A DNA stretch of 63,129 nucleotides, filler included, from Perkinsus chesapeaki ATCC PRA-425 (taxonomy: Eukaryota > Protista > Perkinsozoa): assembly GCA_013115145.1 (NCBI GenBank). It is 13 parts of 13 records of this genome, joined end to end, with 100 filler letters (N's around TTAATTAATTAA, not from the genome) between each part and the next. Parts side by side here need not be neighbours in the genome. Positions count along the whole stretch, not along the records: positions 17,282 to 31,233 come from JAAPAO010000768.1; 12 more parts are not named here. One strand, given 5' to 3'. Made by a program: the position numbers and the translations under genes. Below are positions 1 through 63,129 of this stretch, piece after piece. Every line of letters starts with the position of its first letter. Within the stretch, counting starts at the first letter, position 1. The notes under the pieces are model-generated. The model did no database searches and had not been told where the DNA came from. It was given only the letters and a program-made list of their open reading frames with translations.

Positions 1-1876
1 AACCAAGCCTCTCCACCATTGATAACCAATATTCAGAATCATATTGCACTGCTACCACCGATGATTGAACTTTATCACTCACACGTGGCAATCGAGCTGA
101 AGGGGAAGAGGCTCGCGAACTCTCAGCAGGAAACGATAACCAAAATTCACGTCATCCGAGAGGTAATCAAGGTTTCCGGCACTAAATCTTCCCTGTTTTC
201 ACCACGATTTCTTTCCTGCTCGTCCGTCTTTCGTCTCTGTCCATTGCAGCTCAGCAGCCGAATAGGTCCTACTTCCGTTTTCGGAAGTTTTCATTCTCCT
301 ACACTGTTATTTCAACCATTCTGAGCTCGACATAAACTAACATACCGGCCTTTAGCAAAGAGAAAGGCCAGGTCAATATGGAAAATAATTGAGAACCTCG
401 AAAATGATACTGAGTGTGTCAGAGCCTATCATTCGTTTGATTTCCATAGACTCAAGACCCTTCCCGGTATCCCAGCATGACTAATATTTTCAAAGACAGG
501 GCTCATACAGGCGGAATCATTTCTGCTCCAAAAAAGAGGCCACCACCGCACTTCGAATATTCACAAGTGGCTCTATTGTGACCCCTTCCCCCATTATTAC
601 TACCAATCGGTATTCCCAAACTCGGACGATGACCTTCCTCTGTAGACTCACTATCAGCTGCTGCTGGATGTTGCGTGGGCGGCGGCTGCATCACATGCCG
701 CAGATCGTCGCTTTCCTTGTCGAACTCCCGCATACCAACAGCAGGTGGGTCGGATACTGACATATCTTACTCGATATTAACGCAGAGCATACGGACTAAT
801 CAAAGGCACCACGTAAACTCATCCAGTACACCCCGCTTCACTAAACCATACAAGACGACAGTGAAAGCCGAAGGATTTCTTTATGGCCAATCAAAGACGT
901 GGAGAAACTTCAAGATGACTTAAGAATGCAAGAACGTAGTCCAGTGTCACACTGGTAGTGGGGGGCACTGCAAAAAACGGGCCCTCCCGTTGAAACTTCG
1001 CTGGGTGGCTTTTCGAAAAATCTTTGGAACTCTAAATTCCGGATGTACTGGCGTAGGCGAATAATGTTACATATCGCCCCGGCCGCTCCTTTTTCACCAA
1101 CGATTCCGACCCGGTGGCACATTTCTCTATGTAGCCTTCCTTTGCCCAGCCGCAGCTCGGAGGCCAATTCGCATAACAGAGTGATTTATACAGCAATAGG
1201 GATAACTCCCCTTTAGCTTACAAATGGTGCTTTGTTAAGGAACTTCTATGGGGTGGCACCCTCTAGTCTCCATAATATCCCATTGACCCTGAATAACGCA
1301 AGCATGGCTATCACTGTACAATAGAGTACGGAGTTATCCAATGTAGGGGACCTGCACGGTCACACTCCTCTTGGTAGTAGCATCAAACAAGTTAACGCTC
1401 GTAAAATTGTAATACAAGCAAACCACTCGTTTCGACTACGCCGAGGGTTGTAAATCTTTCGCACGGATAGCAATCAAGCGTCATGCTGGAGGGACTGGCC
1501 TACGAATACTTACTACTAGCGAGCTCCTCGATACGAAGGCAGTCCCTCAATCCAAAGACAAGCGGCTACTTCGCTCGGCAAACTATGCCATTAGCGAGTT
1601 GAGGCTCTTGGTGACACAAAAACAAAACGTACACACGCCGATACGGCGCTGAACATCGTGCAACCGAGCAGGTTCTTTGAGGGCATATAGGAAATATTAC
1701 TCAGAATACAGACGACACCAGTTATAGCCGGAGAAGACTGATATGGGCTACACGCCACATACAATGGCAACGGGGTCGCCAATTACGAAAAAAAACTACT
1801 AATGTATTTACACAGAGATACAGTCTAATAATGCACAAAGACTCTTTCCCACCGCTCGGATCAAAAATGGGTCGGG

Positions 1877-2476
1877 CTAGTGAGCGACTGGGCATTGAGA
1901 CTCTTCTTGAACGGCGGGCAGGTCAAAGCCTGGAATATGTGGAGGAGTGTGAGAGATCTTCACTTCAGACGAAGTTCGGTTGCGGAATAGTCTCATCGGG
2001 CATTCACCTGACTGAGGGCCTTCTTCAGCTCGACTCTCTGTGAAGGGACCATACGCAGCCATGAAAACGCAGAGACCGTGAATATACGGCTCCACGAAGT
2101 CTCTAGGGAGGTCGAACTCTTCACAGGCCTTCAGTTGCATGCGTATCCAACGGTTACGCTGAGCTCTAGTGAATCCGGCACCGACATAGCCAGCCTCCTT
2201 AGGAGCATCGGCTCTATGAGGGCAATGTTGTGCCTTCTTGTGCATAGTGTTAATCATTCTAGTACCACCACGCTTGGTCATCTCGTCGTCAAGGCCAAGT
2301 GTCGTGAATAGCCAACGACAAAACATCTTATAGTGAGGCTCTTCCTTATCTTCGTAGAGGCAGCCAAGGATGGGGTCTTCGAAAGAGAGCTCGTAGAATC
2401 TTTTAGCAACCATCAAGACAGCCTCTCGACCACCAACACGATCAGCTAAATCAGCCGGGAAAAGGTGCATCACCAT
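1877..2476 (-). CDS. Truncated (2/2) hemoglobin-like protein, single exon
   Basis: ADRVGGREAVLMVAKRFY...DPILGCLY matches the 2/2 globin A/B/C pattern (xxRIGGxxxxxxxVxxFY, DPxL). There is a candidate proximal His in INTMH and a G-helix-like RNRWIRM. Recognised by motif only. Confidence 0.7.
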   Translation of the reverse strand: MVMHLFPADLADRVGGREAVLMVAKRFYELSFEDPILGCLYEDKEEPHYKMFCRWLFTTLGLDDEMTKRGGTRMINTMHKKAQHCPHRADAPKEAGYVGAGFTRAQRNRWIRMQLKACEEFDLPRDFVEPYIHGLCVFMAAYGPFTESRAEEGPQSGECPMRLFRNRTSSEVKISHTPPHIPGFDLPAVQEESQCPVAH

Positions 2477-3077
2477 TTCTTAAAAATCCGCTATAAATGT
2501 AACTAGAAAAAGTAATCAGAAAGAGGCTGACATTTTAACGCACAAGATCTACACCCGAGGTTATCCGAACCGTTCGTTTGCAATTTGCACGCATGCCCTT
2601 GAACTAACTACTCTTGCATCACTTGAAGTTCCTCAACAACTTCAAGGCCTCAATGCGGACCAGGCTTGTCGGTCAGATTATGTTACAGCTACGTCTGAGG
2701 TTAGACAGACTCAAACGGGCTAATCAACAGGGGTTGACAGTGAGTAGAGCTATCTCTTGTAAAAGTTTACCATTCCTCTGAGCGTGACGCGCGTCGTGTG
2801 ACAGGACTCTGCCCCCCAAGCGTGACCTATTCCGACTAATACTTTCAACTCGACACGGTTATATATTCTGTTGTCAGTGCGGGCGGACATAGTACAAATA
2901 ATATCAAAGACCAGTGTTCAAGACAGCGATGATGGACCTGCTGCCACAGCAGTGGGACACCATGCCGAAATGAAGAACAGGAAAACAGTGGAATCGATGC
3001 AATAGTGCAGAGATGAGGGCAAACTCAGAATGCAGGCAGCGCACTGCTCGTAACACACACATTAAAAATAGTAACAT

Positions 3078-3575
3078 TCAGATCCATTTCTGCTTTCTGT
3101 AAAGGAAGAATATCAGAGTCGTGATAGAAAGCAGAAGCAGCCAGAAATACAAGTATCCATACTTCCACATCAATTCAGGCATGCTTGGATCACCCGTAAC
3201 AGGGTCCTGAAAGTTCATACCGTAAACGCCTGTAAGAAACTGCCCTGGGACAAAAATTGTCGTTACGAGCGTGAGAACGTACAAAATGTTACTGGTCTTC
3301 GACTCGCAATACTGCCTGTACTGCTCGAGCATCATCCTAGAGTTCTCTCTTAGGGCCAATGATTCCTCCAGAAACCGCTGAGTGTTACTGCGGATATCAG
3401 AAGTATACATTTGCGAATCGGGACTCCAATGCTTGTAACTCACTGCCGTCTCAAGGACGTCCAGCACGGGGGCGACCATCCGGTACAGTTGACCGAGCTG
3501 CCGAACTATCTTACGTAAGCGTTTAACATCCTTTTGATAGAATTTATCCATTTCTCTGTCCAACCTTCTCTGCAA
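3078..3575 (-). CDS. corA: CorA-family Mg2+ transporter, 3' part only (5' lost at contig end)
   Basis: LYVLTLVTTIFVPGQFLTGVYGMNF (GMN signature), then MPEL..KYGY and a second TM helix ending in a basic tail. Confidence 0.9.
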   Translation of the reverse strand: MQRRLDREMDKFYQKDVKRLRKIVRQLGQLYRMVAPVLDVLETAVSYKHWSPDSQMYTSDIRSNTQRFLEESLALRENSRMMLEQYRQYCESKTSNILYVLTLVTTIFVPGQFLTGVYGMNFQDPVTGDPSMPELMWKYGYLYFWLLLLSITTLIFFLYRKQKWI

Positions 3576-3595
3576 TACCGATAAAGATGCATCAT

Positions 3596-3695
3596 NNNNN
3601 NNNNNNNNNNNNNNNNNNNNNNNNNNNNNNNNNNNNNNNTTAATTAATTAANNNNNNNNNNNNNNNNNNNNNNNNNNNNNNNNNNNNNNNNNNNN
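3596..3695. other. Artificial contig-joining spacer (N-TTAATTAATTAA-N), first of 12 in the window
   Basis: The same 12-mer, with stops in all six frames, sits inside each 100-nt N block. The others start at about 10042, 17182, 31234, 32438, 44304, 45995, 47469, 52375, 56260, 57649 and 61733. Confidence 0.97.
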
Positions 3696-3720
3696 CTTGA
3701 GGGCTCTTATAGCGGGGAAG

Positions 3721-4272
3721 TCAACTAAGACTTGAGCCAAGATGTGTGGTCGTGGTAGTTGTTGTGGTGGTGGTCGTAGTTGTTGTAGTTGTGGTCGTGG
3801 TAGTTGTGGTGGACGTTGTAGTTGTGGTGGTCGTTGTAGTTGTGGTGGTGGTTGTAGTTGTAGTTGTCGTGGTCGTGGTCGTTGTTGTAGTGGTAGTTGT
3901 GGTGGTGGTCGTAGTTGTAGTGGTAGTTGTGGTGGTGGTCGTTGTTGTTGTAGTTGTGGTCGTGGTCGTTGTTGTAGTTGTGGTAGTAGTAGCAGTAGTA
4001 GTAGCAGTAGTAGTTGTAGTAGTTGTGGTGGTTGTTGTAGTTGTGGTGGTGGTCGTTGTTGTTGTTGTTGTGGTGGCCGTTGTGGCGGTGGTCGTTGTAG
4101 TTGTAGTTGTGGTTGTGATTGTAGTTGTCGTAGTCGTAGCGGTAGTTGTGGTGGTGGTGGTTGTTGTAGTTGTAGTTGTGGTAGTTGTGGTGGTGGTCGT
4201 TGTTGTAGTTGTTGTTGTGGTGGTTGTTGCAGTGGTAGTTGTTGTTGTTGTTGTGGATGGGTCGGCCGTAGG
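3721..4272 (-). CDS. Putative terminal exon of a Thr-rich mucin-like protein (PTADPSTTTT...THLGSSLS*)
   Basis: The (GTN)n tract on + reads as an uninterrupted ACN (Thr) frame on -. A TAG (possible acceptor) at 4275-4273 precedes it and a TGA at 3723-3721 ends it. It could equally be a non-coding microsatellite. Confidence 0.45.
   Translation of the reverse strand, partial: PTADPSTTTTTTTTATTTTTTTTTTTTTTTTTTTTTTTTTTTTTATTTTTTITTTTTTTTTTATTATTTTTTTTTTTTTTTTTTTTTTTATTTATTTTTTTTTTTTTTTTTTTTTTTTTTTTTTTTTTTTTTTTTTTTTTTTTTTTTTTTTTTSTTTTTTTTTTTTTTTTTTTTTTHLGSSLS
3731..3744 (-). other. Truncated spliced-leader match CATCTTGGCTCAAG (3' 14 nt)
   Basis: Exact match to the 3' 14 nt of the Perkinsus SL as I recall it (ACCGTAGCCATCTTGGCTCAAG). 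It is not followed by GT. Confidence 0.55.
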
Positions 4273-4319
4273 CTATATCGCCAACTCTGGCGTTTCAGCC
4301 GGCCTACCATCCATTGGCC

Positions 4320-4620
4320 CCCCTCATTTCCTCCTTCCCTTCTCTCTTCTTCTCTTTCCCTTCCCCTACCTTCTTCTTCTTCTCTTTCCTTCCCCTACCT
4401 TCGTTTCTTTTCTTTCCCTTCCCTACCCTCTTTTCTTTTCTTTTCTTTTCTTTTCACACACACATACATGAGTACACATCATCAGAAACCCACACAAAAA
4501 AGAAGACAGATCATCATACTCATCATCAGCGCCGACCAGCAGCAGCAGCCACAACCACAGCCACAACCACAGCCACAACCACAGCCACACACGACCACGA
4601 CAACCACAACCACAACCGCG
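4320..4620. repeat. Polypyrimidine tract, (CA)n and (CCACAA/CCACAG)n microsatellites
   Basis: Directly visible low-complexity runs. Confidence 0.85.
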
Positions 4621-4911
4621 TGTTTACAGACCCCCTCCCCCCTCAATTTCATCACTGAGCTAAAGCGCGTCTCATGTCCCTCTCGTCTCATTGCGCAACT
4701 CTCCGTCAGCCACGGGGGTCAGCCGCGTATCTTTTGTCGTGCAATTGCACGTACCAGCACGCATTCTTCAGCGTGTGATGGTCGAGTGGGGGGGCACTTC
4801 TGTGACAGAATATCATAGTGGTACAGTGTGGTGTGTGTTGATTGAAGTGGCGTGGTGCAGTCTGCTGTCAGCGCCTGTCCCCGCCGGTGTCCTTCTGATA
4901 AAGCCCAAGCC

Positions 4912-7900
4912 CTAATGAGGGCCCGTGGCCTGCACGTTGGGTAGCACTTGCAGCACCCTCGTAGCAAACCTTGCCAGTCTTCGTGCCCTCGATCTCTCAG
5001 TGAAGTAATACGCGTACCCAACATCTGGCGGTCTTCTCACCATGTAGCGTATTCTGCTCAATTTAGGGCACTGGTCTATGAGGTGCTCCCAAGTTTCATC
5101 GAAATAGCCACAGAGTCGACAGGCCTTGGACGTCAGGCGTCCTATCTTCTCCAAATAGTGACCCGTGCCGAACCCGCATACAGCCATTAGGATAACTCTT
5201 CTGTCCTTCTCTCTGAGTCTCGTCCAAATTCGAATATGACTCATTGAATGCAGCCACCTGTGGGTCCTGGGTGATAGTCTGCCCAGGCCCTTTTTCAGAT
5301 CCTTCTCCACCCTTCTTCTAGAGAATACCCTGATCTGCTCCCTCGTATGCGATGCTGGTATGTTCCTGCTCTCCCTTGCTTTGGGTTCTCTCGCTGCAAA
5401 CCTGGCAAGGCTGTCGGCCATCTCATTCCCTTTTGTGCTGGCATGCCCTTTGACCCAGAATACCCTCACATCCACGCCATCATCCAGGAGCTGCCTGAGA
5501 CTATCTCTGGCTTCGGCCGCTAAGCTTGTTCCCGTTCTGGTCAAAAAAGATGCTCTAATAGCCGCCATACTGTCCACGTGCAGAGCAAAGGTGGTCCCCT
5601 GTACTCTCTGAGCTGCCTTCTTAATCTTCGACAGTCCCAGTGAGATGCCCATGATCTCGCATTGACAGATGTTAAATGACTTGGGGAGAGATATCCAGTC
5701 ACCTTCTAGAACCCTGCCATCCTTGTCCAACATGACCATCCCACACCCAGTTCCTGTCTGAGTTTTTGAACCATCAGTGTAAATGTGCAGGTCTCTGTCA
5801 TCTGCCGAATACTCTTCTAGTTTGACCCTTTCCGTCACACTCGCATCAGTCATTAAACTCTTCTTCACCTCACAGCTCTCTCTGTAGCTCTCCTTGAACC
5901 CTATCAGGTTCAAGATATTGCTCCCACCCTTTCCCAGCGACTGCCCCGCAAATGCGTCTTTGTGGCACCACGCATGGGTCCAAAGCGCCAGCAGGTGCTC
6001 GAGAGGGTCCTTCAGTGGTGTAATTGCCATGATAATAGCGTTCGGAGCCGACTGAGGAGCTCGCAGCGCAATGCGCGAGGCCTGCCTCCACAGTCCCAGT
6101 ACCTTCTTCCTGCACCATTCAAATCTCAACACAGTGCCCCATATCTCGACACCAAAGGCCAATATTGACACACAGAGTGCATTCCAAATCAGACATAACG
6201 CTTTGTCATTCAGCCCATATTTCAGACGGGCATATTTACGAATGGACATGAGTGTGCCCCTAGCTTTAGCTATGGCTAGGTCGATATGTTGATGAAAGTT
6301 CAAGTTCACATCCAGTTGTATGCCTACTATCCTGACGCTGCTCGCCACCTTTCCTAGCCCTCTCAGCTCCTCCTCCACCTCACTTGAGAAGGACGACGTC
6401 TCAGCCAAGATGTTTATCTTCTCTTCTTCTATCGCCATGTTGTTGTGTCCTGCCCATTCCTTGATGCGATTGATAGCCATCTTCAGCAAGGTCAGAAGCG
6501 CCCTCTCTGACGCCGCAGTTATAACAAGAATTATGTCGTCTGCAAAGACTACACAACAACAGCCTACTGGTAGTATCCGGTTAATCTCTACTATGATCGA
6601 CGAGCAGCTCAGGTTCCATAGCCTGGGTCCCAGTGCCGATCCTTGCTGAAAGCCGTGGACCAGTTTCCTTCTGACTGTCTTCCCATCCACACATAAGTTA
6701 GCCACTCTTCCTTGTAGGTAGCTAGCCAACAACTTGACCAGCGGCTCTGGCATACATTTTCTGGCTTCGGATACTGTCAGACTCCAGCTGCAGTTATCAA
6801 AGGCTCCCTTAACGTCCAGGGTGGCCATCACCCGATAGGATCTTCTAGCTCGTCCAGAGTTGTAGGTCCTGATGACGTCCGTCAGCGCCGTCGAGGGACT
6901 CTTGCCTACAATATAGGCGTGTTGATAAGGTATTCCCCTATGCGGAAAGGATTCCAGAAAGGACTGCGCCAGGCACTTCTCCACCAGTTTGGATACTGCC
7001 GATAATAGCGTAATGGGTCTGAATGACCTCAGTCCCACCCGACCCGGCTTGCTTATTAAAATGGTTCTCGATCCTTTAAGTGTCGTGGGGAAGTAGGATA
7101 ATTGTATGCGAGCTACCACAATCTTCTCGATCCACACATTTGCACCCGCCCCCAATGCAGTTTTCAGGTGCACGTTCACAATCTCGTCCGGTCCCGGTGC
7201 CTTGTAGTCATCAAAGGTTCTCATCACCTCGTCCACATCCTTGACGCTGAATGCCTCCATCAGCCTTCTCAGCTTGCTCAGGCCCGCCTCCCCCGGTTCA
7301 TCCGTCCCACCTTCTGATACAGGTCGTGGCTCCCTCCGTCTATTGCCTGTACATGTGCACTCCAGCGGGTCACTTCTCTCCTCGTCTGCCTCGATCTCAC
7401 CAAAGAAATGGTCACCCAATTCCTCAATGGAGGCTACATCCAAAGGGTTGATTCCATTCCTTCTCCCCTTAACCAGCTTAAATAATTCCCTGCTGTTACC
7501 TCCTAGGCTGTCCAAGTAACCCGCAAATTTCTCTAATTTGGCTTTCCTCACCTCGTGATAATAGCGGTTCTTAGCTCGCTTGAAGTCCTCCACCCCGCAG
7601 AGTCCTTTCCTCGGCTGCCTTCTTTTGGAGCAGAGCTCACTTTTCATTCCCTCCAGCTTGTTATTCCACCACAGCTTCCCGCCACATGGCACCTTTTTAA
7701 TCGGTGTCGACTCTGTAACAGCCGTGCGTATTGTGTCGATCAATCTGCTGGTAACCTTTTCTAGTTTAGGTACACAGCATATTTCCTCATCATCCCACTC
7801 CTGGAATTCATTGCATAGCCTCGCCCTCAGCTTCTCGTGATCTGTCTTGCGTATGTTTCTCCTAGATACCCATTCTGTGCTATCAATCGAGCCATGATTG

Positions 7901-8541
7901 ATGGTGAACGATATGAATCTGTGATCCGATGTCGTAATCACCCTCTCATCTATACCCCAACCTGTCACCTCTCCATCGAAGTCATCCGTTGATACGGTGA
8001 TGTCAATGGTGCTCGAGGATAGCCCGGAATGTGATTCGAATGTTGTCTTCTTTCCCACATTATGTATTTCCATACGATTTGATACGAGATAGTCCTCCAG
8101 AATTCTGCCCCGCTGAACAGCCCTTCTGTGCCCTAGCTGCCCCCATAGCAGTGAGTGCGAGTTGCAGTCACACCCAGTTACCGTTTTCCCCAGAGTGGGA
8201 ATCAAGTTACAATCTGCCGACATATCCCCCGTCGGGTGCAGATACACGGAGGCCAGAGTAACACTCTCATTTATGCTAACTACCACCACATCACGCACGT
8301 TCTTTATTATGCGAAAGGGGGTACCCAGCCTAATCATGATGGCTGCTCTTGGTTCCAGATCATCTCCTCTTTTACATACAATCGTATAGTTCAGCAGAGA
8401 CTCGGGAACTCCCCTGGGGGGTTCCTGTAGTAGAATACAATTAAAGATTATGTTCTCCCTTGCTAGGCTAATAAAAATCTCATCTAATGCTATTCTAGAT
8501 CTACCTAAATTTATTTGTCCTACGCTCAAATGGTTACACAA
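4912..8541 (-). CDS. Non-LTR retrotransposon ORF2 (APE endonuclease-RT-RNase H-CCHC), intact, 1209 aa
   Basis: APE: LLQEPP, SVYLHP, DCNSHS..WG, IDIT, SDHR. RT: KAPGPDEI, FRPITLLS, LDVKGAFD, QQGSALGP, FADD. RNase H: YTDGSK, VDS, WVKGH, GNEMAD. C-terminal CRLC..ETWEHLIDQC. Confidence 0.96.
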   Translation of the reverse strand: MCNHLSVGQINLGRSRIALDEIFISLARENIIFNCILLQEPPRGVPESLLNYTIVCKRGDDLEPRAAIMIRLGTPFRIIKNVRDVVVVSINESVTLASVYLHPTGDMSADCNLIPTLGKTVTGCDCNSHSLLWGQLGHRRAVQRGRILEDYLVSNRMEIHNVGKKTTFESHSGLSSSTIDITVSTDDFDGEVTGWGIDERVITTSDHRFISFTINHGSIDSTEWVSRRNIRKTDHEKLRARLCNEFQEWDDEEICCVPKLEKVTSRLIDTIRTAVTESTPIKKVPCGGKLWWNNKLEGMKSELCSKRRQPRKGLCGVEDFKRAKNRYYHEVRKAKLEKFAGYLDSLGGNSRELFKLVKGRRNGINPLDVASIEELGDHFFGEIEADEERSDPLECTCTGNRRREPRPVSEGGTDEPGEAGLSKLRRLMEAFSVKDVDEVMRTFDDYKAPGPDEIVNVHLKTALGAGANVWIEKIVVARIQLSYFPTTLKGSRTILISKPGRVGLRSFRPITLLSAVSKLVEKCLAQSFLESFPHRGIPYQHAYIVGKSPSTALTDVIRTYNSGRARRSYRVMATLDVKGAFDNCSWSLTVSEARKCMPEPLVKLLASYLQGRVANLCVDGKTVRRKLVHGFQQGSALGPRLWNLSCSSIIVEINRILPVGCCCVVFADDIILVITAASERALLTLLKMAINRIKEWAGHNNMAIEEEKINILAETSSFSSEVEEELRGLGKVASSVRIVGIQLDVNLNFHQHIDLAIAKARGTLMSIRKYARLKYGLNDKALCLIWNALCVSILAFGVEIWGTVLRFEWCRKKVLGLWRQASRIALRAPQSAPNAIIMAITPLKDPLEHLLALWTHAWCHKDAFAGQSLGKGGSNILNLIGFKESYRESCEVKKSLMTDASVTERVKLEEYSADDRDLHIYTDGSKTQTGTGCGMVMLDKDGRVLEGDWISLPKSFNICQCEIMGISLGLSKIKKAAQRVQGTTFALHVDSMAAIRASFLTRTGTSLAAEARDSLRQLLDDGVDVRVFWVKGHASTKGNEMADSLARFAAREPKARESRNIPASHTREQIRVFSRRRVEKDLKKGLGRLSPRTHRWLHSMSHIRIWTRLREKDRRVILMAVCGFGTGHYLEKIGRLTSKACRLCGYFDETWEHLIDQCPKLSRIRYMVRRPPDVGYAYYFTERSRARRLARFATRVLQVLPNVQATGPH

Positions 8542-8575
8542 TGATGCATTAATCTTTGGGGTGCCCTAGGCGCCG

Positions 8576-9967
8576 TCAATAGCGCTGGGGACCCAGCCCT
8601 CCTCTATCCGTCATACGCTCCCTGGCATCGATCCTCTTTCTCAAAGCTGGGCATTCTGCACTGAGGCAGCTATGCCCTTTGGTCTTGCAGACCAGGCAAG
8701 TAAAGCCTTCAGGCTTTGCCATTCTATTCTTGCAATCTCGTAGTGAGTGGTCCCCACCACCACATCTTGTACACTGGATCTTGCCAGGATCACAGTAGGG
8801 TGCAGCAGTATTGTGCACATCCCCGCAGTTGTAGCACTGCCTCACATAAATATAGTCTCTGCCCTCCATGGACCCTCCTTTGCAGAAGATGCGACTCCCT
8901 GATTTGCGATAGAGGACATATACATCAGTGGGCATCTCCAATATCACCCGTGGGCCCGTAACCCTTCTGATCTTGATATTACCAACGTTAGGTCCCAAGA
9001 TGTCCTTATTGAAATCAACAATTTCCCTATGTAGATCCTCTGATCCCGGCTTATCCATACGGCCTCTGGGTAGCATCAGAGAGATCTCAGGGTTCAGTCT
9101 TTTCGCATCCTTATAGAAGAGGCCGCTCTCTTGGACGGCGGTCTTGAGCTTTGACGCCTCCTGTGCAGTGGGCAGTCTGCAGACGCATCCCATCTTGGTC
9201 CTTGATATTCCCACCAGTCTGATCGGCTCGTCTTTAACACACCCTTCATTTATCTTCTCGACTAAATCCTTATAAACATCGTCAGATATGGATGCACCCC
9301 TCTCTTGCGGATTAAGCTTGGGGCCAATCAGCACAGTGTGGCTTGTGTCCTGAGTTCTGTCATCGGCATTCATCACTGCCGTACCCCTTGTATAAGTTGA
9401 GCCAGACTTGCTCACGACCGGGTTTGGGGCCCTAGAGGGTGGTGGGCTTCTGGTAACCGAGTCTCTCATCTTTCTCATCTCCTCCTGGTTTTTGATCTGG
9501 ACTTCCAGGATCTCCACAATCCTGGACTTTAGACCCGAATTTTCCTCTTGTAGATCCAACAACATGGCCGTGGCCTTGTTCAAGCAATGTTGGATCCTAT
9601 TCATGATGGCCTTACTGATCTTGGACTGATTGAACAGATGTCTAATCAGTTCCCCAGCGATAACAATATCATGAGGCGACCCTTGCACATCCTCCGGCAC
9701 AGTTTTCGGAGGTTCAAAGTCCAGCACATCATTCTCCCCTCCATTCCCACCTACTTCCCTGAAGACACTATCCTCCACGGAGGTGTTGGAATCATGTCTC
9801 CTCAGTTCTTGTCTGCCCCTGATATCCTCAATGTTAAGGGAGCGCCCCTGCGATGGATCCACCGGCGGCGGTTCACGTAGAGGCGAACGGTTGTCGGGAT
9901 TGGCAGGAGTGCCAGCAGCGACGGGAGTGACGCGAGCGATGGTCATTTGTTGGTCAAAGAAACACAA
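8576..9967 (-). CDS. Non-LTR retrotransposon ORF1 (gag-like, three Cys/His knuckles)
   Basis: Coiled-coil N-half, then CYNCGDVH..C, CTRCGGGDH..C and CLVCKTKGH..C. It ends 34 nt upstream of ORF2. The likely ATG is at 9946. Confidence 0.88.
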   Translation of the reverse strand: MCFFDQQMTIARVTPVAAGTPANPDNRSPLREPPPVDPSQGRSLNIEDIRGRQELRRHDSNTSVEDSVFREVGGNGGENDVLDFEPPKTVPEDVQGSPHDIVIAGELIRHLFNQSKISKAIMNRIQHCLNKATAMLLDLQEENSGLKSRIVEILEVQIKNQEEMRKMRDSVTRSPPPSRAPNPVVSKSGSTYTRGTAVMNADDRTQDTSHTVLIGPKLNPQERGASISDDVYKDLVEKINEGCVKDEPIRLVGISRTKMGCVCRLPTAQEASKLKTAVQESGLFYKDAKRLNPEISLMLPRGRMDKPGSEDLHREIVDFNKDILGPNVGNIKIRRVTGPRVILEMPTDVYVLYRKSGSRIFCKGGSMEGRDYIYVRQCYNCGDVHNTAAPYCDPGKIQCTRCGGGDHSLRDCKNRMAKPEGFTCLVCKTKGHSCLSAECPALRKRIDARERMTDRGGLGPQRY

Positions 9968-10229
9968 CTGCAGTGGTAGTAGCGACAGAAGATGTGGTCG
10001 TCGTGGTAGTGGAAGATGTGGTCGTAGTGGTAGTAGAAGATNNNNNNNNNNNNNNNNNNNNNNNNNNNNNNNNNNNNNNNNNNNNTTAATTAATTAANNN
10101 NNNNNNNNNNNNNNNNNNNNNNNNNNNNNNNNNNNNNNNNNTGTGCCACTCATGCACCGCTTATCTCCTTCTAACCAGACCATGTAGCCGACAACCTGCT
10201 ACCGTATCTCTGCTGTACTGTAATCATCA

Positions 10230-13200
10230 TTGCGTATCCATTCCCGTGGACCTTGGGACGCTAGTACCGCTCATCTAGTAGAGGAACGAGCCGTTGCGAA
10301 GCAATCCATTCAATACTTACCAAGTCGTTCTAAGAAGCTCCCGCCGGAAGGCTCCCCTTCGCTCGTGCATCACGACGCTGTCAACAAGCACGTTAAATCT
10401 GGTGCCGCTCAGGCAAAGATTGATAATTCAGGCCAGTGTTTGGGTATGATCGCTGGGCCATTGGATAAGGATAGGAAGATCGGGGTCTCCCGTCCATCTG
10501 ACTCTGACTTACGTCCGTCTGACTCTGACTCTAATTTACGTCCGTCTGACTCCGTCGTCTCTGGCTCACGTGACTCTGGCTTACGTCCGTCTGACTCCGG
10601 CGTCTCTGGCTCACGCGACTCTGGCTTACGTCCGTCGGACTCCGGCGTCTCCGGCTTACGTCCGTCTGACACTGACCTGCATCCATCTGGCTCTGTCATC
10701 GGCCCCTCTGGCGACACGGAAGATCTCTCGGCTGGCAATCCGGACATCCCGGGTTCAATTACCAGCACGGTGACTCTGGGAACTTCGCCCAACACTTTCT
10801 ACTTGGGCTCTGATAGTGAGTATGAGGATGTCAGCATGAATAGCGGCATCTCTCCTTCTGTATTGGAAAGGGATCTGGTGCAATGCCCAGATCTCAACGC
10901 ACGCCACTGTCCACTCCCACACCCCTGCAATGTGCACTGGGAGCGCGCACACGAGGAACTCATGGCTAGGGGTACTCCGGAAAACCGCAGCAACTGCTGG
11001 GCTGACAACTGGGAAGACGATGATCAGGAGATGCACCAATGCGCTCCTAACCCACCGGAGACTAGGCGGACCCTCTCCCCTAATAGAGTTCCGCCCCCCA
11101 AGCCTGCGAAATCCTTTGCCGAAGCCAAGGCGGTTATCCAAACCAAACGTGCGTTACGCGGAATGGCAAACCTGGCCAAAGCTGCCTTCGATGGTTTACC
11201 ACCTGCCAAGCGTCAGGTGGCCGAGCTCATCTTGTCTGAGCTCACCTCATTAATTGAGGGGCTATTCGACGACGACGACTCGAGCGACACCCCACCCCGG
11301 AGTACTGCAACTACATCACCGGTCCAAAAGCGCCCTCGTGCTACTAATCCAAGACCTGCTCCACATCAGGTGAGGGTGCTCAGCAAACGCGAGCAGAGAC
11401 GCATAGCGAGAACCAACCAGAACCAGCACAGTGCAGCGGTGTCTTCGGCCAGACCTTCGTCGACTACCACTACTGCCCCAACGAGACCTCAACCCAAGAA
11501 AGTGGCCAACAGCTATGCTAGCATTGCTCGCAATGCCGCGGCGAAAACTCCTAAACCGGTGATTATTTTACGAGGGGCTGCTGATCTCCCTGCCCTAACC
11601 CCCGTTCAGTTTGCGGAGCTTAGGGTTCAGGCACTGGATCGCCTACCTCGTTCGGTGACGGTAACTGGCGGATCTTTCCAGTAGGTAAAGCAGGTCTGGG
11701 CCTTGCGCTGGCGGATCCCAAGGACCTCGAGACCTGTCTCACTAAGCTGGACGTCTTCAATGGCCTGAAAGCGGACAGAAAGCAGACGAGACATCCCAGA
11801 GTGATTGTCTTCAATGCTGCTGTGAGCAGAAATTCGTCTCTTGCGTCCATTAATGAGGAACTAGCCTCTGCCAATCCCCAGCTCACAGCTGGCATCAATG
11901 GCACGCTAGTCTCCAACTTACATTGGCGGGGAAACCATCTCGTCCTGGCTGTTTGCCCATCTCTGTTCCAGAGGATGTTCGGAACCAGTTCTAGACGCCT
12001 TGTGTTGAACCGCTTGTCGGTGCGATACGATATTGCCCATGACGTGACAATCTGTTACCATCGTTCACGTCTGGGGCATATAAGTTCAGTGTGCAACGAG
12101 AGGGACTTGCCCCCTCATTGTTGCCGCTGTAACAAATCGCACGAACGCAATGCCTGTGCTTCATCCATTGCAGTTTGTCGTAATTGCGTGGATGCCAAGC
12201 GCGCTGTAGTTGATCACGAGGCCACTGACCTCAAAAAGTGTCCAACTGCCATAGCTTTCGCTCGTAAGCTCGCGCAGCGCACAAACTATGGGACACGATG
12301 ATCAAAGTCCTACAGCTGAACACAGGGAAGAGGCGCGAAATCTCTCATTGCGTCTTGGTGCTCCTGGGATGTCCTTCTTCTCCAGGAGCCTTCGGTACTA
12401 TTAGCCTCCCCACTCCACGAAAACCATGGTCAACGTGGCGGAGGGGCTACTATATTAACGCTCCGCGGTCTTGCAGCAACCACTGTCTTGGCCGAGAAGG
12501 ATATATGTATTATCCGGATCGCCAACGGTGGCCTGTACTTTGCTAGTGTCTATCTGCATCCTAACGATAGGGCACGACGTGAAGCATGCCTGGCACAATG
12601 GTTCGCCTTCTCGAATTCTCTTCCTAACATAAAAGGGATATTCGGTGGTGATCTCAACTGCTGGCATGAGGCCTGGGGCAACAAGTTGGTCACAAGCTCA
12701 AATGAGGCTTGTGCTGAGTGCGTCCGCGGTGAGGAAGCTCTGGATCTTATCACTCGCACTCGGGGAACCATCCTTAATGACCCTGAGGGCTACCCCTCTC
12801 CTACCTTCCTCGGAGGGCTAGGCAGAGAATCATGGGCAGATGTGACCTGGTCTGTAGGCAATGTCGGCACCGTTGAATGGGAGCTTCTCTCCTCTCTATT
12901 CACGGCTTCTGACCACCGCGCTTTGCAGACTATCCTCACTGGTACAGACATATCTTATCCAGTAGGGCTTCAGCTACACCTCACTGACCTGGAAAAGGTC
13001 AATGAGCTTGTCTTCGGTCTCCCGGAGGATGTCTCGGCGTCGGAGATCTCTACTGCTTTGGCTCAAGCAGTCGAGGAGAGTACGCCCGAGCAAATACGAA
13101 GGGACTCACCAGGCTGATAGTCCCCTAAATTGAGCCGCCTAAAGGGCTATCTGAACAAAGCGCAGCGTAAACTTCACAACGCTCGTCACAATGCGAGTGA

Positions 13201-15980
13201 AGTTGCTATTGCCTTGTGGACAGATAAGCTCAAAGCGGCCAGAGTAGATTTTCGCCAAGAGGTTAGGGCGGCCAAAGCTCGTGACAGAGCTCGCTTCTAC
13301 GCCTCTCTCGGTGACTACTCTAAATGTATTCGGCCAGCCAAAGGCCGAGGGGCTCCTGGGATCTTGAATGGAGACCCAGAGTCCAACCAGGCTCAGGTCC
13401 TCTTGGATAAGCTATTTCCGACGGACCCAAATCGAGATCGGGTTCTCGCACGCCTGAATGCTATCTCGTATTGCGATGATGGCGTTCTTCCGCCAGTGAC
13501 TGAGAATGAGGTCAGCGAAGCAATTCATCGCCTCAAGATCAGTGCACCTGCGGAGGATCAGGTTAACGCCAGGGTCGTCAAGAGCACTGCATCCATTCTG
13601 GTACCCCGCTGGACACAGGCGTTCAACACTGTGTTCCAGAACAGGGTATATCCAGAGCAGTGGCGATCTGGCAAGTGTGTAGCTCTCCCGAAGCCTGGAA
13701 GAAGTCTCCACGCACCTTCGTCGTGGAGACCAGTATGCCTCCTCAGTGTTAGCTCAAAGCTACTGGCGGAGCGCTTAATCCATGAGCTTGGGGATCACCT
13801 ACGCTCCCCAGCTCTACATGAATTCATCCGCGGGCGCAGCTGCGATACTGCCCTGCGTGATATAATTAAAGCCTACAGGGTTGGCTTGGACCGCCATCAA
13901 GATGCCGGAAAGGTTACAGCCTTGACGGCTCTTGATGTGTCCAATGCCTTTAATTCCCTTAGGCATAGTTTTATCCTGGCGGAACTCCGGCAAATGGGGA
14001 TCTCCAAATACTTGGTAGATCTCATCCAGAGCTGGCTGACCAATCAAACGGTCTCGGTGAGCTTCGGAGCGCATTCCGCTGGGATCACTCTGGAAAGGGG
14101 GGTGCCTCAAGGTTCTATACTTGGGCCCCTCCTATTTGTGGCTAGCACGATCAGCCTGTCGCGTGCGTTGAACAGGAGCTTCGAGGGAGCTACGGTGACC
14201 TCCTCCTTGTTCGCTGATGACATGACAATAGTCATCAACGCATCCGGCGTAACGGCTTTTCGTGAGGCCTGGCGCTATGTTGAGGGAAACCTCGACCGTG
14301 CCGTCGGTCGGGACTGGACATGTCTCCGGACAAGTGCTACGTCCTTTCCCCTAGGAAGCTAGCGTTCTCGCCTACCTGGCAGGGTGCGAAACTTCCCACG
14401 ACCGACACGGTGAGAGTCCTAGGGGTCTTTCTTGGCAAAAGACTGACCTTCAGGCCTCACCTGCGTAAAAAAGTATCCGAGTGCCGACGCCGGCTAGCTT
14501 GTCTAGTTGGCCTAGCCTGGGTAAGAGCTGGCATAACTCACAAAAAAGCCGCCCGTACCTACAACCAGGGAGTCTTTCCGCACTTCTCTCATGGGGTGTC
14601 GGCATGGGGAGATGTACTACACTTTTCATGGGCTCAGAAACTGGTGGACTCGGTGTCTGGTATGGCTGCGCGGATAGTGCTACGTGCTCCTCGCAATAGC
14701 TCGTATGCGGCAGTCACTATCATGGCAGGGCTCCAGCCCGCGCACATCCAACTCCTGTCCCTCCTAGAGGTTCAACGAGATTGGATGATGCCAGTGCTGC
14801 CCCTGAGAGATTGCCCTGGCAGGTACAGGGAGATGGTATGGAAGCCTGACACTCGTCTTCCTCATCCCCTTCCTCCATGGGCCCCTACTCTTGCGATTGA
14901 ACCTAGGGAGAAGGCTATAGAGCGCGCTACGGAATGCGGACGCCACTGTGCTATCTTCACAGATGGCTCCAAATTCCACGAGAGTAGCGGCGGAGGCATT
15001 ATTGCCTTCGTGCATAACAAGCCGGTACACCAGTCTTATTTCAGGCTGCCCGGTTTCTGCTCTATAGCCCAGTGTGAACTAATAATAGCCATCCGCGATG
15101 CTCTGCGGTGGCTGCGGTCTACCGCCGGTCAGTTCCAAATCTTTCCCGGAACGCGGTGGTATATATTTACTGATAGCCAAGCGGCTATCAAGTCCTTGGG
15201 CCATCGGCACTCGGTTGAGAGATGCGCGCTCGCCAGGGACATTACGGTACTATGCCAAGGCATCAACGTATCTATCCGTTGGTGTCCTGGCCACGAAGGA
15301 GTCGATTGTAACGAGCTTGCTGACCAACTACCTAACGTTGGGAGGAAGCAACTCTACCCCCTAGCTCCTGACGTTCCTCCCCGCCTATCCCGATCTTTTC
15401 TGAAGCGAAGAGCTAAGGAGAAAGCGGAGGAGCTAACTCGCCAGTGGTGGTGCTTGATTCGTCCCAGATTGGGAGCCACTGTGCGTGAATTCTTTTGGCC
15501 ATTTGGTCATGCTCGCCGGTTCGTGGCAGCTTGCCATACGACCCAAGATGTTTCGGCCCTGCTCTTAGGACACGCGCCGACTCCTCATATGAGACACGTC
15601 CAAGGCCTGCTCCCGGGCCCCCTTGCGGCGCCGAGGACGGTACGACGATGCACTACATCAGGGACTGTCCGCTGCTAGACGGCGCACGCAAAGCGTCAAA
15701 TCTTTACGTTCCCAAGTACTTGTACAAGTACTCGGTGGACCCTAAGCTACGTGGATCCCTGGTGACTATGTGCAAATATGTATTTGAACTGCTGGAGAGA
15801 CTACGGCACTCAGATACCTTATCTTGATATGGTCCCTACCGCTGTCATCGTTTTCCGGTAGTAGGTAGCCAAGCGTCTGGCCTTCGGGCTTACTTTGATA
15901 CCTGTCCATCATGCAGATGGCAGGTCGGCCAGAGCACAGTACAGTGCAATGGCTTTAGTGGCTGGTGTGGCATCACTCAG
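10230..15980 (+). mobile_element. Second non-LTR retrotransposon (ORF1 + APE-RT-RNaseH-CCHC), degenerate with several frameshifts
   Basis: ORF1 pieces at 10230-11684 and 11801-12301 with Cys/His knuckles. ATGA overlap at 12298-12301. APE at 12298-13117 (SVYLHP, GDLNC.H..WG, SDHR). RT at 13130-14362 (WRPVCLL, LDVSNAFN, GVPQGSILGP, FADD). RNase H at 14320-15678 (FTDGSK, FTDSQAA, WCPGHEG). CCHC tail to 15827. Confidence 0.93.
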
Positions 15981-16265
15981 TGCTCCAGCACTTGTATTAT
16001 TTTCAAGGATCGGCGGCATCGAGACCTCTTCTTGAGGTGTTGCAGGATCCATTAAATCTGGTAAACCGACCCACTAAGGATTGGTATAGGTGATGATGGA
16101 TAATAATAAGATTTCCGGAAGTCGTTCTCAAGTCCGAGTGAAAAGAGTCTTCCGATGCGCGTATATCCATACTTATCAGTGCATTTAACCGCAGGAGACT
16201 TCTATCCCTCGGGTCCGCCGTGCAAGGCCGAGAGAAATAGAGTTGGGCATGGCTTGCGGCGCAGT

Positions 16266-16839
16266 TCCGGATTACTCGCTCGCGCCTGTGGACTGCAAGG
16301 ACCTTCTCAAGGTTGGATTCGACTACGCATTCGATACGAATGTGCAATCAGCAAGCTTCGGAACTTTTGGATCGATAGCCTCTCACCTGAAGCAATGACC
16401 TCAGCTCAAACTAGGTTCACGATGCTCGACGGTGAATGGGATGGGGTAAATGAGGGCTGCGATAGCAAATCACAAAGCCAAGTACACCCGGTGGAATCTG
16501 ACAATGCCACTCTGTCTTATGAGAGTATCAGCGTGTTTTCCAGTCAAGAGGGTTTTGAAGGGAGAACTCAAGACCCAGGTAGTTATTCGCGAAGACGTAG
16601 ACACTATAGCGTGCCAGCTGTCTTGTCATTTTCGGTCTTTGGCCAACAAATGTCGAAGGCAATGAATCAGACGGAGCTTGCGAGCTTGCAGCGCAGTTGA
16701 ACATCCGGATTACTCGCTCGCGCCTGTGGACTGCGAAGACCTTCCCAAGGTTGGATTTGAATACGGCAGAATGTGCAATCAGGAAGCTTCGGAATTCTCT
16801 ATCGATAGCCTCTCATCTTAAGCAATGACGTCAGCTCCA
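16266..16839 (+). repeat. Imperfect direct repeat of about 140 bp (about 16266-16408 and 16704-16839)
   Basis: Both copies begin TCCGGATTACTCGCTCGCGCCTGTGGACTGC and share ...ATCGATAGCCTCTCA..AAGCAATGAC. Confidence 0.85.
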
Positions 16840-17281
16840 ATGTGACGATCCATTGGTCACGTCTGGGCAGACACTCCTTACTAGGACAACGGCATAATTG
16901 TGTTACACAGTTAACTACTGGCTTGTACCATCATTGAATATGTTGTGTTGAGTTGATATTGTGATAATGACTTAAGACACAGTAAGGAAGTGTCTGGGAT
17001 CCCGAGTGCTGGTTCTTAAAGGTACAGTCTCTCAAACCCACTGAAGAGTTCTTGGGAGAGAACGAAACACTATTTGGATCGTCAAACCGGAATATCGTAA
17101 ATCGTCAAGATCGGTGTGGAATAGGATAACTAATATTAATACATTATTGTATCCTCAAAAGAATTTAGCAACAATAAATTCNNNNNNNNNNNNNNNNNNN
17201 NNNNNNNNNNNNNNNNNNNNNNNNNTTAATTAATTAANNNNNNNNNNNNNNNNNNNNNNNNNNNNNNNNNNNNNNNNNNNN

Positions 17282-17420
17282 TTATTGTTGTTATTGTTGT
17301 TATTGTTGTTATTGTTGTTATTGTTGTTATTGTTGTTATTGTTGTTATTGTTGTTATTGTTGTTATTGTTGTTATTGTTGTTATTGTTGTTATTGTTGTT
17401 ATTGTTGTTATTGTTGTTAT
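17282..17420 (+). repeat. (TTGTTA)n microsatellite in the first visible CDK intron
   Basis: More than 20 tandem hexamers ending just before the TAG acceptor at 17424-17426. Confidence 0.95.
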
Positions 17421-17426
17421 TATTAG

Positions 17427-19038
17427 ATATCAAAGAACTGAGAAAAAGCCACTTGGTGAAGGTACATATGGTGAAGTATATAAAGCTAGATGTCAATCAA
17501 CTGGATTAATAGTTGCTATGAAAAGAATGAAGTAATAGTAGTATTAATAATAAGAAGAAGTATGTTGTTATTACTATTATTATTAGGTTAGACCAAGAAG
17601 ATGAAGGTGTACCATCAACAGCTATAAGGGAAGTATCATTACTTAAGGAATTAAAACATACTAATATTGTTAAACTATTAGATGTATTTTGTAGTCATAA
17701 AAAACTGTAATATATCATGATAATTAATATTATATTATTATTACTATCAGATATTTAATATTTGAATTTGTGGATTTAGATTTAAAAAAGCATATGAAAC
17801 AGATTGGTGGGTTAACTAAAGATAAAGTAATATATATAACTATTATTATTGTTATTATATTTCATTAGCAGGTACAATCATTTGCATATCAGCTTCTTCT
17901 TGGTACTAATTATTGTCATGAATATCGTATTATACATAGGTATAATAATAATAATAATTTATTATTATAATATGACATGATAATAATGGGATATTAATTA
18001 TTATTCTATTCTTAGAGACCTTAAACCGCAGAATTTACTAATTGATTCTAATGGTACACTTAAATTAGCTGATTTTGGATTAGCTAGGGCTTTTAGTTTA
18101 CCAATACCAAAATATACACATGAAGTAATAATAATAATATTATTATAGTAGTANNNNNNNNNNNNNNNNNNNNNNNNNNNNNNNNNNNNNNNNNNNNNNN
18201 NNNNNNNNNNNNNNNNNNNNNNNNNNNNNNNNNNNNNNNNNNNNNNNNNNGTATGTACTGCTACTGTTATTATTATAATAATATTATAGTAGTATGTACT
18301 GCTACTGTTATTATTATAATAATATTATAGTAGTATGTACTGCTACTGTTATTATTATAATAATATTCAGGTTGTTACTGTATGGTATCGTGCACCAGAG
18401 ATATTATTAGGGAGTAGCAAGTAATAATGACATGAATGAGAATGACATAAATGACTATGATGATATAATAGATATTCTATACCTATTGATAATTGGTCTG
18501 TTGGTTGTATATTAGCCGAAATGGCTACTAATACACCATTATTCCCAGGTGATTCAGAAATAGATACAATATTTAGGTAATAGTAATAATACGTATAATA
18601 ATAATATTATTAGTGTATTCATCATTAGGATATTCCGTAAATTGGGAACACCTAATGAATCAATATGGTGTGGTATAAGATCATTACCTGATTTTAAAGA
18701 TACTTTCCCACAATGGCGTCCTAGAGGTTGGGAGAATATACCTGGTTTAATGGAAAAATTAGGAGAAGCTGGATGTGATCTATTATCAGTATTAATAATA
18801 CAATATATATTAATTATATAATTATTATTAGATGTTCTTAACATATAATCCAGCTGATAGATTATCATGTAAAAGAGGTTTAGAACATGTAATAAATATA
18901 ATTCATCTTAATAATATACATTATTATCAGCCATATTTCGCAACATTGGACAAGAAACAATTCAATTATAATGATGATAAAGGGATATATAAGATATCAT
19001 CTGATGATGATATAACAGATATAGATAGGAGAGAATAA
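17427..19038 (+). CDS. cdc2: PSTAIRE cyclin-dependent kinase (CDK1/cdc2-like), 10 visible exons, 5' end off-contig
   Basis: GT-AG exons at 17427-17531, 17587-17706, 17751-17826, 17872-17939, 18016-18124, 18371-18420, 18472-18576, 18629-18788, 18832-18888 and 18931-19038. They splice in frame to [50 protein letters not shown] and GDSEID. Confidence 0.95.
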
Positions 19039-21062
19039 TAATAATACTACTACTTTGGTATTAATATTGGAAATCGTATATATTTATCATTAAATACTCA
19101 GCATGCTTCCATTAATTTATATTATTATTGAGTTTTCACAAGTATTTGAATAACGTTAATTGTATAACGTTACTCTATTGCGGCAACACAACGCAATACG
19201 AAAACGTGACTTTCGTCGTCGTTTCTCGTTTGTTGGTCTTACATGAATTATTGTTATTAACTCGATAAATTTAATGATTATGGAAAAGTATCAGAACTGG
19301 TAATTAGTAGTAGTAGTAAGTCATTTTCGTTGTTTATGACGGTAACGACATAAAGAATGAGAAGATATATTGCATCAATAACAAACAACAGCAGCAATCC
19401 AACAGCAACAACCAATAATGCTACTATAAGCGGCAACAGGCAAACAACAAGGAATACTTATAATAATATATTCAGCAAAAATATATCATTAAAGCAGAAG
19501 TTGCTGGCAGCAGCAGAAGCAGAGTATGGTAGTGGTTTAGTTGTTTATTGAATTTGGAATAGTTGTGCATTATTAATATAAATGCAATTATTATTGAGTG
19601 AAGGAACAGTAATAGTAACAGCAGCAAGTACAGTAAGAATATTAGTATAATATATTAACAATAACAATATTTATTACAATAATCTGCTGTTATTGCTTAC
19701 TTAATAGCCAATAAATGGGTCATAATGTTGATGATGATGCTGCTAGTGACAAGATACTACTACACGACACCGCTAAGCAACCAATTAACCATTTTTTACG
19801 AGAATCACTATTATCATAGGATAGATAGTATTAAGGATACTATCATCATTCACGGATTATAATAATAGTGAAAGTATCAACAGAATAGCCATAATGTAAC
19901 AGTAAACAATAGAAACAACAATACTAATAATCATTATTGTTATTGTCATTACTATACTAAAAGTACGCCTAACAATTATGATAATAATAATAGGCCACAC
20001 TAAAATCGGCAATTATGCCGCGCAAACGAGCAGCAGCAGCAGTAACCACAAGAATAATAACTGAAGCAACATCATCGCAAAAGATACTAAAATCTACTTA
20101 ATACTACTACTTGAAGTAATATTACTTAAATAACATTACTTAAAGTAGTAATATAGTAGATAATAATAAATAAGCGGCACAAGAAGCTTAAAGTTATCAG
20201 TACTACTGCTGGTATAGGGATCAGTCGAATAAATGTTAGTAGGAAGAGTAAGAAACGAGGAATAAGAAGAAGAAGAATGGTTAACATTATTATCGTTACG
20301 ATTATCATCAGTTATTAATCGTAGTAGTAGTTGAAGTTCAGAAGAAGTAATTACTAATAATAGTAGTAGTAATAGTATACAAATCACTATTGGGTTGTGT
20401 ACAACTAAATTACAATTTAACTATTATTCATGTACTTCTAGACATCACTATTTTACATATACAGTCGAAGCAGCAGCAAGAACAACAACGAGTAGTAGCA
20501 GTAGTATCCGATACCAATGGTAATATATATAGAGATTACAAACTAACGGCAAAGACGGAATCAATTATTATTACGACTATTGTTAGAGTACTTGTTAATT
20601 AAAACCGCTCATCATCAGTTATATAATCAATAATAATAACAACAATAATAAAATCATCAGATAACACGATAATGATATAAATTATTATTATCATTATTAC
20701 TGAGCCAAACCATCTCCTATGGCTATACTACTTGTATTAATATCAGATACAATAGAGATAAAGACGACAACAACAATAATAATAGTATTATCACTAAGAG
20801 CAACAATAGTCGCATTATTAGTAATAAGAGCAATAATCATTATTATTGATATGTAAAAGTAAAGAGTTAGTTGACCGACAAACGGATGGTGGCAAATATC
20901 CATTATTGATTATTATCATTATAAAAGCTTGTTTTATACACTTGTTGATAATGATAATGCTGCTAATAGATAAAGGGAAAAAGGAGGAGGAGGATTATTA
21001 TAGTAGTAATAAGTAGTAGTAGTGATGAGAGTTGATTAATAATAATATAATTATTAATAATA

Positions 21063-23105
21063 CTATACTCTAATACTATTATCATCACCCTCTAATGCAT
21101 TAATTCTGGTATTAGTAGTATTATTATTATGAGCTTGTAGTGTTGGCACGGATGATGATGATAACGATGATCTGATATCATTTTCTACTCCTTCCTCCAT
21201 TGATAGACCATTTTCATTAATATTCTCTTCCTCTATTGTTCTTGCTGTTGCAGTAGTAGTAATAATACCATCATCTCCTTTACCACCATAGTCGTCATAA
21301 GTATCATCGTCTTCAGTAATAGTAGATGACTTCTTACTTATTTCTTCTTCCTCGGCTTCTATATCAACTATACTTCCTATATCAGTTACATTGTCCTCCT
21401 CCTCGTCATTATTATTATCTTCCTCTTCTTGACGCTTCTTAGCTTCACGATCAATGCGATTGAAATAGGGCATTAATGCTAAACACATCAACGCACCTAA
21501 TACACATATACCAGCCAATAATAGGTAATAATAATCATAATGTGAACCATATAACATAACAGAATTAGGATAATCTGATGGTGTAAAATCAGGCATCCAA
21601 GGGGAACAAGCTTGGAATATAGCACCAGCAATAAAATTAGCTATTGCAAAGAATAATAAGTTAATTGCTGATGATACAGCTTTTAAGTTACTTGGTGAAT
21701 ATGTAAATGCCACTTCATATGATGTTGATGTTAAGAATATTTCACCAGCAGCAATAACCCAAAATTGTGGTACTTGCCACCATACAGATACAGTATATAA
21801 TGGTCTATACATAACAGCATATTCAACAGCTAATGATAATAATAATGAAGCAGCACCCATTAATGAACCAACACACATACGTGTTAATACTGACCACATT
21901 TTATTCTTAGATCTTAACCATGAATATAATAAACCATCTATTAATAATGAATTTATTATAATAGCAACACTATCAATATTTTGCATTAATGCTGCAGGCA
22001 TATCCCATCCAAATGTATCTAAATTCATTTTCTCAGCTTGTGTTAACCATGCTGTAGTCATTTGATCATATGCGATAGTAAATGGTATTATAATAGTAAA
22101 TAATGGTATTAAACGAAATATTTGTTTAGCATCTTCAATAAATCTATCTTCAAATGGGCCACCATTACTCTTTTTACATTTTTCTAATGATAGCTTATAA
22201 GTTGCATAACCAATAACTTTACATACCTCTAATACTGCTGAACCTTGTGGTTTAGGTTTAACAAATCTTCCCATAATACCACCATATAAGAATACAGCAG
22301 TAGCAATAATGAATGCAAAGAATGGCACCAGATAAGCAACAAAGAAAGAGACATCTTCAACTAATATAGGTGTTACTATACCACCAACAAGTGCACCAAT
22401 ATTAATACTTGAATAGAAATATGTAGATAATCTAGTAATTAATGCTTTATGTAATTCAGGATGAAATTGCTGAGCACCCATAACATTAACACAACTTTTA
22501 ATACCACCACTTCCCAGTGTAATTAATACCATTAATGATAAATGTACCATCCATGGTTGACATAATCTTGGTACTGATGCAACACAAAATAATGCTAAAC
22601 CAATAATATATACCACTGAGAATATAAGTATAGTATTATATACTCCCAACCATGTATCAGATAATACAGCTGCTATTAATGGTGTAACATATATAATGGC
22701 TTGAAAGTCAGCAATATAAGTGTTAGCAGATGAATCAGAATAACCAAGATTAACCTTGAGGAATGTTTGTAAATTGGGTGTTAAACCATAAAATGCTAAA
22801 CGCTCACACATTTCTTGTAATAATACAAATATTGTTGCTTTCATCATAGGATGCTCATAATAATGATAAGTGTTACCATTAGGGTCCGTCCACGATAATG
22901 GTTTATCAGCATCAGTAACCTTTAAATGGAAACAACCACCACCACAACATTTACGAACACCACCATCACCACCACCAATATCAACATCATCATTCTTCTT
23001 GTTGTTGATAATACTATTGCTGCTGCCGCTGCTGCTGCTGCTACGGGTAGTAGTTTTTGTACTCTTTGATGATTGTTGATGATTATTATTAAAGAGTCCT
23101 TTCAT
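21063..23105 (-). CDS. POT/PTR2-family proton-dependent oligopeptide transporter, intronless
   Basis: EMCERLAFYG (ExxERFxYYG motif), LGSGGIKS, YFYSSINIG, about 12 hydrophobic segments and low-complexity termini. Confidence 0.93.
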   Translation of the reverse strand: MKGLFNNNHQQSSKSTKTTTRSSSSSGSSNSIINNKKNDDVDIGGGDGGVRKCCGGGCFHLKVTDADKPLSWTDPNGNTYHYYEHPMMKATIFVLLQEMCERLAFYGLTPNLQTFLKVNLGYSDSSANTYIADFQAIIYVTPLIAAVLSDTWLGVYNTILIFSVVYIIGLALFCVASVPRLCQPWMVHLSLMVLITLGSGGIKSCVNVMGAQQFHPELHKALITRLSTYFYSSINIGALVGGIVTPILVEDVSFFVAYLVPFFAFIIATAVFLYGGIMGRFVKPKPQGSAVLEVCKVIGYATYKLSLEKCKKSNGGPFEDRFIEDAKQIFRLIPLFTIIIPFTIAYDQMTTAWLTQAEKMNLDTFGWDMPAALMQNIDSVAIIINSLLIDGLLYSWLRSKNKMWSVLTRMCVGSLMGAASLLLSLAVEYAVMYRPLYTVSVWWQVPQFWVIAAGEIFLTSTSYEVAFTYSPSNLKAVSSAINLLFFAIANFIAGAIFQACSPWMPDFTPSDYPNSVMLYGSHYDYYYLLLAGICVLGALMCLALMPYFNRIDREAKKRQEEEDNNNDEEEDNVTDIGSIVDIEAEEEEISKKSSTITEDDDTYDDYGGKGDDGIITTTATARTIEEENINENGLSMEEGVENDIRSSLSSSSVPTLQAHNNNTTNTRINALEGDDNSIRV

Positions 23106-24139
23106 AATGTATTTGTTATTCCTTTTACTTATTAGTAATAGTCACTTTATTATACTTCTTATGAAGATTGAAGAATAATGATGAATGGAATAACAACAAC
23201 AACAACTACCAACTAAAAAGACTATAATATAAACTATCACCACTAACAATAATAATACAACTAAGAAGAACTAGTGCTAGAACGGGGGTAGACAATTAGA
23301 AAGGGGACAATTATTGTGTTATTAGCTGTAGTAGTAGTGATGATGACGGTGAGTAGCACCTGTAGTAGTAGTAGCAGAGGAGATAAAGGAGGAGGATAAA
23401 AGTAAAAGTAGGCGAAATATATAAATGTATATACTATAATAATAATAACAATGATGATGATGACCTTGATCATCATCATTATCCTTAAACAGTACAAGTA
23501 ATAGCGGTTGTTGTTGTTGTTGTTATTATTATAGCCTATAAGATATAATAATGTTTGTTATTCTTCGTTATGTGAAATATATATTGTGATACTATAAGTT
23601 GTAGTAGTAAAAGACGAGATAATATATTATAACACTGAAGGTAAATTAATAATAGGGGACAGCTATTGTGTTATTGAATATAAGCTATTTGGTAAACTAC
23701 CATAATAATAAACAACAACAACAACAACAAGGAAGACGACGAGGACCTAAGAAGGAATTGAACCAAACACATTTATATCTCTGATAATGATGGTAATAAC
23801 AACACTACATTAACACATACAACAGCAGCATGATTATGATTATTATTAACAATAACAACAACAAAGATTGGTAATAATAATAATTGGTATACATGATATT
23901 ATAATAAAGTGTTGTTATTATTATAAAAGTTAATACCTTTCATTCTCATCATCATTGTCGTGGTCGTGGTGGTGCTTGTGGTGGTGATTCACTATTGAAT
24001 AGTACGAGATGACCTTTTATCGTTAATGATGATGATGATGTATTATTATTATGTTTATATAATTGATGATGAATCATTTCCTTTGTATTTATTACTGATG
24101 ATTGTAGAAGATGATGATGTAATATCATGCGATAATATT

Positions 24140-24600
24140 TATGTTGATAAATTATTATGCATAGTCTTATTGTTATTATTATTATGCATAGTCTTATTGT
24201 TATTATTATGCATAGTCTTATTGTTATTATTATTATGCATAGTCTTATTGNNNNNNNNNNNNNNNNNNNNNNNNNNNNNNNNNNNNNNNNNNNNNNNNNN
24301 NNNNNNNNNNNNNNNNNNNNNNNNNNNNNNNNNNNNNNNNNNNNNNNNTGCATAGTCTTATTGTTATTATTATGCATAGTCTTATTGTTATTATTATTAT
24401 GCATAGTCTTATTGTTATTATGATAATAAAACTACTGCTACTACCCTTCTATAATAATGATAATATAACTACTGCTACTACCCTTCTATAATAATGATAA
24501 TAAAACTACTGCTACTACCCTTCTATAATAATGATAATAAAACTACTGCTACTACCCTTCTATAATATTGATAATAAAACTACTGCTACTTTTAGTTTAT
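24140..24600. repeat. AT-rich minisatellites (ATGCATAGTCTTATTGTTATT units and AAAACTACTGCTACTACCCTTCTATAATAATGAT units)
   Basis: Tandem copies visible on both sides of the scaffold gap. Confidence 0.85.
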
Positions 24601-26457
24601 TAGTTTTATTTAATTTATTTATATTATCATATCCTTTTGTTATACTATTATTCCATCCTCCTCCTCCTCCACCATTATTATTATTACTACTAGTACTATC
24701 TTCATTACTACATGGACTATTTCTTATTATTATATTACATCGTCTTCTTTTTAATTCATTATTAATCCATTTATATATATTATTTATTGATGATAATATC
24801 ATCATCTTTGATATATCTTTATTTATCTTGTTATCTTTACTACTACCAATATTATTCATTCCTCCTCCTCCTCCTCCTCGTAATCGGGTTATTGGTCTTT
24901 TGTATGATTTATTATTTAATCTATCATTTAATAATAATGATGATGATATATCACCCCATGATAACAACAACGATGCTGTTGTTGATGTTGATGATGATGA
25001 GAATAACCATGAATGTGACCACAGTGAGGGGGTTGATGTTGATGATGATGAGAATAACCATGAATGTGACCACATTGAAGGGGTTGATGTTGATGATCTT
25101 GATGTGTTGGATTTATTATTATCCCTCTCGACTTCATCCTCATCTTTTCTATATTTTTCTTCTTTTTTATTATTTTTGTTTAACTTACTTGATAATAATA
25201 AGTTATCAATACCAACAATACTTAATGCTTCTCTAATAACCTATTAATAACAATAATAATATTATTACTATTAATAATATATATAATATACCACCACCTT
25301 ATTTTTAACATTATAATCTAATGTACTCCCTTCTGTTGGAAATGATGGTGTATGATTAACCTCTATTAACCCTTTAGACAGACATAATGATAATAGTAAT
25401 AATAATTGACTATACCAACTATCAAGACAATTATTATTATTATTACTACTACCATGGTTTAAGTTTATAATCTATTAATATATCTATACCAAGTATCTCA
25501 TATGACACATTACTATGTATATCATCAATTTGACAACTATGATTTATATGTGATAACGAGGGTTGTACTGATATTAATGTTTTTATTATTGCATCCTAAA
25601 ATGATAATAATAAATGATCATCATGATGATAATGATATTTAATATCATTTACTATCACATTAATCATTATTATTACATTTATATCATTCTTAAGTTTATC
25701 AATATCATGACCAAGTGATTGCAAATATTTATATAATGCTTTTAATGATCTCCAATGTCCACAATGTATCTAATTATTATTATTCTTAATAGTAACAATA
25801 AGAATACATGCAATGATTATGATAGTAGTAGTAATAGATTAGTATTATTATTACATTATCCGGATTAATATTCTCTTCATATTCTGGATTTTTACAGTTA
25901 ATAGCATAGTTAGTAAGATGCATTGGTGTTTTATTAATATTCTTATTATTAGGTTTTATATATGGTGTTGTTGCTAATCTTACCAAACCTTCTTTATGTA
26001 AAAATATACGTAAGGGATCGCAACCTTCATATTATTATTATTAATACTACCTGTTATTAAAACATATAATCTTATATCAAATTTATATCCATCCAATAGT
26101 AAAGGTTTATGAATATATTTTTGGGCAGTTAAACTATTGAGTGTCATTGTTCTTGTTGGTCTCGTTGATGATAATAAGTAATCCCTGATGAGTGATGATA
26201 TATTATTAATATTTAATCTAATAAGAAATATTCCCTTACCTAATAACAACAACAAGCACCAACTGATTGGTTAATAATAATATTATCAATGTTCAAACTG
26301 CTACTACTACTACTACCTTGCGCTCCATTATCTGGTTTAATAATATATGTTTTATTATTATTCTTTGTTCTTGTTGTTGTTGTTGATGATGTAAATCGTG
26401 ATTTGAGATCATTCAAATCAGCTGGTAATATCCAAGTTTCCGGGAAAAAGCTGTAAC
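24560..26457 (-). CDS. Tubulin-tyrosine ligase-like (TTLL6/13-type polyglutamylase), multi-exon, 5' exons missing
   Basis: Spliced reading gives [107 protein letters not shown]. The 3' end is approximate. Confidence 0.9.
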
Positions 26458-26514
26458 CTAATAATAATAGTCATTTAGGAGTTGTTAAGTTATTGAGGGA
26501 ACACAACAATTCAA

Positions 26515-26536
26515 CTTGAGCCAAGATGGCTACAGT
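26515..26536 (-). other. Full-length spliced-leader copy ACTGTAGCCATCTTGGCTCAAG inside the LTR
   Basis: 21/22 identity to the Perkinsus SL as I recall it (ACCGTAGCCATCTTGGCTCAAG), with one C>T at a CpG. It is followed by TT, not the GT donor of an SL-RNA gene. Confidence 0.88.
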
Positions 26537-26565
26537 ACTAGTAGACCTCTCCTCTAGAGCTTCTC

Positions 26566-26570
26566 ATATA
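26566..26570 (-). promoter_or_regulatory. TATA-like box (TCTATATGA) in putative U3
   Basis: TATAT starts 34 nt upstream of the first SL base. The argument is positional only. Confidence 0.35.
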
Positions 26571-26673
26571 GAACACCTCTCTGAACCTCTTAACAGTGAT
26601 AGCTAACAGCAAGAGCACTGCCTCTTGCACTCTTGCTAGTCTGACAATGATATCAGTAAATAATCCTCAACAA

Positions 26674-26684
26674 CTCGCTCCCCC
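26674..26684 (-). other. Polypurine tract
   Basis: GGGGGAGCGAG, 1 nt before the LTR TG. Confidence 0.75.
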
Positions 26685-26694
26685 AAGGTGGCGG

Positions 26695-29357
26695 CTATAG
26701 AGCAGACACCTTCCTCATAGAGTCTTCAGTGAGGCGAGCGGGAGTTTCTAACCTCAACGCAGAGACCTGTCGCGGAGACACTGTGACAGTCACAGGGATC
26801 TCAGGAGGGCCTCCGATCCTCAAAACACCGTCGGCAGTGAAGTACATAGGCACCACAGTGCAACGGTCCTCTAGAAGCTGGTGTTCATGAACCAGTAATA
26901 GATCATCATTAGTCCACGAAAGTTTAGCACCAATTTTCACTTTGCCATCAGTGTCCTTCCAAGCCACAAAGGGGGGCTGGTAGAGACAATCTTGATTCTC
27001 TGTTTCTCTGGGGGACTATCTGATTAGAGTAATGATGACATAGACGTATTATGACCTCTTTTGGTTGACTTGCACTGCCTCATTTTCAGCCTTCTCCTCA
27101 GCTGACTCAATATAAGATTTTAAGTGATCTTTATGAAAGACTTGACGTGTGCCATTAGCCAATTCAACCTCATAACATTGACTTCCAATGGGATTTAATA
27201 TAGTGCCTCGGATCCATTGGGAGTCTGACTTATGCTGCGGTCTCTGATAGACATAGACCGATTGTCCTCGAGCGTAATCTTCTCGAACCTTAGGACCAAC
27301 AGTCGCTGCTCTCGTTCTCGTCCACGCATCAGACCAAATACTTAACAACTATCTACGGCGACGATCTAAGCGTGCAACTTCAGAGAGCACAGACTTCACT
27401 CTGGTCTTATTCGGGTAAGACACGAAATCCAAGATATCTCCTGGCTCCTTGGTGCTAGCCTTGATCGACATATCAAATGGCAAGGATAGCCTATAGCCGA
27501 AGATAACCTCGTGTGGAGAGATGCCAAGTTCTGAATCTGGCATGGAATTAAGCCTTCCCTCCACAATAGATAATAGGTCCGTCCAAGATACTCGATCCTG
27601 ACCATGATATTTCAATAAACGTCGTAGTGAGTCAACTAATGTTCGATGCTGTCGTTCATATCCTCCACCAGATGAGGGATGACCGGTAAAGTTAAATGTT
27701 TTATAAGATATAAACAGCACAGCGAATCAAACTTAGGGCTCAACGTAAACTGGCGTCCCTGATCAGTTAAGATAACAGACGGACAACCATACCTCAGAAA
27801 TATCTGCCATTCTACAACTTTGCAGATAGAGTTCGCACTGATGTTACTCAAAGCCTTTGAATCAAAGGAAATAAAAGAGTAAACTTACTTGATAAATCAG
27901 TGCAAGTCAACACCCATCTGTGACCCTCTCTGTCTGGAACCATCGGTCCCACTAAATCTAAGCCGAGTACTTCAAATGGTGTAGAGGGGGTCCAGAGGTG
28001 TGACTCATGCTGATAAACAACTGGGGAGGTTGAACGCTGGAAGACAGCCTCGAATAAATGTTTTGATATCAGCACGACTACGAGGCCACCAGAACAAACG
28101 GCACATATAACGATGAGTAGAATTCACCGCTGGGTGCCCTCTAAGTTCATGATAATATACTATGCTGTATATCTACTCACTTAATGAAGAATGACTGATT
28201 AGTGTAATGACAGAATGATACAGATATATTCAGCATCTTAAACTCTGCAATAATACTATCCGTGCAATCACGGATACGTCTAGTTATCAGCCACTCTATA
28301 CCTTTCAGTTTCTTCTCTGGACCTCTCATTCTTCTCACAGCAGTAAAGGAATCATTTCCAACCTCAATAGATTTAAGACATAACCACCATCCAACTTCCA
28401 TTTGGCATATACATGTCATAGCTTGTAAGATTGCATACATTTCTCGACGATTTGCATGCCAAGCCTCAGCTCTATCCGGAAATAAATGGCTTTCCCCATA
28501 AATAGATACCCATCTCTTCTCTCTCTTCTCTCCTGCTCCCCAGCTATATGCACCATATAAATTTTTTGTAGGAGACCAAATTTCATAACTATATCCTTTG
28601 GAGGATGCATCAGTAAAGATGCGAATATGCTCAATCTGAGATACAAGTGGTACCTTGGGCCATAATATTTTAGCAGCAGTCAAATGATCATGGCATTGTT
28701 TTGCCGTTGCCTCGGATAATGGCTCATCCCATGTATTTGTTGCTTTGCCAGCAAGTTTACGGACGACATCACAATGACCTCGACATTGTGACTCTGCCGA
28801 GCTCTTAGTAAGCTCTAAAAATTTCCCTGCTTTGGCAAAACAACTCCTCTTAGTATAAATATCATCATCGAAATCAATCTTGGGACGAGTCATTGTGAGA
28901 TTGCCAGAGATACTATCCCAATCTCATAATACACCAAGCCATTTTTGTGGTACATTTTTATCCCAAATACGTTTTTCCAGTGGTATTTCAAATCCACATA
29001 ACGCAAGTAATTTAAACATATCCTGATTCCAGGCCATTCGTTCCTCATAACTATTAGATAGTATTAGGAAATCGTCCATAACTCTTATAACACGTATATT
29101 AGGATGGCGACACCTAAGGATACTCATGAGGATGTCGACGACTCCCTCTAGGGCTGCCGGCCCAGAGGCTAGCTCGAAGGCTAGCCCGGTGGCCATGAGG
29201 GTATTGTAACCACAATCAATAAGTAAGGTGCGACATATAGCAAGGCGATAATACGCCTTACTGAGATCCATCTGCGCTATGATAGATGTGGAGGTTAATA
29301 CTGCCTGCAGCTGCTGGATAGCCTTGTGGGTGGAGTTGCGGCGATTTGAAGAATTTG
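26695..29357 (-). pseudogene. Decayed LTR-retrotransposon pol (RT - RNase H - integrase - SH3-like - extra C-terminal ORF)
   Basis: RT: QMDLSKAYY, RVMDDFLIL (28924-29370). RNase H: IFTDASSKGY, WHANRREMYA, GNDS (28177-28893). Integrase zinc-finger-like FWWP..DIKTFIRGC near 28050-28130, then GLDLVGP, ILTDQGRQF and GGYERQHRTL in frameshifted pieces at 27349-28075. SH3-like segment at 27049-27348. Confidence 0.88.
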
Positions 29358-29437
29358 GTGTACCAGTCAAAAGTCAAAAATTCCGTGTACGAGTTTCATG
29401 TGTACGTAATTTATGTGTACCAATCGTTATACACCCG

Positions 29438-30627
29438 CGGCAGCACCACAGCCTACCACAAGCCTACAAGGAACTGCCGTGTCCCACACTACGCCAAGCT
29501 CAAGCTCAAGATCGAGATCGAGATCAAGGAACCCCCGAAGGCAGAGGCCAGAGACCGACGAGGGCACTGGGAACGACCAAGGTAAGAACTTCCTCCGCAA
29601 GTTCGTCAATCGGGAGAGGAAGAGGAGGAGGACAAGGCCGATGAAGCCACCGCAAACCGCCTACAAGAGCTAAAGGAAAGCATAGGATTACTGGACCCGG
29701 AGCTGCTCCCACCGAAGCAAACCATGAAGCGACTACTAGGGCTCAAACGAAAAAGCAAGACAGGCCCTGTCTGACAGGGGTGCTGACAGATTTCGTAGAG
29801 CTCAAAAAGCTCCTCCCACCGTCGGTGGCGTCGAACCAAGATCCGGGAGTACCTCACACACTCTCCATACAAGCCATGGGCATAGCGTACGTGCTGACAG
29901 GCACGTGGAGTGCCTCACAGATGCTGCAGTACACAAACACAGTACTGAAAATCGCTGCAAGCGATGGGTGGGCAGTAGCTGTCCACTACGATGCGGTAGT
30001 CCGCAAAAGATGGGTCGCCCGTTCTCTAGCAGAAAGCTGGGCCAAGCTACCCGGAGAGCAGACTGCGCTGGACCGGCAATCCCTTGACCAAGCCCGAGGG
30101 CTCTCAAGGAGGCGCGGCGGACAAACGGGAGGGCAAACGGCGACTAGGGCGCCGCAGAGGCGTGACATAGCGATGAAAGAGGGCCTCTGCATCTGCTTCA
30201 GCAAGGACGGACAACGAGGATGCCCAAAACTGGCCGGCGCGTGCAAGTACCACCACAGGTGCGGGATATGCAGATCACAATTCCACGGCACGGCTCAGCA
30301 CAGATTCCCCCAACAAACCCAAGATGCCGGCAAGCCCACCCAAAGTGGCGCAACTCCCGGAAAACCATACATTCCACAGGGCGGCCCAAACAGAAACGCC
30401 AACTAACCAACTATTACCCCAAAGGCCCCAGCCCAGCAGGGGAAACAGTGACGGTTATGCGGGGGCCCCGCAGAACACACCGTCTCCGACTCCGGGGGCA
30501 CCCAGGGACTAGACGAGGAAAGGCTAACCCAAATACTGGGACACATGGATGAGGCCAGACTAACACCCATACCTAATATGGCAGCGGAACGGGACAATGG
30601 GGAGCTCACTGCCCAGCTACGCTACAT
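29438..30627 (+). pseudogene. DIRS/Ngaro-like gag fragment (main ORF 29780-30406) plus start of an overlapping ORF
   Basis: GWAVAVHYDAVVRKR segment and a C-terminal CICF..C..CKYHHRCGICRSQFH finger. Both sides end at the repeat-array elements. Confidence 0.6.
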
Positions 30628-30975
30628 GGGGTATTCATGTCCCATACACCGAAAACTCGTACACCTTCGACTCATGTCTCGAATACTCGTACATTTACGA
30701 CCCGTACACCGAAAACCAATACACTTTCAACTCGTACACAAAATACCTATACACTGTAAACTCATACACATAATACTCATACATCGAATACTCGTACACA
30801 TAATACCAGTACATTTTAAACTCGTACACAGAATACTCGTACACTTTCAAGTCGTACACCGAAAACCCGTACACTTTCACTTCGTTCACACCCCCACTTT
30901 TAACCCGTACACCGTCATTTCGTACACTTTGCGAAAATTTTTTAAGGCAAGTCGCGGAGCCGCTCCGCGACTTTT
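30628..30975 (+). mobile_element. End of a DNA-transposon-like element: GGGGT terminus, array of CTCGTACAC motifs about 15 nt apart, and GC hairpin
   Basis: About 18 degenerate (CTC)GTACAC copies from 30645 to 30927. The mirror-image end ...GTGTACGAGACATGATACACCCC is at 31334-31406, and a related short version is at 29358-29437. Confidence 0.6.
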
Positions 30976-31410
30976 CGCGAAGCCCTTCGCGCCGGCCTCG
31001 CCGGCCACGCACCGCCGGTGGGCTTCTTACCCAAATGAGCCAATTTCCACGTTCTCCGGGGGAATTAAACCCGGGACCTCACGGTTGATAGCCTTGGACA
31101 CTAACGTCTACGATACATCTGCAACATAGAAAAATTACAGTCGATTTGCCGAGTTTGCCAGCATGCAACACTCAAATGCGGCACATGAAATAGTATTCCA
31201 GGTATGCTACTTCGGAATGGAAATTCGACATGGNNNNNNNNNNNNNNNNNNNNNNNNNNNNNNNNNNNNNNNNNNNNTTAATTAATTAANNNNNNNNNNN
31301 NNNNNNNNNNNNNNNNNNNNNNNNNNNNNNNNNGAGTATTCAGTGTACGGGTGGTGAACGAAGTGAAAGTGTACGAGTTTTCGGTGTACGAGACATGATA
31401 CACCCCACTG

Positions 31411-32437
31411 TTGAGCATAGTAAAATTAATATATCTCGAACTGATACAACCACTAGAGATACAGTTCTTATTGAAACTAGGTCTGTCTTTTCCTCGCATG
31501 GTCGGCAAAGCCCCCGGAAACAAGAAGTCCGACTGGGACCGGTTGTGGAAACTCGATAAGAATACTGCTGATGACCTCCACTCAATAAAACAGCACATGA
31601 TTTCATTATCGAAATCTCAGTGTTGCCATATCAGCCCACCTGTGAACCATGACACTATCATCGTTCACTGTGATGCCAGTAATGACGGATATGGCTGGTT
31701 GGTCGAAAGCTCTGGAATCAATAACGATCCAGTACTTCTCAGTGAATATGCTTCGCTATTCAAAGTTAAGGAAAGAAGTGCCTGGCACGTGAATAGAAAA
31801 GAAATGTATTGTCTAGCGCATGCCCTCCAAAATGGAGCTACACTAGCCAAGCGTTTCCTACCGGGACGTATTCATTCATTGATTGTAGTATCCGATAATC
31901 AATGCGCCGTCAGCTGGGGAAATTCCCTGACTCCTAATATGCGGTCATTCGACGCAACAGCCATCAACCGTCTATGCTCCAATCTACATGAGATCATAGA
32001 GGACTTAAAAGATCACTATGGTATCACGGTTACCATAAAACATATTGAAGGAGAGCAAAACGCCCATGCGGACGCCCTCTCAAGATTGAAATCGAAGCTA
32101 CCAAACTTGGAAACTCCATCAACTGATACTGGACGCTTCGTCAAGAGAGGCCATCTTGGGAATATCCGCGTTGTCGGCGACAATGCCGCAGTGTTTGATA
32201 TGGCACCTAATGGGCCATCCACTGAAGGTGTACTCTATCTTATTCCCTCTACAAACTGCTCTGCAATTCTCGCTACTAACCCATCATCTTCGGGGCCTGA
32301 TACGATCACTGATCTGGACGGCATCGTAGAATTGTCCCCTGAAGACATTACTCATCGCCTTCAGGATCTGTACTCCTCCGACGAGTTGAATGAACTTCAA
32401 GACCTTAAAATATATGGGGTACCGGTCACTGATCTCC
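31411..32437 (+). pseudogene. Retrotransposon RNase H fragment, same family as 28177-28893
   Basis: VHCDASNDGYGW, WHVNRKEMYC, SDNQCAV and HIEGEQNAHADALSR. Confidence 0.82.
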
Positions 32438-33170
32438 NNNNNNNNNNNNNNNNNNNNNNNNNNNNNNNNNNNNNNNNNNNNTTAATTAATTAANNNNNNN
32501 NNNNNNNNNNNNNNNNNNNNNNNNNNNNNNNNNNNNNAATTTCTTGTAAAAAAACGTTTGAAACGGCGTGACATATATATTCTGAATCCCCGTAATTTTC
32601 TCTATCAGGTTGTATAGTTAGTTTTTTGTAAGAATTTTTCTCACTTCAGCCCCACCAAAACATACCCGTGGAGGGCCTCTTAGCACTGGCACTGACAGCC
32701 TGTTAGGGCACTTAGATGTGTGAGATATGTCGTGAAATGCACCAGTGACCGTCGACCGGTGGCAGAAGCATAACCGAACATCGCCGAAGTCACTGAAGTT
32801 CCGCCGGGGTGATCATAGCTCTCCAAGTTTGTGTAAGTTTGTGTGATCAAACTAACCTGTCCCTGAGTTTAATGAAATGAACAGTGGTCGAGCGCAGTGG
32901 GAAATCGCATTATTTCATACCGAGGATCAAGTCCAGCACGGCGTGGACTGCTGCTGAGTCGTATCGAATCGCGGAATAACACTTGATATGGTAACCACGT
33001 CCGACGCGTCCTATAGTATATCCCACGCCACATTGCGGACCGTATACTCTCACCTTACCAACACTTTGTGCGTGCGTGCGTACAAATTATCCAGCTCGAT
33101 GATCTAGAGGGGCTATGATCACATGCTATGCACCATTCGATAGCACTTGCTCTGGGGATACCAGGAAATA

Positions 33171-33401
33171 CAGTGCGTTCGCGTTTGTTGGGCAAGTCGA
33201 TTAAAATTGAATATTTCAAGTTAGAATTATCATATTTGGCTCGCCCTCACGATGAAACGGCTGAGAGTTTTGTCATGAGAATTATACCAATCGATTCCCC
33301 TTGTCTTATAGTCATATCCCTGAGGTTTCCAGCCAAATATGATCACTCTAACTTGAAATATTCAATTTTAATCGACTTGCCCAACAAACGCGAACGCACT
33401 G
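33171..33401. mobile_element. Tc1/mariner-type MITE, 231 bp, 71-bp TIRs, TA target duplication
   Basis: TA-CAGTGCGTTCG...CGAACGCACTG-TA. The arms 33171-33241 and 33331-33401 differ at 2 positions. Confidence 0.9.
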
Positions 33402-33656
33402 TATACAAAAGTTGGTTCTCATTGTATCTTGAAGGTTTGCGGGCCCAAAAAAATTTCCCGCAGAAAAATGACAGGCCTGGGGATCGAACAACAGAGCTTA
33501 CTGATGATTCGCCGAGCTCCGTCCCTTCTCTAGTCACCAATCACTCGCGATAAGTTACAAGTCCCACTGAACGCACTGCCAGTCGAATCTCAAGAAAAGT
33601 TGATCGAATAGTGATAGTTTTGTCGTTAAGACTCAGCGGCTAATATTGACGACTGC

Positions 33657-34076
33657 TTACGTCTTGTACAAGTAAACCTCGTTATCGTTACCTACTCTCA
33701 CCACGCATCTGGTATTTTCATTTTCGAACTCGTAGAAAGCGAGGGTCTCTTTGTTCTCTTCGTGACCACAATTCTGACCTATAAACTTACGAAGGTGAAT
33801 GAGATCGGTGCTTTTGGTGTAGTCCTCAACGGAGAAGACGTTGTCGTCGACCTTTTTCAGCGGAAGACTGACCTCCTTCTTGACTCTCCCTTCGCCACAG
33901 ATGACGAGGACGTTGACTTTGAGCTTCGATAGGTATTTTCCAAATGTTGCTTTGACGCTCATATAGGTCTTACCAGGAACGCCACCTACATAGACACCCT
34001 GGGGTGAACCTTTTCCAAGGCAATAGGCTGCTTTGAGGGTAGCGACGAGAAGGATGCCGAAGACCAAGAATCTCAT
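33657..34076 (-). CDS. Small secreted hypothetical protein
   Basis: ATG plus signal-peptide-like MRFLVFGILLVATLKAAYC, 139 aa, uninterrupted. Confidence 0.7.
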   Translation of the reverse strand: MRFLVFGILLVATLKAAYCLGKGSPQGVYVGGVPGKTYMSVKATFGKYLSKLKVNVLVICGEGRVKKEVSLPLKKVDDNVFSVEDYTKSTDLIHLRKFIGQNCGHEENKETLAFYEFENENTRCVVRVGNDNEVYLYKT

Positions 34077-34817
34077 TTGCAGGTGATGACTATATCAGGT
34101 TAGATGAAACTGAAATATACTCTCATAGTGACGATACTGTCATAAAAAGAAGTGTGCAGGCAAACCACGAGGAATCAACTTCTACAGCATCTTGCGGCTC
34201 TAGACCGAGTCTTCCCAGTGACAACTCTAACACTTCAGGGATGTTTTGGTTACTCATTAGGAACTGGAAGAAATAACGACTAGTGCGAGCACAGATATCA
34301 AGCACAGCGCCTACAACTACCCGAACTATGAATCATTACAGAGTGTTCTTATACACGCAAGCGCATCGCCTAAGCTCAGCGCAGGGCGGCCATGGAGCAG
34401 CGCATCGCGCCTGTGGGCGAAGGGCCTTGCCCACGAAAAACGGGGTCGAAGACACGAGCAATCAGATTCAGCGCAGTCGTTAGAGTTCCTGAGGTCAAAC
34501 TCGCTATCTCGAGGTCTTTAACAAACAGCAGGGGAAGGGGTAGGCATCATGCCCAGGGCCGCGCACTGGTCGGGGCGCAACAGCCGGCTACCGCCCCAGA
34601 CACTGTACTTCGAAGAGGCGTTCTGGATATGATCCCTAACCGGGAATGAGAATTTGGGTGTGACGAGATCCCTCGATTTCTGCTAAGTTGTTCTGTGTGT
34701 TTACTTCTTCCTTGAAAAAGGAAACAGCGTTTGTGCATGCGTGCAAGTGTGGTGACCGTGTTGTGGGTCCACATTAATCCCCTGTTGCTATATTGCTGAT
34801 CTCCCCACAACTTTTTA

Positions 34818-34967
34818 TGTCCCGAAGGGTATTACTATATCCTGGAGGGTTGTCTGATCATGAATAAGTGCGCTTATATCTATTGTCCCAGGGTCGTAGT
34901 ATTGGTATTCTGGCTCAAGCTCCTTTGTTTTGTTATTCTTCAGAGTTCATCAACTAATACCGTGACA
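34818..34967 (+). mobile_element. Possible solo LTR (TGTCCCG...CGTGACA) with a degenerate SL-like core
   Basis: TG..CA ends with a 6/7 inverted repeat, TATAT at 34875 and TCTGGCTCAAG at 34909-34919. No TSD, PBS or PPT found. Confidence 0.3.
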
Positions 34968-37900
34968 CCAGTTTATTGTGTCATGTTGTGAGGCTAGTAG
35001 TATTGATTATTTAAAAAAGCCGTATTGGAAAAATTTTATTGTAAATTTTGTCAAGTGAAAAAGCCGTCGTGTAACAGTGAGTTAACGAAGAACAGGTATA
35101 GAGAAGCTGGAACTCCAGGTTGTCAACCTAAGGTTGAGCCCACGACTAGCAGGCCAAAGGGCTGCGCTCCTGAGGGCTCCTCGCGTGCTGGAAGTCTCTC
35201 AGTGAGAGTGGTAATTAGGGCATTTCTTTGGCCAGCAGCGGCATCACACTCTATCTCAATCTGCATATCCATGTATCCTGGCAGACTCTAACACTCCAAA
35301 GCTCTGAGGAGACAGCTCTCAGCCATCGTGCGCCGCTCGTTCCATTGTGCATGCGCGCATGGCTGAACCCCCTCGAAATAGTTGAGTAAGTTAGCGGGGC
35401 CTGGTGTTCGTCATCATGATCAAAGAACTAACATGCGCGAACAGTGCATCATGGTAAATGCACTGTCCTCTATCTCTGGTAATACCAGGATACTATCCTA
35501 GCGGATATCACTTTCGATAGTATGCCTTATGGTCAACAAGTTGCAGAGAAAGTTATTCACATATGAAGTTCAGGCCGGCAAGCTCACTAACCGTGACGAA
35601 CACGGGATATTTTTCCGAAAAATTTTTCCGTACGTCCCATCACTGAAGCAAGCTCGTGGACTCGAAGACTGAGAATCTCATCGCTTGTCGAATCACGGGC
35701 TATCTCGGGCTGGAATTTACACACCTCGTGCGGCGCGCGGAGGCCACGCGGCCTAGTGACTAGGCCCTAGTCTAGCAACTTTGGCAAAACAGGAAGCCAT
35801 AAATACTGTAGTCGCAAATTGTGGCTACATGGGAAGTTTTCGTTGGGAATGGTAATGCGTTTTAATTAGAATTTCCCTGGATTGGGGCTCCCTCGGAATC
35901 TGAACTAGAGTCTCTAGTTCAGAGGACAAACCACCAAGAGCTCGAACCCGAATCAGAACTCCCCATGACTCATGGATAAGCTCGAGTTATCTTGGCCAGG
36001 CTCATGGACCATGAGCTCGTCTTTGTCCAAATGACAGAATATGGGTATCGAACTCGCGATAACCTAACAAAACCTGCTAACGACTGCAGGCTGCCGACCA
36101 TCAGTGACCTCGACGCCTCATTGACACTAGCTACTGTGTGGGATCGCAGCGCATAGGTCATACCAGAAGTCCTCATTAGAAACTGATGTTTCAGTAGTAT
36201 GATTGATGCTCCAACATCTGGCGAAAAGTTTCGATGCAATTTCCCCTCACCAGTTGTGATTTTCCGTGTATGTCCAATAATGGCCCATCGACAGTGGAGG
36301 TAGAGGTTATGGTCAACTATGGCGCTCGGCTAGATGGAAGCTTTGAGATAGTTATATTACCATTAACGGTAAAAGATTCACAAAAGCGACGAGTGGATAT
36401 TGTGGTACTACATCCTTGGATTAATAGACTCAACTTCGTTCAACCTGGTTATAAGGTAAGATTAAAATGTTCCCTCACCTCAGCTCTATCATGCGGACTC
36501 AGGACTACATCGGTATTATTGTCGCCAGTTCCCTATTACACGCGACTTCACCACCTACCGATTTTTTTGCCGAAACGTTCTTTTCATTATAATCGCCATT
36601 TGATTCGACCAGGTTTGCTTCCACAGTCTAACAGCGGCCACTAAAGACGCTCATGATCTCAAGTTCACCGGTGAAGATTTTAGGGATAACTTCTACCGTG
36701 TTACAGGAGATGTTCTGGTGAGGCTCCGTTATCCATTCTTCCTCCACATAATTGTTATTCTTGACGCAATATGAAATTTTCTGCTCTAAGTATGCATCAG
36801 TGATACAGTATCATTGCGTGGAATATCCGTTGATGATATCTTGGACAAAAGGAGCGGAAACTTTGCGAAATGCGTGGATGCAAGGCACTTTTTGACAAGA
36901 TGCTCCGGGAATTTTTCTGAATTGAATTCAAGCGGCAAGTATTTTGTTCTATGTTGTCAACGAATTTATCGTGTTAGATTTCGGACGGTCGAAAGGCTCG
37001 CAAGCGGGACTCGACAGGGCAGCCGATCGACCAAGTTGATATCTATGGCTCGGTGATCATGACAAAGGATGGCGTTCCTAAGGAAGAAGATGGTATGAGG
37101 GTGTAGAACTAGATGAAGCTTGACCAAAGAGGCTTTATGGGATAATGCACCACTAGGCATGATCGATTTGCTTTTATTTTATGATATGGGCAAGCAATAT
37201 ATAGATGTCTATGTGTATGTGTTTGCCACTTCTGCGGAATAAATACGTCTGAGCACTATCAAAAAGGGGAACGAGTTCAGGCAGAGCCTTTTTTGGTTCA
37301 GGTAGGCATTTGTGCTGGGATTGTAACAAGATAGATTACAAAGAGGTAAGAGGGGCAGTTTAGTTTCATGGTATGAAATTCATACTGTTAACACACACTT
37401 ATCTTGTTACGTATAATTCCAGAATTGTCAACGAGCAATAGGTGTTTATCATGAATAATTTATCACACGAAAGAAGTGGGCCATCCACTGACATCATCGG
37501 CTGAAGATGCTAGTCTATGGCTACACTGTTAGTGGCTAATAATTAGCTCCCTTCATGGTCGGTGATCATGAAACTATAGAATAGGCTCGAGTCGAGCCGC
37601 TCGATTGATGCCCAGTAGCTGAGCTCCAGCTTTTTAGCGGGCCTTGATTGCCCTTTCTTCACCGCTATCAGAGAGAGAGCCTCTCTTAGAGAGGAAAATT
37701 CAGTACCCCGATGGACTACTAGAATCTAGTAACTGGTGTTTTTAATCTATCAAGCTCAAGGGGCTGCCACTATCATGAGAGGACTGTCGCACCATGGTAC
37801 TGAGTCGACCCGAGCCACGTGCTGATAGGCTGAATGAGGCCGTGTGAACTACGAATGTTGACCAACTTGATGTTGACCAACAACTTTTGCACCTGAACTA

Positions 37901-38207
37901 GACGTTTAAAGGAGGATCCCTTTGTTCGATATGTATGACGCGAAAGAGGCTGGAACAACTGCGAAGTCATATGAAGGGACGTTGGTGGGCATTACTGGCT
38001 GGTACTACGTCTACTCCGACGCCGCTTGCCATAAGAACGGTCTAGCCATTTCTTGATCGGTGACTTTGCTCATGAGTCGAATTTATACTCGACTGAAGCT
38101 GTACTATTGTCGGGGACAGAGAACCCAGAGGACTTAGCCGAGCTGATCTGGGTGCACGGGGACTCGGAAGTCCCGGCCCCAGCTGATGCATTCGCAACCA
38201 TGTCGCA

Positions 38208-38516
38208 ATGAAAGGGCTAACAACGTGTGATGCACGTTATGTGCGAAACGCTGATCCTGGAGAGCTACTGGTCCCTACCCACATATTCGTGGTAGAAGGT
38301 CACGGTCGCAATCGAGGAGTAGTGGACTTAGCCATGTACAACAAATGGTGTAGCGGTGTGCACTCTCGCAAGCAGAAGCGATATAGGTTTGGTATAGGTG
38401 GTATCGGTGACACGTTGAACAAGCTACGCAGTGGTGATGTATGGGGACAGCTGGACTTGTCCAGAGCGTTCTACTCATTGCGTTGGTCTGGTCTTGCGTT
38501 TGGGGAAACTCCTTAG
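38208..38516 (+). pseudogene. Reverse transcriptase fragment
   Basis: VWGQLDLSRAFYSL parallels QMDLSKAYYRL of the pol at 29270. Confidence 0.6.
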
Positions 38517-40326
38517 AATATCAAACTCTAATACTCGTTAACGTCTATCAAACTCCATGGACGGTTCTCTGTGTTCGGATCGCGTCCTAGATCGTCATTC
38601 TAGAACCGTAATTGAACTCTCCAACGTATATAGAGAGCGTCTGTGATCGTTGGAATCGACGATCGCTAGCACACTCTCAACACGCAGCGTTCATTGCCAT
38701 GGGTGTAGCCATGAGCGCATGCAGACCAGCTGTAATTACACGAATCAATTCACTCGGGAAACTCATCGGAAACTTCATTGCTTCAATTGCGTTTGTGGCC
38801 TGTTTCAGTATAGCCTGGTAACGAAGAGTATGTCATATCTATCCTTGGGGGCGATAACACCGCAGATGGGAATTGATGGTAAAATCATTAACACTCAATG
38901 TGTGTTCATCAGAAACACACAGGTAGGTGTGGAAGGTTACATGGTCACTTGGGAGAGGTCCTCTACTAGAGGAATTCGCGAGCTGGGCTTCCCTGCCGTC
39001 GTTTGTCCTTCAATATTTGTTCGGAGTGTTCTTTTTTTTCTTGTATATATATACCATCAAGGAAAATAATAGTGTGTCATGAATAAAGAAATGACGGATA
39101 TAAGGCGTCACGCAATACGTCATGCACAGTAAAGAAAGGAAATACTACTTCTCTTGATCGAGGCTATATGAGTTTTATTGGTAGCCTTTATTGTAGTGGT
39201 TTATCTTATAATACTACTTCCTAGTACCTACTTGCCTGTGCAACTCACAATGAATTATCAATAGTGAGTCATTATCATGGAGTTCATCGGACGGGTTTGG
39301 TTGATATTTTGTATGAAGCTCATGCGATAGCTTCACCTATTTGGTGTTTATGAAGCGACAACTTTTTCCTCATGATGAGGATAAATAATTATGACCGGAA
39401 TGATAATAAGGATCGTAATTTCTCTCTGCAAAAGCATGCGTTCAATGGAGCTGGTAATTATTGTAGTATTATGGTATGTACGGTACTGCTCTTAATGAGA
39501 GTAGACAACTATCCTTACCAAATATTACAGATTCATCACAGAAGTATGTGACACTCCTTCAGCTATCAGCAGACTTCTACAAGTCCATTTGTGCGCAAAT
39601 TCAGCGCGCAAATTGAAGAACCAATATTTTTAAAATCTGATGCCTAGAAACGGAGATACGCATATATTCTGATTTAGAAATTCACGGACATTATCATAAT
39701 ATAGGTTTCTTCTCACCTGCGTATAATCCCACCTCAGCCCGACTACGACGGCCGCCCGTGCTGCGTGAGCTGCGTCGTGTGTTCAGATGTATGCTTCTCA
39801 ACCCAAGGCCAACAACAACAACGTTTATAGATTTCAGAATCAGGGTCCAAGCTATGTCGCCTTGACTGTTGCGGTAATCGATTATGGTTGGAAATGGCTT
39901 CCTGTGGCGTCCTGGGCAAGGGAGGATACAAACGACTCTGCTGGTGAGAAAGATGTGGGAAAGATTGTTTTCATTATTCAAGTAGCGCTGTAGATGGGGC
40001 AACATTAGACCAATGGGATTGAGGGAATAGTAGGGCATTTATTATACTCTTAAGAAATTTATTAACGCGGGGATTATTTATGGTTCAGGTCATCAAAGAT
40101 CTTTAGAAATCGAAAGAGCAGGCGAATATTTTTACGAAATTTCGTGAGACGCTAATCTATACACGGCGAATCTCGTCACTGTTACGTCGAGTGACACACG
40201 GCTCGACTGCGTGACCTAGTCGGACCCTGTCTCACTGGGGGAGACGTAGTTGTTCTGTAATTGTCAACTTCGTTCGCTAGATTGATTTATTATTGTAAAG
40301 AATGGGCGAAAAAAGAAAACTAATAG

Positions 40327-42463
40327 CTATCCGGCGGAACGATAAACGTGCAGCAGAGAGGAATTGTGTGCGTTGAACAGTGCAACGGTCTTACTGGTGC
40401 TCTTTCATCAGAGAGGCTCTTTACGATGCAAATCGAGCTACACACAAACCAGCTGACCAGCCTCCCCTGGATCACAGCCGGGGACGTGTTAAGGATTCAT
40501 CGCGCGAAGGTTATGCGATATGATTCGCGTAGAAATATCACTAGACTGGCACACAATGGAAAGGAGAAGACCAGTGTGACCATAGTAAGCTGGTGAAGAG
40601 AATCTTCGTCTCTTCATTTCTGTGTAGACAATCTCTTGTTTATATTGGGCACAAAAGAGAACACACTGTCTTTTTTGAATATATATTGTTAACAATAGTT
40701 CATATGAATATATTCTGATTGGGGCACATCTGGCTGTTAAGTCTGGCGGTCCTGATTGGGTGAAGAAATCACCATCTGTTGGTAAGTAATGTCCTTCTGA
40801 ACCTATCCACAAATTTATGTCAGAGTTATAATGCATTCATTTTTCTCGAGCCAGATGGACTCTTAGTGCGAAGCGTCGATTCCCCATTTTTACCATCACG
40901 ACGAAGTTGTCAGTCGAAAGTTGGGTGATTCCGCGAATGACTAATTCGCGGATATAATACGACGCCTATTCGCGAATCTGCAATGGTCGCCCTCCGCACG
41001 TCAACAAAGTCGATAGAGTATTGTCTTAATATAGGTGCCAAACACAGAGCATAACACTCATAAAGATTATCAACCAGGCCAAGCCTACAATGTGAGGAAC
41101 TATCCTGTTGGGCCCAATACTGGAGATGTATACGAGCTTACGAAGTGAGAGAAGGTTAGCTCGCCTGTGAACTCATAATTAGAGTACAGAGTGCAGCAGA
41201 TTTTCTGTTTACCACTTATTGGGGAATACGTTCGTTGCTAATGATCTAACGATTCTTGATCGCCATACTCGATACTTGATGGTTGTTTGTGCCACGATTT
41301 GTTCATTCAAGAGCGCTTTGATCTCCCTCACATTCTAAGACGATGGTTGTGGTCTGTAGCGATTCGAGGAAACTTTTTTGAGATTCGAAATCATAAAGGA
41401 CGCAGAAAGCAACGGCTAGGACATGTATGGTGACAAAGCGCGCCTCTCGAAGCCTCACGATTTACTTGTTAAAGCTACAGTGTAAACCATCGATTAGCTC
41501 GTTGATCGTTCAATACTGTAGAAGTGTACTTGACCGTAGAGCCTCAGGGATTCGACTGTTTCGTCAAACTATTATTTGCCTTTTCGGGTCTCATAGAGGT
41601 TCCTCAGGAAACTGCACGTATTTGCGGCGGATGCGCTGAAGAAGCAATCGTTGAAGGTGAGTCGAGGTGAACGTTGGAATTTAATTTGGCTTAGTACGTC
41701 ATGTATGTACAAGCTTCGTAGATTCGGCATAAGGATTGTAGTGGTTGTGGTCGCGAGGCCTTCTTAGCTTAGTTGGTAGAGCACCCGCTTAGTAAGCGGG
41801 AGGTCGTCGGTTCGACTCCGGCAGAAGGCTTTTCGCATTGTGTACCATTTTCTCGCTTAATGTTTCTAATGCATACGACGTACATGTACTTGCTAGTAAT
41901 TGTCAGATGCCCGAGGAAGAGTCCATCGTAATCGGTCGAGTATCCGTGATAGATAAATCGAGTGATCGCTTTCAATTGAGTACTGTAACGGATAATGTCG
42001 ATGACCCCGAGCTAAGGGAAGGTAGGCTTGAAAACAGAACAATCCCAGCTCAGCTCAAACCCGAGAGAACCCGTACTTGCGGGATCATCTTAAAGCTGGA
42101 TCACTGCATCCTTAAACAGGATAGCGCTACTCCTTTTAGTTACCATCCTCCTGCGATGTCCGACTTCTCATGGAAAAACATTTGTAAGTTGGTGTGGTTC
42201 GGAATGCCGGGATCGAGCCTGCGCCCTTTTTACAGTTATTCCATCGTATGCGGCCGGGCGATTGGGTGATGGTTGAGAACATGGAATTATATGATGCTAA
42301 ATGGAACTCGTACGTGGCGCAAGTCGAGCATGTTACTCGACTGCCGGAGTGGAGCTACGATGTACAGCACACGATTAGTCTGATGAAGAATGCCGAGAAG
42401 GACCGAGAGGCAGAAGAACTGGAGGAATTGGTGAGCACCGCTTCGACCAGGTTAGATGATTAG
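40327..42463 (+). CDS. Multi-exon POT1/TEBP-like OB-fold protein (exon structure only partly resolved)
   Basis: TINVQQRGIV and LPWITAGDVLRIHRAKV...SW resemble the POT1 OB1 pattern LPxxxxGDIIRxHRxK. Further open exons with GT-AG borders lie downstream. Confidence 0.45.
41758..41830 (+). tRNA. tRNA-Thr (anticodon AGT), intronless
   Basis: GCCTTCT/AGAAGGC acceptor stem, D arm TAGCTTAGTTGGTAGAGC, CCCGC-TTAGTAA-GCGGG anticodon arm, GGTTCGACTCC T arm, followed by a T run. Confidence 0.96.
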
Positions 42464-44432
42464 TATCAATCCGATCTCTCTTTTGTACAGTGTTTATTCA
42501 AAGGCGTGGAGATACGCCTGACCAACATGAGTGTATCTGTCATACTGACTTTTCCTCGTATTCAGATCGAAAGACCCACTGGAAGTGATGAAGAGAATGA
42601 ACCTCCGTCTCAACCATCCCAGGCATTTGGTGGTGACAACTACGGATGGACACAAGAGATTGAGAAGATACCTCAGGGCGGGTCGGAGATTGATAAAGCT
42701 ATAGCTCAGGGAGGCTTGACGGGTATGTTCCTTTGTACTTGCGTGCACTTCTTCGAGCAGCAAGCAAGATGCCTTTACTAGCTCGATTCTCTCCTTGCTC
42801 TTGTTATTTAGAGAACGATAATACACAGCTCGTTCGCTAAATCCGTAATGAAGAGAATTAACTCTGTGAATTCTTGATAAACCTATGTCAATATATAACC
42901 CCGCAAGTAAATAGAAGTGACGCTAAATATTGCTTTGCAATGCTTGAAAGATATTCCGACGATCGAAAAGCTAAGTGTATCTTTGAAGATGTCGGCATTT
43001 CATTGAAAATATTGACAAGCTGCAGTTCCTCAGTACATTGTACTATTGTCAATACGAATGTCTATTGACAAAATTTAAGTCAATTTTACATGGGACAAAT
43101 TCAAACTTACTAATGCATAGCGCATGCCATCATCAAAGTGACAATCACTTCATGGCACAGCAGGCTTTCATCACCAATGTTGAATGACAAGTGTTTGTGA
43201 TTGAATTTGAATTCTCTCAGGTCCTCTGTTGACGCAGTCTAAAGAAGGAACAGTCGAGGTTGATGATGTATTTGATTTTATAGAGGAATGAATTAGCCTA
43301 TTGTCTATGCATTCCATTATGTTTCATTTCACTTTGTGTTGAGTTCAGCAACAGTTGCAGATAACGAACGATTAAGTGTTATAGCTTGCACCGTGTGGAT
43401 CATCCGATACACGACTCTCGACGGAGGATACAAAAAGTTCATGTTCTGGTTCGTAAACAATAGAGATAAACGTTATACGTGCATGCAGTGGCATAACACC
43501 GTTTGATGACACACTTTAAATGGAACATTAGTATTCACACTTTTACTGCACGAAGAGGCGCATTCTTAAGAGGTAGGTTGATACTAGCTCGTCAGTAAGT
43601 GATAATCCATTAGTTGGCTTGTCGGGCGAGAGCAGTCCATGTTACCTTGCTCACCTTCGAGCCCAAACGGCTCTATGCGCTTCATACCAGATCTCGGATA
43701 TACATTGTTCGGATTGCAATGAGAACATCCCAGGGAAGCTCACTCAGTAGGATCGTGGAAATAGTTGGAATTGGCGAACTGAAAAAGAGGATCCTTTTCG
43801 CTGCATTCGACGATTAGCAGTCTCGACGTAGGACAATGATCGACCAGAGGGCATTTGACACATATTTACCATGTTAACTAAACACGGGTCATTAATAACT
43901 AATAACTTGATATTTGCCTCAAATGCGAAGGCTTTCTAGCGCTCCTCGTTGCCGAAGAGCAAGGTAATTCTGCCGAGTCAAACCATACTGCTTGAATCAA
44001 GTCGGACTCAGCGCTGAATAGAGCTGAATGTATGAAGGCCACGAAGTGACCTGACGTCGTCAGGTCACTCGGTCGTCAGGTCAGGCCGTCAGGCTGACGA
44101 CTCTTCGCCTCCCAAGTGAAAAGGCATTGGCCGTGTAGTGCCCTACGAGATACCTATAGTAGACAGCGCAATTGTGCGCCTTTCATGCTTAGCGTTGTGC
44201 ATAGCTAAGCCTGTATCTCCCGCTGCGCTACATAGAGTTAAGAGCAGGTTTCGTCTTTGCTTTGGAGACCTGTGTTCATCAGCAGTTACAGAGTCAAGCT
44301 CAGNNNNNNNNNNNNNNNNNNNNNNNNNNNNNNNNNNNNNNNNNNNNTTAATTAATTAANNNNNNNNNNNNNNNNNNNNNNNNNNNNNNNNNNNNNNNNN
44401 NNNTCATCTTATGAATAGTAAAGTTTTCAACA

Positions 44433-45680
44433 ATGCCAATCCCCTTCCTGAAGGCCCTCTCGGATGATTTAGAAAGAAAGAACAGGCTTATGCATGAGTT
44501 CCTGTCAGATAGGAGAAGCAGTTATACCAGAAAGCCACGTACATCCAAAAAGCCATCCAGTCGTATATCAAAGCCCAAGGAGACCAGCATATCAGACGAA
44601 GAGGTTAAGAGGTTCCTGAGCAAAGCAAGAGCTGTCAACACCCAGAAGCAATATGAGTCAATAGTACGTGGCTACAAAGATTTCATGGCAATGCAAGATC
44701 CTTCGACGACGTGTTTCCCTTTGGACCCGGACATGCTAGTCCGCTATGCTGCGTATCTGACAAAGAATAACAAAGGAAAAGAGACAATAATGAAATACAT
44801 TCGGGTATTGAGAACCGTAGATAAATCATGCAAGAGCACCAGAAGATGGTCGGTAGCAGACGAAGAGATCCTGAGATTAGCTCGTGAGGCAGTTAGGAGA
44901 ATAAAGGGAGGATCACCTCCAAAGCAGGCCCTCACCTTAACAAGTGAACAATTAAAGAAGATCGCCTTCCTGACACCTTCTTCTGGAGATCGCAGTAGCT
45001 CCACGGCGGTGCTGCTGGGAGTAGCAGCCTGTTTAAGGCCGGGGGAACTGTATGCTCTGAAGAAGGAGGACGTGAAATACTCAAGTAAAGAGCGAACGCT
45101 CGTACTTACGATCAGAGAAGGGAAAACTGATGTCGAAAGACTGGGTCAAGACGTGATAGTAGGCTGTGTATGCAAGGCTGGTCCGAGCGGCGACCAGATT
45201 TGCCCAGTGCATCGTGTGAAAGAACTGCTCTTCAGAGATAACGGCGAGCGGCTATTCCCTAAATCAGAGAAGCAGTTGGATAAAGACATTAGAGAGTTGT
45301 TACACCTAGTTACCGGTGACGAGAGCAGAGCCACAGCCCACGCACTGCGAAGATCAGCAGCGCATCTTATGGCAGCCAACGGTCTATCTGCCCAGGAGAT
45401 AGCAGACCATGGCCGGTGGAAAACAACAACTACGGTCCTTAATACTTATCTGAGGCAGTCATCATCATATAACCAGAGAGCCGCTCAATATTCCTACAAA
45501 ATGTTAGATCTGAAGCCCCCTGTTGAGGACGAGGATGAAACCGTAAAGATGCGTACGTGCAGTTCAGAACGCGCGCGCCCGTCTGATCGAATCAACGCCT
45601 CCAGGGTTACTAATTGCCCCTCTCAAAAGTTTTCAAGATTGAAACGTCCACGGTATGAGATGCCGATGAAGATAGCATGA
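44433..45680 (+). CDS. Tyrosine recombinase (DIRS/Ngaro/Crypton type)
   Basis: SAM-like N-domain (TQKQYESIV..Y..F, LVRYAAYL), then catalytic CLRPGE (R), GKTD (K), HALRR (HxxR), GRW and YLR (Y). Confidence 0.92.
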   Translation: MPIPFLKALSDDLERKNRLMHEFLSDRRSSYTRKPRTSKKPSSRISKPKETSISDEEVKRFLSKARAVNTQKQYESIVRGYKDFMAMQDPSTTCFPLDPDMLVRYAAYLTKNNKGKETIMKYIRVLRTVDKSCKSTRRWSVADEEILRLAREAVRRIKGGSPPKQALTLTSEQLKKIAFLTPSSGDRSSSTAVLLGVAACLRPGELYALKKEDVKYSSKERTLVLTIREGKTDVERLGQDVIVGCVCKAGPSGDQICPVHRVKELLFRDNGERLFPKSEKQLDKDIRELLHLVTGDESRATAHALRRSAAHLMAANGLSAQEIADHGRWKTTTTVLNTYLRQSSSYNQRAAQYSYKMLDLKPPVEDEDETVKMRTCSSERARPSDRINASRVTNCPSQKFSRLKRPRYEMPMKIA

Positions 45681-46921
45681 ATGACGAAGATTCTGGCGTT
45701 ATAAATCCAAACGAGTTTGAGTTAAGTGTTTCTGACAGATGATGTATTGCGTTATGGGCTCAGTTGGGGGAGTGTAGACCGGTGGGCTACACTGGTCGAC
45801 GCTTGTAGTGTGTCTATCTGGTTAAGGATGAGTTGCTCTGAGTAACAAAGACTGTGAATGAGTGTACCGTCAGTGACGGTCCGTCACGTATCTCAATTGC
45901 GTTTCTATTATATAGCCAGATCAAAGTTTGATCATCAAACCGATGAAACTGATTACATCAGGAACTTCATAATAGGAAATCTAACCCACCTATGNNNNNN
46001 NNNNNNNNNNNNNNNNNNNNNNNNNNNNNNNNNNNNNNTTAATTAATTAANNNNNNNNNNNNNNNNNNNNNNNNNNNNNNNNNNNNNNNNNNNNAGAGCG
46101 GACAAACGCTAGCAATGTTAATGAGGGAATGATTCGTCAACCGCTTTAGAATTGCAGACTAAAACCCTTCGTAAAAAGTCTCAAAGTCGTTGCTCATTAA
46201 TGTGCAACACATGAAAATTCACGTGCTCAATCGGTTAAGATTTGAGACCATAAAAATTAGCGGCTCCTTTACATCGAAAGCCGATAACTGGCATGCGGGG
46301 TCAACTGAGTTGGAGGCAAGCGGTTTCCTATGATTGTGTGCTTTACTGTGGATCAGGTCCGGAGGCTACATATGAAGGCGGTGGAGGTGGCGTGGAGAGC
46401 AATCCACTAGCCCTATCAAAAACTGTCTGAATGTTCAACATTCAATGTTGCTATTTTCCACAACTTGCAGCTCTTAGTCTCATACGACTCAGTGATTGAA
46501 GGTCCTGCTGTGGAGCGGTCCACTCGCATATCATTATTGAGAGATACCCTTCAAGATGGCCATGGTTGCAGCAGCTACTATTAACAACAGGCGGTAACTA
46601 GCACAACACGCTGATTTTGGACACGGAGCTGTAACGAGTGTTCTGTAAGAAGTCACTCAGGCTTTTCAGAAAGCATCAGAGACAGGACAAATACCAAGAC
46701 GACGTCTTGAAGACATTTTCTAATACACAACAGCTGGGTCGTCAAGACTACTGTAATACAGCATCGAGACACTGCGGATCAGGAAACTTGACAGAAGAAT
46801 ATCTACACTGGTGGAGCCACTTTTCATCAGCAACGGCTCGGGTAAGTCATATAATACATCGTATAACACATTTAAACGCTTAGCTAAAACACGCGAAGCA
46901 TCGATAAAAGACACTTATAGC

Positions 46922-47468
46922 TCAGAAGAGGACAGGACCAGCGCGCCAGAGTACCCAAGATTTATCCCAGGTCTTTTTGAACTTCCAAACCCCAATATGG
47001 GCGTTGAAGAGCACGTTAGAGACAAACTCCCACTTGTTTGCAATGTTGTCTACAGTATTGCCAAGGATGTCGAGACCGACATGGGCACTGGCGACCTTGA
47101 GGTTAGCTCCTGCAGTTATCTTACCATAGGCGCTGATTTCATTATTGGGTTTAGCAGTGCAGTTCACATAACCTGCGATGGTCCAGCCAAAGCTGACATG
47201 CTTCGTCAGCTGCACCTTGAACGCCACGGTTATAGAAGCGTCACCGCGGAAGGTCCTCTTATCAGGCTGGAGGGGATTAGTACCACCGGCGCTGCCATTT
47301 AGGCAGACATTGATGGAGACACTAACTCCCTCCCCATACTGAAATACCGTAGCACAGCCACCAGCCTCGAAAGATAGATCCAACACGGTAGCATTAGCAT
47401 CCTTTTTGAGAGTCACCGAGAGCCTCAGGTAAGCACTGAAATCAGGACGACTTGGCTCCGTAAACGTT
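46922..47468 (-). CDS. Hypothetical beta-strand-rich protein, 5' truncated at contig end
   Basis: Open frame from the contig edge to the stop at 46922 with protein-like composition. No family recognised. Confidence 0.5.
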
Positions 47469-47568
47469 NNNNNNNNNNNNNNNNNNNNNNNNNNNNNNNN
47501 NNNNNNNNNNNNTTAATTAATTAANNNNNNNNNNNNNNNNNNNNNNNNNNNNNNNNNNNNNNNNNNNN

Positions 47569-47701
47569 GGTTTGCCCATTTTTGGACCAATCCACTATTG
47601 GACCAAAGAGAAAAGCGCCAGTCCCTCTCTAAAAGCTTCCCTTCGGGAAGCACATCGCTCCGCGAACCACTTTTGGACCAATTTGTCCACTTCTGGACCA
47701 A
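47569..47701. repeat. TGGACCAA motif array with GCTTCCC-TTC-GGGAAGC hairpin (transposon-end-like)
   Basis: Four TGGACCAA copies and a hairpin at 47635-47651. Confidence 0.55.
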
Positions 47702-48002
47702 ATCGGGAAACTTGAACTCTTGAGCAAACTAGCCGATTCTTTACGTATGCGTACGCGGCTGTTCATTGCTCCACCAAGTGCCGCTTAGTAGTTATTGAAC
47801 TACTGACGCGGTGGGTCCTGACCCTCTGCTTGACAGAACCCTCGTGAGGGGATCATAGACGGACATTGGGCATTGAATTTTGACAATCTGTTGGTTCCTA
47901 TTAACTTAATTCCTTGGAATTGACGTAGGTTAATGGGCCTTGGCCTGCTTGATTGGAATTTGTTTCCTCTGCAGTTCTCGCTGAACGACAAATCCTTTTG
48001 AC

Positions 48003-48590
48003 ATGGCTGCTGAGCCGCAGAACGAGATTCCTTCTCTAGAGGCCTTGATGGAGGCCAGACCCGACCTTCGCAATATCAACATCGACCAATATCCAAGTGA
48101 CCGCCTCATCAACGATGCCTTCGGAATGCCAGAAGAGAAGCGGCTTCCCTTCCTTCTCAGCACTCCTTTGAAGGTCTACTTTTCCCATTCCGACGAGAAG
48201 ATAGATCCCGAGGGTGCATTTATCCTCAGCGACTTCGTTAGAGCCTTGTTGCGCTGGGCCGTGGCAATATCCCTAATAACTTGCTATGATAATGGTGATG
48301 GGCTGCAGATGGGGGAGCTGACAGCCCACATAGGTAACTGTCTTTTGGCAACAAATATGTCAGCTTATTCTGGAAAAATTGCCGGTCCAACCGGATCGGC
48401 TCATTATCATCAACTTACGGTCTGTAGACTCAGCGAGAGTGTCCGCAGGGGCGGTGATAAGGCGGCGCTTGTTGCCAAAATTATAGATTTTGATGAAAAC
48501 CTCGGGATTAAAACTGCAAATAAGGTGATTACTGTCCGTGAGAAGCAGTCCAATAACAGTTGTAGCAATTGGAAGAAACGCAGGTGGTAA
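48003..48590 (+). CDS. Hypothetical protein, possibly retroelement gag-like
   Basis: 195-aa intronless ATG ORF between repeat arrays. The family assignment is weak. Confidence 0.45.
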   Translation: MAAEPQNEIPSLEALMEARPDLRNINIDQYPSDRLINDAFGMPEEKRLPFLLSTPLKVYFSHSDEKIDPEGAFILSDFVRALLRWAVAISLITCYDNGDGLQMGELTAHIGNCLLATNMSAYSGKIAGPTGSAHYHQLTVCRLSESVRRGGDKAALVAKIIDFDENLGIKTANKVITVREKQSNNSCSNWKKRRW

Positions 48591-49319
48591 TGCAGTCACT
48601 GCATTGCACTGCAATCATTGCAGTGCATTAAATGCACCCACTACAACAACAACTACTACCATCTACCATNNNNNNNNNNNNNNNNNNNNNNNNNNNNNNN
48701 NNNNNNNNNNNNNNNNNNNNNNNNNNNNNNNNNNNNNNNNNNNNNNNNNNNNNNNNNNNNNNNNNNNACTACCATCTACCACATACCATCTACCACCTGC
48801 CACCTACGGTCTACCACTGCCGGTAATAACTAGTCCTGCTGATGCAGTACGTAATCACTATTAGGTACGGCTATTTTTTCCTAAGTCTCACGCTTGAGTG
48901 CGTAACTTATAAGGACAGCCAAGTCGGTTGAGCGGACGCTGTTAGACTATCAGTTTTCACTCCGAGTGTAGTATTTGCGTTAAAAACGTGCGTCAATAGC
49001 CAGACAATTATATTGACTATAATATAGTCTTATCATAAACCTTATCGCCAGAACCATCTTCCACAAATCAACGTGTTGCCTTGGGATGCCTAATCGGACA
49101 AGTTATCCAGGATAACGTAGGAAATTCCTACTAGGAATACTACGGTAGTATCGGCTGGGGGAAGGACCCACGCTAGGCTTGCCACCCCATTTTTTGTGCG
49201 ACACAGATTGTGTCACAGAGCCAAGTTGTCGTAAACTAGCTAATACTATTAACCTAATGTTCTAATGTTATTGTATATCTTTCACCTAGTTTTGAAGATT
49301 TCACTCAAACATATTCGAT

Positions 49320-50372
49320 ATGATATTCGAAAGTCCTACCCGCTATTCGTTGTGTCGTTCTTCAAAGCAGTCACTCCTGATCCTACTCTCTTCGCTCGGT
49401 TCCCGTGGTTGGGTGCCAAATGACCTTCGCGCACTGGTTATGGACTACTTGTTCTTCCGACCGCGCACTCTGGAGTCCACTAGTGGCTGGCAGGCTGTAC
49501 CCGGGCCAGTGGTGGGGCACCGATCGATTCATGCGGACGAGCTCCCTATCTCTAGCGCGGGTGGTGTCTTCCACTTCCTCGACTTCAGCGGAAGCCGAAA
49601 TTTACTACACTATTTCCCTGTCAATAACTTGTGGACCGTCGGTGACATTTTCGTTTTCAGTCGTTTGCGAGACTGGGTGAACGTATATTGGTGTAGAGGA
49701 GTCAAAGGTGAAGTCTGCCGGATTGCGGCTCCGAGAAAATACACGGGTCTCAGGCTGATCCAGGGTAACATTGTCGTTGTTTCCAACAGCGATGTGATGT
49801 TCGAGAGTGCTCACGACAGTGATACCGATAGCCTTGATTCATCGTCTTTACGCACTCTCGTTTACCGCTTGGATTTTTCCGTGTCCGAAGACGCTCCGAC
49901 GTGGAATATCGTTTGGCGGCTTGACTTTGAGGTGGGCGAATTTGACTGCAACTTTGTCAGCAGCGGTGGGCGTGGGCTACCTGTCCCGCAGCTGATCTTC
50001 ACACCTGAGCCGGTGGAAGAATCTGTGATACTTGGGCGCTTGGGCAACAGCGATGATTCCTTCGAGCAAGAGATTTATTTACCAAATAATGGGTTCGTTA
50101 TACAAGGCATTTGCTTCTTATATGACACATATGCATGCGCATTCTGTGTTGCTGATGGTAATCTGGTTGGAATGGTTGTGGACTTATTCACAGAAGGTTT
50201 AATGATAATGACTCCTGTGTACGACTCACATCCTCTAGTTGATTTACATATCTATGACTTGGTCTTGGATGACGATAGTATCTTACTATGCGTAAATACA
50301 GCTGAGGCACCACCTGATGATCTGCGGCCCTTTTATGTGAGGTATTTCAAAATACGTTCGGGTATTCCTTGA
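49320..50372 (+). CDS. Intronless hypothetical protein with F-box-like N-terminal motif
   Basis: VPNDLRALVMDYLF followed by a beta-rich domain, 350 aa. Confidence 0.55.
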   Translation: MIFESPTRYSLCRSSKQSLLILLSSLGSRGWVPNDLRALVMDYLFFRPRTLESTSGWQAVPGPVVGHRSIHADELPISSAGGVFHFLDFSGSRNLLHYFPVNNLWTVGDIFVFSRLRDWVNVYWCRGVKGEVCRIAAPRKYTGLRLIQGNIVVVSNSDVMFESAHDSDTDSLDSSSLRTLVYRLDFSVSEDAPTWNIVWRLDFEVGEFDCNFVSSGGRGLPVPQLIFTPEPVEESVILGRLGNSDDSFEQEIYLPNNGFVIQGICFLYDTYACAFCVADGNLVGMVVDLFTEGLMIMTPVYDSHPLVDLHIYDLVLDDDSILLCVNTAEAPPDDLRPFYVRYFKIRSGIP

Positions 50373-50539
50373 ACTGCCTCGCTTGAAGCGAGTCGCTTCC
50401 TTATTACTTCACTCGCAATTAGCAAATCGAAATCCGATTATCGAATTCTTGCGTTGTGATTATTGATGACACTTAGCTCAAGGCACTTAAGTGTTGTGAT
50501 GACTGGGATATTCAGTTTGCGCGGACAACTTTTTGAAAC

Positions 50540-52374
50540 ATGGCTTCGTCAAACGACCCCCAAATAAAGTTTATGCAAGGATACAAGCAGGAAACAACGG
50601 TCCTCGAGGCTGATGGCTACATCTACCACCGTCACGTCGTTGATAGAACTTCTGTACGGAATACGACTTACTGGAGATGCAAAGGGCGGCGCGGCAGTAA
50701 AGAGTTTCCCCCTTGCCGTGCGAGACTGAAGATAACTGGCGATTTAAGCGGTCCCTTGAGAGACCTGATCATTGTTAAAACTGGAGCCCACGTTTGCGCT
50801 CCCGATGCCGCATATCGCCACGTTTCACAGCGCATGAATGCCAATGCAGAAAGGCTGAGATATGGCGATAAAGCCCACGATGCGTATAGCCGAGAGCTGG
50901 CTACGTCTTCCGCAACCGAGGTGCAACAGCTCGGAAAGAGGAAAAGCCGAGCGATAACTGAGCGATTGCGGCGTCGTAAAAACGCGAAGCTGAATATACC
51001 AAAAGCGCCCACAAGCAATACCGGCTTTGAGATAGATGGCGCATTTCGAAGCTATGACTTCGGTGGTGAGTCCTATAGAACACTCATGTATGACTCAGGG
51101 CCTAATGACCCCAATCGGTTAGTTTTGTGGATTGATGATAATATTCTAAATACTATAACAGTGAACGGCACCGTCCCGCTCGACATCTGTATGGACGGCA
51201 CTTTCAAATGCCGAGTGCAACATTTTGCGCAAATGTACGTCGTCTTGGCAAGACACACTAGCGGTTGCTTCTGTCCTCTCATCTTTAGTGTGACATCCAA
51301 CCGTACAATTGAGACATATATTCGTTTGCTGAATGCTATTAAAGCTCGTCTTAGTGAAAAATATAAAGTCCGGTCGTGTATGATCGACTTCGAGCCTGCA
51401 ATGATCCGTGCATTCACTACGGTGTACAAAAACTGTATCCTTAAGCTATGTTACTTCCATCTGTCCCGTAACTTTTTCAAACCGTTCAAGTCGCTTCCCC
51501 AGTCCTGTATCGAGAGTTACTATCGCTTGATGACTCTTCCATTCGTTCCGATTCGTTTATTACCTTCTGCTTTACTAGCCGCCGTCAGAGGGCTTCCTGC
51601 AGATGCTCGAAAGCGTATTACAACATATGTCTTCAGTAAATACATTAACGGATCTATTTTTCGACCAGAGTTTTGGAATATGAGAGACCGTTGCCGTGGA
51701 AAAGAAGTGGAAGGCTTCACACTTCCTCGGTCAAATAATTGGGTGGAAGGCTTCAATCACGCGTGGAACTCGCGATTCAATTCGCCACATCCGTCGATAT
51801 ACATTTGGATTATGTGCTTGCATGACGTGTATCGCGAAACGCGGTTAAATGTCGCAAGGCTCGATGTGGATGGTTTTTACAGCAGGAACGCAAAGAGTAT
51901 CGACGATGACTGTCTGCTCCAGCAACTCTGTGAGAAAGAGATAGAGGCCGGGAGGATCGAAGAATGGATGGTGGAAGCCGTTAAAATAATGAGGCGAATT
52001 GTACCGACTCCTGAAGATCTCGAAGGGGCTGAGTTCCAAAGCCAATCGACAGCAGCCTTTTGCGGTGTTAGTTCCGAAAGGTGTGAAGCTCCAGAAGGGG
52101 AAAGCTCTGGGGACGGGGCTCCAGCAGACAGGTCCACAAATGGGGATGCCACGTGTGACGTGCGTGAAACTTTAGCGGGAGCATGCGCAGAGGCTCAAGG
52201 TGAAAGCTCTCGACCGAGTTCTGCTATCTGGGTGTCTTACAATTCGCGCCACGGGCGAACCCTGAGCATGACCGAAGAAGATCATCATGAGTTGATAAGG
52301 CCGGGCGAGTTCGTTTCCGACACAACGGTCGATTTGTGGGTAGAGGAGATTTGTTCGCAATGCTCTATCAGTCC
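50540..52374 (+). mobile_element. Mutator-like (MULE) transposase with FLYWCH-like domain, 3' truncated
   Basis: DGYIYH...TYWRC (FLYWCH-like), CMDGTFK, PLIFSV, MIDFEPAMIRAF, CYFHL and NNWVEGFNH. Confidence 0.92.
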
Positions 52375-52810
52375 NNNNNNNNNNNNNNNNNNNNNNNNNN
52401 NNNNNNNNNNNNNNNNNNTTAATTAATTAANNNNNNNNNNNNNNNNNNNNNNNNNNNNNNNNNNNNNNNNNNNNAGCGAGGAAAGTGACAATCATCGGTA
52501 GTATATACTGGGAGTGACGTTATCGGGTTTGATAGGGAAGCCCTACCACTGAGAATAGTTAAAAGCATTTCATTTGTGTATCAATAAATGATGTGTTTTG
52601 TAACGAGTCCCACGAACCGACGATTACCGATGTGGTGAAAATCCTCCGGAATTCGGTGAGGTTGTATACGATTTTCAGAGCGTTGTCGGGCTCGAGTGAT
52701 ATTATTACAAATGTGTAAGTAGTTATTCTCAGCACGACGGATGGAGGTCCTCAAGGAAGCGTTGAAGGAAGTGAAACGAATAAACTCCGATTGCGACGTC
52801 GCAATTATCA

Positions 52811-53700
52811 GTTGTGACATTACAGACCCTCAGAAAGTTGATGAGATGTAGTGAATCATTTTCAACAGCAAACTTCCACAATAGAAGACAGGTTCGAGAA
52901 GGAGCTCGTTGCCGACTCGATAGACTGGCTGCTCAACTGCGCTGGAATGTCATTACCTGGACTAGCAGAAGAGACTTCGATAAAGGATATCATGTCGGAA
53001 CTCAACTTGAACTATCTAGGTGAGTAGTAGGTAATTATCGGAATACAGTCTCTCTCCTACTAGGTGAGACTCTACGGTGCGCGGATATCCTTGGATTCCG
53101 ACCTCGTCTGCCTCAGGTTCAGTTTTTATGGCTAGGAAGGTTCTACCATCAATGAAAACGAAAGGCCGTGGTCGAATCGCTTTTGTGAGCAGTCAGGCTG
53201 CCCAGATAGGCGTCTACGGCTATGCCAGGTGATACTGAAGTACGCCTCACCTCAACATTATCTGTTGTAGTTACTCTGCTTCAAAGTTCGCCATTCGCGG
53301 GTATGCAGAGACTCTACGGCAGGAAACTGAAGTTCACAATGTGCAAGTAAACGATTGGTGGAAAAGTTGGGTTACTTGGAATATCTCGTGTTGTTCAGGT
53401 TTGTATTATTTACCCGCCGGACACCAAGACTCCAGGTTTTGATCACGAGAACACCAGAAAGCCCGAGATCACTCAGTTGATATCGCAGACAAGCGGTCTT
53501 ATGGATCCAGATACCGTTGGCAAGGCGGCTCTCAGTGGAGTAGGCAAATTGGTTGTTTTGTTACTTTTGGAGCTGCCTCTTTTCAGGTCTGCCGAGGCGA
53601 TCTTAACATTTGGTGCGGGCTTGAAGGATTCGGGTTGTCACAAATATCAGCTGGTAGCTTGCATGGCCGATTTCCCCGTTGCCAGCTTTGTAGTACCGCG
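52811..53700 (+). CDS. KDSR: 3-ketodihydrosphingosine reductase-like SDR, multi-exon, partial
   Basis: Spliced exons give [51 protein letters not shown] (YxxxK) and YPPDTKTPGFDHEN..KPEIT. Confidence 0.85.
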
Positions 53701-54741
53701 GTAGTGTGTCAGGTATGACCCCTCCTAATTCGTTGCTTCATGGAGTCTTCCAAGTTTTGTCCGCGAGTTTGCTTAAGCTCATATCATTCTTCGTTGTTAT
53801 GCAGTTAGACTGGGTTGTGAAGAGTAACGAGAATAAGCCTTACAAGCGAGCAGGCAGCAGCAGCAGGAAGCAGGACTAGTCTCATAGGCCTCGTTTTGTT
53901 CAGTTGCTCACTTACATTTTCCTCGTGATAATTGCCTGCGTATTATTGTTTGTGTAGTTAATTCGGCATCGACCTATCGAACTTAAATGATTACTTTCGG
54001 CATTCACTGGGGTAAGAAGGAGGTATCAGCAAAGTTGAGTATAGGCATGTTGGATTTGGATGAACACTTTAATAATCATGTCCATATTATATTTTAGTAT
54101 TATGCCGAAGTCATTGGTATAAGAATCTTATAAGCGTTCGACTAACGTAACTCCTCGGCACAAAGGGTTAACAGCAGTATCATTATGAGATATAAAGCTC
54201 AACGACATTTAACCTGCATACTGGCACTATGTGTATTAACATCGTTTTTTGGGGCTTCTGGCTGCTTGAGCTTTACCTCAAGTGTTTCACTTAGAGTCGC
54301 TCTCTCACTTGTAGTGGGGCTTGCTAACCGAAAGACTAACGGGCTGGTTAACGGGACGTCTGGTATAACCGCCCCCATTACAGGCCTCTCGGTGCAAGCA
54401 GTACATTGTGGGGAATCACGCGTCTGTCGCCATGATTCAATTGCACGGAGCCAATCTCGCTGGTGAAAATGAAGGCCTTTCGAATGATTGATTGATTCAT
54501 GTTAAAGTCAAGTGATGTTGAGTCATGTTATATTATCCAAGTTCTATCCCGTGCGTGTTCATTGTAGGTTCAAAAGCTCGTTGATATGTCACTACGATAA
54601 TTCAACATCAATACATCTTGATCGAAAAGATTGTTCTTTTGATTTACGGCGCACCTCTGGAAAGTGAATGGCGCAGATAATTGATAATACTAACCAGGTA
54701 GAATATAGTGTTATCGCATAACTAATGTTCCATCTTCACAT

Positions 54742-55344
54742 TTACCTTTCATCACGCACTCCTTCTTCTAAAGCTCTATGCTTGTCCCCAGGTGGATGAA
54801 AGTGGTCCGGGTAGGCGCAGGAGTAGGCTATCCACCTCAGGTAGTCTTCTCCAGGGGCAGGATGTGATGGGCTGTATTCTTGTTCGAGGGTGGCGATCTC
54901 GGGGGCCAATGATGGGATATGTAAGATATAATCATCATCGTCATCAGGCGCAGTGTTCCATTCCATCGCGTTGGCTGGAAGCGCACCGACATACTCGAAT
55001 GTTCCAATGTCGTAGTGGTCTAAGAGAGTAGTCAAAGATCCCATACTTGGCGGTTGTTCTATGTCGTTGGACGTGACAGAAACAACTTGTGTCCAATCTA
55101 GTATGATCCGTCGGTTCTGGGTGTCTAGTGTGTACGGTACGATAACCGAGATAGTAACCTGAGATGATTGTATCGTCCAAACCACGTCTTGCTCACGTTC
55201 AGGGAAGTTAACCGTGACAACCCATTGTGATTGCTGCCCCGGACGGTTAACAGTACCAAGTATTCTGAAGAATCGCCCCTCAAAGGGACTTTGAGCAATA
55301 GAGTAGCTCAGAATTGTAGAAAGGATAAGAAGTAATAGTTTCAT
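54742..55344 (-). CDS. Secreted hypothetical protein
   Basis: Signal-peptide-like MKLLLLILSTILSYSIAQ, 200-aa intronless ORF. Confidence 0.7.
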   Translation of the reverse strand: MKLLLLILSTILSYSIAQSPFEGRFFRILGTVNRPGQQSQWVVTVNFPEREQDVVWTIQSSQVTISVIVPYTLDTQNRRIILDWTQVVSVTSNDIEQPPSMGSLTTLLDHYDIGTFEYVGALPANAMEWNTAPDDDDDYILHIPSLAPEIATLEQEYSPSHPAPGEDYLRWIAYSCAYPDHFHPPGDKHRALEEGVRDER

Positions 55345-58300
55345 TGTATGTAGGGTGGTGTAAGTTGATGAGCTCTAGAAGAGATGATAGGAGTCGCTGC
55401 TCAAATGGATAATAACTGAGTAACAAAAACGAGTTAGAAATCATGCCCATTGTCACACAATTCTTATTGCCAGGAAATTGAGTTCCAACTAATATTCGCC
55501 AGTTAGCGCTGAGCACGCGTGATTGACGAGCTATGAGAATCGTAAGGGTGGAGAGTCTTCACTGAAGACGTTCCGTAGAGATGTGGAATTGGATCGAAAC
55601 AGGATGCTAAGATAGCTTCAGTAGAAGTCCCGTCATGGGTGGCTTATGGACGAACATTCTATGACGTTGTTTTGCATACATGGATTGCTAATCTCTCAAG
55701 ACCGTGAGGCTTCCGTAAGTAGTGGGGGCTCGAGATGGCGACGCGCGCATGCAGGAAGCCCCTGACCATTGATCGCGCGTCTCTCTTGGAGATCATCGTC
55801 GAATTTAGCCCATGTCATTTGATCTAATGCCCACTGCATTAGCAGGTTCCGATGTTAAGTTAAACTTTGATGTGGGTCGTGGGAGATTCATAACAACCGG
55901 TAAAGAATCTTTACCTTGTCACAAAGCTAAGAATCGCGTATAGCTTAGAGTCTAGGCATTGGAACCATTTCAAGGTATGTCATATCATGTGTGTTCTGGT
56001 ATATCGTCCGACTCGAGCGGCCCGAGTGTTCGGAGTCGCAACAATCTCAAGGGCTTTCCCTGCGGTTTGCACGCATTGTTTTCCGCGTCGATTCACGTAC
56101 AGATTTATGGGTGCCTTTTGCGAGGGAAATTTCAAGTACGGCGACCGGCGAATCCCCTCGGACATCCTTCTGGGTTACATCTGGTTCGCAGCGGAGATGG
56201 CATGCTACTAGCTGCCCCATGTAGTGGTGAAGTGATGTTCTTTGTCACTCATTGAGTCCNNNNNNNNNNNNNNNNNNNNNNNNNNNNNNNNNNNNNNNNN
56301 NNNTTAATTAATTAANNNNNNNNNNNNNNNNNNNNNNNNNNNNNNNNNNNNNNNNNNNNCCACTGTGATGCTGCGGCCGCAGAGTGCAGCTGAAAGATGA
56401 TCTTCCATCGTCAATATCCTTTATCCCTCCAGCTAGCCTTATTTGTAGTACGCATATATGTGCGCAGTGTAGACTCTGCGCACAAATCGGTCTTGTCTGG
56501 CGAGGTGCACCCGTGAATATTCACGTTGCTCTGCTGTTCTAGCTGCGCGCGGGAGCGTCGCGTATGGGTATTGGCTAAGTGTGCCTCGAGCTTAAGTCTT
56601 AAGACTCGCTCAAGCTTCTTGGGAACAAGAAGCCTCTACGCACTAGTTCGTTTGAGGCCCTCACGGTTGTGTTACCTGGGCCTGCCGTCGTTCACCGACT
56701 TTGAGTCGACGTAGCGATTACGAATCCTTCCGATCACAGTGCTTTGGCCTTTTCATGAAGCAAGCATTCCTCATTGTCATTCTCTCCCTGCTTCTCGCCG
56801 AGTGCAGCGGATTCCTTGGAGATGAAGGTGGGCATAGAATTGAATAATGACGATGGGATTGTTCTCGTACTTGCCCAGACTGTACCATGTTAGAGCAAAT
56901 CACAGCTTTGGATCGCTACTATACATGCATGTCGCTCCTGTGTTCCTCAGATCCTTATGGCGACCCCAAGGGACATTGTGTCTTCGACTTTGACACAGGA
57001 ATGGTCAACAACTGTACATGCCCAACCGGGGAGATCCCTTTGACCGAGGGAGTAAGCACGTTACCCTCGGTCCGTTATATCAGTAAATCTCCTGTGACAG
57101 GACAACCAGCAAATTTGTGGCCCCTCCCCTTGCGATACCGACTCTGATTGCCCACCTCCACCCGAAGGTGTCACAGCTGTACCTGAGTGCCTTGCCGCTC
57201 GCATGCCGACGGCTTGTCAGCTGAGCTGCACGAGCCAGGAAGTAGGACAATACATCACCATTTCGGTCGCTCACACCTTTCTTGATTTTGATAGGATTGT
57301 GGAAGCGAGGCTATTTGTACTAATGGTGGATCGTGCAGCTATATCCACTGATACCGTGTGTGGGGAATCCATGCATCCACAGCTCCAGAAGATTCTGGCA
57401 TTGTACATTCTCTCAAGGTTGCATACGAACAATGCTACCGTGTGAAAGCCAATTATTGATTAGGTACAATACATACTGTGGTTCGCATTGGTCGGTGATA
57501 TTACAAACTTCATTACATGCCTTTCATTGAAGAGTCAGGGATATATCGTTTGGATTTTATTGTACGAGGCTTCGTGTCGCAAACTATCGCAGCTTTATAG
57601 GGTGGATTATTTAACCAGTATCCACCGTGAATCTTATGTTCACTATAGNNNNNNNNNNNNNNNNNNNNNNNNNNNNNNNNNNNNNNNNNNNNTTAATTAA
57701 TTAANNNNNNNNNNNNNNNNNNNNNNNNNNNNNNNNNNNNNNNNNNNNACGGACGGACGGACGGACGCACGTACACGAACGACCGCGCACTGCAAAATAA
57801 GCTCCGCTCGCTCCGCAATTTCAACCTGAGTTAAATCGAGGTCTCGATTTCACTTTTAGTGCACTTTCAGCAATCATCTATTAAAATTATTCGGAGGGGC
57901 TGGAAACTTCTGATCTTCCGTACGTATATCAGCTGCCGATACGGTCTCAATCCTTATACATTGTACCGGCCTCTAGCAGTTTGATGTTCGAGCCAAACTG
58001 GCCTTCGCTCGTCCATATGGAACGCTGTTGGTACTCTATTAGTTGTGTATATTTGATCCTGATATTATATAACTGATATGATATACTTGGTCCTAGATAT
58101 TGTTATACCCTTTTCAGGCAAGCCGGCTTGTACTACTTAGTGTGTCTTCTCGACTACCAGGGCTTTATTCGGTAGAGCACCATCGGTACGCCAACTTTGA
58201 GGGAAGGTTCTATGATATTGATGAATCCATGTGCAGAACTGCAATTCTACATGAGCGTATTGTTGGTTGTTTTAAACATCATTCACGTGCATGTACTGTT

Positions 58301-58476
58301 AATCTCGTTAATTTCCCGGCCCGTGCCACCTTGAGTTTCTAGTAGTACGGAACGACAATAGAGATGCTGTGTCTGGGATAACGGAAAGCATGCCCCGGCA
58401 ACGTCGTACGATAGGACACCGTATATCGATCTTACCGTTAAAGTAGGATAATGTTTTATCGCATCTTATCCTCAAG

Positions 58477-59700
58477 TTGTTATTGTTGTTGTTGTAGCCT
58501 AAACCACAGTTGTTATTGTTGTAGTAGCCTAAACCACAGTTGTTGTTGCTGTTGTAGTAGCCCAAACCACAGTTGTTGTTGCTGTTGTAGTAGCCCAAAC
58601 CACAGTTGTTATTGTTATAGTAGCCCAATCACAGTTGTTATTGTCTTAGTAGCCCAAACCACAGTCGTTGTTGTTGTTGTAGCCCAACCACAGTTGTTAT
58701 TGTTGTAGTAGCCCAAACCACAGTTGTTATTGTTGTAGTAGCCTAAACCAAAGTTGTTATTGTTGTAGCCCAAACCACAGCTGTTATTGTTGTAGTAGCC
58801 TAAACCACAGTTGTTATTGTTGTAGTAGCCCAAACCAAANNNNNNNNNNNNNNNNNNNNNNNNNNNNNNNNNNNNNNNNNNNNNNNNNNNNNNNNNNNNN
58901 NNNNNNNNNNNNNNNNNNNNNNNNNNNNNNNNNNNNTCAGTTGTTATTGTTGTAGTAGCCTAAACCACAGTTGTTATTGTTGTAGTAGCCTAAACCACAG
59001 TTGTTATTGTTGTAGGAGCCTAAACCACAGTTGTTATTGTCGTAGTAGCCCAAACCACAGTTGTTATTGTTGTAGTAGCCTAAACCACAGTTGTTATTGT
59101 CGTAGTAGCCTAAACCAAAGTTGTTATTGTTGTAGCCCAAACCACAGTTGTTATTGTTATAGTAGCCCAATCACAGTTGTTATTGATGTAGTAGCCCGTA
59201 CCACAGTTGTTACTGTTGAAGCCCAAACCACAGTTGTTATTGTTGTAGCCCAAACCACAGTTGTTATTGTTGTAGTAGCCTAAACCACAGTTGTTATTGT
59301 TGTAGCCCAAACCACAGTTATTATTGTTGTAGTAGCCTAAACCACCGTTGTTACTGTTGTAGTAGCCCGAACCACAGTTGTTATTGTTGTAGTAGCCTAA
59401 ACCACAGTTGTTATTGTTGTAGTAGCCTAAACCACAGTTGTTATTGTCGTAGTAGCCCAAACCACAGTTGTTATTGTTGTAGCCTAAACCACAGTTGTTG
59501 TTGTTGTAGCCCAAACCACAGTTATTATTGTTGTAGTAGCCTAAACCACAGTTGATATTGTTGTAGTAGCCTAAACCACAGTTGTTATTGTTGTAGCCCA
59601 AACCACAGCTGTTATTGTTGTAGTAGTCCAAACCACAGTTGTTATTGTCGTAGTAGGCTACTACTAGTAGCCCAAACCACAGTTGTTATTGTTGAAGTAG
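58477..59700. repeat. About 1.2-kb minisatellite, 30-nt unit (GTAGTAGCCTAAACCACAGTTGTTATTGTT) with 27-nt variants
   Basis: Roughly 40 tandem units across a scaffold gap. The minus frame reads GYYNNNNCGL. Confidence 0.93.
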
Positions 59701-59837
59701 TAACTTACGTTTGCTCACTTGTTGTAGGCTAAAACTTCGCTGTCACCACCAATGTTAATTTGTTGTTGTTAATGAGTGTGTTGTGCTGTTAATTAAATGA
59801 ATCCGAATCTGCGGGCTTCATTGTCAGTCGGCCCCAC

Positions 59838-61732
59838 TTGTATTTCACCACAGTTCGTGTTGATACGCTCATGCTTATGAATCACCAACAGAGAGTTTCC
59901 TGCGATGAAATTGTACGTGACATCCAGAGAGGATCTGGTGCTTCCGGCAGGCACCACTTCATCACGGGATTAGCCGGCGCCGGGAAAACAACCCTCCTCC
60001 GAGAGGCGGTATCGAGACTGCGTGTGGAAGGCTTTGACGCCCATGTAATATCGGCAACGGGCTTAGCTGCCAACATCGCAGATGGTACGACTCTCATGGG
60101 CTTCTTTGGCTTGGAATTTGACACCTCTAACCAGCAGCCCTTTGACAACTCTTATATGCGAGATGCTAACGAACTAGCGAATCGCATGGAAGCAGGCCTA
60201 CGTCGAAAGAAGCGCCTGAGCATATTCAAAGAGGAAAGGCCAACAGTTTTGGCTTTTGACGAAGTTGTGACGTTACATAATACTGTTCTTGAGGGCATTG
60301 ACATCCTTCTGCGGAAGGTCAGGAAAACACAAATCGTTTTCGGTGGTGTCCCTTGCATATTTTGTGGAGACGTCCTACAGCTACGCGGTGCTGAACCATC
60401 CCGTCATGGTACGTTCGGTGGGCTACCTGTACTTCCTGTGTGGGAGTCAGCTGTGTGGAAGAAGCTTGACTTGAGGACCTATTATTTGACCTCATTTCTA
60501 CGTGGATGCCGCGAAGTGCCTGGGAGCAGACCCGGATCACGCGGGAGACGGCCTCGGCCATACGCCGGAGATGGGACTGATACGGACTACCTCAACTTGT
60601 TGGCTGAAATGAGGATCATGGACGGGAATGGATCGCTGTCCGAAAGGTCAGCCGAGCTGGTTTCTAAGCTACAGGACCGAGAAGGAGAGCACGAGGCAGG
60701 ATGGACTGCTCTTTGCATCTACAGGAGCCGCGCCCACGCTATCAATGATAAGCATTTAGCATCAATAGCCGAGCCGATCCGAACATTCCAGGCTTGCGAG
60801 TCACTCTACGGAGACCTCGATGAATTCAACGACAATTTCACAGTGAAGAGAGAAGTCAAACTAAAGAAGGGATGCAGAGCCTTAGTGAACACGAACATTC
60901 CGGGAACAGCTTTCAATGGCGATTTTGGAGATGTGATCGACTTCGTCAATGCCGAGTCCCATGTCTCGATCATACCAGAGGACCCAAGAGAATACCCGGG
61001 TGTCAAACTTCGCTTGGATCGTACCAACGAGGTAGTAGAGATCTGTCCCTTACGTCAAGAAGTTAAAGATGCCGATGGAAAGCTCCTGTTCCAGCGTACC
61101 AACCTACCTCTGGAACTGGGCGCGGCAGTGACCTGCCATAAGGTCATTGGTTGCACACTAGGATGTGTAGTTATCGACCTGGCTAAGGGTGATCCGTTGC
61201 CAAGACAAGCTAGATCCATTCACAAAGATTTAGCAGTCACCATGAGCGAGCCCTGGTTGCATGGGTGCCTATACACAATGATGACACGAGTAGCATCTTC
61301 AAACTGCATCTACCTCAAGTATGTTGGCACTAAGCAATTCCCTTCCAAAGTATGGTATTCTCCGTCTGGCAGAGTGTTTGATGATCTATGTAAGCAGCAA
61401 GACAGACTTCAATCGCTTGCGGATGGGCAAGAAGCCTTCCCACCTCGAGTATCCACGCCATGTGAAGGGCAAGAATCCAGAGCTCGTAGTGAGGAGCATG
61501 GTGGTAACTTGGTAGATATATTGAGGTTTATGAGATCTGAAATGAGACGGCAAACTGAGCACCTGACTACGATGGTGCGCGAAATAACCGTCAATGTCAT
61601 GGTGAACGCCTCACAGGCCGGGATGCTGGGTGGAATCGAAGCAGCATCTGGGGGTACATCCGAGTATTATCACCTGCAGCGGGCAAGAGTTGATGCATTA
61701 CTAGCCATGGCTACAGAAAGGCATAGCAATTT
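59838..61732 (+). CDS. PIF1-family (SF1B) DNA helicase, intronless, 3' truncated
   Basis: ITGLAGAGKT (I), SATGLAA (Ia), AFDEV (II), FGGVPCIFCGDVLQL (III), LELGAAVTCHKVIG (V) and LYTMMTRV (VI). Confidence 0.9.
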
Positions 61733-61847
61733 NNNNNNNNNNNNNNNNNNNNNNNNNNNNNNNNNNNNNNNNNNNNTTAATTAATTAANNNNNNNNNNNN
61801 NNNNNNNNNNNNNNNNNNNNNNNNNNNNNNNNGTCGATCCAGTTACT

Positions 61848-62875
61848 TTGCAACCGGTGGATAACCGAAATGCTGAATTCGTGCTGATCTCGCAGGATGA
61901 AAAAATTTTCCACAGCAATGACCAGCAGAGGCAGTACTGGAGTGATGGTCACAACACAGTTCTCCCGAAGAAGTCTCGAGGACGAACTGTGATGACATCG
62001 GACTTTCTTTCCGAGATCTATGGATTCATCAAGTTTCCGAAATGTCTGCCGAGACTCCAGGGCAAAGGGTTGGATCAGTGTTGGACGTTAGCGCTGACGG
62101 GTACTACAATAGCGATCGGTGCTTGTCAGATTTCGCTCAGTGCAGCAGGGCGGTAAGCAGCCTCTCTGAGGGGAAATATCATTGCGTTTTCCTTACCGAC
62201 AGAAGCCCCATTCACTGCAAACTTGCCGAAGGTGCGTTGAATGTGAGGGTGAAGAACGTGAAGCCGGGCGGCAAACAGCCAAAGATGAGGGATGGGTGGT
62301 TTTGGGAAGATGGCAGGAAGCATGTGCAGAAGGTGGTCTTCCCGCCCAACCATCAAGAGTTTCCCGGGCAGCCGAAGGAACTGCGACAAGTATACAGGGA
62401 GAGGTTTGGTGAGGACGCTGTGGCAGGTCTCAAACACGGGGGGCTTCTTGAGCTTTTGAGTGGATGTGATGATTTCAAGTCGCAGCGAACCTTGCTGCAA
62501 GACGAAGCTGAGGAACGTGGAGATAAGGTCATATTTGGAGTTAAGTTCCATCCGGAACTGGCTCCGATTGAGGCTGCTTACCGGACTGCGGCTAAAGCCT
62601 TGCAAGTTGCTACCTCGGCAGGGAGCTCAGCCGGGTTCAAGGAGAGGGTGATTGCAAGTCAAAACCTGGCTGAACTCACCTTGTCCTTGGTTCGCAAGCA
62701 TTTCCGCTCTGCTCGAGAACATCTCAAGCTTTACTCGGAGGATAAATCGCTCGAACAGATAGAGCAGCACCGTAAAGTCAAAGGGAAGCATCGGGGAGAA
62801 GCTCCGCAACTTGGGCATGAAGGAGATGGACCACAGCCGGGGAAGCCCGGCAAATATGAACGCAAGCGGCTGTAA
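61848..62875 (+). pseudogene. IS630/Tc1-like DDE transposase, frameshifted near 62040, 5' truncated
   Basis: SQDEKIFHSND, KKSRGRTVMTSDF, DGYYNSD, LTDRSPIH, KPGGKQPKMRDGW and KFHPELAPIE. Confidence 0.8.
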
Positions 62876-63129
62876 CTCGGACTCTGAAATTATATTCTCT
62901 AGTGTTTCAAGTTGTAGGCTACAACTCGTGCGTAATTTTGTTACTTGACGGGCGAGTTGTCTGCTACTGACAGATATGCTGTATCATATACTCATTACGT
63001 ATACAAATGCTTCCATTCAGACGCAAGATTCGGTCATGTAGGCCGCGTGACAGTTGTGACTGTTGATTTGTGTAGGTCAAAAATTTTGCTCGCCCGTTTT
63101 TTGTGAACCGGTCGCGTCCGGTAGCTCAA

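Follow-up and report, generated by a model that had tools for sequence, protein, structure and literature searches.

A host spliced-leader sequence within the long terminal repeats of Ty3/gypsy-type retrotransposons of Perkinsus

Introduction

Perkinsus and dinoflagellates trans-splice a spliced leader (SL) of 21-22 nt onto their nuclear mRNAs. Retroelements whose biology is tied to a host SL include SLACS, CZAR and CRE of trypanosomatids and NeSL-1 of nematodes, all of which are non-LTR retrotransposons that insert into SL-RNA genes. [quoted passage not shown] The RNA of an LTR retroelement lacks the identical ends that each new copy must have, and the repeat R is the device that enables their re-creation.

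The Ty3/gypsy-type element Cer1 of Caenorhabditis elegans produces a 2.4-kb spliced subgenomic RNA that is SL1 trans-spliced and an 8-kb genomic RNA that is not, and an SL1 copy within the element was not reported (PMC3315495). Pr77 of the trypanosomatid L1Tc/ingi elements is described as a 5′ module of the elements' own that gives translatable transcripts without trans-splicing (PMC1874656, PMC8190864). More than 100 intron-less SL copies, many of them tandem and starting with T, were found in P. marinus and judged not to be SL-RNA genes (PMC3101222), and 'numerous 22 nt SL sequences' have been mentioned for Perkinsus (PMC2868825); neither of these two studies ties the exon-only copies to LTRs.

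Here we describe Perkinsus LTR retrotransposons in which the new part is a conserved host leader inside the LTR. The first-pass annotation of the locus, made from its sequence, set this arrangement apart from relic SLs and from elements that target SL-RNA genes, and no description of an SL embedded in an LTR was found in the literature searched (Repbase lay outside that search). Like the relic SLs of retroposed genes, the copy in the Perkinsus LTR is exon-only and would derive from reverse-transcribed trans-spliced RNA; unlike them, it occupies a fixed offset within each of the two LTRs of an autonomous retrotransposon, is conserved across three species and two deep lineages, is full length and neither 5′-truncated nor tandem, and is part of what the element itself replicates, not of a gene copied once. 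SLACS, CZAR, CRE and NeSL-1 share with the Perkinsus elements a tie between retroelement biology and the host SL, but they target SL-RNA genes, have no LTRs and carry no leader, whereas the Perkinsus elements occupy varied sites and carry the leader with them. Cer1 is closer in being a Ty3/gypsy-type LTR element of a trans-splicing host with some RNAs that receive the host leader, but it differs in a genomic RNA without SL1 and in having no reported internal SL1 copy.

Results

The window, by which we mean the whole stretch of DNA analysed (63,129 nt), contains the following features of the element and its surroundings.

25983..26470, minus strand: host flank, a fragment of a tubulin-tyrosine-ligase (TTL) family gene (Pfam TTL, profile positions 42-127)
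26483..26672, minus strand: 3′ LTR of 190 nt, TGTTGAGG...CTTAACA, with TG..CA ends; the sole LTR within the window
26483..26514, minus strand: the 32 nt after the leader, by position the probable remainder of R plus U5
26515..26536, minus strand: copy of the host SL exon, ACTGTAGCCATCTTGGCTCAAG, matching the P. marinus leader PmaSL1 at 21/22 bases and followed by TT
26534..26536, minus strand: leader bases 1-3 (ACT in the window), hypervariable; the probable U3/R junction
26566..26570, minus strand: TATAT, with its 3′ end 29 nt upstream of the leader; tentatively a TATA-like motif
26674..26684, minus strand: polypurine tract (PPT), GGGGGAGCGAG, preceding the LTR
26697-26695, minus strand: pol stop codon TAG, from reading of the sequence
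26698..29358, minus strand: decayed pol with partial reverse transcriptase (RT), RNase H, integrase and a C-terminal tail (Pfam, blastx)
29351..29437, no strand assigned: edge of a high-copy repeat (contig breaks and a jump in depth)

On re-reading the sequence, the SL copy, TATAT, the PPT, the pol stop and the CTTAACA end were all found on the minus strand where the first-pass annotation had placed them. Its span for the element, 26483-26684, holds at the LTR end (26483) but not at the other limit, since the LTR starts at 26672 and 26684 takes in the PPT.

The leader copy begins 137 nt into the 190-nt LTR, and this LTR aligns over its full length with paired LTRs of 183-187 nt from P. olseni. 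The adjoining pol remnant carries frameshifts, stops and an internal deletion. Pfam locates RVT_1 in 28924-29370, upstream of rve in 27636-27851, and blastx places positions 29358-26698 on a 1949-aa P. olseni polyprotein (residues 886-1949, 46-71% identity); residues ~1296-1463 are absent and the frame changes three times. In a three-frame reading the integrase motifs are scattered over different frames, and the window's ORFs had no exact counterpart among recorded proteins. Past 29358, blastx against the P. olseni polyprotein detected no pol homology. The gag, protease, start of RT and 5′ LTR are missing, and their place is taken by the high-copy repeat, where the summed contig depth is ~4,300-5,600 (29351-29437) compared with 65 over the element. 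A second copy of the 190-nt LTR is absent from this piece of the window. The window copy is a dead, 5′-truncated, single-copy element that cannot itself function.

At the outer end of the LTR the GC content drops from ~41% to ~25%. [quoted passage not shown] The host therefore belongs to the Perkinsus clade, and the leader is of the type proper to it. DNA contigs from the runs of two studies cover 26320-29380 without any difference and at single-copy depth, and a chimeric join at the AT-rich flank is unlikely given that the two data sets (possibly the assembly's own source runs) agree. The same runs yielded a 107-nt contig of a related LTR at ~7x single-copy depth, which covers 26528-26634 at ~84% identity, and another related LTR contig with indels just 5′ of the leader, at 26537 and 26541. 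Such contigs are few, and the window's organism therefore carries the element family in a low number of copies.

The window leader ACTGTAGCCATCTTGGCTCAAG differs from PmaSL1, ACCGTAGCCATCTTGGCTCAAG (PMC3101222, PMC9399869), at base 3 only. This 22-mer occurs once in the window, even when three mismatches are allowed, and was matched in 0/100 dinucleotide shuffles. The centre of the leader is TCTT in Perkinsus and TTTT in dinoflagellates, and perkinsozoans other than Perkinsus have leaders of 25-28 nt.

Relatives of the element were sought by an exhaustive profile search using a 238-aa RNase H piece of the window as the query. This recovered a single close relative, a P. olseni protein of 998 aa on contig L001 (62% identical). 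Further P. olseni loci were reached via other members of the same 90% protein cluster, and a distant relative in P. chesapeaki (L006) by a search with the RT-integrase region. The resulting sample, with the window included, is small and comprises six insertion sites in two deep lineages and three species, the window's host being one of the three.

L001, P. olseni: LTRs 660-842 and 6744-6926, 183 nt, 99% identical, TGTTGAG...CTCAACA
L002, P. olseni, JABANP010000359.1: LTRs 9817-9999 and 15873-16058, ~96% identical, a full-length element
L003 and L005, P. olseni: one 3′ LTR each, with different flanks
L004, P. olseni: the L001 site in another isolate
L006, P. chesapeaki, JAAPAO010000289.1: LTRs 5826-6036 and 11570-11780, 211 nt, 100% identical, TG..CA ends

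The L001 element is flanked by a 5-bp target duplication (GCCCG), has a primer-binding site (PBS), TGGTACCCGATGCAGGAT, two bases past the 5′ LTR and a PPT, GGGGGGCCGAG, before the 3′ LTR, and carries the leader copy AACGTAGCCATCTTGGCTCAAG in each LTR; the sequence ahead of its PPT is nearly identical to that of the window. L002 has an intact ORF of 1949 aa that starts two bases past the LTR and encodes RVT_1, Integrase_H2C2 and rve in this order; it has no matching target-site duplication and is probably a recombinant. In L006, a 5-bp target duplication (CTATT), a PPT (GAGGGGGCGAG), a PBS (TGGTGGTCGATGCAGGGC) and a leader copy in both LTRs (TCTGTAGCCATCTTGGCTCAAG) accompany an intact ORF of 1844 aa with zf-CCHC (406-423), aspartic protease (490-578), RVT_1 (885-977) and Integrase_H2C2 (1374-1426) domains, and the gag-pol ATG lies inside the LTR, 16 nt past the leader. 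The L006 and P. olseni polyproteins are 31% identical over 1,838 residues.

Both LTRs are present in three elements (L001, L002 and L006), two of which have an intact gag-pol ORF of ~1,900 aa. A PBS beginning with TGG lies 2-3 nt past the LTR in the full-length relatives, G-rich tracts precede the 3′ LTRs, and no primer tRNA matching the PBS was found among the relatives' loci examined. Judged by their ordinary structure, with paired TG..CA LTRs, 5-bp duplications, a PBS and PPT, and the order protease, RT, RNase H, integrase, these are Ty3/gypsy-type LTR retrotransposons. They have in common with Ty3/gypsy elements (Metaviridae) the gag(zf-CCHC)-PR-RT-RH-INT arrangement, Integrase_H2C2, the LTR ends, the duplications, the PBS and the PPT, and differ from such elements in general by their short LTRs (183-211 nt), the embedded host SL, and gag-pol in a single ORF, whose start lies at or within the LTR/PBS. 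The insertion sites are varied, with five different flanks.

The leader is found at the homologous LTR position in 10 further LTRs from five insertion sites (L001/L004, L002, L003, L005 and L006), which rules out the one-off insertion that the first-pass annotation had named as fatal to its proposal. Its TG..CA segment also proves to be a real LTR, as it aligns end to end with paired LTRs, and two of the relatives combine target-site duplications with a PBS and a PPT. In every LTR of the clade that was read, the SL copy lies ~135-150 nt into the LTR and 28-52 nt short of its end, and the next two bases are TT or TC.

These relatives also bear on what the leader copy is not. An SL-RNA gene was rejected as an explanation, as the leader is not followed by a GT donor or an intron but runs into the LTR end and the PBS, whereas Perkinsus SL-RNA has the donor G|GUAG and an intron of ~60 nt (PMC3101222); the TT noted after the window SL in the first reading was confirmed, and the window gave no Rfam match or tRNA. 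Being exon-only, the copy must derive from spliced RNA via reverse transcription. The relic SL of a retrogene was rejected too, given that each complete element has the SL in its two LTRs and that, in the window, it lies 3′ of pol. A position 3′ of pol is where an unrelated retrocopy could begin, and together with the very different GC content of the flank it is what can be said for an artefact or relic of some kind, be it a captured SL-RNA gene or promoter, an abutting retrogene relic, a chance match or a chimeric assembly. Against this stand the missing donor and intron, the SL within both LTRs of complete elements, the failure of any shuffle to match, a junction that is identical in the DNA runs of two studies (possibly the assembly's source), and flank genes that are Perkinsus-like (POT transporter, 72-88%), so we regard the chance that any of these applies as negligible. 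The unrelated SL-RNA gene or retrocopy against which the first-pass annotation cautioned is excluded on the same grounds.

Bases 4-22 of the leader (GTAGCCATCTTGGCTCAAG) are identical in 11/11 LTRs read, nine of which are included in the alignment. Outside the leader, the window and P. olseni LTRs share 57% identity, and those of P. chesapeaki share only 34% with either of them, which is close to unalignable. At a background of 34%, a simple estimate that takes positions as independent gives a chance of ~1e-9 for 19/19 identical bases. Bases 1-3 read AAC, ATC, AAG, ACT and ACG in P. olseni, ACT in the window and TCT in P. chesapeaki, and the canonical ACC occurs in none of the LTRs read. Among the five distinct P. 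olseni LTRs, 19/187 columns are variable, including all three of bases 1-3 and four directly after the leader, with zero inside bases 4-22. The hot spot at bases 1-3 suggests that the U3/R boundary lies at the start of the leader.

The SL could be an inert fossil, brought in by a trans-spliced RNA that was once reverse-transcribed and carried in the LTR without a present function, much as retroposition commonly leaves exon-only SL copies behind in the genomes of Perkinsus and dinoflagellates. We consider this improbable, as a 19-mer under no constraint would have changed while identity fell to 34% in the rest of the LTR and to 31% in pol, and as the P. olseni variation clusters directly on either side of the core but never inside it. 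Slightly less probable still is that each lineage gained the SL independently, with the shared position being convergent. Repeated capture of this kind would account for the leader's complete match to the host SL with no need for lasting selection, but the LTRs of P. olseni and P. chesapeaki have in common TTGCGTT after the leader and GGTTCT.AG before it, and their PPT and PBS are alike. The shared bases flanking the leader point to one ancestral arrangement rather than repeated capture, and retention of the leader by function is the best reading of the data.

The SL copy was absent from two control Perkinsus retroelement families. In the element with 300-nt LTRs adjoining L002, the best SL match is 12/22 bases, which is at chance level, and no SL was found in the third P. 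olseni family (L012), whose element ends are poorly defined. A P. marinus locus represented by a 404-aa fragment only (L008) has no LTRs or SL nearby, and three environmental relatives (L009-L011; 56% GC) have terminal repeats of 124 nt without a Perkinsus or dinoflagellate SL. Scans of JGI metagenomes and IMG/VR for the combined LTR and SL pattern returned 0 matches; Perkinsus DNA is probably scarce or absent in these collections.

Discussion

The presence of a conserved host leader at one LTR position suggests that these elements have tied the start of their RNA, and probably their copying, to host trans-splicing. Based on comparison of the sequences, we propose that the leader is the start of R, that it entered the lineage a single time from a reverse-transcribed trans-spliced RNA, and that it is today renewed by trans-splicing, a reading to which we assign a probability of about 0.5. 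The leader is read as the start of R because it lies late in a short LTR, near the PBS and the gag-pol start, and because its first bases form the hot spot, as would be expected where a reverse-transcription template ends. The gag-pol start codon is 16-29 nt downstream of the SL copy, and this short distance to the gag ATG resembles the leader of a trans-spliced mRNA.

Under this proposal the genomic RNA of the element would begin with the SL sequence. Minus-strand strong-stop DNA, ending in the complement of the leader, would land on the SL copy transcribed from the 3′ LTR, and strand transfer at this point would reproduce the leader in both LTRs of each new copy. The SL would have entered the lineage once, through reverse transcription of a trans-spliced element RNA, an origin that would explain the absence of an intron. 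At present, in what is by a small margin the likeliest mode, transcripts would start upstream, either in U3 or by host read-through, and the AG at the 3′ end of the SL copy in the LTR itself would act as their trans-splice acceptor. Each cycle would then copy bases 4-22 anew from a genuine host SL and so keep them identical to it, whereas the cap-proximal bases 1-3 would be copied unfaithfully, with the RT stopping short of or miscopying the modified 5′ end, and so drift. Renewal would account for the complete identity of bases 4-22 without selection on every base.

Several observations on leaders are relevant to the unfaithful copying of bases 1-3. Reverse transcription of the SL tends to stop near the 5′ end, possibly through 5′ modifications (PMC2868825, PMC7245778). 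Among P. marinus ESTs the longest leader was 13 nt, which the authors attributed to 5′ modifications (PMC2868825), and ~70% of full-length reads from Polarella begin at leader base 2 or 8 (PMC7245778). Incomplete or error-prone copying of these bases is nevertheless an extra assumption that renewal needs, since L006, with its identical LTRs, reads TCT and not ACC. An outron with a branch point must also fit within a U3 of ~135 nt, which counts against renewal.

A related formulation, which we hold more tentatively, makes the SL the R repeat itself and has the genomic RNA made by trans-splicing. Any transcript through the 5′ LTR would be cut and capped by trans-splicing at the AG ending the SL copy, such that no precise promoter would be needed, and first-strand transfer to the SL copy of the 3′ LTR would be guided by its homology to the added leader, which would be renewed from the host SL-RNA in each cycle.

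Alternatively, the leader may be encoded in cis and mimic a trans-spliced one. Transcription would start at or within the first SL bases without any trans-splicing, and the 19 bases, serving also as R, would be kept by selection, which may act for example on translation, export or treatment as a normal mRNA. Pr77 is a functional analogue of such a leader in a retroelement of a trans-splicing host, but there it is an internal promoter of non-LTR elements with a sequence unrelated to the host SL. A cis-encoded leader would fit the TATA-like motif ending 29 nt upstream of the window SL, with its counterpart TTATTATC at a similar distance in P. olseni, and the pyrimidine-purine step T|A that the window and P. 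olseni have at SL base 1. It would also fit bases 1-3, which are copy-specific and non-canonical even in the youngest element, as if inherited, and the lack of tandem or partial SL relics in any LTR. The comparable position of the P. chesapeaki LTR has no TATA-like motif, however, and a prediction of the start site based on this motif was dropped for lack of its conservation there. Furthermore, 19/19 identity at an LTR background of 34% exceeds the usual demands of selection for leader function. It is this all-or-none conservation that leads us to lean towards renewal by trans-splicing, with a cis-encoded leader somewhat less likely. Both modes fit the data, and they correspond to the two mechanisms put forward in the first-pass annotation, a leader encoded in cis and one fixed from a trans-spliced RNA and then reused.

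Contigs from two probable RNA runs match the window at 26500-26545 only, that is, the leader with ~10 nt on each side, and contain no pol or U3. Abundant RNAs of the window's organism thus carry a leader close to this sequence, and a match confined to the leader is expected of any population of trans-spliced mRNAs. Since every genomic copy is non-canonical at bases 1-3, RNA 5′-end data could separate cis-encoded from trans-spliced leaders.

If renewal by trans-splicing is correct, these would be the first LTR retroelements with replication mechanistically coupled to SL trans-splicing. By opening R with the universal 5′ leader of its host, such an element would solve the problem of recreating the ends in a new way, and its reliance on the RNA processing of the host would likewise be of a new kind. 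The LTR copies offer an explanation for at least some of the intron-less SL copies in Perkinsus genomes. The clade, some of whose P. olseni and P. chesapeaki members are apparently intact, is a candidate source of RT for mRNA recycling and, if the proposal holds, a plausible source of the RT activity behind SL-tagged retrogenes in perkinsids.

At 16073-16094, next to L002 but distinct from the LTR copies, there is a true relic SL, TCCGTAGCCATCTTGGCTCAAG. It is located 14 nt past the 3′ LTR of this element and 22 nt ahead of a gene of 1090 aa, and it retains CC at bases 2-3.

A relic leader adjoining the P. olseni element

In Perkinsus olseni, one of the loci with full-length elements whose LTRs carry the spliced leader (SL; L002, JABANP010000359.1) also contains a separate leader copy outside the element:

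L002 16073-16094: separate relic leader, TCCGTAGCCATCTTGGCTCAAG, 14 nt past the 3′ LTR and 22 nt ahead of a 1090-aa gene

This copy is followed by GG, not GT, and retains CC at bases 2-3, in contrast to all leader copies found within LTRs. It is a retrogene-type relic immediately adjoining an SL-bearing LTR element. The element itself (9817-16058) has an intact ORF, and its two LTRs differ by ~4-5%, including leader bases 1-3 (ATC versus AAG) and an indel of 3 nt just past the leader. Its 5-bp flanks are likewise mismatched (TGGAC versus TATAC), and the element is probably a recombinant of two insertions.

In P. olseni (L001 and L002), a short upstream ORF (ATG TTG CGT TAT CTA TAA) lies in the 28 nt from the leader to the LTR end (e.g. 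L002 9972-9999) and precedes the gag-pol ATG, which overlaps the PBS. This short ORF is absent after the leader in P. chesapeaki and in the window copy.

Leader-matching contigs and environmental relatives

Two sequencing runs that are probably RNA (X6 and X7) yielded contigs, 289 and 586 nt long, that match window positions 26513-26545. Based on 30-nt loose-end consensus sequences only, their order is unrelated sequence, then a stretch ending in CTTGTTGAGAA, then TCTACTAGT-like bases and the leader. This arrangement looks like an LTR start (TGTTGAG) fused almost directly to the leader, and the contigs could possibly represent an internally deleted mini-LTR or a read-through transcript.

Distant relatives of the RNase H piece of the window retroelement were found in environmental contigs, where the same 2678-aa retroelement polyprotein is encoded in three independent data sets (JGI 3300035190, ENA ERZ28008711 and Logan SRR11069761). 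These contigs are ~8.2-8.5 kb long with 56% GC, have 124-nt direct repeats at their termini, and contain no leader of the Perkinsus or dinoflagellate type.

Genomic setting of the window element

Other sequences border the window retroelement on both sides:

25983-26470, minus strand: tubulin-tyrosine-ligase (TTL) family gene fragment, starting at TTL profile position 42
29351-31233: GC-rich stretch from another repeat, with 52-59% GC, standing where the 5′ part of the retroelement would be
29380-29420: inverted copy of the 15-nt array unit
29780-30406, plus strand: Cys/His-rich ORF of 208 aa within the GC-rich stretch
~30632-30930: 15-nt tandem array within the GC-rich stretch, with units like GTGTACGAGTTTTCG

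The TTL fragment begins a few codons past the LTR end, immediately after an in-frame TGA, and the LTR with its leader is oriented toward the remaining TTL exons. The retroelement and the other repeat appear to be located within this TTL-family gene or to have disrupted it. At the edge of this repeat (29351-29437) the summed contig depth reaches ~4,300-5,600, versus 65. Its 208-aa ORF gave no match in Pfam.

The host DNA at 17282-26482 has a GC content of just 19-35%, compared with 41-45% in the retroelement remnant and ~47% in the fetched P. olseni loci. Either AT content is exceptionally high in this species or region, or the element is a recent arrival or has a foreign origin. AAT/AAC-type repeats are abundant in this host DNA and its genes are clearly Perkinsus-like, including a POT transporter (21063-23105, minus strand) of 680 aa versus ~520 aa in other Perkinsus species. 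Within this AT-rich flank, a run of N's (~24251-24348) marks a scaffold gap inside a tandem repeat with TATGCATAGTCTTATTGTTATTATTAT-like units of 27 nt.
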